DNA of 62,959 bases, the filler included. It is 4 parts of 4 records of this genome, joined end to end, with 100 filler letters (N's around TTAATTAATTAA, not from the genome) between each part and the next. Parts side by side here need not be neighbours in the genome. Positions count along the whole stretch, not along the records: positions 32,237 to 57,811 come from SRR2962707_4922; 3 more parts are not named here. One strand, 5' to 3'. The notes beneath the pieces were generated by a model. It made no database searches. It was given only the letters and a program-made list of their open reading frames with translations, and had not been told where the DNA came from. The position numbers were made by a program, and so were the translations under genes. This document shows, in pieces, positions 1 through 62,959 of the stretch. Position 1 is the first letter of the stretch, and every line of letters starts with the position of its first letter.

Positions 1-2
1 AT

Positions 3-725
3 GAGGTTGGAGCTATTTTGCTTGCCGATGTGGCCCACCCTTCCGGGCTAATTGCAAGGGGTCTTTTAAACGACCCCCTGGAGTATTGCCATATTGTAAC
101 TACTACTACTCACAAAACCCTGAGAGGACCAAGAGGCGGTATGATATTGGTAAGAGACGATATCGATAACCCGTGGGGAATTACCACACCAAAAGGCATT
201 GTTCGCAAGCTGAGCTCACTGCTTGATTCCGGTGTTTTTCCGGGAACACAGGGCGGTCCGTTGGAGCACATCATAGCTGCGAAAGCTGTAGCTTTCGGAG
301 AGGCGCTTTCCGACGATTACATGAAGTATCTACTCCAGGTTAAGAAAAATGCTTCTGTAATGGCAGATGCTTTTGTGAAAAAGGGATACGATGTAATCTC
401 CAAAGGAACTGACAATCACTTGATGTTAATCGACCTTCGCTCGAAAGACATCACTGGTAAAGATGCTGAGAATGCACTCATAAAGGCTGACATCACTGTG
501 AATAAAAACATGGTTCCATTCGATGACAAAAGCCCATTTGTAACTTCTGGAATGCGTATAGGAACACCGGCAGTCACCACGAGAGGTCTTGGAGAAGAGG
601 ACATGGTTAAGATTGTTGATCTCATTGATACGGTAATCACAAATAGTGAAAATGAAAGTAAAATCGCAGAAGTGAAAACCGAAGTGAATAGCTGGATGTC
701 TAAGTTTCCGTTATTTAAGGGATAA
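3..725 (+). CDS. glyA: Serine hydroxymethyltransferase, 5'-truncated at window edge
   Basis: PLP-lysine motif [13 protein letters not shown], plus [15 protein letters not shown] and [14 protein letters not shown]. The frame is open back to the window start. The [10 protein letters not shown] insertion is typical of Bacteroidota. Confidence 0.97.
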
Positions 726-728
726 TTC

Positions 729-1550
729 ATGCCACTGGATCAGATACCTGATGAAAAGGAGATGTCCTTTTTGGACCATCTCGAAGAATTGCGATGGCAT
801 ATCATCCGTTCTCTGATCGCTATTGTTACGTTTTCAATAGCTGCATTCATCATGAAGGACTTTGTAGTTGGGACCGTTATCCTGGGGCCTTCCCGCACAG
901 ACTTCTGGACCTATCAAAAGCTTTGCCAGCTGGCTGATCTTATTGGCACACCGGCTTTATGTATTGATTCACTAACCTTCGAATTAGTAAGCCGAAAGCT
1001 TAGCAGCCAGTTTATGACACATGTTTCAGTCTCATTCATCGTGGGACTGATTTTGGGTTTTCCCTATTTGTTCTGGGAGATATGGAGGTTTATTAAACCG
1101 GGATTAAGACCACAGGAGCGGAAAGCTTCCAGGGGCGCAACTTTTTCAGTAAGTGTTCTTTTTATGCTGGGGGTCCTTTTTGGTTATTTCCTGATTGCGC
1201 CTATTTCTGTACGCTTTTTCTCCACCTATCAGGTAGACCCATCGCTTCAAAACCTATTTGATCTTTCTTCTTACATAAATACTGTAACCATGATTGTTTT
1301 TGGTTGCGGCGTGCTTTTCCAACTACCTGTCATTGTTTATTTTCTTACCAAGGCAGGTATTGTGAGCTCGGCATTGATGAAAGCCTATAGAAAACATGCA
1401 ATCATCGTAATTTTGATCCTTGGAGCAATCGTTACTCCACCTGATCCTTTCAGTCAGATATTGATTGCTTTACCTTTGATGATGCTGTATCAGTTTAGTA
1501 TCGTTATTGCAAAACGCATCGAAAAGAGAGAAGCAAGACAAAACAAATAA
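729..1550 (+). CDS. tatC: Twin-arginine translocase subunit TatC
   Basis: EMSFLDHLEELRW, FIKPGL, FQLP and TPPDPFSQ motifs; multiple TM segments. Confidence 0.95.
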   Translation: MPLDQIPDEKEMSFLDHLEELRWHIIRSLIAIVTFSIAAFIMKDFVVGTVILGPSRTDFWTYQKLCQLADLIGTPALCIDSLTFELVSRKLSSQFMTHVSVSFIVGLILGFPYLFWEIWRFIKPGLRPQERKASRGATFSVSVLFMLGVLFGYFLIAPISVRFFSTYQVDPSLQNLFDLSSYINTVTMIVFGCGVLFQLPVIVYFLTKAGIVSSALMKAYRKHAIIVILILGAIVTPPDPFSQILIALPLMMLYQFSIVIAKRIEKREARQNK

Positions 1551-1554
1551 CATC

Positions 1555-1983
1555 ATGAAAATAGCAGTCGGAGGCGATCACGCCGGATTTCAATACAAAG
1601 AGCGAATCATCAAGCATCTTAAAGAAGGTGGCCATGAGATCCGTGATTTCGGCCCTCAAACGGACGATTCAGTGGATTATCCCGATCATGTACATCCACT
1701 TGCCACCTCCATCGCGTCTGAGGATTTCGAGTTGGGCATTTTGATCTGCGGAAGTGGTAACGGTGTGGCTATGACGGCTAATAAACATGAAAATGTACGA
1801 GCGGCCCTTTGCTGGAATACGGAACTAGCAGCACTTGCCCGTCAGCATAATAATGCTAATATTATTTGTCTTCCGGCACGTTTCATTGCCTATGAATATG
1901 CGGAATGCCTGGTGGATACATTCGTAAAAACAGCCTTTGAAGGGGGTAGACATGAGCGAAGAGTGAACAAAATCAATTGTTGA
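1555..1983 (+). CDS. rpiB: Ribose-5-phosphate isomerase B
   Basis: DHAG, SVDYPD, CGSGNG, ARQHNNAN and FEGGRHERRV motifs. Start moved to ATG 1555. Confidence 0.95.
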   Translation: MKIAVGGDHAGFQYKERIIKHLKEGGHEIRDFGPQTDDSVDYPDHVHPLATSIASEDFELGILICGSGNGVAMTANKHENVRAALCWNTELAALARQHNNANIICLPARFIAYEYAECLVDTFVKTAFEGGRHERRVNKINC

Positions 1984-3343
1984 TTTTCTCATACCTCACA
2001 TCGCTGGTTTTTACATACGCTGACTCAACCTGAGGAAAACGTCTCCGTACGTCGGTCATAACTCCTAAATTATCCACAACAACATTCGGAGACGCTTTTT
2101 GAAATAATTTATAAAGCTCCCCTGCCGAATGATAATATTCCAGTCCCTCAAACGCACGCCTGGATAGATGCTCATTAAAGCATGGGGTCAATACTTTCTC
2201 CTGAGTATAATAGCTAAGGTCACCGCCCAAAACCATAAGCTTCGGCTCAGATTTCTGCTCCACGACTTGCAGTGGACTCAAAAAGTTTAAATAAGCATAT
2301 ATGGAATAAAACAACAGTCCAAACACCAATATTCCGGGCATAAGAAATTGAAATATTCGCCTCTTTAATAGGATAAAGTAATGCGTCCAGAAATAGGCAA
2401 TAGCCGGAATGGTAAAAACTATTTCATGGAGCGATTTTTCATTGGAGAGAAAGAATGTCACTAACCCACCAAAAAACATCAGCCAGATCACCTGCTGTAT
2501 TTTTTGTTGAAAACTCGTAAGCCTGGCAGATCCCCAAGTTTTAAAAACTGAAAAAATAAAAATCAGAATAAAGCCTCCGCTAATCAATAGAAACTCACTC
2601 AAGTTAATTGATGAGCTGGCTTCTAACAGTATATTTTGGGTAACATAACTATCAATAAAGACTGATAAATCTCCGCGCCAATAGAAATAAAGGGAGCAAA
2701 GAGAAAATGCTAAAAAGAAACTAAAAAGATATAACAGCAACCGACGCGTAACAGCTGTGGAAAATAATATCAATGCAAACAAAAACACAAAGAAGAATAT
2801 CATCGACGGCAGATATATCATGGTGGCTATCCCCAGGTAAATACCGGAGTTTAAGAACAGCTCATCAGTTACCTGATTGTCTATTCTTCGCAAAACATTT
2901 CGAAGGGACATCAACACGAATGTAAGACTCAGAAGCTGCGGTGAAAGCGTCATAAAGTCAGGTACCGCCAACATCAGAATCACATAAAGAAATGCTGGCA
3001 AATAGCTGTTCTCGTCATAGGCTTTATTCTTCAGCAAAAGTTGATTGAAAATACCTGCCTGAAAAATGATTAATGCAGAGCTGACACCATAATGGATAAA
3101 GCTGCTCCGTCCAAAAATGAGGTATAGGTACTTATAGACAAAAGCAGCAATCGGACCCGTGTAATCAAAGGTTTCTGAGTACATTTTGAATCCTTGAGTG
3201 AGCCATTCACCAAGCAAAAGCCATTTCAGCTCGTAATACGATTCCCCTTCAATAAAAAGGCCCTGAACAAACCTGATCACTACCATTAATAAAAAAATAA
3301 TGGCAAGCCTGTAAGGATCATTTATTCTAAAAAACCGTAACAA
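1973..3343 (-). CDS. Multi-pass inner-membrane protein, possible GT-C-fold glycosyltransferase-like
   Basis: 456 aa with about 10-11 hydrophobic segments. The first external loop contains YSETFDYTGP. Confidence 0.65.
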   Translation of the reverse strand: MLRFFRINDPYRLAIIFLLMVVIRFVQGLFIEGESYYELKWLLLGEWLTQGFKMYSETFDYTGPIAAFVYKYLYLIFGRSSFIHYGVSSALIIFQAGIFNQLLLKNKAYDENSYLPAFLYVILMLAVPDFMTLSPQLLSLTFVLMSLRNVLRRIDNQVTDELFLNSGIYLGIATMIYLPSMIFFFVFLFALILFSTAVTRRLLLYLFSFFLAFSLCSLYFYWRGDLSVFIDSYVTQNILLEASSSINLSEFLLISGGFILIFIFSVFKTWGSARLTSFQQKIQQVIWLMFFGGLVTFFLSNEKSLHEIVFTIPAIAYFWTHYFILLKRRIFQFLMPGILVFGLLFYSIYAYLNFLSPLQVVEQKSEPKLMVLGGDLSYYTQEKVLTPCFNEHLSRRAFEGLEYYHSAGELYKLFQKASPNVVVDNLGVMTDVRRRFPQVESAYVKTSDVRYEKINN

Positions 3344-3437
3344 TCAGTTGCTATTTAGTGGGCTTCAAATTGTAGAATTCGAAATTAGGTCATTTGGCTA
3401 AACCCCTTAACGAATATCTTAGGATATTTGCAGATAT

Positions 3438-3800
3438 ATGGAAAGCAAGCGTCAAGTAAAATACAGCAAGCAACTTCAAAAAGATCTGGCAGAGATTTTT
3501 CAGCAAGATCCATCTCATTACTTTGGATCCTCATTGGGCACCATTACGGGTGTGAGTGTATCTCCTGATTTAGGTCTGGCGCGTATTCACATCAGCGTTT
3601 TCCCAATCAGCAAAGCCGAGGAAGTTTTTGAACATCTGAATAACATTAAAAGTGAGGTCCGGCTGAAGCTGGGTAAAAAAATTGGCAAACAGGTGAGAAT
3701 CATTCCTGAGCTGGCTTTTTTTCACGATGATACGGAAGAGAAGGCTTCCAAAATTGACAACCTTATAAACAAACTGAACATACCGCCTGAGGAACAATGA
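3438..3800 (+). CDS. rbfA: Ribosome-binding factor A
   Basis: MESKRQ start, VSVSPDLGLA and RIIPELAFFHDDT motifs; 120 aa. Confidence 0.92.
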   Translation: MESKRQVKYSKQLQKDLAEIFQQDPSHYFGSSLGTITGVSVSPDLGLARIHISVFPISKAEEVFEHLNNIKSEVRLKLGKKIGKQVRIIPELAFFHDDTEEKASKIDNLINKLNIPPEEQ

Positions 3801-5023
3801 ATTTTCCTTTTTTCATAGCACGGAAATATTTCCTGTCAGGGAAAAAGAAAAACTTCATCAATGTAATTTCCATTATATCAATGGTGGTGGTTGCCATAGG
3901 AACCATGTCTCTGATCCTGGCACTATCTGTTTTTAATGGGTTGGAAGGGTTATTACGATCCATGTATGGCAATTTTGATCCGGATATCGTGATTACGCCA
4001 TCAACGGGAAAATCCTTTCAATATGATTCCATATATACACAACAAATAAAATCTGTGGATGGCGTTTTGGGTGTGGCCGAAGTAGTGGAAGATAATGTGT
4101 TGGTGGAGTACAAAGACGCCCAACGCCTGGTGAGAATGAAAGGAGTAAGCCGTGATTTTGATAAATATAGTGGCATAAAAAATGTAATGGTTTCGGGTGA
4201 ATTCCCGTTGGTTAGAGATAGCATCGGCTATGCCCTGATTGGTCGCGGAGTACAATACGATCTCTCGTTAAGCTTGAAAAATGATTTTTACACCCTGCAG
4301 ATGTACTACCCAAAAGACATAGGTCCGGGGGTGGTAAACCCAACAAAAATGTACAACCTGCTAAACATCATGCCCGGAGGGATTTTCGCCATTGAAAAAT
4401 CCTATGATGATAACTATGTCTTCGTGCCTCTGGAGTTTGCAAAAGACCTCCTTAATTATAAAAATCGTTTATCCTCCTTCGACGTATATCTGGAAGAAGA
4501 AGCGAGTTCTTCAAATGTCAAAGAAGAAATACAAAATGTATTAGGAGCAGATTTTGAGGTAAAACTCGGGGCAGAATTACATAGCGACCTGTACAAAGTG
4601 CTGAAAATAGAAAAGCTGTTTGTCTTTCTCATTCTAGTGTCCATCATTGGTATTGCTTCAATCAACATTTTCTTTTCCCTCACCATGCTGGTAATTGAGA
4701 AAAAGAAGGATATTTCCGTGCTTTTTGCGCAGGGTGCATCCTCAAAACTCATTCGAAATATTTTCCTCTACGAAGGCTGCATTGTTGCTTTTTCAGGAGC
4801 ATCTGTTGGCTTGATTTTAGGAGTTGGCCTAAGTCTGTTTCAGCAGCACTATGGATTGATAGGAATGGGGATGGACTCTGCTGTTATGAATGCATATCCG
4901 ATAAAGATTGAATTGCTGGACGTACTTCTAACCATTTTGGCCATTATAGTCATAACCATCCTGGCTTCTATTCAACCCGCAGTAAAAGCCGGAAAATCCT
5001 TTTCCACACATACTTTACAATAA
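3797..5023 (+). CDS. LolC/E-like (FtsX/MacB family) ABC permease
   Basis: IARKY, LSVFNG and EKKKDI...GA motifs; 4-TM LolC/E layout; ATGA overlap with rbfA. Confidence 0.85.
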   Translation: MNFPFFIARKYFLSGKKKNFINVISIISMVVVAIGTMSLILALSVFNGLEGLLRSMYGNFDPDIVITPSTGKSFQYDSIYTQQIKSVDGVLGVAEVVEDNVLVEYKDAQRLVRMKGVSRDFDKYSGIKNVMVSGEFPLVRDSIGYALIGRGVQYDLSLSLKNDFYTLQMYYPKDIGPGVVNPTKMYNLLNIMPGGIFAIEKSYDDNYVFVPLEFAKDLLNYKNRLSSFDVYLEEEASSSNVKEEIQNVLGADFEVKLGAELHSDLYKVLKIEKLFVFLILVSIIGIASINIFFSLTMLVIEKKKDISVLFAQGASSKLIRNIFLYEGCIVAFSGASVGLILGVGLSLFQQHYGLIGMGMDSAVMNAYPIKIELLDVLLTILAIIVITILASIQPAVKAGKSFSTHTLQ

Positions 5024-5104
5024 GTAGGTAAACTCTTCACGCTTTATTGATGGATGCATATCGGATTTTTACTATTTTCGAAGTTTATCTGATTTTGAAA
5101 ATCT

Positions 5105-8017
5105 GTGAAAGTATCTCCTGACCAGCCATTTGAACTAATCTATTCGCTCTACGATCATGAGTACCTGGGATATCTAATCGAATCCTTTGTTGTACAACTG
5201 AATGATAAGGGTGATCTCACTTATTCCCATCAGAATATTTCGGCTAAAAACGCTCAGGAATTTAGCTCCGGACTGGACGAAAATGATTTTAAGATCATTA
5301 AGCTTATGGACCAAATCCAGCAGGATCAGGTGGCTAATCATTTTCAAAAGAAGAAACAGAAACCAGAAGAGTTTTTTCTAAAGGTCTACGATAAGGATAC
5401 CGGAGATAAGCTCCTACAAGGCGAGATTGAGGGTTATATAGAACGCAGAAGATCCCAGATCCTTTCATTAATCGGTGGGAAAAGATTATTTGAGATGGGC
5501 AAAGATGGGGAGCCTACCTGGAAGGAAATCGAAGTGGTTGATGAGAAAGCAACGATCCTTTTTCATTTCCGAAAAAATGAGGATAACACTCACTATTTCC
5601 CCACAATTAAATTGAGAGGGGAAAAGATCGATTTTTTGAATAATGGTAGCTACTTGCTTTGCAAAGAGCCTGCCTGGCTTGTTGCAAACGACCAGCTTTT
5701 CACTTTTCAAAAGCCAGTCAGTGGTGGCAAGCTAAAACCATTCTTGAAAAAGAAGTTCATCCTTATTCCAAAGGATATCGAGGAGACATACTATAAAAAA
5801 TTTGTAGGTCCGTTGATCTCCGAATTTGATGTATATGCCAAAGGTTTTGACATAGTAACGCATAAACCAAAGCCCACTCCCAAAATCACTGTGAGCGAGT
5901 TGCAGACCTCACACAACGCTACCCTTTTTGATGATGGTGGAAATGCCCCGGTCGCAGAAAATGACAAACTACTACTGGAACTGTCATTTGATTATGGCAG
6001 GCACAATTTCAACGCGGATAAGCTCAGCAAGGTCAGTGTTTCCATGGAGAAAAATGCGGACAATTATACTTTTCATAGAATCAGCCGAGATCATGAAGGG
6101 GAAAAAGGAATTATCGCAGAACTTGCAACCAAAGGTCTACAGCTAAGAAACTCACGTGTGACTTTACCCAAAACAGCCGCGTTTGATTGGATTGGCCAAA
6201 ATAGCGATTTGTTGCGTGATTTCATTATCAAGCAAAATCAGCTTGGCAAAAAATTCTTCATGGGTGAATCAACCATAGACCTGGAAGTGAGCGAAGGTGT
6301 AGACTGGTTTGATTTGAAAGCCAAAATTCGTTTCGGTGATTTTGAAGTTCCTTTCGAGGAGATACGAAAATGTATTTTGAAAGGAAAAACCGAAGTGATG
6401 CTCCCTAATGGAGAAGTTGGCGTAATCCCTGAATCCTGGATTCTGCGCTATAAAGATTTATTCGCTTTCTCTTCCGAAACGAACAATGGAATTACTTTGA
6501 ATAAAATTCATGTTTCGTTAGTACAGGAATTAAAAGAAAGTGAGCTCGCAAAAGTGACCATGGATCGCAAGCTAGAGAAGCTACTTGAGTTTGAAAAAAT
6601 GGAAGATCATCCCGTTCCAAACTCATTCAAAGGTGACCTAAGACCCTATCAACTTGCTGGTTACAATTGGCTTAGGTTTTTAGAAGATTACAATTTTGGT
6701 GGTTGCCTCGCTGACGATATGGGGCTGGGAAAAACGATACAGGCGTTGGCCTTGCTTCAGCACCAAAAAAATGAAAATTCGGATAGCACAAGTCTATTGA
6801 TCATGCCCACCTCCCTACTTTACAACTGGGAGATGGAAGCTAAGAAATTCACACCTGATCTTAAAATTTTAAACTACACCGGTATAAACCGAGATAAGAA
6901 CAGTGCATTATTTGGTCAATATGATGTGGTAATCACCAGCTATGGTACCACGCGAGTGGATACTGACATACTTGCTGAATTCTATTTCAACTATATCATA
7001 CTGGATGAATCGCAAGCTATAAAAAATCCGGATTCGCTTATTTCGAAAAAAGTACGGGAACTTAAATCAAGGAGAAAACTGATTCTTACAGGAACGCCCA
7101 TTGAAAACAGTACCCTTGACTTGTGGTCACAAATGAGCTTCCTAAATCCGGGCCTTTTAGGGAATGAAGCGTACTTTAAAAAGGAATATCTAAAGCCCAT
7201 AGAAAAGCAAAAAGACGAGCATAAGACCAGAAAACTCAATACGCTTATCAAGCCATTTCTTCTCCGAAGGGAAAAAAGTCAGGTAGCTGATGACCTACCT
7301 GAAAAGGTCATCAATGTAAGATATTGTACCATGTCTGAGGCCCAGAGAGAGTATTATGAAAAAGAGAAGAATGCCTTTCGAAGCAAAATAATGGATGTCA
7401 TAGAAACAGATGGAATAGCTAAATCGCATATGGTTTTGCTACAGGGTCTAACTCAGCTACGACAGATAGCCAATCATCCGGGTATGGTAGACCCGGAATA
7501 TGATCAAAGCTCCGGGAAGTTGGAGGAGATAACTTACATGATTGAAAATACCATTTCAAAAGGCCATAAAGTCCTTATCTTCAGTCAGTTTGTGAAACAT
7601 CTAAAAATAGTATCAGAGTATCTGGATGGGCAGGGGTTGTCTTATGCATATCTGGATGGCTCAACTAAGGATCGCCAAAAGCAAGTCGAGCGATTCCAAA
7701 ATGATTCGGATGTCTCGATCTTCCTTATTTCACTAAAAGCAGGTGGAACCGGTCTTAATCTCACAAAAGCAGAATATGTATTCCTCCTTGACCCGTGGTG
7801 GAATCCGGCAGTAGAAGCTCAGGCCATTGATCGTGCCCATAGAATTGGACAAACGAAAAAGGTCTTTGCTTACAAATTTGTAAGTAAGGACACCATTGAA
7901 GAAAAAATCATTAAGCTTCAAGAACACAAGCAAAAACTGGCTACTGATCTCATTACTGTAGAGGAAAGTTTCGTAAAAAGCCTATCCCAGGGCGACATTC
8001 AAGATCTATTTGACTAA
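5105..8017 (+). CDS. SNF2/RAD54-family helicase-like ATPase
   Basis: LADDMGLGKT, DESQ, LTGTPIEN, LISLKAGGTGLNL, DPWWNP and QAIDRAHRIGQ motifs after a long N-terminal region. Confidence 0.93.
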   Translation: MKVSPDQPFELIYSLYDHEYLGYLIESFVVQLNDKGDLTYSHQNISAKNAQEFSSGLDENDFKIIKLMDQIQQDQVANHFQKKKQKPEEFFLKVYDKDTGDKLLQGEIEGYIERRRSQILSLIGGKRLFEMGKDGEPTWKEIEVVDEKATILFHFRKNEDNTHYFPTIKLRGEKIDFLNNGSYLLCKEPAWLVANDQLFTFQKPVSGGKLKPFLKKKFILIPKDIEETYYKKFVGPLISEFDVYAKGFDIVTHKPKPTPKITVSELQTSHNATLFDDGGNAPVAENDKLLLELSFDYGRHNFNADKLSKVSVSMEKNADNYTFHRISRDHEGEKGIIAELATKGLQLRNSRVTLPKTAAFDWIGQNSDLLRDFIIKQNQLGKKFFMGESTIDLEVSEGVDWFDLKAKIRFGDFEVPFEEIRKCILKGKTEVMLPNGEVGVIPESWILRYKDLFAFSSETNNGITLNKIHVSLVQELKESELAKVTMDRKLEKLLEFEKMEDHPVPNSFKGDLRPYQLAGYNWLRFLEDYNFGGCLADDMGLGKTIQALALLQHQKNENSDSTSLLIMPTSLLYNWEMEAKKFTPDLKILNYTGINRDKNSALFGQYDVVITSYGTTRVDTDILAEFYFNYIILDESQAIKNPDSLISKKVRELKSRRKLILTGTPIENSTLDLWSQMSFLNPGLLGNEAYFKKEYLKPIEKQKDEHKTRKLNTLIKPFLLRREKSQVADDLPEKVINVRYCTMSEAQREYYEKEKNAFRSKIMDVIETDGIAKSHMVLLQGLTQLRQIANHPGMVDPEYDQSSGKLEEITYMIENTISKGHKVLIFSQFVKHLKIVSEYLDGQGLSYAYLDGSTKDRQKQVERFQNDSDVSIFLISLKAGGTGLNLTKAEYVFLLDPWWNPAVEAQAIDRAHRIGQTKKVFAYKFVSKDTIEEKIIKLQEHKQKLATDLITVEESFVKSLSQGDIQDLFD

Positions 8018-8094
8018 ATTTTATCGAACAAATAAGGGTTAGATTTTGTCCCTGTTGTTAGATGAGTGTAATTCATTACGTAAGAGACTTTTCT

Positions 8095-9339
8095 ATGAGA
8101 AATCCGATTATAAGTCTGATTGCATTCATTTTGGTGATCAATACTTGTCTTTGTTCAACCGCATCCGGACAAAAGGAATTTGGTTTTAAAATGCCTGAGA
8201 AAACCAAGAAAATAGAAATCCCTTTTGAGCAACACAACAATCTGATCATTATTCCTGTCACGCTTAATCGCTTTCTAACACTTAAGTTCATTCTGGATAC
8301 TGGAGTTGAAAATGCCATTCTGACTGAAAAACTGTACGCTGACATTATGGATGTCAATTACGTTAGAGAAATCACTATTGATGGCCCTGGGCTAATTGAC
8401 TCTGTAGAGGCTTACATTGCTAATCAAATCACATTTGGACTTCCCGGAGGGGTGATTGGACATAATATGAATATGCTCGTTTTAAAAGAGGATTATTTGA
8501 AACTCTCCGAGAGTATTGGTGATGATGTACATGGAATCATCGGATACGACATTTTTTCGCGCTTTGTTGTGGACATTGATTATGATGACAATATTCTCAC
8601 TTTGTATGATCCAAAAAAATTTAAGAAGAGTAAGAGAGCTGTTGAAGTTCCAATAGAAATACGCGGCTCAAAACCCTTTGTGAATGCTACAATAAGACAG
8701 GACAGTCAAAAAACGAAACTGGAAATCATGATTGATACCGGAGCAAGTCATGCAGCCCTGATCGACTACAATTACTTAGATGGAATAGAACCTCCTGAAA
8801 AAACGATTGAAACCAGATTGGGACGGGGAATAGCGGGAGATATTCCAGGTCATATTGGAAGAATGGATTCAGTCAAAATAGATTGTTTTGATTTCAGTGA
8901 AATGTTAGTCTCGGCTCCCTATGATGGTGCTTATAATAAGATAATTAAGAGGGGGGCTAGAGTTGGAACTTTTGGTGGAGAATTGCTCACTCGTTTCAAT
9001 GTTACTTTTGACTATCTTAATAGTAAATTGTATCTGAGAAAGGGAGATGATTTTAAGAGTCCTTTTGAATATGATATGAGTGGACTCTCATTAAATGCAG
9101 TAGGAAAAAATCTAGACACTCTAAAAGTAGTGCATGTGGATAAAGGAAGCCCTGCTTTTAATGCTGACATTAGAAAAGGAGATACTATCCATTCCATAAA
9201 CGGAAAAAGTTTGAGGTATCATTCACTATCAGATATTTATAATCTGCTTCAGTCTCGGGATGGGAAAAAGATCAGAGTTAAACTCTACCGGAATGGAGAA
9301 AAAGAGAAAGTAAAATTCAGGTTAAAAAGGATTATATAA
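8095..9339 (+). CDS. Secreted aspartyl protease with two retropepsin-like lobes and a C-terminal PDZ domain
   Basis: FILDTG...GIIGYD and MIDTGA...GTFGGE motifs; PDZ motif GSPA..ADIRKGDTI.SING; signal peptide. An alternative start lies at 8062. Confidence 0.85.
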   Translation: MRNPIISLIAFILVINTCLCSTASGQKEFGFKMPEKTKKIEIPFEQHNNLIIIPVTLNRFLTLKFILDTGVENAILTEKLYADIMDVNYVREITIDGPGLIDSVEAYIANQITFGLPGGVIGHNMNMLVLKEDYLKLSESIGDDVHGIIGYDIFSRFVVDIDYDDNILTLYDPKKFKKSKRAVEVPIEIRGSKPFVNATIRQDSQKTKLEIMIDTGASHAALIDYNYLDGIEPPEKTIETRLGRGIAGDIPGHIGRMDSVKIDCFDFSEMLVSAPYDGAYNKIIKRGARVGTFGGELLTRFNVTFDYLNSKLYLRKGDDFKSPFEYDMSGLSLNAVGKNLDTLKVVHVDKGSPAFNADIRKGDTIHSINGKSLRYHSLSDIYNLLQSRDGKKIRVKLYRNGEKEKVKFRLKRII

Positions 9340-9373
9340 AAAAAGCATTCTCGGTTTACCTCATCCTTCCAGG

Positions 9374-10408
9374 CTATCGTTTCCCCTTTTTCTTTTCCCA
9401 CTTCTGTAAGTCCAGCAACAAAAGTCCACGACCTTTTCCGGCAGGATCTTCAGCATGTGCATGCTGAAAAACCATGTATCGTCCATCATCACTCACGACA
9501 GGATTTGAAGCTTTATATTCCGGGTTATCGTTGAAATAGGTAATCCGCTCCATCTCTCCTGATGCGTCTAATTTCAACTTATAAATGTCCAGCGTGAGAA
9601 ATTCTTTCATTCCCTTATGACTGGGGCGGTGGCGATTGCTTTCAACCAGAATGCTCAACCCATCCGGAAATGTGCCTTCAGCCTCATCATAGGTTTTTTC
9701 ACTTAAGGAATAATTGACAAATTCCTTCTTCTCCATATCGTATCCAAGCACCTCAGCCTGAAAACCAAACTGCCCACCGAAGGCGTAAAAGATCAACTCA
9801 TTTTCATTTTTGGGACGAAAATTCTGTGTCTCCAGATCCCATCCCTTTGCCGGTGAAGGGAGGTCACCTGAAGTGAAAAGTGGCTTCCAATTTTTCAACT
9901 TTGGCTTCCCATTTTCATATTCAATTTCTCCCCTATAAATAGTAGATCCTAAAGCCCACGCGATATTCATTTTAGTGCGAGATACAGCCGGACCTTCTTT
10001 GCAATGGACACCCAAAGGTGTTGGTGGAGATTTCAAATCATTTTTTAATACCCACAACTCTGTGTTTCTTGCATCTCTGCTTTTCCACGGGTCTTCCGAG
10101 TTGAAATTCTTTGCACCTGAAAGAAGAATGTCGCCGTTAGAGAGATACAGCGCTCTCACAAACCCTTCATGAAAAAAGTGGTGAGTCATCGGACGAATAG
10201 TGCCTGTAGCAACCTCCACCTCAAATACATCACCAAAGGTTTTCTCAATGAAAAGCACTCGCTCACCATCATGCGACCAGTCTGCCCGCTGACCGAAGTG
10301 CGTGAGAGGCGTGATATAATCAGGAAGGTCATCTAACGGAGATTTTTCCTGAGCAAGAAGTACTTCGGATGCAAAAAAGAAGATAAAGAAGAAGAGTGAT
10401 TTTTTCAT
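9374..10408 (-). CDS. Exported TolB-like (PD40) beta-propeller protein
   Basis: Signal peptide MKKSLFFF...; repeats RADWSHDG, FPDG and NPVVSDDGRY. Confidence 0.7.
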   Translation of the reverse strand: MKKSLFFFIFFFASEVLLAQEKSPLDDLPDYITPLTHFGQRADWSHDGERVLFIEKTFGDVFEVEVATGTIRPMTHHFFHEGFVRALYLSNGDILLSGAKNFNSEDPWKSRDARNTELWVLKNDLKSPPTPLGVHCKEGPAVSRTKMNIAWALGSTIYRGEIEYENGKPKLKNWKPLFTSGDLPSPAKGWDLETQNFRPKNENELIFYAFGGQFGFQAEVLGYDMEKKEFVNYSLSEKTYDEAEGTFPDGLSILVESNRHRPSHKGMKEFLTLDIYKLKLDASGEMERITYFNDNPEYKASNPVVSDDGRYMVFQHAHAEDPAGKGRGLLLLDLQKWEKKKGKR

Positions 10409-10429
10409 GATTTGGGTGATTTGGAAACC

Positions 10430-10437
10430 CAAAACTA
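10430..10437 (-). promoter_or_regulatory. Bacteroidota housekeeping promoter -7 element (TAGTTTTG)
   Basis: Matches TAnnTTTG about 20 bp upstream of the ATG at 10408. Confidence 0.5.
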
Positions 10438-10459
10438 ACCACTCTGATATTCTTAAATT

Positions 10460-11242
10460 TTATTCTCCATTTAATGGTGCTATCTGCGCATTATCAGGCA
10501 TCACAAATAAGCTGTCAGCTGGAGGTTCTTGAGTGACTTCAATATTTTCAAACAAAACTTCATTTCTCACCTCACCAACTGAGTCATTTTCAAACTGATG
10601 CCATTGAATGGCTTTAGGTAGTAATAGCCCATTCACCTCGCCCCACCGGTCATACTTGATCAGGTTATAGCTGGTGCTTGGCTCTCCGCTGTTGTAAGTG
10701 ACAGTATACATCAACCACTCCATTTTACCAGTTTCAGGATCATACCACAAAATGTAATTATCGTCCGGTGCATCCCCTACATTTTCTCCATACGAGATTT
10801 TAATTCCATTCAGGTTTTTACCCTTCAGCTCTCTTGATTCCACATTCTCATAAAAGGCGCCCGGATCCCCTACCACAAAAGGCATGGCATAGAAATAGAA
10901 GAACAAGTTGTGATAAAACCGTGCCCTGCTGGCATCCACTGTATCCGGCGTAACCCAAACCTCCGCTCCATCAAACCCTATCGTTTGTTCCGGTGATTCA
11001 ACTAAAATCTTTCTGTTCTGAAGGTTCGTGATGGTAAACTCATTTCCTTTTGAATAGGAAAGGGATTTCATCTTCGACCACTGCTCATAGCCACCGTGGG
11101 CATCCAAAACTTTAGTTAGTGATTCTGAATGATGATCAGGAGCTCGGTAAGAAGCCTCCTCAGTTGGCTTCTCTTCTCCTCGCTTCGCCGGTTGGCAAGT
11201 AACTATGAGTAATGCAATAGCTAGATAGGTGAGATTTTTCAT
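10460..11242 (-). CDS. Hypothetical lipoprotein (DUF6503-like)
   Basis: Lipobox LIVT-C; VLDAHGG.EQW and FYAMPFVVGDPG motifs. Confidence 0.65.
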   Translation of the reverse strand: MKNLTYLAIALLIVTCQPAKRGEEKPTEEASYRAPDHHSESLTKVLDAHGGYEQWSKMKSLSYSKGNEFTITNLQNRKILVESPEQTIGFDGAEVWVTPDTVDASRARFYHNLFFYFYAMPFVVGDPGAFYENVESRELKGKNLNGIKISYGENVGDAPDDNYILWYDPETGKMEWLMYTVTYNSGEPSTSYNLIKYDRWGEVNGLLLPKAIQWHQFENDSVGEVRNEVLFENIEVTQEPPADSLFVMPDNAQIAPLNGE

Positions 11243-11256
11243 AAAAATATTTTTCT

Positions 11257-11264
11257 CAAAAGTA
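11257..11264 (-). promoter_or_regulatory. Bacteroidota promoter -7 element (TACTTTTG)
   Basis: Exact TAnnTTTG match 14 bp upstream of the start at 11242. Confidence 0.55.
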
Positions 11265-11361
11265 GGTGATAAAAAGGCTGTTTAATAAGCAGAAAACCCA
11301 TTTTAATACAAAAGGTAAGCTACACTACATTCAAATGTTTGGATTTTAATGAAACATAAAA

Positions 11362-11408
11362 ACTACAATTAAGGTATAAGTCTAATCATTAATACTACAT
11401 TTAAGGTA
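11362..11408 (+). promoter_or_regulatory. Direct-repeat candidate PadR operator (ACTACAATTAAGGTA / ACTACATTTAAGGTA)
   Basis: 14/15 identical copies at 11362 and 11394, directly upstream of padR1. The same core recurs upstream of padR2. Confidence 0.6.
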
Positions 11409-11420
11409 AAAATGTAAATC

Positions 11421-11786
11421 ATGGGAAAACATCAACTCGGAGAATTCGAAGAAGTGGTCATGCTTACAGTGGCGATCCTTACGGATGACGCATACGGATT
11501 TGCCATCATCGAAGAGATGGAAAAGCGTCTCAATCGGAAAGTGAGTATAGGAGCGCTGCAAACTGTGCTTCGCAGACTGGAGAAAAAAGGCTATCTGACT
11601 TCCGAAATGGGAGAAGCGACTGCTGTACGTGGTGGCAAGCGGAAGCGATTCTTTCATCTGACCTCCACAGGCAAAAACATTCTACAGGAAACCAAAGAGC
11701 AGCGACTAGGACTATGGAATGCTGTTCCTGAATTTGTGGTGAAGTTTAATAAAGCCTCCAAGGTTTTAAAAACCTTGGAGGTTTAA
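11421..11786 (+). CDS. PadR-family transcriptional regulator (padR1)
   Basis: LGEFEE.VML, AYG, GAL...LRRLE.KG and RGGKRKRFF.LT..G winged-HTH motifs. Confidence 0.92.
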   Translation: MGKHQLGEFEEVVMLTVAILTDDAYGFAIIEEMEKRLNRKVSIGALQTVLRRLEKKGYLTSEMGEATAVRGGKRKRFFHLTSTGKNILQETKEQRLGLWNAVPEFVVKFNKASKVLKTLEV

Positions 11787-11790
11787 GCGT

Positions 11791-14511
11791 ATGAAGCAGC
11801 CACCCAAATATCCCCTTCGTTTCTTTCGCTGGTTCTGCCACCAAGACTATGTGGAAGATATTGAAGGAGACTTATGGGAGCGATTTGAAAAAAGGACTAA
11901 TGAAAATAGGGCGGCCAAATGGTTGTTCACACTGGATGTACTCAAGCTCTTTCGGCCAGGGATCATCCGAAGCTTTGAAGGATCAGAAAAACTCAACAAC
12001 TACGGCATGTTTAAATCAATGATCAAAATGGCCTGGCGAAATGCCATTCGCCAAAAACAATTTACTGTTCTCAACCTTCTTGGGTTAACTATAGGCATCA
12101 GCACTTGCATAATGATTGGCTTGTACATCCATGATGAAATGACATTCGATGCATTTCACGAGAAGGGAGATCGAATCTACCGGGTCAACCAACCCTATAT
12201 CTGGGGTGACTGGAATAAAATGATGGCTAGCACAGGACCAAATGTGGCCACAGCTTTACGAGAAGATGCTCCAGCATTTGAGGCCGTCACTCGACTGTTA
12301 TCACTTGGGTCTCTCACAGCTACTGCCTCCAATAGCGGTAATCGTTCCAATGCATTCAAAGAAGATCGCATCTATGCAGCAGAGGAAAATTTCTTTGAGG
12401 TCTTCTCTTTCAAGTTTAAAGCCGGCAAACCTGAGTCAGCATTAAATGATCCTCAGAATGTCTTGATAACTGAAAAAACCATGAAAAGGTATTTTGGCAT
12501 AGATGCCGAACCTGCCGCTACAATCGGAAAAAGCATTGAGATCAAACAGTATGACAACTCATGGAAAACCTTCACTATTAATGGGGTTTTAGCAGATGTT
12601 CCTGCCCGCTCCCACATTCAGTTTGATATGCTGCTTTCGATTAAAAGTGAGTCTGAAATGATGCAAGCACATGGATGGAAGTGGATTTGGACAGCTTTTA
12701 ATACCTATGGGTTGGTCAAAGAAGGCACTAATGTCGCCGCACTGGAAAAAGATATTCAGGCAATTCCTCCAAAATGGGCTCCACCCACAACTGAGCGTAT
12801 CTTCAACCAAACATTCGAGGAGTTTACAGAGGGGAATCCATGGAAACTTGAGCTTCAGCCATTAAGCGAAGTATACATCGCCGGATCACCTAGTGGACAT
12901 GCTTTTGGACCGACAGGCAATCCGCTTTTCATCAAAATATTTGGCGCCATTGGGTTGCTGGTTTTAATCCTTTCTGCCATCAATTTCATGAACTTATCTA
13001 CTGCACGTGCCACAAACCGGTCAAAAGAAGTAGGTGTGAGGAAGGTGTTGGGATCGGAACGTAGCACCATTGTAAAGCAATTCATTTTGGAATCCGTGCT
13101 CTTTGTCATGATAGGAACCGCTCTTGCTGTGATGGTGGTCAATCTTTCTCTCAGTTCATTCAACCACCTGGCAGAAAAGCAGATCGAAATGAGCACCTAT
13201 CTGCACAATCCAACATTTTATCTGGCCATTGGAGCATTTATCCTGATATTAGGACTTCTGGCCGGTAGCTACCCCGCACTATATCTCTCTTCGTTCCAAC
13301 CTATCGAGTCCCTGAAAGGAAAGATAAAAACCGGATTCAAAGGAAAAAGCATCCGAAACGGACTGGTGGTTTTTCAATTCACTATCTCTATCGCACTAAT
13401 CATCACCACTTTTTTTGTTCAAAAACAACTCACTTATGCTTCAAATGTGGATATTGGATTTGCTAAAGAAAACATTATCCATCTACACAATATAGAGGAA
13501 CTTGGATTTGAAACGGAGGCACTAAAAAACAGACTCACTTCCAACCCAAATTTTTCGGAGGTTGGTAAATCATTTGGAGTACCTCCTTTTGTGTTTTCCG
13601 GCGATCGCTATAAAGCTGCCGGTCCTGAAAACCCGGTAGTTCAGCTAAATAACCTTCGTATTGATGAAGACTATCTAGAGGTACTAGGTCTAGAATTTCT
13701 TTCTGGTAGAAACTTCGATTCCAATAGAGAGACTGATAAGTATAAAGTAATCCTAAATGAAGAGGCGGTTAAAAACCTTGGTTGGAATATCGAGAATGCC
13801 GTCGGTAAGTCGGTGGCTCTTGCATCCGGAGGTGAAGAGGAGCTTGAAGTCATCGGGGTGGTTGAAGACTTCAATTTCAATAGTGTCAAGCAAGAGATCG
13901 CTCCATTGATCCTGATACATCACCGCAATGATATTGTGTGGGATTATGGTGCAGGTAGATCTTTTTATTCGATGCGATTAAATCCGGAAGTTGTATCAAC
14001 TACCGATGATCTGAATCAGCTATTGATTTCATTGGAAGAAGAAATGAAGCAGGTAGACCCAACTGTCCCATTTGAATACAGCTTTATGGATCAGGAGTTT
14101 GAAGCCACCTTTCGAGCAGAACGGAAAATGGCAACTATCCTCAATGTTTTCACAATCATGGCCATGATTATTGCCTGCCTTGGTTTGTTTGGGCTGGCCG
14201 CCTTTTCAGCGGAACAACGTACTAAAGAGCTGGGGATTCGAAAAGTGCTGGGTGCAAGTGTTTCAGAGTTGGCAATCACGTTCTCGAAAGAGTTTACCGG
14301 GCTGGTATTTCTAGCAATCATATTAGCATGCCCTATTGCCTGGTATTTTGTAAAAAAATGGCTTGAAGATTTTGCTCACAGCACTCCAATTGAACTCTGG
14401 GTATTCATAGCTGCAACTTTAGCTGCAATGTTGATAGCTATTGCAACCATCTGCTTTCAGTCATTGAGATCGGCGAATAGAAACCCTGTGGAGACATTGA
14501 AAGATGAATAA
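11791..14511 (+). CDS. Duplicated MacB/FtsX-type ABC permease with N-terminal prefix domain (A)
   Basis: PPKY..RFFRWFC..DYVEDIEGDL prefix, INFMNLSTAR, KEVGVRKVLG, RTKELGIRKVLGA and C-terminal NPVETLKDE. Confidence 0.92.
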   Translation: MKQPPKYPLRFFRWFCHQDYVEDIEGDLWERFEKRTNENRAAKWLFTLDVLKLFRPGIIRSFEGSEKLNNYGMFKSMIKMAWRNAIRQKQFTVLNLLGLTIGISTCIMIGLYIHDEMTFDAFHEKGDRIYRVNQPYIWGDWNKMMASTGPNVATALREDAPAFEAVTRLLSLGSLTATASNSGNRSNAFKEDRIYAAEENFFEVFSFKFKAGKPESALNDPQNVLITEKTMKRYFGIDAEPAATIGKSIEIKQYDNSWKTFTINGVLADVPARSHIQFDMLLSIKSESEMMQAHGWKWIWTAFNTYGLVKEGTNVAALEKDIQAIPPKWAPPTTERIFNQTFEEFTEGNPWKLELQPLSEVYIAGSPSGHAFGPTGNPLFIKIFGAIGLLVLILSAINFMNLSTARATNRSKEVGVRKVLGSERSTIVKQFILESVLFVMIGTALAVMVVNLSLSSFNHLAEKQIEMSTYLHNPTFYLAIGAFILILGLLAGSYPALYLSSFQPIESLKGKIKTGFKGKSIRNGLVVFQFTISIALIITTFFVQKQLTYASNVDIGFAKENIIHLHNIEELGFETEALKNRLTSNPNFSEVGKSFGVPPFVFSGDRYKAAGPENPVVQLNNLRIDEDYLEVLGLEFLSGRNFDSNRETDKYKVILNEEAVKNLGWNIENAVGKSVALASGGEEELEVIGVVEDFNFNSVKQEIAPLILIHHRNDIVWDYGAGRSFYSMRLNPEVVSTTDDLNQLLISLEEEMKQVDPTVPFEYSFMDQEFEATFRAERKMATILNVFTIMAMIIACLGLFGLAAFSAEQRTKELGIRKVLGASVSELAITFSKEFTGLVFLAIILACPIAWYFVKKWLEDFAHSTPIELWVFIAATLAAMLIAIATICFQSLRSANRNPVETLKDE

Positions 14512-17134
14512 GCAACCGCCCAAATATCTCCTTCGCTTCTTTCGGTGGTTTTGCCACCCGGACTATGTGGAAGACATAGAGGGTGATCTGTGGGAGCGAT
14601 TTGAAAAAAGGACTAATGAACATAAAGCGGCAAAATGGTTATTCGCATGGGACGTGATTAAACTCTTTCGCCCGGGAATAATAAAACCACTCGCTAGCGG
14701 TCAAAAACTAAATAACTACGACATGATTTCTAACTATTTCAAGGTAAGCCTACGGAGCATACTTCGCAACAAAACATTTTCATTTCTAAATATTTCCGGA
14801 CTCAGTGTGGGTATCTCTAGTTGTATTCTGATCCTGATATATGTGAATAATGAGCTATCGTATGACACTTACAATAGCAACTATGAGAATACCTATCGGG
14901 TGATCCACTATTACGGTCAGCAGGGTGAAGCTCCTGATTATTCATCCCTTCCAACAAATGAATACCAGGTATGGGGAAACGCTCCGATCGCACCTGCCAT
15001 GCAGCAATTTTTCCCCGAAGTAGACAAAGTCTTCCGGTTTACCAGTGATGCGCCCTGGCTTTTTTCTTACAATGGGATCACCTATTCAGAGACGGATGTG
15101 CTCTTCGCTGACTCTACTGCATTTGATGTTTTTGATTGGAAAGTAATAGCAGGAAATCCAAAGACCGCACTAGAAAGACCAAATACAGTGGTCTTAACTA
15201 AAAAACTAGCTGAGAAGTATTTTGGTAATGACAATCCAATAGGTAAGTCCATTATCATGGACAATCAAGATCCATATGAAGTAACTGGTGTAGTTGAAGT
15301 GCCAACCAACTCCCACTTTTCTTTCAATGCATTGATCTCCATGAGCACCTTTAGAAATTCACGTCCGCAAATTTTTGATTCATGGGGTTATGTGGATTTT
15401 TACACCTACTTCACGCTAAAGCCAGGCACTCGTATTGAGCAACTTCAGGAAAAAGTCTCCGAATTTTTGGACGCCAAATTCCCAAACAGCTTCAATTATG
15501 ATATCAAATTCGAACCTCTTGCAGATGCCTATCTTCATTCTGAGGCAGGAAGGCAGCCAGGTCCGGTAGGTAGTATGGGAAACATCTACATTTTCACTTC
15601 GGTCGCCATTTTCATCTTATTGATTGCATGCATCAACTTCATGAATCTATCCACTGCACGATCTGTGGAGCGTGCCAAAGAAGTCGCTATCCGAAAAACC
15701 ATCGGTTCACAGCGCCGTGCATTGATTTATCAATTCCTGGTAGAAGCCATTCTGGTCACATTCATTGCTTCTATCATGGCTGCCATTTTGGTGCTGTTTG
15801 GTCATTCCTTGCTTGAATTGATTTCAGGTAAAATATTACCCATCGATTGGCTATTCAGCTTGCAAAATGTATTCATTGCGATTGGTGTAATCCTATTCAT
15901 CGGAATTATCGCCGGGAGCTATCCCGCGTTTGTGCTGTCTACCTTCAAGCCAATCACTGTTCTGAAAGGGTCATTCAAAACCTCCTCTAAGGGCATTTGG
16001 CTGAGAAAATCATTGGTTGTTCTCCAGTTTGCTTTATCCATCATTTTATTGGCAGGAGCTGCTGTGGTTTCCTCGCAATTGGACTTTCTCCGGAAAAAAG
16101 ATTTGGGTTTCAATTCCAACCAGGTGCTCGTTATCGATTTTGGTTACGATAGTGAAGTGCAGCGAAAGCGGGAGTACATCAAGCAACAGTTTCTGAACCA
16201 TAAAGATGTCGAAATGGTCTCCATTTCCAGAGCCACACCTGGCGACTTCTTCCCTAACGCAGGTACCGGAGTAGCAGACCCAGTCTCAGGTGAAATCACC
16301 TATAAAGGCCCTGCTATCTATGAGGTAGATGAAGATTTCATTCCCACTTATCAGATGACCATGGTAGCCGGAAGAAACTTTTCTGACGATTTTCCCCTCG
16401 ACTCAGCCAATGCCCTGATTTTGAATGAATCAGCTGCCAAACTTTTTGGGTATCCAAATCCGCAAGACATCATCGGTCAGTCCTTTGAGCAGTGGGGAAG
16501 AGAAGGCAAAGTGATAGGTGTAGTAGAGGACTTCAACTATGTCTCTTTGCACGAAGAAGTGGAGCCACTTTCCATTCGATTTGGAACGCAATTCAATGTG
16601 TCGGTTGTCTCGCTCAAACTCAACAGTCAGGATTATTCCAGGACATTATCAGAGCTTGAATCCATTTGGACAGAAGTGGTTCCTCATAGGCCCTTTGATA
16701 CCCGATTCGCTGATCAAAATTTTGATGCTCAATATGAATCTGATGAACGATTTGGGATGATTTTTTCGGTGTTCTCTGCATTGGCAATCTTCGTTGCATG
16801 TCTGGGATTATTTGGGTTGACAATCTATAGTACTGCTCAACGAAATAAGGAGATCGGTGTACGAAAAGTGCTGGGAGCCTCCACCGGACGGATAATCGCT
16901 CTGCTATCCAAAGACTTCATCCGGCTATATATCATATCTCTGGCCATAGCCATTCCTTTTTCATGGTACCTGATGAATAATTGGCTGGATGAGTTTGCCT
17001 ATCGCATATCTCTTGGTTTTGAAGTGTTTGCTGTCTCTGCAATCATTACACTCACTGTGGCATTTGTTACTATGAGTTTCAAGACCGTCAGTGCTGCGCT
17101 GGCAAATCCTGTGGAATCATTAAGAGATGAATAA
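14504..17134 (+). CDS. Duplicated MacB/FtsX-type ABC permease with prefix domain (B)
   Basis: Same architecture as A; 8-bp ATGAATAA overlap with A. Confidence 0.92.
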   Translation: MNKQPPKYLLRFFRWFCHPDYVEDIEGDLWERFEKRTNEHKAAKWLFAWDVIKLFRPGIIKPLASGQKLNNYDMISNYFKVSLRSILRNKTFSFLNISGLSVGISSCILILIYVNNELSYDTYNSNYENTYRVIHYYGQQGEAPDYSSLPTNEYQVWGNAPIAPAMQQFFPEVDKVFRFTSDAPWLFSYNGITYSETDVLFADSTAFDVFDWKVIAGNPKTALERPNTVVLTKKLAEKYFGNDNPIGKSIIMDNQDPYEVTGVVEVPTNSHFSFNALISMSTFRNSRPQIFDSWGYVDFYTYFTLKPGTRIEQLQEKVSEFLDAKFPNSFNYDIKFEPLADAYLHSEAGRQPGPVGSMGNIYIFTSVAIFILLIACINFMNLSTARSVERAKEVAIRKTIGSQRRALIYQFLVEAILVTFIASIMAAILVLFGHSLLELISGKILPIDWLFSLQNVFIAIGVILFIGIIAGSYPAFVLSTFKPITVLKGSFKTSSKGIWLRKSLVVLQFALSIILLAGAAVVSSQLDFLRKKDLGFNSNQVLVIDFGYDSEVQRKREYIKQQFLNHKDVEMVSISRATPGDFFPNAGTGVADPVSGEITYKGPAIYEVDEDFIPTYQMTMVAGRNFSDDFPLDSANALILNESAAKLFGYPNPQDIIGQSFEQWGREGKVIGVVEDFNYVSLHEEVEPLSIRFGTQFNVSVVSLKLNSQDYSRTLSELESIWTEVVPHRPFDTRFADQNFDAQYESDERFGMIFSVFSALAIFVACLGLFGLTIYSTAQRNKEIGVRKVLGASTGRIIALLSKDFIRLYIISLAIAIPFSWYLMNNWLDEFAYRISLGFEVFAVSAIITLTVAFVTMSFKTVSAALANPVESLRDE

Positions 17135-19709
17135 ACGACCACCTAAATATCTCCTTCTTTTCTTCCACTGGTTCTGTCACCCGGACTATGTGGAAGACAT
17201 AGAAGGGGATCTATGGGAACGATTTGAAAAGAGGCCATCAAAATGGTTTTTTATATGGGAAATATTGAAGCTTCTACGTCCCTCTTTGATGAAACGCTTA
17301 AGTGGAAATTATAGATTAAACCAATATGGTATGTTTAAACATTATCTGAAAATCAGTTACAGAAACCTCATTCGAAGAAAGTCATTTGCACTCCTGAATA
17401 TTGGAGGACTTATGATGGGGTTAACAATCGCTCTTCTCATTGGATTATGGATAGAAAGCGAACTTTCTTACAACAAGCAAAATGAGAATTATGATCGAGT
17501 AGCAATGGTTCGGATACAGTCAACCATAAATGGCGACATTGAAAATTCAGTTTCTGTGCCATATCCGCTTCAACTTGCCCTTAAAAACGAATATGCGAAT
17601 GATTTTGAGCATGTAGTGATCTCTACCTGGTTTGGAAATAAAGCCCTATCCCACAATGAAACCGTGATTAATGCTTACGGTGGATTTATGAGTACAGGAG
17701 CACCAAAACTGATGTCTTTAAACATGATAAAGGGAAGTCGAAAAAGTCTTTCGGAAAAGGGTAGTGCCTTGATATCTGAGTCTGTTGCGAAAGCATTATT
17801 CGATGATGAGGACCCTATTGGAAAGCCAATCAAAGCACACAGAAACTGGACCATGACAGTAACTGGAGTTTTTAAAGATATTCCGTCCAACAGCTCATTT
17901 CATAAAGTCAGCTTTATTGGAGACTGGGACTTTTATGAATCATCGATTCAATGGAGGGATAAAGCGAGCTGGAGTAACACTGCACACCGGCTGTATGGAC
18001 TGCTAAACCCAGGAATAGATTTAGATAAGGTGAATGAAAAAATAGAGCGAATCATTCATAATAATCTACCAGAAGAAGATAAGGTGTATGATGTTAAAGT
18101 CTTCCTCCACCCTATGCGTGATTGGCACTTACGATCCAATTGGGAAGATGGCTCTCAAACAGGAGGTGACATCCAATATGTTTGGTGGTTCGGGATGATT
18201 GGAGGATTCGTGTTACTCTTGGCTTGTGTTAACTACATGAACCTAACCACAGCTCAGTCCATTCGAAGAGCCAAAGAAGTAGGCATTCGAAAATCTATTG
18301 GTACGATGAGAGGGCAACTAGTTGGCCAGTTTCTTAGCGAATCGGTATTGACCATATTCATCGCTTTTTTGTTTGCAATAGCTCTCGCATTCCTGACACT
18401 TCCATACTTCAATCTGCTGATCAATAAAGAAATTTCTTTGCCTTTTTCCTCTCCCTACTTTTGGTCGATTGGAATTGGGGTTGCTCTGTTAATTGGACTA
18501 TTAGCAGGAAGTTATCCTGCCTTGTACCTCTCTTCTTTCAGCCCAATTAGGGTGTTGAAAGGAACTTATCAGAATTCACTTTCAGCCGCTATTTTTAGAA
18601 AATTTCTCGTTGTATTCCAATTCACAATTGCTGTGGCTTTTATCATTGGAACCATGATCGTTAGCCAGCAGATCAATCATGCCAGTAACCGACCACTTGG
18701 TTATGATCAAAGTGGAATTATTTCTATTCCTATGCATGCCGTAGAGCATTGGGCCACCAACGATGTATTTAAGAATGACCTAATGGCTTCAGGTTTAATT
18801 ACCCACTTCACACAAACCTCTGCACCATTGACTGGTATTTGGACCGAGCACGGAGATATTAGTTGGGATGGAATGGATCCTGATTTCAGATCCCAATTTT
18901 GTACGTTCATTGTGAATCCCAATTTTGGTCAAACAATTAATTGGGAAATCATAGATGGAAGAGATTTTTCTGAGGAACTCAAAAGTGATTCCGCTGCAAT
19001 GATTATAAATGAAGCCGCCGTTGAATACATGCAATTGAAAAATCCAGTTGGGACTAGGGTTGAATGGTCCATGGATTTTCGAATCATTGGAGTCGTGAAA
19101 AATCTCTTAATGGAGAGCCCTTTTAGCGAAGTAAGGCCAACCATATATGCAATCAGTCCTGCAGATTTGAGAAATTTTCAGATCATCAAATTAAATCCTG
19201 ATGTCCCGCTATTAAAGGCAATTGACGGCATTGAGGAAATACATAAAAAACATTTACCTCAGGTGCCGTTTGCATTTGATTTTGTGGACGAGCTCCATGG
19301 CAAAAAATTCAAAAAAATCGAAAGACTCGGGAATTTATCTCAAGTGTTTACCATTCTCGCTGTATTAATTAGTTGCCTTGGCTTGTTCGGGTTGGCAGCC
19401 TACATGGTGGAGCAACGCACCAAAGAAATAGGAATCAGAAAAGTGCTCGGAGCTTCGGTTCTTAACCTCTGGAAACTTCTTTCCAGGGAATACATTGGAC
19501 TGGTAATTATCTCTTGTTTTATAGCTATGCCAGTTGCATATTACCTGCTTCAAAACTGGCTGGAAGCTTACGAATATCGTATAGAGATTGAGTGGTGGGT
19601 ATTTTTCAATGCTCTCCTTGGTGCATTGACACTGACAGTGCTAACCATCAGCTTCAAATCCATAAGAACAGCAAGGGCTAATCCGGTAGAATCGCTCAGG
19701 GACGAGTAA
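17127..19709 (+). CDS. Duplicated MacB/FtsX-type ABC permease with prefix domain (C)
   Basis: Same architecture as A; 8-bp ATGAATAA overlap with B. Confidence 0.92.
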   Translation: MNKRPPKYLLLFFHWFCHPDYVEDIEGDLWERFEKRPSKWFFIWEILKLLRPSLMKRLSGNYRLNQYGMFKHYLKISYRNLIRRKSFALLNIGGLMMGLTIALLIGLWIESELSYNKQNENYDRVAMVRIQSTINGDIENSVSVPYPLQLALKNEYANDFEHVVISTWFGNKALSHNETVINAYGGFMSTGAPKLMSLNMIKGSRKSLSEKGSALISESVAKALFDDEDPIGKPIKAHRNWTMTVTGVFKDIPSNSSFHKVSFIGDWDFYESSIQWRDKASWSNTAHRLYGLLNPGIDLDKVNEKIERIIHNNLPEEDKVYDVKVFLHPMRDWHLRSNWEDGSQTGGDIQYVWWFGMIGGFVLLLACVNYMNLTTAQSIRRAKEVGIRKSIGTMRGQLVGQFLSESVLTIFIAFLFAIALAFLTLPYFNLLINKEISLPFSSPYFWSIGIGVALLIGLLAGSYPALYLSSFSPIRVLKGTYQNSLSAAIFRKFLVVFQFTIAVAFIIGTMIVSQQINHASNRPLGYDQSGIISIPMHAVEHWATNDVFKNDLMASGLITHFTQTSAPLTGIWTEHGDISWDGMDPDFRSQFCTFIVNPNFGQTINWEIIDGRDFSEELKSDSAAMIINEAAVEYMQLKNPVGTRVEWSMDFRIIGVVKNLLMESPFSEVRPTIYAISPADLRNFQIIKLNPDVPLLKAIDGIEEIHKKHLPQVPFAFDFVDELHGKKFKKIERLGNLSQVFTILAVLISCLGLFGLAAYMVEQRTKEIGIRKVLGASVLNLWKLLSREYIGLVIISCFIAMPVAYYLLQNWLEAYEYRIEIEWWVFFNALLGALTLTVLTISFKSIRTARANPVESLRDE

Positions 19710-19735
19710 GTCTTTCATCTCCCTCTCTCTTTTTC

Positions 19736-19768
19736 AGCTTTCGGAAAGTTCAAAACTTTCCGAAAGCT
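19736..19768. repeat. Perfect 15-bp inverted repeat (REP-like element or terminator)
   Basis: AGCTTTCGGAAAGTT-CAA-AACTTTCCGAAAGCT downstream of permease C. Confidence 0.8.
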
Positions 19769-19794
19769 ACCTTCTTCACACTGAAAATAATTTT

Positions 19795-19853
19795 ACTACA
19801 ATTAGGAAATTATAACCAAATTTCTTTTTCTTCGTAAACTCTACAATTAGGAA
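19795..19853 (+). promoter_or_regulatory. Direct-repeat candidate PadR operator (CTACAATTAGGAA x2)
   Basis: Identical 13-mers at 19796 and 19841 upstream of padR2. Confidence 0.6.
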
Positions 19854-19869
19854 TTAATTCGAGCATGCT

Positions 19870-19891
19870 GCCTGCCTGTCGGCAGACAGGC
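19870..19891. repeat. Small palindromic element GCCTGCCTGTCGGCAGACAGGC
   Basis: GC-rich imperfect palindrome in AT-rich intergenic DNA; resembles the dispersed CCTGCCTGCCGGCAGGCAGG repeat of Bacteroidota. Confidence 0.6.
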
Positions 19892-19958
19892 TTACCCAAT
19901 CATATAGAGTAGAATCTATATATCAACGGGTGGCAAAACGCTCATAAACCTTTAGACT

Positions 19959-20312
19959 ATGAAGAAATTTCAGTTAGGTGAATTTGAAGAGATCGTGATG
20001 CTTACGGTCGCTATCCTCTATGACGATGCGTACGGCGTATCCATCAAAAAAGAAATAGAAAGCCGACTTAATCGTGGTGTGAGTGTAGGTGCACTCCAGT
20101 CCGCTCTTCGAAGACTAGAGGACAAAAAGTACCTCGACTCTCATGACAAGGATGAAACACAGGAGCGAGCGGGAAGACCTAAGCGATACTATAAAATTAC
20201 CGCACTGGGTAAAGAAGCCATGGAATACACCAAAGAAACCAGAAACTCGCTTTGGGAGGCTATTCCTTCAGTCTCTCTTGATGTAAAATTTGTACGACTC
20301 TTCCATGCATAG
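19959..20312 (+). CDS. PadR-family transcriptional regulator (padR2)
   Basis: LGEFEEIVML, AYG, SVGALQSALRRLE and RPKRYY.IT motifs; paralogue of padR1. Confidence 0.92.
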   Translation: MKKFQLGEFEEIVMLTVAILYDDAYGVSIKKEIESRLNRGVSVGALQSALRRLEDKKYLDSHDKDETQERAGRPKRYYKITALGKEAMEYTKETRNSLWEAIPSVSLDVKFVRLFHA

Positions 20313-22965
20313 CCCTCCCAAACTCTTTCTAAAGTTCTTCCGGTGGTTTTGCCACCCACGGCTGGTCAAGCCGATCGAAGGCGACCTCATGGAGTTGTAT
20401 GAAGAAAGAGTTCAGGAAATGGGAAAGAAAAAAGCGGACAGAAAATTTATAAAGGACGTCCTGCTGCTGTTTAGAAAGGACATCATAAAGCCAGCAGAAG
20501 GATCAATAAAACTCAACTATTACGGTATGTTTAAAAATTATTTCAAAGTAGGGATTCGGAATATCCTGAAGTACAAAACGTTTTCGTTTATCAACATTTT
20601 CGGACTGGCAGTGGCCATGTCGGTGGGTATGCTCATTATCCTGATGATGAGCAATCAGGACAAAGCGGATCAGTTCCACCCGAATAAAGAACGTATTTAT
20701 CGGGTACTGACTCAAAAAGAGGGCGAAGGACTTCTAAGAGCGACCAGTCCATTGCCTTTGGCTGATCAGCTTATGAATTATGCAAGCGTAGAAAGCGCGA
20801 CTCAGCTGATCAGGAGCATCGGAGGAGATATCGAAAATCACGATCTCAAAAAAAGCACAGAGGCCAGGGGCTTTTTTGCTGATGAGTACTTCTTTGATGT
20901 CTTTGGTTTCAAACTCGAGGAAGGGTCAGAGGTGTCTGCCCTAACGGAACCCAGAAGTATGGTCATCAGTAAAGCAGTAGCTGAACGATTATTTGAAGCA
21001 GGGGATGCAATTGGCCAATCCATTCAGTTTAAAGAGAGAGGCCTGGATGGAATTTCAGTAGATTTTGGTATATCCATGGGACAAGAAACCGTAGACTGGG
21101 GCCAGTACATGATCACAGGAATAATCGACCTGTCCAAGTATCCGACACATATCAAATTCGATGCACTGATCTCCAGCTCCACTCTTCCTCAGCTGGACCA
21201 TTTGACAGAACATCAAAAAAGCTGGGCAAGCAATTCCAGGTCATATACCTATGTATTAATGGCAGATGGGTCATCAGATAGTGAGTTGCAGGCTCATCTA
21301 AACGATATAACTATTGAAAAAGAAGAGCTTTTGAACGAGCAATCATTTGCTACACAGGCAATGGAAAGCATCAATGTAGGACGGTTTCTTGCCAATCCAA
21401 TTACGCTAAGGCTACCTATTGAAGGGTACTATGTACTCGCCATTCTGGCACTGGTGGTGATGATTTCTGCCTGCCTCAATTATACCAACCTCTCGATTGC
21501 CAGAGCCTTAACTCGGGCAAAAGAAATTGGGGTAAGAAAAGTAAATGGGGCCACCAAAAAACAAATCTTTCTGCAGTTTATGATCGAATCCGTGTTGATC
21601 TCACTAATTGCTTTGTTGGTAGCCAACGCAGTGCTCTTTCTGTTGAAACCAATGATCCAAAGCCTTTGGGCTATTCAAGCTCTAAGTCCCGACTTAACTA
21701 TTAGTTTACCCATCATCACTCAGTTCGTTGTGTTTGCAGTTGGGGTGGGGGTATTCGCCGGCCTTTATCCTGCAGCCAGACTTTCCAGATTTACACCAGT
21801 ACGCATCCTTAAAGGAAATTTCAATTCCGGATCAAAGAAAATAGGCCTAAAGGCCGCACTGAATGTCACCCAATTTGTCTTTTCTCTTTTCTTCATCATC
21901 ACCGCTATAGTGATCGTTCGCCAGTTTGATCACTACCTAGCTGCTGATTATGGCATGCAAACAGATAACATTGTTAACATCCCCCTTCAGGGAAATGACT
22001 ATGAAATCATGATGACCGAGCTGGGTTCAGTTCCTGGAGTGGAGAACATTTCTGCCTGCTACCTGATTCCGGCTATGCCCAACAGCAGCGGCACCCCCTA
22101 CTCGGTTACCGGTGCTGAAGATGAAGATTGGTATCCTTCTGAATTCATGAGTGTAAATCCTTCGTTTATCGAGACATTGGAACTTTCACTAGTCGCTGGA
22201 AAAAACATTGATAAAGAATCGGAGGGGCGTAACGAACTAGTCATAAATGAATATGCCGCACACTTGATGGGTTATGAAAATCCGAATGATGCCGTCAATC
22301 AAACCCTTTTTCTTCATGGACAAAAAGATCCATGGAAAGTAATAGGTGTGATCCAAGATTTTAAGTTTCAGAGCATGATCATGGGTGAAGGCGATTTGTC
22401 CTTATTGATGCGATTTGATCCTTCACAATTCAACTATCTAAACGTAAAAATTGCCGGAAACAACCCGCTCAAAGTGGTGCAGCTATTGGATGAAAAGTGG
22501 GAAAGCGTAGACCCTGTCCATGACATGCAGGCCTATTTCTACAATGAGTCACTCAGCAAGTCCATCCAGTGGATGGGAGACCTAGGCTCCATCATCGGCT
22601 ATTTTGCATTTCTTGCCATCCTTATTTCCTGTCTGGGACTCTTAGGGATGGCAGTTTATACTACCGAGAGACGTGTAAAAGAGGTAGGTATACGGAAAGT
22701 CCTGGGTGCAGGAAGCACGCAGCTTGCTTTACTATTGAGTAAATCATTTCTGATCCTGCTTGGGATTGCCGTTCTGATAGCAGCCCCACTCAGCTATTTC
22801 GCAAACAAACTCTGGATAGAAAATATCCCAAATCAGGCTCCTTTTGGTGTCGGAGTAGTACTATTAGGTTCGCTCATAATGCTTTTATTAGGCTTACTGA
22901 CCATAGGCTCGCAGGTATTCAAGGTTACCAAATCGAATCCGGTAGAATCACTGAAGTACGAGTAG
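20305..22965 (+). CDS. Duplicated MacB/FtsX-type ABC permease with a divergent prefix domain (D)
   Basis: PPKLFLKFFRWFCHP..IEGDL prefix, AKEIGVRKV and NPVESLKYE. The ATG at 20305 overlaps the padR2 stop. Confidence 0.92.
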   Translation: MHSPPKLFLKFFRWFCHPRLVKPIEGDLMELYEERVQEMGKKKADRKFIKDVLLLFRKDIIKPAEGSIKLNYYGMFKNYFKVGIRNILKYKTFSFINIFGLAVAMSVGMLIILMMSNQDKADQFHPNKERIYRVLTQKEGEGLLRATSPLPLADQLMNYASVESATQLIRSIGGDIENHDLKKSTEARGFFADEYFFDVFGFKLEEGSEVSALTEPRSMVISKAVAERLFEAGDAIGQSIQFKERGLDGISVDFGISMGQETVDWGQYMITGIIDLSKYPTHIKFDALISSSTLPQLDHLTEHQKSWASNSRSYTYVLMADGSSDSELQAHLNDITIEKEELLNEQSFATQAMESINVGRFLANPITLRLPIEGYYVLAILALVVMISACLNYTNLSIARALTRAKEIGVRKVNGATKKQIFLQFMIESVLISLIALLVANAVLFLLKPMIQSLWAIQALSPDLTISLPIITQFVVFAVGVGVFAGLYPAARLSRFTPVRILKGNFNSGSKKIGLKAALNVTQFVFSLFFIITAIVIVRQFDHYLAADYGMQTDNIVNIPLQGNDYEIMMTELGSVPGVENISACYLIPAMPNSSGTPYSVTGAEDEDWYPSEFMSVNPSFIETLELSLVAGKNIDKESEGRNELVINEYAAHLMGYENPNDAVNQTLFLHGQKDPWKVIGVIQDFKFQSMIMGEGDLSLLMRFDPSQFNYLNVKIAGNNPLKVVQLLDEKWESVDPVHDMQAYFYNESLSKSIQWMGDLGSIIGYFAFLAILISCLGLLGMAVYTTERRVKEVGIRKVLGAGSTQLALLLSKSFLILLGIAVLIAAPLSYFANKLWIENIPNQAPFGVGVVLLGSLIMLLLGLLTIGSQVFKVTKSNPVESLKYE

Positions 22966-23003
22966 CAAAATCCAAACTCACATTGCAAGCCTCACTTAGA
23001 TTA

Positions 23004-23214
23004 TCGTGAGTACGGGACGAGAACATCAAATTTTATTCAAAAATGACACAACAAGTCTCCTCTTGGGAGGAGTGAGAGGTGGGTTAGCATAAAACCGGTC
23101 ATTTTTGAAAAAATTTTGATAAATAAGGAAAAAAATTCTTTCAAACCCACCCCTTCCCCTCCAAGGAGGGGACTGTAGGCAATTTTTTCTTTTCTTCTTA
23201 TCCCGAACTCATGT
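23004..23214. mobile_element. ~210-bp MITE (IS982-like ends) with target-site duplication
   Basis: Imperfect 20-bp TIRs match at 15/20 (TCGTGAGTACGGGACGAGAA vs reverse complement ACATGAGTTCGGGATAAGAA). Flanking direct repeat TAGATTA, extendable to TTAGATTAT. An internal inverted REP-like pair lies at 23054-23085 and 23144-23174. Confidence 0.7.
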
Positions 23215-23296
23215 TAGATTATACGGAGGCTTTTGTATTTCTTTTACAACTTAAATAGAAATGCTTCGTATATTTGTTTTACAAATTCAATAAAAA

Positions 23297-23396
23297 NNNN
23301 NNNNNNNNNNNNNNNNNNNNNNNNNNNNNNNNNNNNNNNNTTAATTAATTAANNNNNNNNNNNNNNNNNNNNNNNNNNNNNNNNNNNNNNNNNNNN
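23297..23396. other. Artificial contig spacer
   Basis: N44 + TTAATTAATTAA (stops in all six frames) + N44; abrupt composition change. Confidence 0.99.
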
Positions 23397-24323
23397 CCAA
23401 TAGACCAGCGCATCCTCGCGCCCATGCGTCACCCACACGGTCTCGGCCTCGGTTTCGCGTACCGTCTGCTGCAGTTCGCCCCAGTCACAATGGTCCGAAA
23501 TCACCAGCGGCAATTCCACCAGCGCCTGCCGCGCCCGCTGTTTCACACTCATCCAGCCCGAGGCCTGACACACCACCGGATCGGGAAACCGGCGACTCCA
23601 GCGGTCACGAATGGCTGAAGGCGGCGCGATCACGATCTGCCCCGCCAGTTCCGCCTTGGGCACATCCAGCGCCGGTCGCAGCGCGCCCAGCGGCACGCCC
23701 AGCTCTTCATAAAGCGCACACAGCTTGAGCATGGCGCCATGCAGATAGATTGGCGCGTCATAACCCGCGTCGCGCAGCAGCGCGATCACCCGCTGCGCCT
23801 TGCCCAGCGCGTAGCTGCCGACCAGATGACTGCGCTCAGGATTATCCCGCACCGATTTGAGCAGTCGCGCGATCTCGGTCTGCGGCGGCGGATGCTGAAA
23901 CACCGGCAGACCAAACGTCGCCTCGGTCACCAGCAGATCGCATTTGACCAGTTCATAGGGTTGCGCCGTGCGCTCGGCCAGCCGCTTGTAATCGCCCGTC
24001 ACCACCACGCGCTGCCCGGCCTGCTCCACCAGCACCTGCGCCGAGCCCAGAATATGCCCGGCCGGGAACAGCGTGATCGTCACATCATCGACGTTCAGCG
24101 GCACGCCGAGATCCAGCGGTTCAAACCGCCGTGCGCAGTCCTCGCCATAACGCGTCTTCATGATGGCAATCGTGTCTGGCGTCGTCAGCACCGAGCCATG
24201 CCCGCTGCGCGCATGGTCCGCATGGCCATGGGTAATGATCGCCCGCTCACGCGGCACGCTGGGGTCGATATAGGCGTCTATCGCCTTGATATGCAGGTGC
24301 CGGTCGAGGATCTGGATTGCCAT
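23397..24323 (-). CDS. Ligase-associated DNA damage response exonuclease (MBL/beta-CASP), 3'-truncated
   Basis: ITHGHADHAR, AGHILGS, TGDYKR, EATFGLP, SDHCDW and VTHG motifs. Confidence 0.9.
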
Positions 24324-24449
24324 GTCCCCACCTTAACGTGCCGCGATCAGAACTGGTTCACGACATATTAGGGCAAGCGCATCGCCAGACAATGTTGGCA
24401 TTGGCACCCGCTTGCGGTGCGCCTCGCGAACCACCGACCCGGGCACCCT

Positions 24450-24495
24450 CCCTCCCCCTTGTGGGGAGGGTGGCCCCGCAAGGGGGAGGTGGGGG
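24450..24495. repeat. Alphaproteobacterial REP-like element
   Basis: CCCTCCCC-CTTGT-GGGGAGGG hairpin followed by a G-rich tail. Confidence 0.6.
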
Positions 24496-24528
24496 CCTCT
24501 GGTCCCGGCGGAACTCCCGCCAATTTGC

Positions 24529-27438
24529 CTACATGACCTTGGTCACATCCAGCAGCCCGGCGCGCGTTTCATTGGCCTTGCTGATAGCGGCCTCACCACC
24601 CAGCACAACCACATGGCCATGCTGGCGCACAGCGTCCACCGCCTCGGCCATCGCCTTGAAGTCAGCTGCGCTCGTCGACAGGATTTCGTCACGGCGCTGC
24701 TGCCGCAGGTCGTCCGTGGTCCCGGTCAATTGCCGCCACATCGAGGAATAGCCCTTGGCGTCGGGGAATTCATAGCCATCGACATCGCCGATCACCCCGA
24801 TAATCGAGCGTGTCAGATCATTGGCGCCAATCGCCGCGTGCAGCGCCTTGGCCGCCCCATCATAGGCGTCCAGCGTCTTGAGCAGATTGGGATCGCGATA
24901 GCTCAGAAAGCTGAAATTGCCCGAGGTCAGGTCGAACCGCGCCGAGCCGCCATAGGCGCCGCCCTGCACGCGGATTTTGTCCCACATATAGGTGGTGTTG
25001 AGAAACTTCAGCGCCACGCTGGACGCCCCCGTCAGCTCAAACCCCAGCGCCTTGAGATTGGCGCCCTTGCCGACATAATTGACCTGGACCGGGATGATCA
25101 GCCCTTCGGACTTGGGCGCAAAATCCACGCTCCAGTCGGCAAACTCATGTTTGGCGTCCGGCAGCGTCCCAAGGAAACCCTCGATCTCGCCCTTGGCCCG
25201 GCCCCACAGCGCACTATCAGCGGTCACATTGACCACCATGCGCCCCCGGTTGAACAACGTATCGCGCATACGCTTGAGCGCGCTCTCCACGCTATCCCAA
25301 TCGCTCTCGATCCGCGCCACCAGTTCGCGCAGGAACATCAGATAGCTCACGCCACCCATCTGCTCGGAAATCCAGCTCGCCTCGGTAAGGCTCGACTTCA
25401 GCCGCGTATCGACAATCGAATTGCCCGCCGGGATCATGCGCGCTTCAAAGCCCGCCTTTTCCTCGAGCGCCATCTGCTTGAAGCGCTCGCGATTATCCAG
25501 TCGTGCATCAAGCAGCACATCGCCCATGATCGCCAGCATCTCGTCGATCTTGTCCGGCACAGCCTTGCCAGACAGGAAGAACCAGGCCGCGCTGCCAGCA
25601 TCGCCCTGTCGCGACGACAACCCACGGTGCTGGGCCACGCCACCGGTCGAGCGACCAATGCGCTGGGTCAGGCTGACAAAGTCCTCCTTGCTGGTGCCGG
25701 TCTGCAGCAGCGCCCGGCCAAACAGCGGCAGATAGGGCAGCAGTTCCTTGTCCAGCACATGCAGATCGAACCCCATATCGAGATAGACGATCCCCAGTGT
25801 CGGCAGGTCGTGGTAGAACAGCCTGGTATCCGCCAGCGTGCCGATATCGATCGGCACCGTCCGTGTCTGCCGCGGCAGATCAGCCAGCGTCAGCGTCGGG
25901 ATCTGCGCCAATAGCGCGGGATCATCCACCTCTTCCTGCAACGCCTTGAGCCGTTCGGTTTCGGCCTTGGTGTCTTCCAGCGCCTTGGCATCAAATCCCT
26001 TGCGCACATCGGCCAGAATCGAGGCTTCCTTGGCCGCCTCGCGCGCGCCCTGATCGGGGTCGGCCTGCAGGCTCACCGTGGTGCGGTGCATATTGTCCAG
26101 AAACAGTCGGCGGATTTCCTTGGCGAAAAAGCCCTGCCCCGCCTTGGCCTTGAGCGCGCTCAGCGCCTCTTCAAAGGCCAGCGGCGCAATCGGATCCCCC
26201 TCATGCAGCCAGGTCCCCAGCGCGTTGAACATGTACATCATGCCGCGTGGATAGGACCCAGTATTGTTCTCGCGCAGCGAAAACTCGAACGTGTTGGCCG
26301 CCGCTTCCAGCTGCTCGGGCGCGAACCCGGTGTCGGCGATCTCTTCGAGCGTTTTCAGGATCAGCGCTTCGACCTTGCCCGCATCGGCCGGGTCAATGCC
26401 CTTCATGCCAAAGCTGGCCATGGGCTGACGCAGACCGCCGCCGATACCGCCGCCCGTCATGCCTTCGCCCAGCCCGCTCTCATTGAGCGCCTTGCGCAGC
26501 GGGGCGGCCGAATTGCCCGCCAGCAGATAGCTCAGCATGCCATGGCTGAGCGCTTCGGTACGGTCCGCCGCCGGGTCGATCATCCAGTTGACTGACACCA
26601 TGCCATCGCGCGCCTTGGCATCGTCCTTGGTGCCGGCATAGGTGGCCTCGATCTGGCGCGGCGCGTTGAACCGCGGCTGCAGCTTGACCTCTGCATCCAC
26701 CGGCGCCCGCTCGAACTGGCTGAAATAGGCATCCAGAATTGCCAGCCGCTCACCGGCATCATCATCACCCGAAAAGAACGCGCGGGTATTGGACGGGTGA
26801 TAATAGGTCTGGTGGAAATTCTTGAACTGCTCGAACGTCAGCTCGGGGATTGCCTTGGGGTCCCCGCCCGAGCTTTTGCCATAGGTCACATCGGGATAAA
26901 GCGAGCGCTGCGAAAGATCGCGCATCACCGCATCGGGCGACGAGAACACGCCCTTCATCTCGTTGAACACCACGCCCTTATAGACCAGCGGTGCGTCGAC
27001 ATCTTCCAGCTCGTAATGCCAGCCTTCCTGCAGGAAGGTCTCTTCGGTCAGCAGCGGAAAGAACACCGCATCCAGATAGACGTCCACCAGATTGTAAAAG
27101 TCCTTCAGGTTCTGGCTGGCCACTGGATAGGCCGTCTTGTCCGGAAACGTCATGGCGTTCAGAAACGTGTTCAGCGAGCCCTTGATCAGCTCCACGAACG
27201 GCTTCTTGACCGGATATTTCCGGCTGCCACACAGCACCGAGTGCTCCAGAATATGGGCGATGCCGGTAGAATCCGTCGGCGGCGTCTTGAAAGTGATGCC
27301 GAACACCTTGTTCTCGTCGTCATTGACCAGGCTGAGCACCTCGGCCCCGGTCTTTTTGTGGCGGAACAGCTGCGCCTGCGAATTGGCCTCCGCGATATGT
27401 TCGTCGCGGATCAGTTCGAAGGCTTCGTGATAGGACAT
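24529..27438 (-). CDS. M16C insulinase-family metallopeptidase (presequence protease PreP-like)
   Basis: HILEHSVLCGSRKYP (HXXEH), FLNAMTFPDKT.YP, KGVVFNEMKG, IRVQGGAYG and SYRDP motifs. Start set at MSY. Confidence 0.93.
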   Translation of the reverse strand: MSYHEAFELIRDEHIAEANSQAQLFRHKKTGAEVLSLVNDDENKVFGITFKTPPTDSTGIAHILEHSVLCGSRKYPVKKPFVELIKGSLNTFLNAMTFPDKTAYPVASQNLKDFYNLVDVYLDAVFFPLLTEETFLQEGWHYELEDVDAPLVYKGVVFNEMKGVFSSPDAVMRDLSQRSLYPDVTYGKSSGGDPKAIPELTFEQFKNFHQTYYHPSNTRAFFSGDDDAGERLAILDAYFSQFERAPVDAEVKLQPRFNAPRQIEATYAGTKDDAKARDGMVSVNWMIDPAADRTEALSHGMLSYLLAGNSAAPLRKALNESGLGEGMTGGGIGGGLRQPMASFGMKGIDPADAGKVEALILKTLEEIADTGFAPEQLEAAANTFEFSLRENNTGSYPRGMMYMFNALGTWLHEGDPIAPLAFEEALSALKAKAGQGFFAKEIRRLFLDNMHRTTVSLQADPDQGAREAAKEASILADVRKGFDAKALEDTKAETERLKALQEEVDDPALLAQIPTLTLADLPRQTRTVPIDIGTLADTRLFYHDLPTLGIVYLDMGFDLHVLDKELLPYLPLFGRALLQTGTSKEDFVSLTQRIGRSTGGVAQHRGLSSRQGDAGSAAWFFLSGKAVPDKIDEMLAIMGDVLLDARLDNRERFKQMALEEKAGFEARMIPAGNSIVDTRLKSSLTEASWISEQMGGVSYLMFLRELVARIESDWDSVESALKRMRDTLFNRGRMVVNVTADSALWGRAKGEIEGFLGTLPDAKHEFADWSVDFAPKSEGLIIPVQVNYVGKGANLKALGFELTGASSVALKFLNTTYMWDKIRVQGGAYGGSARFDLTSGNFSFLSYRDPNLLKTLDAYDGAAKALHAAIGANDLTRSIIGVIGDVDGYEFPDAKGYSSMWRQLTGTTDDLRQQRRDEILSTSAADFKAMAEAVDAVRQHGHVVVLGGEAAISKANETRAGLLDVTKVM

Positions 27439-27567
27439 GACACTACTCGGCAGGTTTTTTCTTTGTTGATGACAACGTAGGCACCCCCAGCCCGATCCGC
27501 TAGGGGGCGTCACGCCTCCAAACAAGGATCGCGCTCAGCACTCACGTGCGTCTCATGCCCACCGCGC

Positions 27568-27592
27568 GTCACCCTCGGGATTGACCCGAGGG
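27568..27592. repeat. REP-like palindrome GTCACCCTCGGGATTGACCCGAGGG
   Basis: CCCTCGGG/CCCGAGGG stem in intergenic DNA. Confidence 0.55.
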
Positions 27593-27631
27593 CACTTTGC
27601 TTGTCGCGAGGGCCGAACCGTAAGGTCGGGC

Positions 27632-28606
27632 TCAAACGCCGCCCCGGATCTCCGGCTTGACGCTTTCCTCATACCAGCTCTTGAGCTGGCCCATCAGCGC
27701 CGGGAACAGGCTGCGCAGTTCACTGGCGGCGACATTGTCGGCCAGCTGCTCGGGCTTGCTCACCCCGGCAATGATGGTCGAGACCTCGGGATGGTCCAGA
27801 ATCCAGCGCAGTGCGAACTGGCTCATCTCCATGCCGCCCGGCGCATAGCCCTTGAGCTCATTGACCAGCTCCACACCGCGTTGAAACGGGATGCCGGCAA
27901 AGGTCTCGCCCACCGAAAATGCATCGCCATTGGCGTTATAATTACGGTGATCGCTGGCTTCGAACTGTGTGTCCTTGCTGAACTTGCCGCTCAGCAGCCC
28001 GCTGGCCAACGGCAGTCGCACGATAATGCCGACATCCTTCTCTGCCGCCTTGGGCAGCAGCACTTCGGCCGCATCTTGGCGGAACAGGTTGAAGATGATC
28101 TGCAGTGTGGCGAGGCCGGGCTGTTCCAGGCAGATCAGCCCTTCTTCAATGGTCTCGACACTGGCGCCCCAATGCTTGATCAGCCCTTCGGCCTTGAGCT
28201 CATCCAGCCAGCCAAAAATCGCGCCATCCTGCAGCACGCCAAGCGGCACACAGTGCAACTGCGCCAGATCCAACGAAGAGACACCCAGCCGCTCGGCGGA
28301 CCCCTCAAGGCTCTTGCGAATGCCTTCCTTCGAATAATTGTCGGGGAACAACCCACCGCCACGCCCCAGCTTGGTCGCCACATGCACACCGGCGCCCTTG
28401 GCATGGCCGCCGATCCGGCTTTCGCTCATGCCACCGCCATAGACGTCAGCAGTGTCCCAGAAGGTCACGCCAGCCTGATTGGCGGCATCGAGAATAGCTG
28501 TAGCCGTCTCGTCACCCACCGGCCCGAAATCGCCGCCCAGCTGCCAGCAGCCCAGCCCGATTTCCGAAACCTCAAAACCCGTCTTGCCCAAACGCCGCGT
28601 TTTCAT
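27632..28606 (-). CDS. Aldo/keto reductase
   Basis: LGKTG..VSEIGLG, DTADVYG, ATK, LDL.QLH and PLASGLLSGK motifs. Confidence 0.92.
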   Translation of the reverse strand: MKTRRLGKTGFEVSEIGLGCWQLGGDFGPVGDETATAILDAANQAGVTFWDTADVYGGGMSESRIGGHAKGAGVHVATKLGRGGGLFPDNYSKEGIRKSLEGSAERLGVSSLDLAQLHCVPLGVLQDGAIFGWLDELKAEGLIKHWGASVETIEEGLICLEQPGLATLQIIFNLFRQDAAEVLLPKAAEKDVGIIVRLPLASGLLSGKFSKDTQFEASDHRNYNANGDAFSVGETFAGIPFQRGVELVNELKGYAPGGMEMSQFALRWILDHPEVSTIIAGVSKPEQLADNVAASELRSLFPALMGQLKSWYEESVKPEIRGGV

Positions 28607-28800
28607 GCCGTGCTGTCCTTTGTGGTTCTCGCGCGAGCGCATTCGCTGCGCGCCCGACAGGCGCTGTGCACCCATCACTGCTTGATAATGTTCTGGATGG
28701 CCAACCGATCCGCAGCTGGCCAGATGAGGGCAGCGCGCATGGAGCTCGATGACAAAGCCTGACCCGCAGGGGTCGCCCCGGTCAACCCGGATGCGTCATC

Positions 28801-29502
28801 CTATTCGAAATAATCGGGATGATCGCCAATGGTCTGGCTGAGCAGCACTTCAGCGCGCGCCAGATGCGCCCGCATTGCCGCTTCGGCGCCCGCAATGTCG
28901 CCTTCGGCCACGGCCTTGGCAATCTTGAGGTGCTCGTCAATCGCCACCCGTGAGGACGACGCCCCCAATGTCAGATAGCGCACCCGATCGAGCTGCATCT
29001 TGTGATCATCGATCAGCTGCCACGCATATTCCACGCCCGCCAACCGCGCCATGGTGCGGTGGAACAATTCGTCCAGCGTGTGAAAGCCGCGACTGTCATT
29101 GGCCGCCGAGGCCGTTTCCTGATCTGCGATCAGCGCCTTGAGCACCGCCGCTGCCTCGCCCGGATGGGCCGCCAAACGCCGCACGATCTCCACTTCGATA
29201 GATTCGCGGATAAAGCGCGATTGCCGCACGCCTTCGGGGGAGATTTTCTTGACCACTGTGGCCCGCTTGGGGCGGATCAGCAGCAGACCCTGCTGCGCCA
29301 GCCGGATGAACGCCTCGCGCACGGGCTGGCGGGACACACCGTAGCGGCCCGCAATGTCGCTCTCGGAAATAACATCGCCCGGCTTGAGCGCCATGCTGAC
29401 GATTTCGTCACGCAATGCGCCAACGACGCGCATTGCCATGGTCTCCTCGGTTACTTCAAGCACCTGGGTCGACACCTTGTTAAATTCCCCCGCTCCGACC
29501 AT
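28801..29502 (-). CDS. GntR-family (FCD) transcriptional regulator
   Basis: LKPG..ISE, YGVSRQPVREA, DELFH and EH..I motifs. Confidence 0.92.
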   Translation of the reverse strand: MVGAGEFNKVSTQVLEVTEETMAMRVVGALRDEIVSMALKPGDVISESDIAGRYGVSRQPVREAFIRLAQQGLLLIRPKRATVVKKISPEGVRQSRFIRESIEVEIVRRLAAHPGEAAAVLKALIADQETASAANDSRGFHTLDELFHRTMARLAGVEYAWQLIDDHKMQLDRVRYLTLGASSSRVAIDEHLKIAKAVAEGDIAGAEAAMRAHLARAEVLLSQTIGDHPDYFE

Positions 29503-29584
29503 GGGCCGGATAATCGGGGGAATGCGCCCCCCGATTGCGTGCCTTCCACAGATTTCTGGGGGCTCCGAGCCCCCGGATCAGCCG

Positions 29585-30886
29585 TTACAGCACAATTCCG
29601 GCCGCAGCCAGCATCTCGTCGACGAACACCCGCTCGCCATTCTTGGCGATCGACTGATTGGCCGCAATACCGGTCAGGATCGACCATGCACCCGACACCT
29701 GATCCGATGCGCGGCCATATTTGTCCGCTTCCATATTGGCCGGATCAAACAGATAGCCCAGCATGATCGGATCGGCGCCACCATGGCTGCCCGCGCCTTC
29801 CCAGACGTCAATCTTCTGCGGCAGCTGGCCCGCCAGATGCAGCTCGGTTGTGACGTTGTCGCGTTCTTCCCTGTCGCGATTACCGCCGGCGAACACGCCG
29901 TGCACTTCGATGTGCTTGTGGGTCAGTTCACCCTTGGTACCGTGGAATTTCACCTCCAGCCCTTCCCAGGGGGAATAGGCCACCAGCGTATAGTTCAGTG
30001 AGGCACCCGAAGCGTATTGTGCCTGCACCTGCATGGTGTCTTCGATGGTGATGTCCTCGGCAAACACGCATTTGTCGCGCCAGTAGCCGTCATCACCCTC
30101 GGTATCGAGATAAAGCTCCTTGAGCGCCTCATCGGCCTCAAGGTCCATGCGGAACTCGCACTTGTGGGCCACAGGGCAGGTGTGGCACCGCTCGCCATGG
30201 CCTTCCAGGCCCAGCCTGATCGCCATTTCCGGCGTATAGAAATCCCGCTTGCCGGTAGCCGACACGCTCTTGGGCGTTGAAGCGACCCACCAGTTTAGCA
30301 GATCGAAATGGTGCGTTGATTTGTGCACCAGCAGCCCGCCGGACTTGTCCTTGTAACGGTGCCAGCGACGGAAATAGTCGGCGCCATGCACCCGGTCGAG
30401 ATACCAGCGGAAATCCACTGCCGTGATCTCGCCGATCGTGCCGCTCTGCAGAATATCCTTGAGCTGCGTACGCGCCGGTGAATAGCGATAGTTGAAGGTC
30501 ACCGTCACCGATTTGCCGCTGGCCTTTTGCGCATCCAGAATGCGCTTGAGCTTGGCCACATCGATCGTCATCGGCTTTTCGGTCATCACATTGCGACCGG
30601 CTTCGAGCGCCCGCACAATGTACTCGTCATGCAGGTAATCCGGCGTAGTGACGATCACCGTATCAGGGTCCTGCTCGGTGAGCATGGTGTCGAAATCTTC
30701 AGCCAGATAGGTGGCAATGCCGTTGCCGGTCTTGTCAGGCACCTTGTGGGCCGACAGGGCCAGACGGCTCTGATTCACATCGCAAAGCGCGACCAGATCG
30801 GCACTCTCTGCATGGGTAATGGCAACCGCATCGCGGAACATCTGGTGACGTCCGCCGGTGCCGACGATGGCGAATTTTTTGGTCAT
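29585..30886 (-). CDS. Gfo/Idh/MocA-family oxidoreductase
   Basis: AIVGTGG, TPD..H, TEKPM, FNYRY, HKSTHHFDL and HGGAD motifs. Confidence 0.9.
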   Translation of the reverse strand: MTKKFAIVGTGGRHQMFRDAVAITHAESADLVALCDVNQSRLALSAHKVPDKTGNGIATYLAEDFDTMLTEQDPDTVIVTTPDYLHDEYIVRALEAGRNVMTEKPMTIDVAKLKRILDAQKASGKSVTVTFNYRYSPARTQLKDILQSGTIGEITAVDFRWYLDRVHGADYFRRWHRYKDKSGGLLVHKSTHHFDLLNWWVASTPKSVSATGKRDFYTPEMAIRLGLEGHGERCHTCPVAHKCEFRMDLEADEALKELYLDTEGDDGYWRDKCVFAEDITIEDTMQVQAQYASGASLNYTLVAYSPWEGLEVKFHGTKGELTHKHIEVHGVFAGGNRDREERDNVTTELHLAGQLPQKIDVWEGAGSHGGADPIMLGYLFDPANMEADKYGRASDQVSGAWSILTGIAANQSIAKNGERVFVDEMLAAAGIVL

Positions 30887-30925
30887 GTCTTGCTGCTGGG
30901 ATAGAGGGCCGAACGGGCCAGTTAC

Positions 30926-30941
30926 ATCTTCCATACAAGAT
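30926..30941. promoter_or_regulatory. Candidate GntR/FadR-type operator (ATCTTGTATGGAAGAT on the - strand)
   Basis: ATCTT/AAGAT inverted arms about 40 bp upstream of the oxidoreductase, with a GntR gene immediately downstream. Confidence 0.4.
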
Positions 30942-30998
30942 TGATCATATGACTGCGAGTGTCAATCCGCGATATCGCCAAATCACGATCCCTGCTGC

Positions 30999-32135
30999 TT
31001 AACTGCGCAATCCGGGCGCTTCCTGACCGGTACTCTGCACATATTCGCTATAGCCGCCGCCATAGGTGTGCACACCCTCGGGCGTCAGTTCCAGCACCCG
31101 ATTGGACAGCTCGGCCAGAAAGTGGCGATCATGGCTGACAAACAGCATGGTGCCTTCGAACTGGCGCAGCGCGTTGATCAGCATTTCCTTGGTCGCGATA
31201 TCCAGATGGTTGGTCGGCTCGTCCAGCACCAGGAAATTTGGCGGATCAAACAGCATCAGCGCCATCACCAGCCGCGCCTTCTCGCCGCCCGACAGCACGC
31301 GGCACTTCTTGTCCATCTCATCGCCCGAAAACCCGAAGGCGCCTGCCAGCGCCCGCAATGGCCCTTGCCCGGCCTGCGGGAAGGCGTCTTCAAGGCTCTG
31401 GAACACCGTGCGATCGCCATCGAGCACATCCATGGCGTGCTGGGCAAAATAGCCCATCTTGACGCTCGCCCCGACATTGACCGTGCCATTGTCGGGCTTG
31501 GAATCCCCGGCCACCAGCTTGAGCAGCGTCGACTTGCCCGCGCCATTCACGCCCATGATGCACCAGCGCTCGCGGCGCCGCACATGGAAGTCCAGTCCAT
31601 CGTAAATGGTACGGCTGCCATAGGCCTTGTCGACATTCTTGATCACCACCACATCGTCGCCCGAACGTGGCGCCGGGCGGAATTCAAACGCCACGGTATG
31701 GCGCCGCTTGGGGGGCTCCACCTTGTCGATCTTGTCGAGCTTCTTGACCCGGCTCTGCACCTGCGCCGCATGACTGGCACGTGCCTTGAACCGGTCGATA
31801 AAGGCAATTTCCTTGGCTAGCATGGCCTGCTGCCGCTCGAACTGCGCCTGCTGGTTCTTGTCGGCAATCGCACGCTGCTGCTGATAGAACTCGTAATCGC
31901 CCGTATAGGTCGTCAAATTCCCCGCATCGATCTCCACGATCTTGTTGACGATACGGTTCATGAACTCACGGTCATGGCTGGTCATCAGCAATGCGCCCGA
32001 ATAATTCTTCAGGAACGCCTCGAGCCAGATCAGGCTTTCCAGATCCAGATGGTTGCTTGGTTCGTCCAGCAGCAGCGCATCAGGCCGCATCAGCAGGATG
32101 CGGGCAAGCGCCACGCGCATCTTCCAGCCGCCCGA
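30999..32135 (-). CDS. ABC-F family ATP-binding protein, 5'-truncated
   Basis: SGGWKMRVALAR, LLLDEPSNHLD, SHDR, GVNGAGKST, LSGGEKAR and LDEPTNHLD motifs. Confidence 0.93.
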   Translation of the reverse strand, partial: SGGWKMRVALARILLMRPDALLLDEPSNHLDLESLIWLEAFLKNYSGALLMTSHDREFMNRIVNKIVEIDAGNLTTYTGDYEFYQQQRAIADKNQQAQFERQQAMLAKEIAFIDRFKARASHAAQVQSRVKKLDKIDKVEPPKRRHTVAFEFRPAPRSGDDVVVIKNVDKAYGSRTIYDGLDFHVRRRERWCIMGVNGAGKSTLLKLVAGDSKPDNGTVNVGASVKMGYFAQHAMDVLDGDRTVFQSLEDAFPQAGQGPLRALAGAFGFSGDEMDKKCRVLSGGEKARLVMALMLFDPPNFLVLDEPTNHLDIATKEMLINALRQFEGTMLFVSHDRHFLAELSNRVLELTPEGVHTYGGGYSEYVQSTGQEAPGLRS

Positions 32136-32136
32136 C

Positions 32137-32236
32137 NNNNNNNNNNNNNNNNNNNNNNNNNNNNNNNNNNNNNNNNNNNNTTAATTAATTAANNNNNNNN
32201 NNNNNNNNNNNNNNNNNNNNNNNNNNNNNNNNNNNN
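32137..32236. other. Artificial contig spacer
   Basis: N44-TTAATTAATTAA-N44. Confidence 0.99.
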
Positions 32237-32266
32237 ATGCGGGTTCGATTCCCGCTACCCGCTCCA
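32237..32266 (+). tRNA. 3' end of a tRNA, likely tRNA-Gly (partial gene or att-site duplicate)
   Basis: GCGGG-TTCGATT-CCCGC T-arm followed by the acceptor strand TACCCGC-T-CCA. The 5' part is cut off by the contig edge. Confidence 0.85.
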
Positions 32267-32729
32267 ATATCTCATGTGCCGAATTTCCTAAAAGTCTGAA
32301 AATGCTCTCGTTTCCGTGTGATAGTCGCGTGAATGGGTAATTGACGGCGAAAATCGTGCTGCAAAACGGTCAGAAGATTTGCCACGCCGTCTGTTAGGAG
32401 ACATTTGCGAGATGGACGGGCGAAGCCGCCGAGTACGCCACGTTCGCTCACCAGACTCACATTTTGGAGAACGGTGAGCCTCGGTGAAATCAGCGATTGT
32501 GCGAGAAGCGTAGGGCGACCCAGACCGGCGGAATTCTTCGAGAGGGGACAAACTGGGGAGCTACCGTCCAATGGGAGCGGTGGCTGTCCCGGGAACAGAG
32601 GCTGAAGGGCAGGATAGGCGTCGCACGATCCGAATGGACGCCAATCAATGCACTTGCTGTGATGTCTTCGCGCCTTCAGGACGTGCCTGTAGACCCCTTC
32701 GGGGTTAGTCCGATTTCATATGCCGCGGT

Positions 32730-34598
32730 TTACCAGACGACGGGGTGGGTTTGTCCTGTGGCGACATTTACCAGGCCATCAGGCGCCAGTGGTGACGGGG
32801 CAACCAGTACCCAGCGCCACGGCGCACAGGTGAGGGTTGCAAATGCCAGCCGCTCGGGGAATCCCGGCCACCAGCGTGGCGAGAAGGTGGGCTCATACAT
32901 CCAGTCGATTGTTTCTCCCTGGCGATAGAGTTCCTGCATCTCGGCATCCAGCTCGGCTGGCGGGCGTTGCGTCATCAGGCCACCAACCTCATAGCGTACC
33001 GTCGCCACCACCACACCATTGCGTACCAGCGCCCAGCCGCCCTGGGTCTGACGCAAAGCGTTCACTGCCTGCGCCATGGCGCTGTCCGACGAGCCAACCA
33101 CCCAGATATTGTGCTTGTCGTGGCCCATCGAACAGGCCAGCGCCACATCGGCTGTACTCGGCCCGGTGCCCAGCCAGAACATCTTTGACGTTTTCCCGGC
33201 GCCAGAGAAGCGGTCGACAATGGCAAACTTGGTGACGTTGCGGTCACTGTCGCGTTGCACCGCACCATCGCGCACCGGCAGGTCCATGGTGATGAAGTCA
33301 TCATCCCAGTGGAACGGGCGCAAAACCGCCGCATGCATGGTGTCGCGCCCGGGGACGGCAGGAATGGCGAAGTCGTCGGCCGTCATCTCCCGCTCGATAT
33401 TGATCGTCTGGGTTGCCCATTCTGGCCAGGCAATTGACGGCACCGGCCTGAGGAATTTCGTGCCGGCCGAGACCTGCTCGCCATCGGCCCAGACCTGATC
33501 GATTGCCAAGGTCTGCACATCATCAAGCAGCACGATATCGGCAAAGCGACCCGGCGCAATGGCGCCCACCCACGGGGTCAGCCGCATATGGCGTGCCGGG
33601 TTGATGGTCACCATCTGAATGGCAATTTCCGGCGCCAGCCCGGCCTGTATGGCCAGCCGGACATTGTGGTCGGTGGCGCCGATTTTCAGTGTGTCGGAAC
33701 AGGAGCGGTCATCGGTGCACAGGGCGAAATTGGACCAGTCGGTTTGTCCGGCAGCCCGCAGCCCGGTGACAATCTCGGCCAGTGAGTGCGGGCGCAGTTC
33801 AATGAACAGGCCGCGCCGCAGCTTGTCCTGCACTTCCTGGGTGGTCCAAGCTTCATGGTCCGAGGCCATGCCCGCCGCGGCAAAGGCGTTGATGTCGTCA
33901 ATGGCGCGCATGCCGGCGGCATGGCCTTCGACAACACCGCGTTGCTCGAAAGTGGCGCGGATCATGCCCCACAGACGCTCATAGGAAGGGTTTTCGGGGT
34001 TCCAGACAGCGGGCCAGTCCATCACCTCGTCGAGTCCGGCGACCATCAATTGCTGCTGGAGAAAACTCTGTTGCTCGGCATAGCCGAAATGACCGCCCCC
34101 CCATTCATAGGCGGTTGGCGGCACGGCAGAGCCGGGCAGGGGGAAGATCTTCATGGGCGAACCAGCCAGGCGCGCTGTCAGCCAGAATTCGAGATTGTGG
34201 GGTCCATCGACATTGGAAAATTCGTGGCTGGCCTCGCAGGTCCAAGTATTGCCGTGCGGCAGCACAAGTGCGGCCTCGTATTCCGGCGTCAAATGGCTGG
34301 ATTCGATATGTTTGTGGACTTCGCCAAAACCAGGCACGGCGCTCAGGTTGCCAGCATCAACCCGCTCACCCACTTCGCCGCTATAGGCGCCGGCGGGCCC
34401 CACCCAGGCAATACGGCGCCCGGCTATGACAATCTCCTGGTCCGCATGCCAGTTGCGGCCATATACATCGAGCAGCCGACCAACACGCACGATACGGTCA
34501 GCAGGGCGTTTGCCCAGAGCGACCAGCGCCAGGTTCTGCCGGATGCGGACTTCGTCAGCGGCGTTGATCAGCTGATCGGTCGGTAAGCTTGGTGTCAT
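32730..34598 (-). CDS. ade: Adenine deaminase family protein (paralogue 2)
   Basis: HKHIESS, DEVMD, EGH, DHE, CTDD, PGRFADIV and HDKHNI motifs. Confidence 0.85.
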   Translation of the reverse strand: MTPSLPTDQLINAADEVRIRQNLALVALGKRPADRIVRVGRLLDVYGRNWHADQEIVIAGRRIAWVGPAGAYSGEVGERVDAGNLSAVPGFGEVHKHIESSHLTPEYEAALVLPHGNTWTCEASHEFSNVDGPHNLEFWLTARLAGSPMKIFPLPGSAVPPTAYEWGGGHFGYAEQQSFLQQQLMVAGLDEVMDWPAVWNPENPSYERLWGMIRATFEQRGVVEGHAAGMRAIDDINAFAAAGMASDHEAWTTQEVQDKLRRGLFIELRPHSLAEIVTGLRAAGQTDWSNFALCTDDRSCSDTLKIGATDHNVRLAIQAGLAPEIAIQMVTINPARHMRLTPWVGAIAPGRFADIVLLDDVQTLAIDQVWADGEQVSAGTKFLRPVPSIAWPEWATQTINIEREMTADDFAIPAVPGRDTMHAAVLRPFHWDDDFITMDLPVRDGAVQRDSDRNVTKFAIVDRFSGAGKTSKMFWLGTGPSTADVALACSMGHDKHNIWVVGSSDSAMAQAVNALRQTQGGWALVRNGVVVATVRYEVGGLMTQRPPAELDAEMQELYRQGETIDWMYEPTFSPRWWPGFPERLAFATLTCAPWRWVLVAPSPLAPDGLVNVATGQTHPVVW

Positions 34599-35176
34599 GT
34601 CAGATGCCCTTCATCCAGCTTCTTGATGATCCAGTCGCGATAGCGCTGATCCTTGTTCCTGATTTCCGGCAAAACCCGTGACGCTTCCTCCATAAAGAAG
34701 CGATAGTCGCGTCCCATCTCCTGGCCGCGCCGGGTGTGCATGTCCAGTGCAATGTCGGGAATTTCAGGCATCTGCTCGCCCAGCGCCACAGCTTGCCGGG
34801 CCCAGTTCACCATGTCATCGGAGGTGCGGTCCTTCTCCGAACCTGCCAGAACCCTGATGGCATGGGCCGCAAACAGGAAGCGGTCCCCGCCGGGCCGGGC
34901 ATGACGCTGATGCTGCTGATACAGTGTCTCGATTAGCACTGGTGCCTGAGGATTGCCCATGCCGATGTCTTCAACCGCTATCACGCACAACCGGGACCAC
35001 AGCACTTCCTCGAGCTCGGCACTGGTCTGGTACATTTCCCAGCCCAGCAACAGGGCATTGTCTGTCATGCCCCGGCGCAGGCTCTTTTGCAGGGCCGAAA
35101 TGACCTCGTCTGCTGCCATTCCATGTTCGGTCGTGGTGCGCTGCCATGGATCGGCCGGTTGCTGAACCTTTATCAT
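34595..35176 (-). CDS. Stand-alone RarA/MgsA C-terminal helical-domain protein (no ATPase)
   Basis: DEVISALQKSLRRG, RL.VIAVEDIGMGNPQA and a LA.SEK segment. There is no Walker A or B motif. It has its own RBS (GGGAGA) and an ATGA overlap with ade. Confidence 0.75.
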   Translation of the reverse strand: MIKVQQPADPWQRTTTEHGMAADEVISALQKSLRRGMTDNALLLGWEMYQTSAELEEVLWSRLCVIAVEDIGMGNPQAPVLIETLYQQHQRHARPGGDRFLFAAHAIRVLAGSEKDRTSDDMVNWARQAVALGEQMPEIPDIALDMHTRRGQEMGRDYRFFMEEASRVLPEIRNKDQRYRDWIIKKLDEGHLT

Positions 35177-35288
35177 TCCAATTCTCCCATTGGCGGGTCA
35201 CGATCCGCGACCCGCACCTGTCATTATCATCCCGTGCACCAGGCCCAGTTCAGACCGCTGGTGGGCGGTACCCGTGGGCTGCAAATGC

Positions 35289-36302
35289 TCACATGGAGCT
35301 GCCACCGGTGAAGAGGGCAACAGATCTGCGCTCGATCAGCTCAAGCGGCAGCCGGGTCACCGGCTCCACCGGCTCCCCGTTCAGCAGAGCCAGCAAGAGC
35401 TCAAAGGCGAGACGTCCCATTTCGGGCACAGGCTGGCGGATCGTGGTCAGCGGTGGGTTCACCAGCTCGGCGAACGGCATGTCGTCGAACCCCACCAGGG
35501 ACATGTCATGCGGTACCGAAAGCCCGGCGCGCCGAAATGCCTGCAGGACACCGATGGCCAGATTGTCGGAACTGGCGAATATCGCGCTAGGACGGTGCTT
35601 CCGTGCGATGATCTGTTGCGCCACCTCACTGCCGAAGGAGCGGCTGTAGTCGCGCAGGAACACGTCCGAGGCGGCAAATGTCAGCCCGTCCTGCGCCATG
35701 GCGCGCGTGAACCCGGCCAGACGTTCACCGACGCTCATCAGCCCTGGGGGACCACCGATATACGCAATGTGGCGATGGCCGGCGTCAATCAGGTGGCGTG
35801 TCGCCAGATAGGCACCGCGTTCATTCTCAACAAAGACACTGGGAAGACAGATGCCGCGAACATCCTCGTCTAGAAGTACGACCTTGTCCTGATTGCCGAG
35901 CAGCTTTGCCAGTGACCCGTCATCGGGTTGGCTGGTGATCAGGACCATGCCGTCAACGTGCCGGTCGCGCATCCGACGGACGGCTTCGATCTCGCGGGCT
36001 CGATCGCCATGCGTGGATGACATGTAAACGGCATAACCGTGTTTTTCGGCTTCTGCTTCAACAGTAGCCGCGAGCTGGGCGAAGAAGGGGTTGTCGATTT
36101 CTGGCGTCACCAGGCCAATGGCTTCGGCGCGACCGGTCGACAGACGCTTGGCAAGCAGGTTTGGTCGGTAATCCAACTGCGCAATGGCCGCGTCGATGCG
36201 GTCCCGCGTGGCCTGTGGCAGGACGATACTGTTGTTGAGATGGCGCGATACCGTCGTGGGGGACACGCCTGCCGCTGACGCGACGTCACTTAGTGTCGGC
36301 AT
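35289..36302 (-). CDS. LacI-family transcriptional regulator
   Basis: TLSDVASAAGVSPTTVSR, YRPN, GFDD and PPLTTIRQP motifs. Confidence 0.95.
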   Translation of the reverse strand: MPTLSDVASAAGVSPTTVSRHLNNSIVLPQATRDRIDAAIAQLDYRPNLLAKRLSTGRAEAIGLVTPEIDNPFFAQLAATVEAEAEKHGYAVYMSSTHGDRAREIEAVRRMRDRHVDGMVLITSQPDDGSLAKLLGNQDKVVLLDEDVRGICLPSVFVENERGAYLATRHLIDAGHRHIAYIGGPPGLMSVGERLAGFTRAMAQDGLTFAASDVFLRDYSRSFGSEVAQQIIARKHRPSAIFASSDNLAIGVLQAFRRAGLSVPHDMSLVGFDDMPFAELVNPPLTTIRQPVPEMGRLAFELLLALLNGEPVEPVTRLPLELIERRSVALFTGGSSM

Positions 36303-36311
36303 GAAGCTGTC

Positions 36312-37052
36312 TCAAATGGCATGGCGCGCCCTCCACTCACCAATCAGCCGGATATTTTCCGCCACGATTCCGGCAAACAGGGCCGCGCCCTTTTTGGCGG
36401 TTGCGCGACATGGGTCACCAAAGCTGCCGGTCCCATTGAAGGTTCGCAATTGCATCGGTTCGAGACCAAAAGTTGGCGGGAATGAAGGATATTCGGGAAC
36501 GGCGCGAGACAGGTCGACCGCTTCAGGGCGAATGGCCAGCATCATGGCGGTCTCCACCTCATCGGCGTGGTAGAATCCGGGGGCTGCCGGTTGGCTATCG
36601 CAGATTTCGGAAGCCAGCTTTGCCAGGCCGGGGTAATCTAGGTGGATGACCGGCAGGCCAGCCTGAGCCAGTGTCCGCGCTGCCAGCGCGATGGGTTCGC
36701 GATTGCCGAAATGTCCGTTGATCACCACCAGACCCCGGACACCCATGCGCAGCACGCCGTTGCCGATCTCTTCGATCATGACGCGCAGTGTGGCTGGCGA
36801 AAGTGACAGGGTCCCGCTGAACGCCTCGTTATTCCAGGCGTCGCCATAGGCAATCGGGGGCAGGAGCAGCGCCGAAAGTGCATCGGCGGTGCGACGGGCG
36901 ACGCTGCTTGCCAAATCGGTATCGGTGCTTAGTGGAAGGTGGTGGCCGTGCTGCTCGCAGGCCCCAACGGGCAGTACCGCCAGCACGCCCTCATCTACCG
37001 CCGCTGCGACATCCACCCAAGACACTTGCGCCAAATCTCGACTGCCGCTCAT
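36312..37052 (-). CDS. Creatininase/formamide hydrolase family protein
   Basis: PVGACEQHGHHLPLSTD, NGHFGN and HADEVET motifs; GGAGA RBS before 37052. Confidence 0.88.
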   Translation of the reverse strand: MSGSRDLAQVSWVDVAAAVDEGVLAVLPVGACEQHGHHLPLSTDTDLASSVARRTADALSALLLPPIAYGDAWNNEAFSGTLSLSPATLRVMIEEIGNGVLRMGVRGLVVINGHFGNREPIALAARTLAQAGLPVIHLDYPGLAKLASEICDSQPAAPGFYHADEVETAMMLAIRPEAVDLSRAVPEYPSFPPTFGLEPMQLRTFNGTGSFGDPCRATAKKGAALFAGIVAENIRLIGEWRARHAI

Positions 37053-37321
37053 TCCATTGTTCTCCATATCCGCGCTCAGACTAGCGGTCGGACACCGCAA
37101 TCCGCAGCTGGCAAAACGTATCTGCCCGAGCAGCTACCGCCCTATTGGCCATGCGGCAGCGTTTCTCGCCGGGGGCCGCAGCATTGCGTATAGCGCATGA
37201 TCGCTACCCACCAATGTGTAGTTGCTTCCCTCTTGTGCATTTTTTCAAGCCGCATATGATTTAGGCATGAACCCAAATTGTGCATTTGACAAGACCTTGA
37301 GAAATGGCATGAGACCGACAC

Positions 37322-37335
37322 GTAAAGCGCTTTAC
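37322..37335. promoter_or_regulatory. LacI-type operator GTAAAGCGCTTTAC
   Basis: Perfect 14-bp palindrome with a central CG, downstream of TTGACA (37286) in the divergent promoter region. Confidence 0.75.
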
Positions 37336-37349
37336 AATGTCGTTGCCAA

Positions 37350-38693
37350 TTGAGCCGGGTTCTTCTCACCGATGCCGTCATTTTGACGGTGGACGAACGC
37401 AACAGCGTCCATAGCTGCGGCTGGCTTTCATTTGAGGATGGGCGGATCACCGGTCTGGGGCCGTCAGAGGTACAGCCCGAACCGAGCCGGTTTGACCGGG
37501 TGGTCAACATGGCCGGTCATCTGGTCATGCCTGGTCTGGTCAATGCGCATACACATTCCGCCATGGTGCTGTTTCGTGGACGTTCCGAGGGGCAGAGCCT
37601 GCTCACTATGGAAGGCTGGTACAACTCCATTCGCGAACCCGAGCTTTCCCTGATTGCCGACGATATCGCGCCAGCAGTCGCGCTCTCCTGTGCCGAGATG
37701 CTGCTTTCGGGCACGACAACATTTTGCGACCAGTACTTTTTTGCCTCCGAGATTGCCCAGGCAGCCGCTGAGAGCGGTATCCGCGCCGTGGTGGCCTACG
37801 GCATCGTGCAGTTGGGCGACAAGGCGCGCGGGGAGGTGGAGCTGGCCAATGCGGCTGCCTTCATAGAGCAGCAACGCACTGCCGATGGCCGCATCGTCCC
37901 GTGGTTTGGGCCCCATGCGCCCTATGTGGATAATTCGGAAGACCTGCTGCAGGCCGAGGTCGCCATGGCGGTCCACTACGGTGTAGGCCTGCACCTGCAT
38001 ATGGCCGCTGGCCCTGAGGATAATGAGCTGACCATGGCCCGCTATGGTCTGACCGCCACCCAGGCGCTCTTGCGCGATGGCTTTTTTGCCGGGCGGGTGC
38101 ACGCAGCGCATTGTCTTGATCTGTCAGCGGACGACATCGCCATTTTTGCTGCCGCGCCAGCTGCATCGGTGGCTTACTGTGCCTCGGCCGGTCTGCGTTC
38201 TGGCCGGGCGGGGGCATGCCCCGCAGTGGCGCTCAAGGCAGCCGGAGTGACCGTTGCGCTGGGGACTGACAATGTCGCGGCCAACAATGCCTATGACATG
38301 GTGTCTGAAATGCGCGTGGCCGGTCTGGTTGCTTCACATCGTGAGGGCGTTGCGCAGCCTATTTCGAGCGCCGAACTCATCCGCATGGCCACGATTGAGG
38401 GCGCCCGTGCTCTTGGGCTGGATCACGAGATCGGCTCGCTGGAGCCAGGCAAATCAGCCGATATCATCGCCATTGATATGCGCGGATCCGGCTATTCGGA
38501 AACCCCCGACTATGAAACGCTGCTGGTCTATTCCGGCAGCGGTCGCGACGTCGATAACGTCTGGGTCGCTGGGGAACAATTGGTTGCTGAGCGGCAGCTC
38601 GTTCGGCGACCCTATCAGGATATCCGATCCGCCTATTCCGCCACTTATTGCGATTTCTGGGCGCGGGTCGAAATCAACAAAAAAGGTAACTGA
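37350..38693 (+). CDS. MtaD/SsnA-like amidohydrolase with an altered catalytic motif
   Basis: PGLVNAHTH, PHAPY, AAHC, GTD and GSLEPGKSAD motifs; HxxE is replaced by HMAA. Confidence 0.85.
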   Translation: MSRVLLTDAVILTVDERNSVHSCGWLSFEDGRITGLGPSEVQPEPSRFDRVVNMAGHLVMPGLVNAHTHSAMVLFRGRSEGQSLLTMEGWYNSIREPELSLIADDIAPAVALSCAEMLLSGTTTFCDQYFFASEIAQAAAESGIRAVVAYGIVQLGDKARGEVELANAAAFIEQQRTADGRIVPWFGPHAPYVDNSEDLLQAEVAMAVHYGVGLHLHMAAGPEDNELTMARYGLTATQALLRDGFFAGRVHAAHCLDLSADDIAIFAAAPAASVAYCASAGLRSGRAGACPAVALKAAGVTVALGTDNVAANNAYDMVSEMRVAGLVASHREGVAQPISSAELIRMATIEGARALGLDHEIGSLEPGKSADIIAIDMRGSGYSETPDYETLLVYSGSGRDVDNVWVAGEQLVAERQLVRRPYQDIRSAYSATYCDFWARVEINKKGN

Positions 38694-38694
38694 C

Positions 38695-39657
38695 TTGTCC
38701 TCGAGTAAAAATCGCCTGATCCTGGATACCGATGGTGGTGTGGACGACGCACAGGCACTGTTGATGCTTATTGCCAATGGTCGGACACCGGACGCCATCA
38801 CCACGGTTTTCGGCAATGTCGGGCAGGATGTGGCAACCCAGAACATTCTCGCGACGCTGGCGGTCGCCAAGGTGGATGTTGCTGTCCATGCGGGAGCAGG
38901 GCGCCCGCTGACGCAGCCGGTGATCGACGCAAAGTATATCCATGGCGATGACGGTCTGGGGGGCGCGCCAAGGCCTGACGTGGTCGCTGATGTCGCCAGC
39001 GAAGACGCCAATGGCTTTCTGATCGAAACGCTGCACGCAGCTAGCACGCGCGGAGAAAAGATCGACATCCTGATGATTGGCCCACTGACCAATCTGGCAC
39101 TGGCGCTACGGCTTGATCCGACGATTATCAACGGGATCGGTCAACTCACCATTATGGGCGGAACGGTCTATGGTCGGGGCAATACGACGCCTGCGGCTGA
39201 ATTCAACATCTATGCCGACCCCGAGGCTGCCGCGATTGTGTTCGGCGCCGATATCGACATTCTCGTGGCGCCCTGGGAGCCTTGCGTGCTGCACAACATG
39301 ACCGGTGAGCACGTCGATGAGCTGTTTGAGGCTGTGCCCGACAGCCCACAAAAGGCGTTCTCCACCGCCTTGGCACGCCATGCCCGTCAGACTATTGCCG
39401 GCTATGGCGGCGGCGACAATTTCCGCTTTGTCGATCCGCTCGCTGCCGCCGCAGTGATCGAGCCCGATATCATCACCAAGTCCATCCGCGCATCGGTCGA
39501 TGTCGCTCTCGCGCCTGGCATCGCCCGGGGCATGACGATTGTTGACCCTTCAGGTCGCCTGGGTACGCCCATGGTGAGCCTGATCGAAGAGGTCAAGCTG
39601 GAGCGGCTCATCGCCCTCTACGCGGCCTCGATTGCCTTCGTTCCACAACACGCCTGA
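38695..39657 (+). CDS. IUNH-family nucleoside hydrolase (1)
   Basis: DTDGGVDD, FGN, HGDDGLG, GPLTNLA and AEFNIYADPEAA motifs; TTG start at 38695. Confidence 0.9.
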   Translation: MSSSKNRLILDTDGGVDDAQALLMLIANGRTPDAITTVFGNVGQDVATQNILATLAVAKVDVAVHAGAGRPLTQPVIDAKYIHGDDGLGGAPRPDVVADVASEDANGFLIETLHAASTRGEKIDILMIGPLTNLALALRLDPTIINGIGQLTIMGGTVYGRGNTTPAAEFNIYADPEAAAIVFGADIDILVAPWEPCVLHNMTGEHVDELFEAVPDSPQKAFSTALARHARQTIAGYGGGDNFRFVDPLAAAAVIEPDIITKSIRASVDVALAPGIARGMTIVDPSGRLGTPMVSLIEEVKLERLIALYAASIAFVPQHA

Positions 39658-39681
39658 TCCAACCATCCCAGGAGTACTTCC

Positions 39682-40734
39682 ATGACGTTGAAAAATCTCT
39701 CCCGCCGTTCGGCCCTAGGCCTGCTGTCTGCCGTCGCCCTGATGGGCTCGGTTTCCTCCGGCGCGGTTCTGGCGCAGGAATATTCGGCCGAAAACCCGCT
39801 CAAGGTCGTGTTGGTGCTGCACGGTACCCTTGGTGACAAGAGCTTCTTCGACAGTGCTGCTGCGGGCATGGCCAAGGCCCAGGCCGAGCTACCTGTCGAA
39901 ATCAAGATCATTGAAGCGGGCTATGACAAGACCAAGTGGCAGCCTGCCTTGGCCGATGCTGCAGATAGCGGCTATGACGTTGTTATCGCAGGCACCTACG
40001 ATATGACGCCTTATATCACCGAGCTCGCTGACGAATATCCCGAGGTCAAGTTCATCGACTTCGACGATAGCCCGGACTTCAGCGGTGGTGCCTATCCAAA
40101 CGTGCTGTCGATCATGTACGGCACCTCAACTGCCGGCTATCTGGCTGGTTATGCCGCTGCCAAGGTGTCCGAGACGGGCACCATTGCAACCATTCTGGGC
40201 ATGGAATTCCCCACCGTCACCGATTTCAAGGTGGGGTTTGATCAGGGTGCCATGGATGCCAATCCCGACATCAATATCATCAGCACCGTGGCCGGTACGT
40301 TCTCCGATCCTGCAAAGGGCAAGGAAATAGCGCTGGCGCAGTTCGGTCAGGGCGCCGATGTGGTTTTCCCAATCGCGGGCTCCACCGGCATTGGCGCGCT
40401 GCAGGCCGCCAAGGAAAACGGCAAGCTCGCTGTTGGCGTGGACAGCGACCAGGCCACGGTCTTTGCCACCTCGGATCCCGAGCAGGCCGAGGTGATCTTC
40501 ACCTCGGTGGAAAAGAAGATCGGCGAGTCGCTGTTCCTGGCCCTCAAGGCCACGATTGATGGCACCCAGGAATACGGCAAACGCGAGCTGCTGGGGCTCA
40601 AGGATGGTGCGGTGGGGATCTCCAAGAACAGCTACTACGAAAAGCTCGTTTCCGCGGAAATTCGCGACGAGGTCGAGGCGCTTGAAGCCAAGATTGTCTC
40701 GGGCGAGCTGGTCCCCAATAGCGACATGGAATAG
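39682..40734 (+). CDS. BMP-family nucleoside ABC transporter substrate-binding protein
   Basis: LGDKSFFD, GYLAG, DPAKGKE and GVDSDQ motifs; RR-containing signal peptide. Confidence 0.9.
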   Translation: MTLKNLSRRSALGLLSAVALMGSVSSGAVLAQEYSAENPLKVVLVLHGTLGDKSFFDSAAAGMAKAQAELPVEIKIIEAGYDKTKWQPALADAADSGYDVVIAGTYDMTPYITELADEYPEVKFIDFDDSPDFSGGAYPNVLSIMYGTSTAGYLAGYAAAKVSETGTIATILGMEFPTVTDFKVGFDQGAMDANPDINIISTVAGTFSDPAKGKEIALAQFGQGADVVFPIAGSTGIGALQAAKENGKLAVGVDSDQATVFATSDPEQAEVIFTSVEKKIGESLFLALKATIDGTQEYGKRELLGLKDGAVGISKNSYYEKLVSAEIRDEVEALEAKIVSGELVPNSDME

Positions 40735-40739
40735 TCGCC

Positions 40740-40764
40740 TGGCGCCGCTGTCACGGCGGCGCCA
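40740..40764 (+). terminator. Intercistronic stem-loop after the SBP gene
   Basis: TGGCGCCGCTG-TCA-CGGCGGCGCCA followed by ATTCTGTTTT. Confidence 0.6.
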
Positions 40765-40788
40765 ATTCTGTTTTCTGGAGGGATCATC

Positions 40789-42333
40789 ATGGCGCCGCTA
40801 CTGCAAGCGACCGGCATCGGCAAGACGTATCCGGGTGGCGTTGTCGCCAATGACGGAGTCAATCTGACGGTTTCAGCTGGAGAGGTTCACGCCGTCGTGG
40901 GTGAAAACGGCGCCGGAAAATCGACCCTGATGAAAATCCTGTTCGGCATTGAGCGACCGGACGCCGGCGAACTCACCCTGGATGGCAAGCCGGTGAGCTT
41001 TGCCAATCCCCGCGACGCCATCGAGGCGGGCATTGGCATGGTTTTCCAGCATTTCTCTCTGGTGCCCTCGTTCTCGGTCTATGAGAACGTCGTGCTGGGG
41101 TCCGAACCCCGATCCGGTGCCAGGTTTGACCGCAAGCGCGCCATCGAAGAGGTGCGTGCCCTGTCGAAGCGCTTCCGGCTCAAGGTTGATCCCCTGCCTG
41201 CCGTGGGGACGTTGCCCGTAGGACAACAACAACGCGTGGAAATCCTCAAGGCGCTATACCGCGACGCGCGCATTCTCATTCTCGACGAGCCCACAGCTGT
41301 TCTTGCCCCCCAAGAGGTCGAGGAACTGTTTATCGCTGTGCGTGAACTGGTCGCGCAGGGCCGGACCGTCATCTTCATAGCCCACAAGCTGCCCGAGGTT
41401 TTGGAAATCTCCGACCGCATCACCGTAATGCGTGCCGGCCGATCGGTGGGCGAAGTGGGGCGCAGTGAGATCACCGAGCAAGGCCTGGCCACCATGATGG
41501 TCGGCCGCGACGTGGCGCTGCGCGTTGATCGTGCGGCGACCGCTGGTGCGCTGGCCTGCGAAATCAAGGCGCTCTGGGTCAGGAGCGAGAGCGGCCAACC
41601 CTTGCTGGAAGACCTAAATCTGCGTGTTCATGCCGGCGAAATCGTTGGACTTGTTGGCGTAGAAGGGAACGGGCAGGCCGCACTGATCGACGCCATATCG
41701 GGCGCCGGGCCGATGTCCGCAGGTGTCGCCTATCTCAACGGCACCAGTCTGGGGCCGCTCAGCACGCTGGAACGGCGCGCGATCGGGGTAGCCAACATCC
41801 CCGAAGACCGAATTGCCCAAGGGCTTGCAGGCGGGGCCAGCGTCGCCGAAAATCTAGTGGCCACCAAGCTGGGGGACAGGCGATATGTCCGGCGCGGACT
41901 GCTCGATCTCAGGGCAATCAAGGCAAACGCCGAGGCGCTGATTGCGCGATATTCAGTGCGGGTCGGTGGCGCGGACCAGGCCGTTGCCACGCTGTCTGGG
42001 GGCAATATGCAAAAGGTCGTGGTTGCCCGCGAACTGTCGGAGCAGCCCAAGCTGCTGCTGGTCAGCCAGCCGACACGCGGTGTCGATCTGGGCGCAACCC
42101 AGTTTATCTGGCGCTCATTGACCGATGCGCGTGACGCGGGCGCCGCGGTACTGCTCAGTTCTGCTGACCTGACCGAACTGCTCGCCCTGTCCGACCGTCT
42201 GGTGGTGTTCTATCGCGGTAAGCTTGTCGCCGCCTTCCACAACGATGACACGCTGACCCCGGAGATCCTGGGCAGCTACATGCTGGGTCTTGCCGTGCAG
42301 ACTCAGGAAGAAGTGATGGGAGCTCTCCGATGA
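40789..42333 (+). CDS. CUT2-type nucleoside ABC transporter ATPase (two domains)
   Basis: GENGAGKST, GMVFQHF, LDEPTAVL, LSGGNMQK and QPTRGVD motifs. Confidence 0.93.
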   Translation: MAPLLQATGIGKTYPGGVVANDGVNLTVSAGEVHAVVGENGAGKSTLMKILFGIERPDAGELTLDGKPVSFANPRDAIEAGIGMVFQHFSLVPSFSVYENVVLGSEPRSGARFDRKRAIEEVRALSKRFRLKVDPLPAVGTLPVGQQQRVEILKALYRDARILILDEPTAVLAPQEVEELFIAVRELVAQGRTVIFIAHKLPEVLEISDRITVMRAGRSVGEVGRSEITEQGLATMMVGRDVALRVDRAATAGALACEIKALWVRSESGQPLLEDLNLRVHAGEIVGLVGVEGNGQAALIDAISGAGPMSAGVAYLNGTSLGPLSTLERRAIGVANIPEDRIAQGLAGGASVAENLVATKLGDRRYVRRGLLDLRAIKANAEALIARYSVRVGGADQAVATLSGGNMQKVVVARELSEQPKLLLVSQPTRGVDLGATQFIWRSLTDARDAGAAVLLSSADLTELLALSDRLVVFYRGKLVAAFHNDDTLTPEILGSYMLGLAVQTQEEVMGALR

Positions 42334-43442
42334 GCACGACAGCAATCCTTGCCCGGCAGTCTCGTTGGAGCACTTTCCGAAAGGAAACGCTGCGCGCTGT
42401 GACCGCGATCGCGGTGGCCCTGCTGGTCACCATCATCGTGGTTCTGCTCACCTCCAAGGCACCATTGGAGGCACTCAACACGCTGCTGACCGCTCCAGCT
42501 TCTAAGCCCCGTACCATCGGCCTGTGGTTCGATGATGTGGCCAAGCTCACAGTGACCGGTCTGGCCTTCTCCCTGGTATTTCAGGCCCGCCAATTTGCCC
42601 TGGGCGTCCAGGGACAGATCTATGTCGGTGCGCTCGCATCGTCCTATGTGGCGCTCTCGCCCATTGGGCCCACCTTTGCAGCCATTCCGCTGGGCATTGC
42701 TGCGGCGATGCTTGCAGGTGCCGCCTGGGGATTCATCCCTGGCATTGCCAAGGCCAAATTGGGGGCCAATGAAATCGTCTCGTCGCTGATGCTGAACTAT
42801 ATCGCGATTGAGCTGTGCAATTTTCTGGTCCGCGTGCAACTGCGTGAGAGGCCAGGCGTCCTGACATCACTGAAATTTCCAGACGCCGCCGTTTTCCCAC
42901 CCCTAATTCCAGGCACCCGCATCGATCTGGGCCTCATTCTGGCGCTTGTTGCGACGGTTCTCGTCTGGTTTGCGCTTTATCGCACGAGCTGGGGTCTCAA
43001 GCTCCGTCTTGTCGGTCACAATGCCCGCTTTGCGGAATATGCCGGCATCAAGTCTTCGCTGATCATGGTTTCGGCCATGACTGCTGCAGGTGCTCTTGGA
43101 GGCATGCTGGGGGCAATGTTCGTGCAGGGTCAGACCTATGGCAAAATCACCGTGCTGTTTGAGGGCGGTCTGGCCTTTGAGGGCATTCTTGTTGCCATCG
43201 TGGCCCGCAGCCGGCCACTGGCCGTGCCTGTTGTAGCGATCTTTTACGGCTATCTGCGCCAAGGTGCGCAACTGATGAACATTCGTACCGACGTGCCGGC
43301 GGAAGTGATCGGAGTTGTGACCGCCATCATCATCCTGCTGGTATCCTCCTCCTTCTCGGTGCCAGGCAAGAAATGGCTATCAGCGCAGTTTGGGCGCCGG
43401 GCGCAGCCAGCAGGCCTGTCAGCCGATGGAGCGGCCAAATGA
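42330..43442 (+). CDS. Nucleoside ABC transporter permease 1
   Basis: GQ, NEIVSSLMLNYI and G.N.RFAEYAGI motifs. Confidence 0.9.
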   Translation: MSTTAILARQSRWSTFRKETLRAVTAIAVALLVTIIVVLLTSKAPLEALNTLLTAPASKPRTIGLWFDDVAKLTVTGLAFSLVFQARQFALGVQGQIYVGALASSYVALSPIGPTFAAIPLGIAAAMLAGAAWGFIPGIAKAKLGANEIVSSLMLNYIAIELCNFLVRVQLRERPGVLTSLKFPDAAVFPPLIPGTRIDLGLILALVATVLVWFALYRTSWGLKLRLVGHNARFAEYAGIKSSLIMVSAMTAAGALGGMLGAMFVQGQTYGKITVLFEGGLAFEGILVAIVARSRPLAVPVVAIFYGYLRQGAQLMNIRTDVPAEVIGVVTAIIILLVSSSFSVPGKKWLSAQFGRRAQPAGLSADGAAK

Positions 43443-44389
43443 TCGAACTCTTCGCCACAATCATGTCGTCAGCCTTCTTTGTCACCGTCATTCGAACGAC
43501 AACGCCGCTCCTGCTGGCAACATTGGGTGGATTGATTGCCGACCTTTCCGGTGCGCTCAATGTGGCGCTGGAGGGCCAGATGCTGGTGGGCTGCCTGACG
43601 GCCGTGATCGTATCGGTCTATGCGCCCTGGTATGTTGCGGTACTGGCCGGGCTTGCGGCGGGTGCAGTGCTGGGCCTGGTGATGGCAATCTTTGCGCTGC
43701 GGTTGAAAGCCGACATCATTCTAGTCGGGTTCGCTATCAACATCATGGCGGCGGGCGGCACCGTCTTTGCCCTAGCCATGGCGACCGGCGGCGACAAGGG
43801 TACATCGATCAATCTGGCCTCCAAGGCCATTCCGCCAGTCGATCTGTCGTTCCTAGGTGTCATCCCCGGTATCGGGCCATTGCTGGTGTCACTATTGTCG
43901 GGGCACTCTGTATTGTCGTGGGTCGCCGCTTTCCTCGTCTTCGCCATCTGGTATTTTCTTTATCGCATGCCGTGGGGGCTGTGGCTGCGCGGGGTGGGGG
44001 AATATCCCGCGGCGCCTGAAGCGGCCGGTATACCGGTCAATGCCGTGCGGGCCTGGAGCTTGGTGGTGTCGGGTGCACTGGCCGGCCTTGGCGGCGCCCA
44101 ACTGGCCATGTTCAATTATGTCGGCTTCGCGCGTGACATGACGGCTGGTCGCGGCTTTATCGCCCTGGGTGCCGTGCTGCTGGGCGCTCGACATCCGGTC
44201 GGTGCCCTTTTGGCGGCCCTGCTGTTCGGAGCATTCGAAGGGCTTGCCGTAGTCATGCCTGGCCTGTTCGCCGATGCACCCGCCGAACTGATCCGCATGA
44301 TCCCCTTCGTCGTGACCATTCTGGCACTGATGCTGTTCAGCTACCGCGCCCAGCGTGCCCTCAAGCTCAGAGGCGTGAAATCCGCATGA
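43439..44389 (+). CDS. Nucleoside ABC transporter permease 2
   Basis: TPLLLA..GG, SGALNVALEG, GEYP.A and GRGFIAL motifs; ATGA overlap. Confidence 0.9.
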   Translation: MIELFATIMSSAFFVTVIRTTTPLLLATLGGLIADLSGALNVALEGQMLVGCLTAVIVSVYAPWYVAVLAGLAAGAVLGLVMAIFALRLKADIILVGFAINIMAAGGTVFALAMATGGDKGTSINLASKAIPPVDLSFLGVIPGIGPLLVSLLSGHSVLSWVAAFLVFAIWYFLYRMPWGLWLRGVGEYPAAPEAAGIPVNAVRAWSLVVSGALAGLGGAQLAMFNYVGFARDMTAGRGFIALGAVLLGARHPVGALLAALLFGAFEGLAVVMPGLFADAPAELIRMIPFVVTILALMLFSYRAQRALKLRGVKSA

Positions 44390-44419
44390 ACGCGCAGATC
44401 TGCAACAGCAACCAGGCAG

Positions 44420-45799
44420 GTGAGGCCTATTGCGGTGCCTGAAGAACTGGATCGCAATCGGTGCCGGGGCATTTACGGCACCTTCTTTCAGGCGCCCACG
44501 GCCGGCGAACTGGCAGTGCTGGAAAACAGGCTGATCCTGGTCGATGAGGCCGGTGTGATCAGCGCGGTCCTCGCCGAGGATGACCCGGCGCAGGCCACGG
44601 CGATAGCTGCGCTTGGCGAGGCGCTTGTGCGGCTGCCCGAAGGGCAGTTTGGCCTGCCGGGCTTTGTCGATCTGCACATCCACGCGCCGCAATATTCCCA
44701 GCTTGGGCAGGCGCTGGACGCGCCGCTGGAGGTCTGGCTGCAAAAATACACCTTTCCACTCGAGGCCAGTTACGCAGACCTGGGGTTCGCCCGCCCGCGC
44801 TATGAAGCACTGGTAGCAGACTTGCTGGCAATCGGGACCACCACGGCGCTGTATTTTGCAACGCAAGACCGCGCCGCAACTGAACTCCTCGCCGAGATCT
44901 GCATGGCCAAGGGCCAGCGCGCTCTGGTGGGCAAGGTCGTGATGGATGATCCGGCCGGATGTCCGGACTATTATCGCGACGAGTCAGCTGAAACCGCCAT
45001 CGCCGAGACGCGCGCAGTGATCGAGCATATCCGCACGCATCCCGCAAATGCCGACGGACGTGTGCTGCCGGTCATCACGCCGCGTTTTATTCCGTCCTGC
45101 ACCGATGCGGCCCTGGACGGCCTGGGAAAACTGGCAGTCGAATGCGGCTGCCATATCCAGTCGCATTGCAGCGAAAGTGACTGGGCTCATGGCCATGTCC
45201 TTGAACGCTTTGGCCATACCGATGCCGAAGCCCTCGACCGCTTTGGTCTGCTGACGCGCAAGACGGTTCTGGCTCATTCGAATTTTCTAACCGATGCTGA
45301 CATGGATCGCCTTGCCGCGCGCGGCACGGCTGTTGCTCATTGTGCGCTGTCCAATGTCTACTTTGCGAACGCTGTATTCCCGTTGCGGCGGGCGCTCGAA
45401 AAGCATTTGCATGTTGGTCTGGGCACCGACATTTCAGGTGGTCCGAGCGCCTCGATGTTCGAGGCCTGTCGCACCACAGTGCAATCCTCGCGCTTGCTCG
45501 AAGATGGCGTGGACCCCACGCTATCGGCCGCAGAGCGGGGAACGGCGGGGTCGCGGATTGATCTGGTAACCGCCTTTCACCTGGCGACGGCGGGCGGTGG
45601 AGTTGCGCTGGACCTGCCGATCGGCATCCTTGCGCCGGGCTATCGTCTCGATCTGATTGCTGTCGACACCATGGCAGAGGAGGGTACTATCCGCCTGTTT
45701 GGCGAGACGCACCCTCAGGCCGTCTTCGAGAAAATTCTCTACTGTGCCAGCCGCGCCAATATTGCCGCTGTCTGGGTCGACGGCCAGCAGGTTTGCTGA
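44420..45799 (+). CDS. guaD: Guanine deaminase
   Basis: PGFVDLHIHAPQY, WL.KYTFP.E, GTTTA.YFAT, ITPRF.PSC, HCSE and GTDISGG motifs. Confidence 0.92.
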   Translation: MRPIAVPEELDRNRCRGIYGTFFQAPTAGELAVLENRLILVDEAGVISAVLAEDDPAQATAIAALGEALVRLPEGQFGLPGFVDLHIHAPQYSQLGQALDAPLEVWLQKYTFPLEASYADLGFARPRYEALVADLLAIGTTTALYFATQDRAATELLAEICMAKGQRALVGKVVMDDPAGCPDYYRDESAETAIAETRAVIEHIRTHPANADGRVLPVITPRFIPSCTDAALDGLGKLAVECGCHIQSHCSESDWAHGHVLERFGHTDAEALDRFGLLTRKTVLAHSNFLTDADMDRLAARGTAVAHCALSNVYFANAVFPLRRALEKHLHVGLGTDISGGPSASMFEACRTTVQSSRLLEDGVDPTLSAAERGTAGSRIDLVTAFHLATAGGGVALDLPIGILAPGYRLDLIAVDTMAEEGTIRLFGETHPQAVFEKILYCASRANIAAVWVDGQQVC

Positions 45800-45805
45800 C
45801 CTGCC

Positions 45806-46492
45806 TCAATCCGCGGGTATCCAGCGCTTTGTGTCAACCAGCTGCAGCCGCGGTGAGCGGAGCGGCGCCATGATCCGGTCGCGCCATGCAGCCAATGGCT
45901 CCTGCCAGCGCGTGCCTTGCAACATGGCAGCGGTTATGGCCACTGGCGCAAGGTCTGCACGCTCCAGCAGGGTGAGGACCGCCGCCATTGAGGTGCCCGA
46001 GCTGATAACATCGTCCACTACTGCGATCCGCCGTCCCTCCAGCAAGGGCAGTGAGCGGGGATCGAGAAAGATGGTCTTTTGCTGTGTCGGGCTGGTGATG
46101 GAAGATATGGGCGCCGAAAGAGCGTCCTGATACCAGAACTTGCGCGATGTGCCCAAGGCAACCATGCGCGAATGGCCCAGACGCCGTGCGATATTGTTGG
46201 CCAGCGGCAGGCCCAGCGTTGGCACGCCGATAACAACATCGACTCCGATCCGCGTGAGCATGTCCGCCATGGCCTGCGACAGCGCGTCCTCGACTGCAAA
46301 GCTGGCCTGATTGACGATCAGCGAGGCAACTGCAGAACTTCCATCGCCGGGCAATATGCGGATTGGCAGCAGGATTTCCCGACCATCGGGCAGGGCGGCC
46401 GGAACGCCATCCACCCAGCCATCCGTGACTCCCCCAACATGTGTCCCTGGCGCATCAATTGTTTGCCAGAACTGATGGGGCGCGAGCGACAT
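45806..46492 (-). CDS. Type I phosphoribosyltransferase (purine PRT-like)
   Basis: PRPP loop IAVVDDVISSGTS; PTLG and SRKFWY motifs. Start set at MSLAP. Confidence 0.85.
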   Translation of the reverse strand: MSLAPHQFWQTIDAPGTHVGGVTDGWVDGVPAALPDGREILLPIRILPGDGSSAVASLIVNQASFAVEDALSQAMADMLTRIGVDVVIGVPTLGLPLANNIARRLGHSRMVALGTSRKFWYQDALSAPISSITSPTQQKTIFLDPRSLPLLEGRRIAVVDDVISSGTSMAAVLTLLERADLAPVAITAAMLQGTRWQEPLAAWRDRIMAPLRSPRLQLVDTKRWIPAD

Positions 46493-46566
46493 GAGAGGTT
46501 TCCTTGCTGGGGCGCGGCAAATGTTGGATGCTGCAGCAACGTTGATTTTCAAGAGCTTAGCAATCC

Positions 46567-47733
46567 ATGCCCCACAAGGACAGTGATCCATTCGAACTCG
46601 ATGCGATGATCGCGCTGCGTCATGATCTGCACGCCCATCCCGAGCTTGGGTTCGAGGAAGTCCGGACCAGTGATATCGTCGCGCGCCAGTTGGCTGACGC
46701 GGGGATCGCGGTGGACCGGGGGCTGGGCAAGACCGGCATTGTCGGCACGATCAGCGCCGGCCATGGTGGCCGCGCCATCGCGTTGCGCGCCGATATGGAT
46801 GCCCTGGCCATGCCCGAACTGGGCGAGCCCAAGTACAAATCGACCGTGGCCAACACCATGCATGCCTGTGGCCATGACGGGCACACTGTGATGCTGCTTG
46901 CCGCCGCCCGTCATCTGGCGCGAACCAGACAGTTTTCGGGAACAGTGCACTTCATTTTCCAGCCTGCCGAAGAGGGTCGGGGAGGGGCCCGGGCAATGCT
47001 GGCTGATGGTTTCCTTGATCGTTTCCCGATTGATGCCGTCTATGGCCTGCATAATATGCCCGGACTGGCCACCGACGAGATGGCGGTGGTCGCGGGACCT
47101 CAACTGGCGTCCTCCGACAGCTGGGAGGTAGCGTTCCACGGGATTGGAACCCATGGCGCCAAACCCCATCTCGGTCGTGATGGCATGACGGCTGCGGCCC
47201 ACTTCCTGACAGCGCTGCATACCATCGTGGCCCGCCGCGTCGACCCGCTGCAACCTGCCGTGGTCAGCGCCTGTGCCATCAGCGGCGGAGATTTCCGGGC
47301 GCTCAATGTCATTCCCGATGACGTGCGTATCGGGGGAACGGCCCGTGCTTATTCTGCCGAGGTCCGCGATCAACTTGAGCTTGAGATCGGCCAATTGGCC
47401 GCGGGCATTGCTACCAGTTTCGGCATCACGGCGAGTTACAGTTTCAAGCGCCGAATAGCGCCTGTCATCAACGACCTCAAAGTGACCGAGACGGCCCTGG
47501 CAGCGGCCCGACAGGTGACCGGCAAGCCGGTGGTTACCGATTTTCCGCCCTCCACGGCAGGCGACGATTTTGCCGAGTTCGGTAATCTGGTGCCCGGTTG
47601 CTATGTCTGGCTTGGCAACGGGCCGGCAGTTGATGGCGCGCTGCACCACAATTCTCGCTATGATTTCAACGATGCGGCTATCCTGACCGGGGCCCGTTAC
47701 TGGACTGCGCTGGTCGAAGCCGAATTGCGCTAG
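46567..47733 (+). CDS. M20D amidohydrolase (hippurate hydrolase-like)
   Basis: HAHPELGFEE, RADMDAL, MHACGHDGH, FQPAEE, GLHN and LHH motifs. Confidence 0.92.
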   Translation: MPHKDSDPFELDAMIALRHDLHAHPELGFEEVRTSDIVARQLADAGIAVDRGLGKTGIVGTISAGHGGRAIALRADMDALAMPELGEPKYKSTVANTMHACGHDGHTVMLLAAARHLARTRQFSGTVHFIFQPAEEGRGGARAMLADGFLDRFPIDAVYGLHNMPGLATDEMAVVAGPQLASSDSWEVAFHGIGTHGAKPHLGRDGMTAAAHFLTALHTIVARRVDPLQPAVVSACAISGGDFRALNVIPDDVRIGGTARAYSAEVRDQLELEIGQLAAGIATSFGITASYSFKRRIAPVINDLKVTETALAAARQVTGKPVVTDFPPSTAGDDFAEFGNLVPGCYVWLGNGPAVDGALHHNSRYDFNDAAILTGARYWTALVEAELR

Positions 47734-48620
47734 TCGAAGGCGCTTGCGAGCAGGGCCAGGGCGCCCTCGACATCCACCCGCATGGCGACATTGACGGGCG
47801 AGCCCGTCTGGCTCAGGCGCAGGGTGCCAGCATCGGCATCAAGGGCCAGATCAACGTCCAGACGGAACCGTTCTATCTCGAACAGTCCCGGTGCCACGGC
47901 CAGCAGCATCACGCAGGGATCATGCAGCGGTCGGCTTTGTCTGTCGTCCTGCAGGTAGGCCGTGATGAGATTGGCCGCAATATCGCCGGCCGGGGTCTGG
48001 CGCAGCGCTTTGACATAGGGGCGGTCGGCCCGAACACGCCGTGTCACATCAAGTGGCACGATGGTTGTCTCGATGCCCGAGCGCAATACGGTCGAAACGG
48101 CTTCGGGGTCGAAGGCAAAGTTGAATTCCGCCATAGGACCTGCATTGCCAGGTTCATGGATCGTGCCACCCATGACGATGAGATGGCCAATGCGTTCGGC
48201 GGCTGCAGGATGATGTGTGACCAACTGCGCCATATTGGTCAGCGGGCCGAGCGCCAGAATGTCGATCGACCCGGACGGCGCGTCCGTCAGCGTCCTGGCA
48301 AGCCAGTCCACTGCGCCGCTTTGTGGGCTCATCAGGGCTTCGGGCAGCGTGACGCCGCGCAGTCCATCATCGCCGTGAATGACACTGGCATCGATATTGT
48401 CACGCAGCATAGCAGTGGCCGCACCCGAGATAACCGGGATGTCGCTGCGCCCCATTGCCGTCAGCAGCGCGCCGGCATTGGCCGTTGTCCGTTCCAGACC
48501 GATGTTGCCGGCAAGGGTGGTGACCCCGATAACGTCGAACAGACCGCTGGCCAGTGCAAACAGGATCGCCACGGCATCGTCCAGGCCTGGATCGGTATCG
48601 ATGATGACGCGTCTAGTCAT
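47730..48620 (-). CDS. IUNH-family nucleoside hydrolase (2)
   Basis: [23 protein letters not shown] and PLHDP motifs. Confidence 0.92.
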
Positions 48621-50412
48621 AGAGGGGAGCAATCACCATTTCAGGCACCTTGACCAAACCCTTGTCGGTGATGCGGATTTCGGGAATGACCGACAGGGGG
48701 ATCAGGTTGAACCCCATATAGGGAATAGTGCACCCCACCGCTGACCAAGCGGTCTTGAGCGCCTGATTTTCGGCAGCAACTTCGTGCACCCGCTTGTCCG
48801 AAAGCAGACCGGCAACCGGCAGGCCGACAAAGGCAATAACCTTGCCATGCTGCACGACCACGATGCCGCCCTTGGCGGCCTCAATGGTATCAAGCGCGAG
48901 GGCCATGTCGGCCTCATTGCTGCCCGCAACAATAATGTTGTGGCTGTCGTGACCGACGCTGGAGCCGACGGCGCCATCCTTGATCCCGAAGTCGTGCAGC
49001 AGACCATGGGCCATGCCACCATCGGACTTGCCATGGCGCTCGATGACAGTGACAAAACTCAGGTTGTCGCGCTCGAGAATTGAGGCCCAGTCATTGGCCG
49101 GTGCGATGGCCACCTTGCGGTGCGGCAACACGATACCGGGCATTTCGATACCAATGGCATTGGCCACGACCGGGCCGCTTGGCAGGTCGGGCACCAGCTT
49201 GCGTGTCTTGGGCAGATGCACGGTGTTGTAGGCAGTCGCTGGATAGCGATAACGCTGGTTCAATGTCTCTTCGAGCACCGGTGCAACCTTGCGGTCATCG
49301 ACCATCAGTTCGCCGCCATACCAGGTGCTGATCGGTTTCATCTCGTCATCGAGCAAGACCAGATCGGCGCGGCGACCACCACCAAGCCCGCCAATTTCAT
49401 CGCCAAGCCCAAACCGCGTCGCACCATGCAGGGAGCCCATGGCCCAGGCCTGTTCCGGTTTCATGCCGCAGCGAATGGCTTCGCGCACCACCCAGTCCAG
49501 CCCGAAATTCAGCAGATCATCGGCATCGCGATCATCGGTGCAGAGGCAAAACCGCTTGTGACTGGCGCCCAGTTCGGTAATCGGCTTGATGGCCTCCACG
49601 ATCGAATTCCACGGCGTCGCCGGGTTGCCACCGCGCAGGAAGACCCAGATCCCGGCGTCGATAAGGTCGTCAGCGATGGCCCGGTCAACCGCCTCATGCG
49701 TGTCGGTGACACCAGCAGCAGCATAGGCCGGCACCAGTTCGCGACCATAGATGTGTCCCGAAACGGGCCGATTGCGCTTGAGAGCTTCCGCGATGATGGC
49801 ATGGCTGCGCGGATCGCCCATGGTCACGGGCACAAAATCCATCTTTTCGCCCAGAGCAAGCGCTTCGGGCCATTTGTCGAACAGGGCGCCAATCTTGGCA
49901 GGCGTCAGATCACCGCCGGCGGTTTCCAGCTCCGGCGAGGTTGCCGGTACGGTCGATGGCACCGTCAAGAAGATCGACAATGGCGCCATGCGGGCGTCCT
50001 CGAGCATGGCCTCGACGCCGGCGACGTCCATCACATTGCCGATTTCATGACTGTCACAGAAAATCGTCGTCGTGCCGTTGAGCAGGGCCGCTTCCGCATA
50101 GGCGCAGGCCGTTACCATCGAACTCTCGACGTGAATGTGTGGATCGACCAGGCCCGGCGCGATAGTGCCGCCCGTGGCGTCATAAACACGCTTGGGGGCA
50201 GGACCGCTTTTGTAAGCGCCTGCTGGCATCACCGCTGCGATGCGGCCATTGGCCACCCAGATTTCCCGCTCAGGCGCGATTCGCTCCGAATAGGTCGAAA
50301 GCGTTCTTGCGCCCGTGATCACCAGATCAGCCGGTGCGCGCCCACTGGCAACGGCGGCCAGGTGGATCGTGCTCTCATGCAAGGGGGCAACAGAGAAACG
50401 GGTGATGGTCAT
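48613..50412 (-). CDS. ade: Adenine deaminase family protein (paralogue 1)
   Basis: [33 protein letters not shown] and HDSHNI motifs. Confidence 0.9.
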
Positions 50413-51800
50413 GCTGGCGTCTCCGAGAAAGCCGACAGGATCCGGACCCAGGACCGGATGCCCTTGTGAAAGCTCGACAGGTCGTATTTTTCATTGGGGC
50501 TGTGGATGCGGTTGTCGAACCGCGCAAAGCCGACCAGCAGCGAATCCATGCCCAATCGCCGCTTGAACTCGCCCAGAATGGGGATTGATCCGCCGGTTCC
50601 GGCCAGTGCGGCTTCCCGCTCCCATTCGATCGAGAGCGCGTCCCTGGCCTTGTTCAGCAGCGTGCCATCAAGCGGCATGGCCTGGGCTGCGGCCGCGGCA
50701 TAGGCCTTGAAGGTCACGCTGCAATCTGGCGGCAGCAGGCTTTCAACAAAGGCGCGGAACAGGCCGCGGATGCGGTCGGGGTCCTGACCGTCAACCAGCC
50801 GAAAGCTCAGCTTCGCGCTTGCCCGGGCGGGGATTACCGTCTTGAACCCGTCGCCGGTATAGCCGCTCCAGACCCCATTGATCTCGCAGGTCGGTCGCGC
50901 CCACACCTGCTCCAACACGGATCGGCCCGCCTCACCGGCAGGCGCGGTCAGGCCGACATCGGCAAGAAATTTCTGGGCGTCGAAGGGCAGCGAGGCCCAT
51001 TGCTCGCGCATCACCTCCGGCAATTCGGTGACGTCGTCATAAAAACCGGGAATACCGACGCTGCCATCATCGAGACGCAGCTTGCCGATGATCGTGCCCA
51101 TCACCTGTGCCGCATTGCGCGCGGCACTGCCGAACATGCCGGAGTGTAAATCGCGATCGCCGCAGACGATCTCGAACTCCTCACTGACAAAGCCGCGCCA
51201 CATGGTGGTGATGGCGGGGGTATCATGGTCCCACATATCGGTGTCGCACACCAACATGATGTCGGCCCGCAATTCGTCGCCATACGCATCAAGGAAGGGC
51301 GCAAGGCTTGGACTACCGGCTTCCTCCTCGCCCTCGAACAGCATCGATATCTGGATCGGCAAACTGCCGGTTACGTTTTTCCAAGCGCGACAGGCTTCGA
51401 TGAAGGTCAGCAACTGGCCTTTGTCATCCGAGGCGCCGCGACCCAGAATGTGGGTTTCCCCATCCGGCTGAGGCACCAGCTTGGGTTCGAAGGGCGGGTT
51501 GGTCCACAACTCGAGCGGGTCGACCGGCTGCACATCGTAGTGACCATAAAACAGCACATGGGGCCCAGGCATGCCGGGGCCATGACCCACCACCATGGGG
51601 TGCCCCGTCGTATTGCGCACCGAGGCATCCATGCCCAGCGCGCTCAATTCGGCGGCCAACCATTCGGCAGCGCGCCGGCAGTCGGGTGCAAAGGCCGCTT
51701 CGGTTGAAATCGAGGGGATGGCAATCAGCTCAAACAAGCGATCCAGACTGGCGTCCAGACTCGCATCGACATGGCTCAGAATTGCGTCCAGCTGGCTCAC
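50409..51800 (-). CDS. M20 dipeptidase (ArgE/DapE/CNDP-like)
   Basis: [28 protein letters not shown] and HSPNE motifs. Confidence 0.92.
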
Positions 51801-53122
51801 ATCGGTTCTCCATCTATGCGCGTCATTTCGGCCTTGAAGGTCTGGGCAATCCGCATGGCATCACGCAGGATCTTCTTGGGCTCGAGCGTTTGCACGGCGC
51901 CGTCACGCTTGAGCCAGCGACCTGCGACCATCACGTCGCGGACATCGCTGGGGCCGGCGGCAAATACCAGCACGGCGTATGGATCGTAGATGGGCTGCAG
52001 GCGGGGGGAAGCCAGACTGATGCGGATCAGATCTGCCTGTTTGCCGGGCTCAACAGAGCCGGTCTGCCGATCCAGACCCAGCACGCGCGCTCCCTCAATT
52101 GTCGCCATGCGAATGACATCGCCGGCGGGAAGCGGTTTGCGCGAGCCGGCCAGCAGTTTGGCGAACATGGAAACCGGCGCGAACTGGGCAAACAGGTCCA
52201 GCGTATTGCCGCTCATCGGCCCATCGGTGCCAATGCCAACCGGTATGCCGGCCCGGCGCATGGCTTCTACCGGGGCGATACCACGGCCCGCCTTCCCATT
52301 GGACCGTGGGTTGGTGGCTGCGCCGACCCCGGCCTGCACCATCATCGCGATGTCTTCATCGCTCAGATGCAGGCAGTGGGCGGCAATCAGGCCCTGCTTG
52401 AGCAGTCCGGCCTGATGCACCACCGCGACGGTGGAGCAGCCGTGTTTCTCCCGCGCCCAGTCCACTTCAAGCTGGCTTTCGGCGAGGTGGATCTGCACTG
52501 GCACCGTGGAATGCTCAGCGGACCATTGCGCGATGCGGGACATTGCGTCCAGGCCGGTGGAATAGGGAGCGTGAGGGGCGATCGACGCGCTCACCAGCGG
52601 ATGGTCGGCGAAGGTCTCGGCCAGTTCCTCGGTCAGCGCAAAGCCGCGGTCAAAGTCCTTGTGATCGGGCGCGTCAAAATCGGCGAGCGTTTGACCAACA
52701 ATGGCGCGCAGACCCGATTGCGCGACGACGTGCCCCACTTCGGTTTCGAAATAATACATGTCAGCGACGCTGGTCACGCCGGCCTCGATCATCTCCAGAG
52801 CAGACAGCGCCGAGCCCACCCGAACCATTTCCGCGGTAACGAACTTGCGCTCCAGCGGCAGGATATAGCGATAGAGCCGGTCATCGACATCTTCGGCCAG
52901 ACCGCGGAATACCGACATGCCCATGTGGCAGTGGGTATTGATCATGCCGGGCATGACAATGTCTCCGCCACAATCGACGAGTTCTGCGCCTGCGACTTGG
53001 GGTGCCGCGCCGGAGCCGACGGCCTTGATCATGTCACCCTCGACATGCACCCAGCCATTGGCATGCGCGACCATGGCCGGGTCCATGGTCAGCACCCATG
53101 CATTGGTGAACAGCGTGCTCAT
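51797..53122 (-). CDS. MtaD/SsnA-like amidohydrolase (nucleoside deaminase family)
   Basis: NTHCH, PHAPY, HLAE, AAHC, NPRSN and GTDG motifs all intact. Confidence 0.88.
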   Translation of the reverse strand: MSTLFTNAWVLTMDPAMVAHANGWVHVEGDMIKAVGSGAAPQVAGAELVDCGGDIVMPGMINTHCHMGMSVFRGLAEDVDDRLYRYILPLERKFVTAEMVRVGSALSALEMIEAGVTSVADMYYFETEVGHVVAQSGLRAIVGQTLADFDAPDHKDFDRGFALTEELAETFADHPLVSASIAPHAPYSTGLDAMSRIAQWSAEHSTVPVQIHLAESQLEVDWAREKHGCSTVAVVHQAGLLKQGLIAAHCLHLSDEDIAMMVQAGVGAATNPRSNGKAGRGIAPVEAMRRAGIPVGIGTDGPMSGNTLDLFAQFAPVSMFAKLLAGSRKPLPAGDVIRMATIEGARVLGLDRQTGSVEPGKQADLIRISLASPRLQPIYDPYAVLVFAAGPSDVRDVMVAGRWLKRDGAVQTLEPKKILRDAMRIAQTFKAEMTRIDGEPM

Positions 53123-54180
53123 TCCGGCGCGAGAATGGTGCATTGTTCGGGTACTGGCACCAGCTTTGCCGTGGCGCCCGGTTCCAGCGGCCGGGTGAGT
53201 GGTCCATTGGCAAGCAGCGCGCCTGCCGGCGTATCACACTGGTATTGATAGGCTCGACCCAGATAGGTGCGCAGCCCCAGTGTCGTGGGAATACCTGCTA
53301 TGGCCGGATCATCTGACACCAGCAGCCCATCGGCACGGCAGGCCAGAACGAAGCTGTCAGGAATCACACCGAACTGCTCAGGCGACAGCGAGAGCGCCAC
53401 GCCGCCGTCCGTTTCAGCGGTGATCCTGGCGCCGTCGCGCGACAGCACGCGCATGGGGATGAGGTTTTCGAAGCCCACAAAACGGGCGACGAAGGCATTG
53501 GCTGGTTTCTGGTAGAGCTGCTCAGGCGTATCGAGCTGCATGATCCGGCCCTGATGCATGATGGCGACGCGATCGGAAATCGAGAATGCCTCTTCCTGAT
53601 CATGCGTGACATAGACCGAGGTGGTGCCATTGGCGCGCTGTAGCTTGCGGATTTCCACCCGCATATCAACGCGCAATTTGGCATCGAGATTGGACAGGGG
53701 CTCATCAAACATCAGCAGGGGCGGCTCGATGACGAGAGCGCGCGCCAGGGCAACCCGCTGCTTTTGACCGCCCGAAAGCGCTCCGGGCAGCCGCGCGGCC
53801 AGATGAGCCAATCCGACCCGATCCAGCATGGCGTCGACACGCCGGGTCCTTTCTGTCCCCGAGATGCCGCGCTGTTTCAGGCCGAACCCGACATTGTCAG
53901 CAACCGACAGATGCGGGAACAGCGCATAGTTCTGGAACACCAGGCCAATATCGCGCTGATGCGAGGGCAGCCGGGTCAGATCCCGGCCACCCAGCGTGAT
54001 GTTGCCCGATGTGGGCTGCAAGAAGCCGGCGATGAGCCGCAGCGTGGTGGTCTTGCCGCAGCCGCTGGCGCCGAGCAGTGACACCAGTTCGCCTTCCGCA
54101 ACGTCGAGCGACAGGTTCTCCAGCACCTGGGTGGTGCCGTAATGAGCGGAGATGGACTGCAGTGAGAGTGCCTGGGTCAT
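53119..54180 (-). CDS. PotA-like ABC ATPase
   Basis: GASGCGKTT, FQNYALFPH, LSGGQKQR and DEPLSNLDAKLR motifs. Confidence 0.93.
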   Translation of the reverse strand: MTQALSLQSISAHYGTTQVLENLSLDVAEGELVSLLGASGCGKTTTLRLIAGFLQPTSGNITLGGRDLTRLPSHQRDIGLVFQNYALFPHLSVADNVGFGLKQRGISGTERTRRVDAMLDRVGLAHLAARLPGALSGGQKQRVALARALVIEPPLLMFDEPLSNLDAKLRVDMRVEIRKLQRANGTTSVYVTHDQEEAFSISDRVAIMHQGRIMQLDTPEQLYQKPANAFVARFVGFENLIPMRVLSRDGARITAETDGGVALSLSPEQFGVIPDSFVLACRADGLLVSDDPAIAGIPTTLGLRTYLGRAYQYQCDTPAGALLANGPLTRPLEPGATAKLVPVPEQCTILAPE

Positions 54181-54185
54181 GAATT

Positions 54186-54974
54186 CTACTTGGCTAGGAA
54201 TGTGAGGCCGAGCGTGCGCTCGACAATGGCCATAACGGCAACGGTAAGCAGCATCAGCAGCACCGAAACCGAGGCGACAGTGGGATCAAAAAACTGCTCC
54301 ATATGCGCCAGCAGCTGGATCGGGAGCGTTGATAGTCCTGGCCCGGTCAGAAAGATCGAGATCGACACATCATTGATCGAGGTAATGAAGGCGAGGATGA
54401 ACGCCGCGATGACGCCCGAGCGGACATTGGGCAGCAGGATTGTGAAGAAGGTCTTGAGCGGCGGGGAGCCGAGGCTGATCGCCGCTTCTTCTATCGAAAA
54501 ATCGAAGGATGCCAGGGACGCGCTGATCACCCGCACGACATAGGGGAGAACCAGCAGGGAATGGCCAAACAGCAGGGCCAGATAAATCGGTGTATCAAGT
54601 TGCACCGCGAGGTTCTTGAGCAGCGAAAAGCCCAGCACAAGTTCCGGTACCAGCACCGGTAGAACGAACAGCGTCGACAACCAGCCGGGCAATTGTATGC
54701 GGTGTCGATTGAGTGCGTAGGCCGCCGGAATACCAATGATCAACGCGATCACGGTGGACAGCACAGCTGTCTGCAGGCTGGTTACCATCGTGCGTCGAAA
54801 GGCGCTAATGGCGAAAATGTTCTCGAACCAGTGCAGGGTCAGGCCCTGCGGCGGAAACGTCAGATAGCTGGTGTCGCTGAGGGCCGCACCAAACACGATG
54901 ATCAGTGGGCCAACCAGAAAGATGAATACCAGCGTGGTCGCAGCAATCAGCAGGGGATGAATGTTCCGGGTCAT
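54186..54974 (-). CDS. PotC-like ABC permease
   Basis: FPPQG.TL.WF and the EAA loop IEEAAISLG. Confidence 0.9.
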   Translation of the reverse strand: MTRNIHPLLIAATTLVFIFLVGPLIIVFGAALSDTSYLTFPPQGLTLHWFENIFAISAFRRTMVTSLQTAVLSTVIALIIGIPAAYALNRHRIQLPGWLSTLFVLPVLVPELVLGFSLLKNLAVQLDTPIYLALLFGHSLLVLPYVVRVISASLASFDFSIEEAAISLGSPPLKTFFTILLPNVRSGVIAAFILAFITSINDVSISIFLTGPGLSTLPIQLLAHMEQFFDPTVASVSVLLMLLTVAVMAIVERTLGLTFLAK

Positions 54975-55798
54975 CAGACAGCCATGGGGTTGAGGTGGCG
55001 GGCCAGCCGGGTCATCACCAGCACGATGGCGATCGTGATCACCACCATGACCGCGGCAATGGTAGAGGCCGCGACCCAGTCAAAGGTGACCATGGCCTGC
55101 TGATACATCAGCGTGCCCATCATCATGACCTGTTCGCCGCCCAGCAATTGCGGTGTCGCATAGGAGGTAAAGCTGCCTGTGAACACCAGCACTGCGCCAA
55201 CGATCAACCCTGGGACGGCGAGCGGCAACGTCACCTGCATGAAGGTCGCTATCGGCTTGGCGCCGAGCGAGGATGATGCCTGAATCAGGTCCTCAGGAAT
55301 GGATTCCAGCACACCCACCAGCGTCAGGATCATCAGCGGCACAAATAGATAGACCATGGCCACGATAACGGCGCCTTGCGTGTAGAGCATGGAGAAGGGT
55401 TCGCTGATCAGGCCCAGATTGAGCAGGGTCGAATTCAGAATTCCGTTCTTGCCCAGAATGATAAGCCAGGCAAAGGAACGAACCACAACGCCGGTGAGCA
55501 GCGGGAACACCGCCGCAACAATCAGAATGGATTTCAGCCAGCCCGGCGCGCGCGAGACCACATAGGCGGTCACGAAGCCGATCATCAGGGCAATGGCGGT
55601 CGTAATCAGCGAGATCTGGATCGTGCGTACCAACACCGTGCGGCGAAACCCGCTGCCAAAAAACGACACATAGGTAGCGAACGGACCGGCGGGCGTGGTG
55701 AATGTGGTTGCGATGGTCGCCAGGACCGGCAGCACGAGGAAAACCACGACCAGCGCGGTCGCGGGAGAGGCCAGTGTCCAGCCTGCGAAGCGTTTCAT
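54974..55798 (-). CDS. PotB-like ABC permease
   Basis: VVRSFAW...LG.NG..N, A..LGA and TP.LLGG motifs. Confidence 0.9.
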   Translation of the reverse strand: MKRFAGWTLASPATALVVVFLVLPVLATIATTFTTPAGPFATYVSFFGSGFRRTVLVRTIQISLITTAIALMIGFVTAYVVSRAPGWLKSILIVAAVFPLLTGVVVRSFAWLIILGKNGILNSTLLNLGLISEPFSMLYTQGAVIVAMVYLFVPLMILTLVGVLESIPEDLIQASSSLGAKPIATFMQVTLPLAVPGLIVGAVLVFTGSFTSYATPQLLGGEQVMMMGTLMYQQAMVTFDWVAASTIAAVMVVITIAIVLVMTRLARHLNPMAV

Positions 55799-55829
55799 AA
55801 GGGGTAGCCTTGCGCCGAAGCGAGTAGGG

Positions 55830-55853
55830 GCGGGGTGGGCCTGACCACCCCGC
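55830..55853. terminator. Intercistronic stem-loop after the PotD-like SBP gene
   Basis: GCGGGGTGG-GCCTGA-CCACCCCGC, a perfect 9-bp stem. Confidence 0.6.
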
Positions 55854-55862
55854 GGAAGCGGT

Positions 55863-56897
55863 TTACATGCCGAAGATTTCGTTCCAGCGATCAACCCAGC
55901 CGCCCTTGGCAGCATTCATCTTGACGTAGTCCACGCGCTGCAGGCCGGCCACAACGTCGGCACCATAAGTCCACAGGGCAGCCTGTTCCGGGGTCAAGGT
56001 TACCGAAGTGTTCACCGGCGCATCGACACCCTGCTCGGCCAGCTGCTGCTGGATTTCAGGAGAAAGGATGAAGTTGATGAATTCATAGGCCAATTCGGGT
56101 TCAGCGGCGCCGACCGGAATGTTGACTGTGTTCAGGGTTGCGATCGAGCCTTCGGCGAGATCAGCCCAGACCACGGTGGGAACAGCCGCCTGAATCTGGG
56201 CCAGGGTGAAATCCTGCGCGATGGCGGCGTTGACTTCTCCGGTCGAGAACAGATTGATCATCTCCGAGCCGGTATTGTAATTCTTGACCACATTGGGCCG
56301 GAGCGCAGCAACGCTGTCGAATGCGGCATCGGCGTCAACAAAGGCATCAACGCCCACGTGATCGCCGGCCTTCATCACCACCATTGGGCCGGCCGTGGTT
56401 GTGATGCCGGGCAGTGACAGCGATGAGGCCAGGTCGTCGCGCCATAGATCGTCCCACGAGGTGATAGGCGCAGAGACCTTGCTGCTGTCATAGACAATGC
56501 CGACGCGGCCGATCGAATAGGCCGGGCCATAGCCGCCCTGTGGATCCTGGGCCAGTTCATAGCTGCCGGCCAGATTTGGCAATTTGGATGCGTCGATCTT
56601 CTGGAACAGCCCGGCTTCAATGCCCTGCTGGCTGTAGCTGTCGCTGAAATAGGCCACGTCAACGCCGCCGCCATTGCGAATTTGAATCTTGTTCAGGCGT
56701 TCGCCGTTGTTACCGGTTTCAAACACCACCTCGCAGCCGCACATCTCGCGGAAGGGCGCGACGATGATCGTTTCGAGCTTTTCGCCGTTGAAACCCCACC
56801 ACGAAATCGTCAGCGTCTTGTCCTGCGCCATTGTTGGCGCGGCGGACAGCAGGGCGGCTGCGGAGACCGCCGCGGTGGTAATGAGGAACTTGTTCAT
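55863..56897 (-). CDS. PotD/PotF-like ABC substrate-binding protein
   Basis: Signal peptide; SWDDLW, FINF.LSPE.Q and DRWNE motifs; AAGGA RBS. Confidence 0.88.
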   Translation of the reverse strand: MNKFLITTAAVSAAALLSAAPTMAQDKTLTISWWGFNGEKLETIIVAPFREMCGCEVVFETGNNGERLNKIQIRNGGGVDVAYFSDSYSQQGIEAGLFQKIDASKLPNLAGSYELAQDPQGGYGPAYSIGRVGIVYDSSKVSAPITSWDDLWRDDLASSLSLPGITTTAGPMVVMKAGDHVGVDAFVDADAAFDSVAALRPNVVKNYNTGSEMINLFSTGEVNAAIAQDFTLAQIQAAVPTVVWADLAEGSIATLNTVNIPVGAAEPELAYEFINFILSPEIQQQLAEQGVDAPVNTSVTLTPEQAALWTYGADVVAGLQRVDYVKMNAAKGGWVDRWNEIFGM

Positions 56898-57213
56898 TGA
56901 CGGCATCCTTATGATTTTTTCCTAGGCGAAATCGGCGACACATCTGATATCAGACATTTCGGGAGCAAGCCTATTTTTTCAGCGATGTCGGTGCAAGCCT
57001 ATTATTTGCGCTAACCTGCTGGTGAAGCGGTTTAGTGGTGCCTTTGAGAGGTGATACGGCTGTGCATTCATCGAATTTGTACCGTCATCACGTACCGGTA
57101 TCACCCGCAGGGATGGGGCCCGAAACGGCCGGTCACCTCGCTTTGCACCAACCATGGCTTACCCCGTTATTGCCGTCCAAACGACGAACGAAGCGACCAG
57201 CGTTGCGCAATGT

Positions 57214-57810
57214 TTAGAAGACGAGGGGCTCATAAGTATTCAGTACGTTGCCTGAAGATGGCCATATCTGTGAGCTGACTAACCTTAGTGCTGCGGTCGG
57301 ACGGGTCTCGAACATGGGGGTACCTTCACCACCGATCAGCGGGAAAGTGGTCAACTGAAGCTCGTCAACCAGCCCTTGTGCTAGCAGATCCTGCCAAAGC
57401 AGCCGGCTTAGGATGATGAGGATGTCTTTTGTCTGGGTTTCCTTGAGTATCTTCAGTTCTGAGCTTGCCGCATGGCGGCTTATCACGCGCGTATTGGACC
57501 AAGGTTCGAGTTCGTCAACCGTTATCCGGTCCGACACTACCAGTTTGGGTTTGTTGGCGATGAGTTCGGCGTAACGAAGGCGCGCGGGGGTGGGCTCGGC
57601 GCTCGTCGGCACAGTTGTCCAATACGCCTTGTTACCAAGGAAGGCGGTGTGGCTCAAAAGCAAAAAGCCTGCGCTTTCCAAGATGTTTACGTTGTAGTCG
57701 TCAAACGCGTTGTCGCCGGCATAACTGGGATGTCGGAACTTGAATAGCGCCTCCAGGTCGTCATTTGGCCCGCTATAAAGTCCATCGATAGTGATGAAAT
57801 TGCTGACTAT
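57214..57810 (-). CDS. RibD C-terminal/DHFR-like reductase, 5'-truncated
   Basis: The frame extends to the contig edge ([10 protein letters not shown]...); PKLVVS and GLVDEL.L...P.IGG.G.P.F motifs. Confidence 0.85.
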
Positions 57811-57811
57811 T

Positions 57812-57911
57812 NNNNNNNNNNNNNNNNNNNNNNNNNNNNNNNNNNNNNNNNNNNNTTAATTAATTAANNNNNNNNNNNNNNNNNNNNNNNNNNNNNNNNN
57901 NNNNNNNNNNN
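57812..57911. other. Artificial contig spacer
   Basis: N44-TTAATTAATTAA-N44. Confidence 0.99.
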
Positions 57912-60091
<2,180 letters not shown>

Positions 60092-60106
60092 CAGATATCG
60101 GCGCCC

Positions 60107-61276
60107 TCATGCAGAACAATGAACAAGGTCCCGACCGGTGCGCTGATAACCACCCGGGCAGGCATGGGCGAGGCCCTCAAGCTCCAGGATCAGTAGTGAC
60201 TGCAGCAACTGATCCGCGGGCAAACCCGTGGCAAGGCCCAGTGCATCGGTAGACTGCGGATCATACCCCAAAGCCTCGAATACCGCGATTTCCCGGCTGT
60301 CCAGAAACGACAGGTCTGACGAATTCTCCGTTGCTTCCGGTTCTGCGGGCTGCGCCTGCATGGACCACCAGGTACCCAGTTCTTCCATCACGTCGTCGGC
60401 GGTCTCCACCAGCCGGGCGCCCTGGCGAATCAGTTGGTGACAGCCCCGGGCCACCGGGCTGTGCACCGAACCGGGAATGGCAAACACCTCCCGCCCCTGC
60501 TCGAGGGCGGTTCGAGCCGTAATCAGTGAACCGCTCCGGAGGCTGGCCTCCACCACCAGAACACCCCGGGCGAGGCCACTGATAATGCGGTTACGCTGGG
60601 GGAAATAGGCGGCTCTGGCCTGGGTGCCCGGCGGGTACTCAGAAACAATCAAGCCGTTCTCAATGATGCGGTGGGCCAAGTTACGATGTTGGGCCGGATA
60701 CAACCGGTCGAGACCACAACCCACCACCGCCAGTGTCGGATAGCCAGCATCCAGGGCACCGGCGTGGGCGGCGCCATCTATTCCGAGGGCCAGACCGCTG
60801 GTGATCAGAAGCCCCCGCCGGCTGAGTTCGGCAGAAAACTGGCGGGCATGGTCCAGCCCCGCCCGGGTGGCGTTGCGACTGCCGACCACGCCCAGTTGGT
60901 CCCGTTGCAATAACTCAACGTTACCCAGGGTATAGAGCACCAGAGGGGCATTGTGGATATGGCGCAGGCATTCCGGGTAGGGCGACTGGCCCTGTCCGAG
61001 CACGCCAATACCCCTTTCCCGACATTGGCGATAGATATCCAGTGCCCGGGCAATGACGCCCTGGCTGAGATCCCCCGCCTGCCAGGCGACAATGGCCTCC
61101 ACGGCATCGCCGCCAAGCCCCATGGCGCGAAGCGTGGCAGCATTCAGGGGCAGGATGTCGGTGAGCGTATCAACAGAACCCAGAATCCGCTCCCTGAGGG
61201 GGATTCCGAACCGGGGCAGCAGTGACAGCAGCAGCCACTGGCCTGCCGGTGTTTGCAGAAATTCCTGATCTGACAT
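60107..61276 (-). CDS. dprA: DNA-processing protein DprA/Smf
   Basis: VVGSR, SGLALGID..AH, FPQRNRIISGL, VVEA...SGSLITA and GREVFAIPG motifs. Confidence 0.95.
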   Translation of the reverse strand: MSDQEFLQTPAGQWLLLSLLPRFGIPLRERILGSVDTLTDILPLNAATLRAMGLGGDAVEAIVAWQAGDLSQGVIARALDIYRQCRERGIGVLGQGQSPYPECLRHIHNAPLVLYTLGNVELLQRDQLGVVGSRNATRAGLDHARQFSAELSRRGLLITSGLALGIDGAAHAGALDAGYPTLAVVGCGLDRLYPAQHRNLAHRIIENGLIVSEYPPGTQARAAYFPQRNRIISGLARGVLVVEASLRSGSLITARTALEQGREVFAIPGSVHSPVARGCHQLIRQGARLVETADDVMEELGTWWSMQAQPAEPEATENSSDLSFLDSREIAVFEALGYDPQSTDALGLATGLPADQLLQSLLILELEGLAHACPGGYQRTGRDLVHCSA

Positions 61277-61298
61277 TTTCTCTTCCTTGAAAACAACA

Positions 61299-61324
61299 AT
61301 GGCCGGGCATTCCGGCCCGGCCAT
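61299..61324 (-). terminator. Rho-independent terminator-like hairpin after the LysM gene
   Basis: 10-bp stem ATGGCCGGGC/GCCCGGCCAT followed by TGTTGTTTT on the - strand. Confidence 0.7.
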
Positions 61325-61357
61325 GTCTTATTCCTTCAACTCATCAAACGCGCGGCC

Positions 61358-62374
61358 TCAGGGATTGGTGACCTTGTCACCCACCGAGAGGGGCCGCGTT
61401 GCCTGCAGCACCAGACCGTAGCTCATTTTCTCATAGGCCTGGAACACCATCAGCAGGCCAGCCCGCTCAGACGGCAATTCAATGGTTTCGCCGGTGACCG
61501 GATCACGAACCATGTTGCCCGCCTTCAGCACCGCCAGCACATTACCGGGCGCCAGGCCTTCGCGCTCACCACGGTTAATGGCGACCACATCGTACTGACC
61601 GATCTGGCTGACACCGCCATCGACAGAAATCATCTTGCCTTCGATCTCACTATCCGGCGAGCTGGGCACGAAGCTGGTGGTCAGCCGGCGATCTTCATTC
61701 ACCAGCAACCGGTCGCCAATACGCACTTCTTCACTGGACTTGGTAATGCCTACGGTCAGCACATCACCGTTTTCGGCATTAACGTTGCCGCGGGCAATGC
61801 TCCGGGCTTCCAGGCCAAGGAACTCGCCGGTGTCCGGATCCACAAATTCCTTGCTGCGACGGAAAATACCCACGCGATCGGCCGGCTTCTCGCCGCGAGC
61901 GTAAATACGGTCACCGGCACCGGTGATGATGCGTCCGTCCTCACCTTCAAGCACATAGGGCGCACCGTTGATTTCTTCCGGGCTGACAATACGGGTTTCG
62001 GTCAGGAAACTGGCGATGGCATCCAGGGGGATGGCCGGTATTGGTGTGTCGATGGCCTCGGAACGAACCTGAGGCGAGAGCTTCACCACATCGCTGGTCG
62101 CGACCTTGGTAATCCGGGGCTTGCCATCGATGTACACCAGTGCCAGGCGGTCACCGGGATAGATCAGGTGTGGGTTGGCAACCTGCGGGTTCACGTGCCA
62201 GATTTCCGGCCAGTACCACGGGTTGTTCAGGAATCGCGCTGAAATGTCCCAGAGGGTGTCCCCTTTGACGACAGTGTAACGCTCAGGATGATCAGACCTC
62301 AGCTCCGGCTGTGCCTGGGCCCAGGAGGTAAACAGCAGCGCAGAGGCTGCCAGAGCGTACAACAGTTTCCTCAT
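61358..62374 (-). CDS. LysM peptidoglycan-binding protein (TsaP-like)
   Basis: Signal peptide and YTVVKGDTLWDIS...NPHLIYPGD; conserved position between def and dprA. Confidence 0.88.
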   Translation of the reverse strand: MRKLLYALAASALLFTSWAQAQPELRSDHPERYTVVKGDTLWDISARFLNNPWYWPEIWHVNPQVANPHLIYPGDRLALVYIDGKPRITKVATSDVVKLSPQVRSEAIDTPIPAIPLDAIASFLTETRIVSPEEINGAPYVLEGEDGRIITGAGDRIYARGEKPADRVGIFRRSKEFVDPDTGEFLGLEARSIARGNVNAENGDVLTVGITKSSEEVRIGDRLLVNEDRRLTTSFVPSSPDSEIEGKMISVDGGVSQIGQYDVVAINRGEREGLAPGNVLAVLKAGNMVRDPVTGETIELPSERAGLLMVFQAYEKMSYGLVLQATRPLSVGDKVTNP

Positions 62375-62841
62375 TGTTTATGTCCTTGATCGCGTGCCTT
62401 GAATCTTTGCGTTCGGTAATGTCGCCGCAGAATCCCCGCAGCATATTACGTTGTTATTCCCGATACTATAGAAGAAGTCCCGGAATTTGTGATGTTATCT
62501 TTTGTTCTTCGAGTGATTTCTGCAGCCATCGGAGCGCATTCGTGAAAGATTTTAACTATTAACTGATCAGTTTGTACTCAATCGGCGAATTATTGGATAA
62601 TAGGCACCATTAGGCGGAAGTTACTACCTTGAACCCGGGAACTCTGCCAGCATTACAGGTTCAAACTGTCGGAATCCCTGGATTCATCATAGGCAGACCA
62701 AGAAAATTTGCGCAGTACGCTGTCGCATTTCGGCAATCGGTTTCACAGCGTTACAAATGGTAAAATTCTGCGCTGGGCAGCCCGTCATACAGGCTGATAT
62801 TGAAGATTGCCCGATACACACAGGCCAGAAGCAAGAGCATT

Positions 62842-62959
62842 ATGATTCGAGAAATTCTTGAGTATCCGGACCCACGACTTCGCACCATCGCCAAGCCGGT
62901 GGAGGAAGTGACCGATGACATCCGTACGTTGATCGACGACATGTTCGAGACCATGTACG
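62842..62959 (+). CDS. def: Peptide deformylase, 3'-truncated (absent from the ORF track)
   Basis: [39 protein letters not shown], divergent from the LysM gene as in other Gammaproteobacteria. Confidence 0.93.

Follow-up and report, generated by a model that had tools for sequence, protein, structure and literature searches.

A stand-alone RarA/MgsA C-terminal domain family in bacterial uptake and catabolic operons and in phage-like gene cassettes

Introduction

RarA consists of ATPase, lid, and tetramerization domains and works as a tetramer (PMC6374455, PMC5389604). Published abstracts still describe the molecular role of RarA, MgsA, and WRNIP1 as obscure. The helical collar (domain III) of clamp loaders like RFC, T4 gp44, delta, and gamma/tau holds the oligomer together. 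To our knowledge, the RarA C-terminal domain (MgsA_C; Pfam PF12002) has no known role beyond assembly, and no metabolic operon has been described to encode a free clamp-loader collar. Sugar-transport operons encode small cytoplasmic enzymes that are needed right after uptake such as the ribose pyranase RbsD or the maltose-6'-phosphate phosphatase MapP.

Here, we describe a 193-aa protein that is a free-standing RarA C-terminal domain, encoded in a window of 62,959 nucleotides (the whole stretch of DNA that was analyzed). It shares with the RarA/MgsA/WRNIP1 domain (3PVS, 2R9G, 8G28, 3BGE, 3CTD, and 2QW6) its sequence, its fold, the S..K..R, R-L, EDIG, and K motifs and, by prediction, the tetrameric state. 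Unlike RarA, it lacks the AAA+ ATPase and lid and is encoded by a separate gene, and its family is found away from DNA-repair settings, in catabolic and transport operons or in cassettes for phage DNA glycosylation. By analogy, it may resemble RbsD and MapP as a small soluble protein encoded beside ABC or PTS uptake genes, though it is unrelated to them in sequence or fold. Our literature search (MgsA_C/PF12002; RarA-, MgsA-, or WRNIP1-like proteins; PTS and nucleoside contexts) found no paper on this stand-alone family.

Results

The locus

The gene of the 193-aa protein has an ATG start and belongs to a minus-strand unit of creatininase, LacI, MgsA_C, and Ade-family genes that diverges from a unit encoding a deaminase-like amidohydrolase, a nucleoside hydrolase, and a PnrA-type ABC system (Table 1). 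Judged by their domains, the genes of the latter system probably form a nucleoside-type ABC importer. The start of the nucleoside hydrolase gene is uncertain, with the mechanical ORF beginning at 38254 and the domain at about 38716.

Table 1. Features of the locus, with positions along the window
Feature	Position	Strand	Basis
N-run with TTAATTAATTAA linker; joint of two contigs, non-biological	32137..32236	.	sequence
tRNA gene 3' end at contig start	32237..32266	+	sequence ...GGTTCGATTCCCGC...CCA; tRNA-Gly TCC in G001
Ade-family amidohydrolase, 622 aa	32730..34598	-	PF13382 E 3.5e-29 + PF01979
Stand-alone MgsA_C CDS (RarA collar/tetramerization domain; P0001), 193 aa	34595..35176	-	ORF, PF12002, AF2 model, homologues
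ATGA stop/start overlap of MgsA_C and Ade-family genes	34595..34598	-	sequence; ORF TGA 34595-34597, Ade-family ATG 34596-34598
Shine-Dalgarno-like GGGAGA, 6 nt before ATG	35183..35188	-	sequence
mRNA-strand hairpin, 9-10 bp, loop GAU, in 112-nt LacI-MgsA_C spacer	35193..35215	-	MFE fold
LacI-family regulator, upstream of and co-directional with the 193-aa ORF	35289..36302	-	PF00356 + PF13377
Creatininase-family amidohydrolase, opens minus-strand unit	36312..37100	-	PF02633 E 1.4e-60
TRZ/ATZ-type amidohydrolase (deaminase-like), divergent	37350..38693	+	PF01979; NF006549 292.6 bits, under its cut-off
Inosine-uridine-preferring nucleoside hydrolase	38689..39657	+	PF01156 E 1.7e-74, residues 155-452 of 467-aa ORF
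PnrA/Bmp-type substrate-binding protein + ABC ATPase + two permeases	39682..44389	+	PF02608, PF00005, PF02653 x2

PF12002 matches residues 57 to 164 of the ORF (profile positions 22 to 128 of 167) with an E-value of 4.6e-9 and 36.8 bits, above the gathering cut-off of 27. The three motifs quoted in a first-pass annotation are all present (VISALQKSLRRG, SRLCVIAVEDIGMGNPQAP, and IPDIALDMHTRRG). That annotation was also right in reporting no ATPase domain: No Pfam AAA or P-loop family matches the 193-aa protein, and NCBIfam matches stay below threshold, covering positions ~256 to 387 of 730-aa AAA ATPase models with 18 to 32 bits against cut-offs of 570 to 1197. The tail PD.ALDMHT.RG, which had been called distinct, is so only in part, since the D-x-H and some flanking residues are family-specific, but the tail as such aligns with the C-terminal segment of RarA up to residue 371 of 8g28 and residue 385 of RarA from G001, the nearest genome.

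The gene has a ribosome-binding site of its own, and the proposed ATGA overlap with the downstream gene is genuine, so that both genes appear to be co-translated. This downstream gene had been read as ade. It does belong to the Ade family, but scores only 290.5 bits for the TIGR01178 "ade" equivalog, whose cut-off is 472.5, and is thus best called an Ade-family paralogue rather than a proven adenine deaminase.

A distinct family rather than truncated RarA

The 193-aa gene is intact and not a fragment, as first proposed from its signals. A search for proteins of similar length found 1,194 at E ≤ 1e-3, and the best 120 of these are 75% to 99% identical and 192 to 201 aa long, which shows that the ORF did not arise by chance. 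The corresponding search of representatives (clusters at 50% identity) returned 685 clusters at E ≤ 1e-10 and 1,715 at E ≤ 1e-3; the RarA C-terminal domain thereby persists alone as a large family. Its homologues are not normally full-length RarA, which would make the gene a truncation, since none of the best 150 representatives has the length of RarA (420 to 460 aa). Fused forms at E ≤ 1e-10 are just two, PF07090+PF12002 (P0278) and ABC_tran+PF12002 (P0279), and a scan of 16 long representatives for domain fusions gave PF12002 alone or no domain.

The nearest genome carries both a 443-aa RarA (224 bits) and the 193-aa gene, which is therefore an extra paralogue beside full-length RarA. Alignment with hhalign matches residues 254 to 385 of this RarA (probability 97.8, E 9e-13) at an identity of ~26% of aligned positions. 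Among 301 sampled genomes of the same class, 216 have a match at E ≤ 1e-15; the stand-alone gene is found only in G001 among the matches listed, and the others listed reach at most 76 bits and are nearly all frames of RarA length. We therefore reject a truncated RarA or pseudogene, given the narrow length range of the relatives, the separate RarA of G001, and longer forms that are only fusions to other domains.

Where source databases give a name, members are mostly called "AAA family ATPase" or "RarA". All clusters returned from the ESM Atlas likewise carry the name MgsA_C or "AAA family ATPase", and one cluster is 50% viral. Sequence matches in the PDB are exclusively RarA or RarA C-terminal fragments (8g28, 3ctd, 2qw6, 2r9g, 3bge, and 3pvs), and PADLOC gave no defence-system match for the 3 family members queried. 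The stand-alone MgsA_C family is distinct and old, composed of proteins of ~190 to 210 aa that comprise the RarA/MgsA C-terminal domain and a conserved tail without ATPase or lid.

Fold and predicted tetramer

The AF2 model of the 193-aa protein has a pLDDT of 96.5, and Foldseek retrieves RarA C-terminal structures exclusively at E ≤ 1e-3 (8e-7 to 1e-4), with 2qw6 matching more weakly at 1.7e-2. The structure comparison with MgsA suggested by the first-pass annotation bears out the assignment: In VIA, 2r9g, 8g28, 3pvs, 3bge, and 2qw6 superpose on model residues 10 to 135 with Z-scores of 14.5 to 16.9 and rmsd of 1.3 to 2.0 over ~85 to 115 residues, while the geometry beyond residue ~135 does not superpose on RarA structures. 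Clamp-loader collars (RFC, gp44, and delta) also superpose over ~85 to 92 residues of the helical bundle, but their Z-scores of 6.7 to 9.3 lie in a range that is common among helical bundles (below ~13 according to the tool's own note) and their sequence identity is only 8% to 14%.

Co-folding predicts that the protein forms a homotetramer. Four copies scored 0.96 in 3 of 3 runs compared to 0.18 for the best control, with a contact agreement of at least 96% and a partner pLDDT of at least 91. In calibration, 20 of 30 proteins whose solved structures are pairs of one chain attain the mark used, compared to 1 of 23 single-chain proteins; these rates apply here only roughly because the calibration was done with two copies and with different alignments. 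The high score may also stem from a resemblance to RarA, whose tetramer structure is solved (3PVS).

Across 101 sequences from four clades, S27, K31, R62, D70, and K115 are invariant in all. E24, Q30, R35, R117, D145, and H147 are near-invariant and specific to the family, differing in the RarA of G001, where R35, R117, D145, and H147 correspond to G, N, N, and P. About 16 of 22 conserved positions lie inside the predicted interface of ~103 residues, and this enrichment is modest given that the interface makes up about half of the chain. Conserved polar residues in such subunit contacts may be kept for assembly alone.

Gene neighborhoods in bacteria

We compared the loci of the best 80 of 128 relatives (52 Firmicutes, 26 alphaproteobacterial, and 2 Chloroflexi), which had been fished with peptide patterns from the 193-aa protein, so that this is a biased sample and all numbers are raw counts. 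The coupling to adenine deaminase that had been proposed for the window does not extend to the family. Only 4 of the 80 loci have an adjacent Ade gene, and 7 have one at any position; the abutting or overlapping arrangement of the window recurs in L003, L004, L015, and L019, and Ade lies elsewhere within the cluster in L022, L023, and L025. Other loci have different adjacent genes, encoding GATase1_like proteins, ribokinase, PF05014 proteins, DeoD, or PTS EIIC. The link to Ade is thus local and the immediate neighbor changes by lineage, making the pairing in the window a local arrangement that does not define the function of the protein.

What the bacterial members have in common is that they belong to substrate-uptake and catabolic operons. 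In Firmicutes, a lactose/cellobiose-type PTS EIIC gene is found in 50 of 52 loci and directly adjoins the MgsA_C gene in the same orientation in 40, while an RpiR gene is adjacent and divergent in 30 and DeoD adjacent in 9. About 30 of these loci are a bare RpiR < MgsA_C > EIIC unit with otherwise non-recurring neighbors. Some PTS operons include DeoD and DeoB, and the gene order EIIC-IIB-IIA-MgsA_C-DeoD-DeoD-DeoB of Erysipelotrichaceae may represent a PTS for a nucleoside-like glycoside. Alphaproteobacterial and Chloroflexi clusters combine nucleoside-type ABC systems with nucleoside hydrolase, deaminases, and ribokinase. The adjacent gene in alphaproteobacterial loci encodes a GATase1_like protein (12/26), a PF05014 protein (9/26), or ribokinase (3/26); an ABC system of either the Bmp or the NMT1 type is encoded in 17 of these 26 loci, and one of the NMT1 type in 10. 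The gene order in both Chloroflexi loci is IUNH > MgsA_C > Bmp-ABC.

The expectation that genes of nucleoside metabolism would be enriched near ~190-aa homologues is largely borne out, as a nucleoside-type gene occurs in most alphaproteobacterial loci (20/26), in both Chloroflexi loci, and in 11 of the 52 Firmicutes loci (raw counts). The flanks of the other 41 Firmicutes loci contain no recognizable nucleoside gene, suggesting that "nucleoside-type" may be too narrow a description for this clade.

A phage-like clade

The neighborhoods of a distant member (P0247) revealed a second setting in phage-like ParB-glycosyltransferase cassettes. In these loci, MgsA_C genes lie beside genes for ParB_N proteins and DNA glycosyltransferases, and in phages the MgsA_C gene follows those of a glycosyltransferase and sugar-nucleotide enzymes. 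No Ade gene was detected in 21 phage-like loci. No TET/JBP dioxygenase was matched by Pfam among 96 ORFs of these cassettes, which does not imply absence given that the contigs are short. Two studies of T-dioxygenases (PMC13229309; preprint 10.1101/2025.08.14.668559) label an "AAA" gene, and the methods of the preprint define this label by PF13555, PF00004, PF07728, and PF13238, not by PF12002. The location of the phage clade in DNA-modification cassettes means that a DNA-directed role fits these members as well as a small-molecule role.

Discussion

The RarA C-terminal domain thus occurs alone in two sharply defined settings, bacterial nucleoside- or PTS-type utilization operons and phage DNA-glycosylation cassettes. 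We propose that the 193-aa protein would act as a non-ATPase homotetramer with its near-invariant polar residues largely in predicted subunit contacts (S27, Q30, K31, R34, and R35 of helix 1; E69 and D70; K115 and R117; D145, H147, and T148 of the tail loop). Together, these residues may create composite sites for binding or converting an intermediate of nucleoside type, ribosyl or glycosyl, that the different pathways share, and the protein would be a general pathway component rather than a dedicated deaminase subunit. It may be a repurposed nucleotide- or nucleobase-binding enzyme, as the first-pass annotation suggested. As a whole, we regard this explanation as somewhat favored; its account of the family and its genomic context is very probably correct, while the ligand-binding or catalytic function is put forward tentatively. 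A single shared ligand is less obvious given that PTS systems deliver phosphorylated substrates and ABC systems do not. A wider and more speculative reading, which we find doubtful though worth stating, is that the free RarA collar is an unrecognized tetrameric module for recognizing or processing compounds of the nucleoside, nucleotide, or glycosyl-nucleobase type in bacterial uptake and catabolic operons as well as in the ParB-glycosyltransferase cassettes of phage DNA hypermodification. If so, the conserved C-terminal domain of RarA itself would hold a related ligand site.

A sharper version of our proposal would make the protein a new enzyme, either a metal-dependent phosphohydrolase or one of another kind, with a phosphorylated nucleoside or sugar as its substrate (NMP, NDP, or a PTS product). 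Such an enzyme would take the position of a phospho-glycosidase or phosphatase in PTS operons, supply nucleoside catabolism with nucleotides, and clear a nucleotide by-product near phage glycosyltransferases. The near-invariant E69/D70 and D145/H147 together with a Lys/Arg cluster (K31, R34, R35, R62, K115, and R117) in all four clades would suit such an enzyme, as would the phage gene order and the many Firmicutes loci with just RpiR and EIIC, as RpiR/SIS regulators usually sense sugar phosphates. We nevertheless consider it unlikely that this version is correct because the clamp-loader-type collar fold has no known catalytic member, several of the residues are common to RarA where no such activity is known, and they sit in predicted subunit contacts.

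Considerably less likely is a non-catalytic oligomeric adaptor that docks on the uptake system (EIIC or ABC) or on a regulator (RpiR, LacI, or PRD) and tunes transport or induction. Transporters are encoded in most loci (EIIC in nearly all Firmicutes; ABC systems in most alphaproteobacterial and both Chloroflexi loci), the fusion of ABC_tran to PF12002 exists, and the parent domain is an assembly domain. Yet the conserved surface of the protein stays constant while transporters and regulators belong to unrelated families in different clades, loci of the window type have MgsA_C away from the transporter genes, and the phage clade is without transporter.

Very improbable is the idea closest to the first-pass annotation, that the protein serves specifically the Ade-family deaminase, as its accessory subunit or chaperone, being made at a fixed ratio through the ATGA overlap and forming a complex with it. 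The overlap itself and the loci with abutting or clustered Ade genes would be expected from such a partnership, but Ade is rare across the sample, the near-invariant residues are kept in clades whose loci gave no Ade match (52 loci of Firmicutes, 2 of Chloroflexi, and 21 phage-like ones), and elsewhere the translationally close neighbor is a GATase1_like protein, ribokinase, a PF05014 protein, DeoD, or EIIC. Least probable of all is a DNA-directed role kept from RarA through DNA or SSB binding or mixed tetramers with RarA, which would draw on the homology to its tetramerization domain, the presence of RarA in the same genome, and the ParB_N and glycosyltransferase genes beside the phage-like clade but would leave the metabolic neighbors incidental despite an operon context kept across three bacterial phyla, the low identity to the RarA of G001 with differing predicted-contact residues (R35, R117, D145, and H147), and a stand-alone gene confined to G001 among the matches listed from its class.

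Whichever function it serves, the small, well-folding, and tractable 193-aa protein lends itself to probing what conserved polar residues contribute to the RarA C-terminal domain, and the family offers a clue to a step still unassigned in the catabolism of nucleosides or glycosides and in the hypermodification of phage DNA. Its recognition also allows genome annotation to be corrected for members now carrying the name of an ATPase or of RarA.

Leader hairpin and contig boundary

The 10-bp hairpin described upstream of the gene forms with 9 pairs in the MFE structure and 10 when the outer G-C is counted, including one G-U pair. The 126-nt leader as a whole is only modestly stable (z = -1.75), as 9 of 200 shuffled sequences fold equally well, and in G001 the region is 99% identical with two differences, one of which breaks a stem pair. 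An intrinsic terminator is rejected for this hairpin, given the absence of a T-run and an empty terminator scan at this position. Beyond the other end of the minus-strand unit, where its contig begins with the 3' end of a tRNA gene, the tRNA-Gly gene of G001 lies 463 bp past the Ade-family gene.

A stand-alone RarA collar domain encoded by an intact gene

The MgsA_C gene encodes the C-terminal domain of RarA (PF12002; 36.8 bits with a Pfam cut-off of 27) and contains the motifs VISALQKSLRRG, SRLCVIAVEDIGMGNPQAP, and IPDIALDMHTRRG that had originally pointed to this assignment. No Pfam match to an AAA or P-loop family was found in the ORF, and NCBIfam gave only far sub-threshold matches at positions of about 256 to 387 of long AAA ATPase models. 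A profile built from 46 members of the family aligns with residues 254 to 385 of RarA from G001, the nearest comparison genome (probability 97.8, E 9e-13), and the solved structures matching by sequence are exclusively RarA or its C-terminal fragments (8g28, 3ctd, 2qw6, 2r9g, 3bge, and 3pvs). The AlphaFold2 model is all-helical (pLDDT 96.5) and retrieves nothing but RarA C-terminal structures with Foldseek at E<=1e-3; a structure search independent of Foldseek recovered RarA C-terminal structures (Z 14.5–16.9, rmsd 1.3–2.0, model residues about 10–135), followed by clamp-loader collar domains at Z 6.7–9.3. RarA is described as comprising ATPase, lid, and tetramerization domains and as being active as a tetramer (PMC6374455 and PMC5389604); given this layout and the matched region, the ORF represents the tetramerization (collar) domain together with a conserved tail. 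This tail, initially considered distinct, is homologous to RarA's own segment, and only its D-x-H and a few flanking residues are family-specific.

A near-length search returned 1194 proteins (E<=1e-3). Those in the top 120 are 192–201 aa long and 75–99% identical; where named, they are mostly called "AAA family ATPase" or "RarA". An exhaustive representative search without length filter yielded 1715 clusters at E<=1e-3 (685 at E<=1e-10), with no RarA-length protein (420–460 aa) among the best 150 representatives and no second Pfam domain in the 16 longer ones scanned. A search for longer forms gave only two fusions, of PF07090 with PF12002 (P0278; 436 aa, 76% identical) and of ABC_tran with PF12002 (P0279). 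G001, which is 100% complete and has 38% of the window's sampled words in common, encodes both a RarA of 443 aa (224 bits) and, elsewhere, a separate 193-aa MgsA_C gene in the same LacI-spacer-gene-Ade layout as the window. Across 301 evenly sampled genomes of the same class (matches at E<=1e-15), G001 alone has a stand-alone copy (251 bits, 200-aa frame); in 215 others every listed match stays at or below 76 bits, nearly all in frames of about 420–600 aa that represent ordinary RarA and a few in shorter frames on short contigs, and the remaining 85 have no match at this threshold. The unpublished genomes G041 and G241 in this sample are without a stand-alone copy. With homologues of its own length and a full-length RarA also present in G001, the first-pass annotation was right to see an intact gene rather than a fragment: this is a conserved, stand-alone RarA collar-domain gene and an extra paralogue, which its occurrence in only one of 301 genomes, beside full-length RarA, marks as accessory and patchily distributed.

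The local signals described previously are likewise present, i.e., a GGGAGA ribosome-binding box 6 nt 5' of the ATG, an ATGA shared by the stop codon and the start of the following gene, and an upstream hairpin of 9–10 bp with loop GAU. The hairpin is without a T-run, and a terminator scan makes no call there. The stability of the 126-nt leader is only mildly above that of shuffles (z = -1.75), and the sole comparable leader, from G001, is 99% identical with 2 differences, 1 of which breaks a stem pair; we therefore assign the hairpin no function. The contig carrying MgsA_C opens within the 3'-terminal part of a tRNA whose G001 counterpart is tRNA-Gly(TCC), 463 bp past the Ade-family gene. Because an N-run with the linker TTAATTAATTAA joins two contigs at this side, the genes to its left, where the joint cuts an ABC-F-like ORF, are not neighbours of the MgsA_C gene.

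Features of the MgsA_C region in the window
Feature	Position	Strand	Remark
ABC-F-like ORF	30999–32120	-	cut by contig joint
N-run and linker	32137–32236		contig joint
Ade-family gene	32730–34598	-	amidohydrolase, 622 aa
MgsA_C CDS	34595–35176	-	193 aa, ATG start; ORF reading
LacI-MgsA_C spacer	35177–35288		112 nt
Hairpin	35193–35215		in spacer
LacI-family gene	35289–36302	-	
Further amidohydrolase	37350–38693		
Nucleoside hydrolase, mechanical ORF	38254–39657	+	467 aa
Further amidohydrolase	44420–45799		
Phosphoribosyltransferase	45806–46591		
M20 peptidase	46567–47733		
Creatininase-family gene			same cluster as Ade-family gene

Conservation and predicted assembly

Five residues (S27, K31, R62, D70, and K115) are invariant in 101 sequences from four clades, and E24, Q30, R34, R35, E69, R117, D145, H147, and T148 nearly so. 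Compared to RarA of G001, E24, Q30, R35, R117, A143, D145, H147, and G151 are specific to the family. Co-folding of four copies scored 0.96 in each of 3 runs compared to 0.18 for the best of 3 controls (contact agreement >=96%, partner pLDDT >=91), and the mark used was reached by 20/30 proteins with structures solved as same-chain pairs and 1/23 solved as single chains in a calibration with two copies and other alignments. Since the RarA tetramer has been solved, this pass may reflect mere likeness. In the model, helix 1 (S27, Q30-K31, R34-R35) packs against the 135–150 loop of the adjoining subunit (P140, A143, D145, H147, T148), and E69/D70 and K115/R117 are likewise in contact. The predicted interface holds about 16/22 conserved positions, which is only mildly informative because it covers about 103/193 residues, and such positions would fit assembly or composite inter-subunit sites alike.

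Genomic neighbourhoods of bacterial members

We clustered the flanking ORFs of the best 80 of 128 bacterial relatives, a sample biased towards relatives of the window protein, named the clusters by Pfam and NCBIfam, and counted them by tblastn. Identity to the window protein is 62–84% for alphaproteobacterial loci (n = 26), 55–57% for Chloroflexi (n = 2), and 47–52% for Firmicutes (n = 52); nucleoside-type genes lie in the flanks of 20/26, 2/2, and 11/52 of them, respectively (raw counts). The constant company of the family is an uptake system together with nucleoside- or glycoside-processing enzymes, not adenine deaminase. From this company and the predicted assembly we tentatively infer that the MgsA_C protein could be a homotetramer binding or acting on a ribosyl or glycosyl nucleoside-type intermediate; a phosphohydrolase-like enzyme would be the sharpest version of this reading and is in itself rather doubtful.

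Nearly all Firmicutes loci (50/52, with both exceptions at contig ends) carry a lactose/cellobiose-family PTS EIIC, which adjoins MgsA_C on the same strand in 40, and RpiR is adjacent in 30. Layouts are either a minimal RpiR < MgsA_C > EIIC or an operon of PRD regulator, IIA, IIB, EIIC, and MgsA_C, with IIA and IIB genes in 20 and 22 loci, respectively. The minimal form (L036–L058 and others) is without other recurring neighbours and often without a nearby IIA or IIB. These adjacencies are what an adaptor of transporters or regulators might leave behind, a role that we consider unlikely. The order EIIC-regulator-IIB-IIA-MgsA_C-DeoD is found in 9/52 loci, mostly of Erysipelotrichaceae, some with a second purine nucleoside phosphorylase (DeoD) and 4 with phosphopentomutase; this joining of PTS and DeoD suggests that the PTS substrate is a nucleoside-like glycoside. 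The full Erysipelotrichaceae-type operon (L060, L062, L064, L072, L075, L077, and L079) reads EIIC - PRD/Mga regulator - IIB - IIA - MgsA_C - DeoD - (GH4) - YczE-like membrane protein - DeoD - phosphopentomutase. In a Sporosarcina genome, two tandem MgsA_C copies follow a PTS operon (L049, 6001–7218).

Among alphaproteobacterial loci, 12/26 (L003–L007, L015, L019–L023, and L025) have a GATase1_like gene (PF07090) immediately before MgsA_C, giving the order LacI > GATase1_like > MgsA_C, often with stop/start overlap. Next in line comes Ade, ribokinase (3 loci), or no further gene. This unit is divergent from TRZ/ATZ amidohydrolase, nucleoside hydrolase, and Bmp-ABC genes. The window and G001 are without GATase1_like, leaving only the short LacI-MgsA_C spacer, and no PF07090 match was found anywhere in G001. 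MgsA_C is the last gene of an RpiR-controlled NMT1-type ABC operon in 10/26 loci, a PF05014 (nucleoside 2-deoxyribosyltransferase-like) gene directly follows it in 9/26, and 4/26 show other contexts. Both Chloroflexi loci read TRZ/ATZ > IUNH > MgsA_C > Bmp > ABC > permeases.

In the window lineage, MgsA_C is co-translated with the Ade-family amidohydrolase in a nucleoside-type catabolic/uptake cluster beside a tRNA gene. The coupling to adenine deaminase proposed earlier does not extend to the family, however, as Ade occurs in 7/80 loci and adjoins MgsA_C in just 4 (L003, L004, L015, and L019), so that a dedicated Ade subunit appears very improbable. The neighbouring gene itself scores 290.5 bits with TIGR01178, under the cut-off of 472.5, which makes it a paralogue within the Ade family, of uncertain substrate. 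Together, the amidohydrolases, creatininase-family protein, phosphoribosyltransferase, and M20 peptidase of this cluster may serve catabolism of modified purine nucleosides. The nucleoside hydrolase domain begins at residue 155 of its mechanical ORF; translation probably begins at a GTG close to 38689, overlapping the stop codon of the preceding amidohydrolase gene.

A phage clade of the family

The MgsA_C domain itself is already known; we found no literature dealing with the family of stand-alone forms or with its bacterial and phage settings, and the available text of 2025–26 phage T-dioxygenase papers, figures and supplements aside, makes no mention of it. Leads to viral members came from PHROGs and the ESM Atlas. 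A 28%-identical gene is present in 62 phage records (56 Microbacterium and 5 Arthrobacter phages among them), labelled "AAA-ATPase" even though the Microbacterium phage gene is without an ATPase domain. In phage Jayden (L083), it is preceded by genes annotated as ParB-like nuclease-domain protein, glycosyltransferase, and UDP-glucose dehydrogenase. Relatives of the distant member P0247 lie in 39 metagenomic loci in which terminase, portal, and integrase genes also occur; 18 of the loci encode a TET-associated glycosyltransferase (TAGT; PF20691) and 21 a ParB_N protein, usually in the order (PIG-L > WbqC-like >) ParB > TAGT > MgsA_C. Scanning 96 ORFs of these short contigs revealed no TET/JBP domain. 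A retained DNA- or RarA-directed role, for which the RarA fold would speak, appears the least probable reading beside the uptake and catabolic genes of the bacterial loci. As an idea, sugar-linked nucleobases could be a theme common to phage DNA glycosylation and bacterial nucleoside catabolism or beta-glucoside-type PTS.

In a family tree rooted on the RarA C-terminus of G001, the window sequence falls among the 26 sequences from Alphaproteobacteria (support 0.945), the phage-like sequences are a clade of their own (0.858), and the Firmicutes clade is weakly supported (0.376). The PIG-L/WbqC-like/ParB_N/TAGT/MgsA_C cassette immediately precedes terminase and portal genes (L123, L125, L130, L131, L134, L135, L137, L138, L140, L142, L143, and others).
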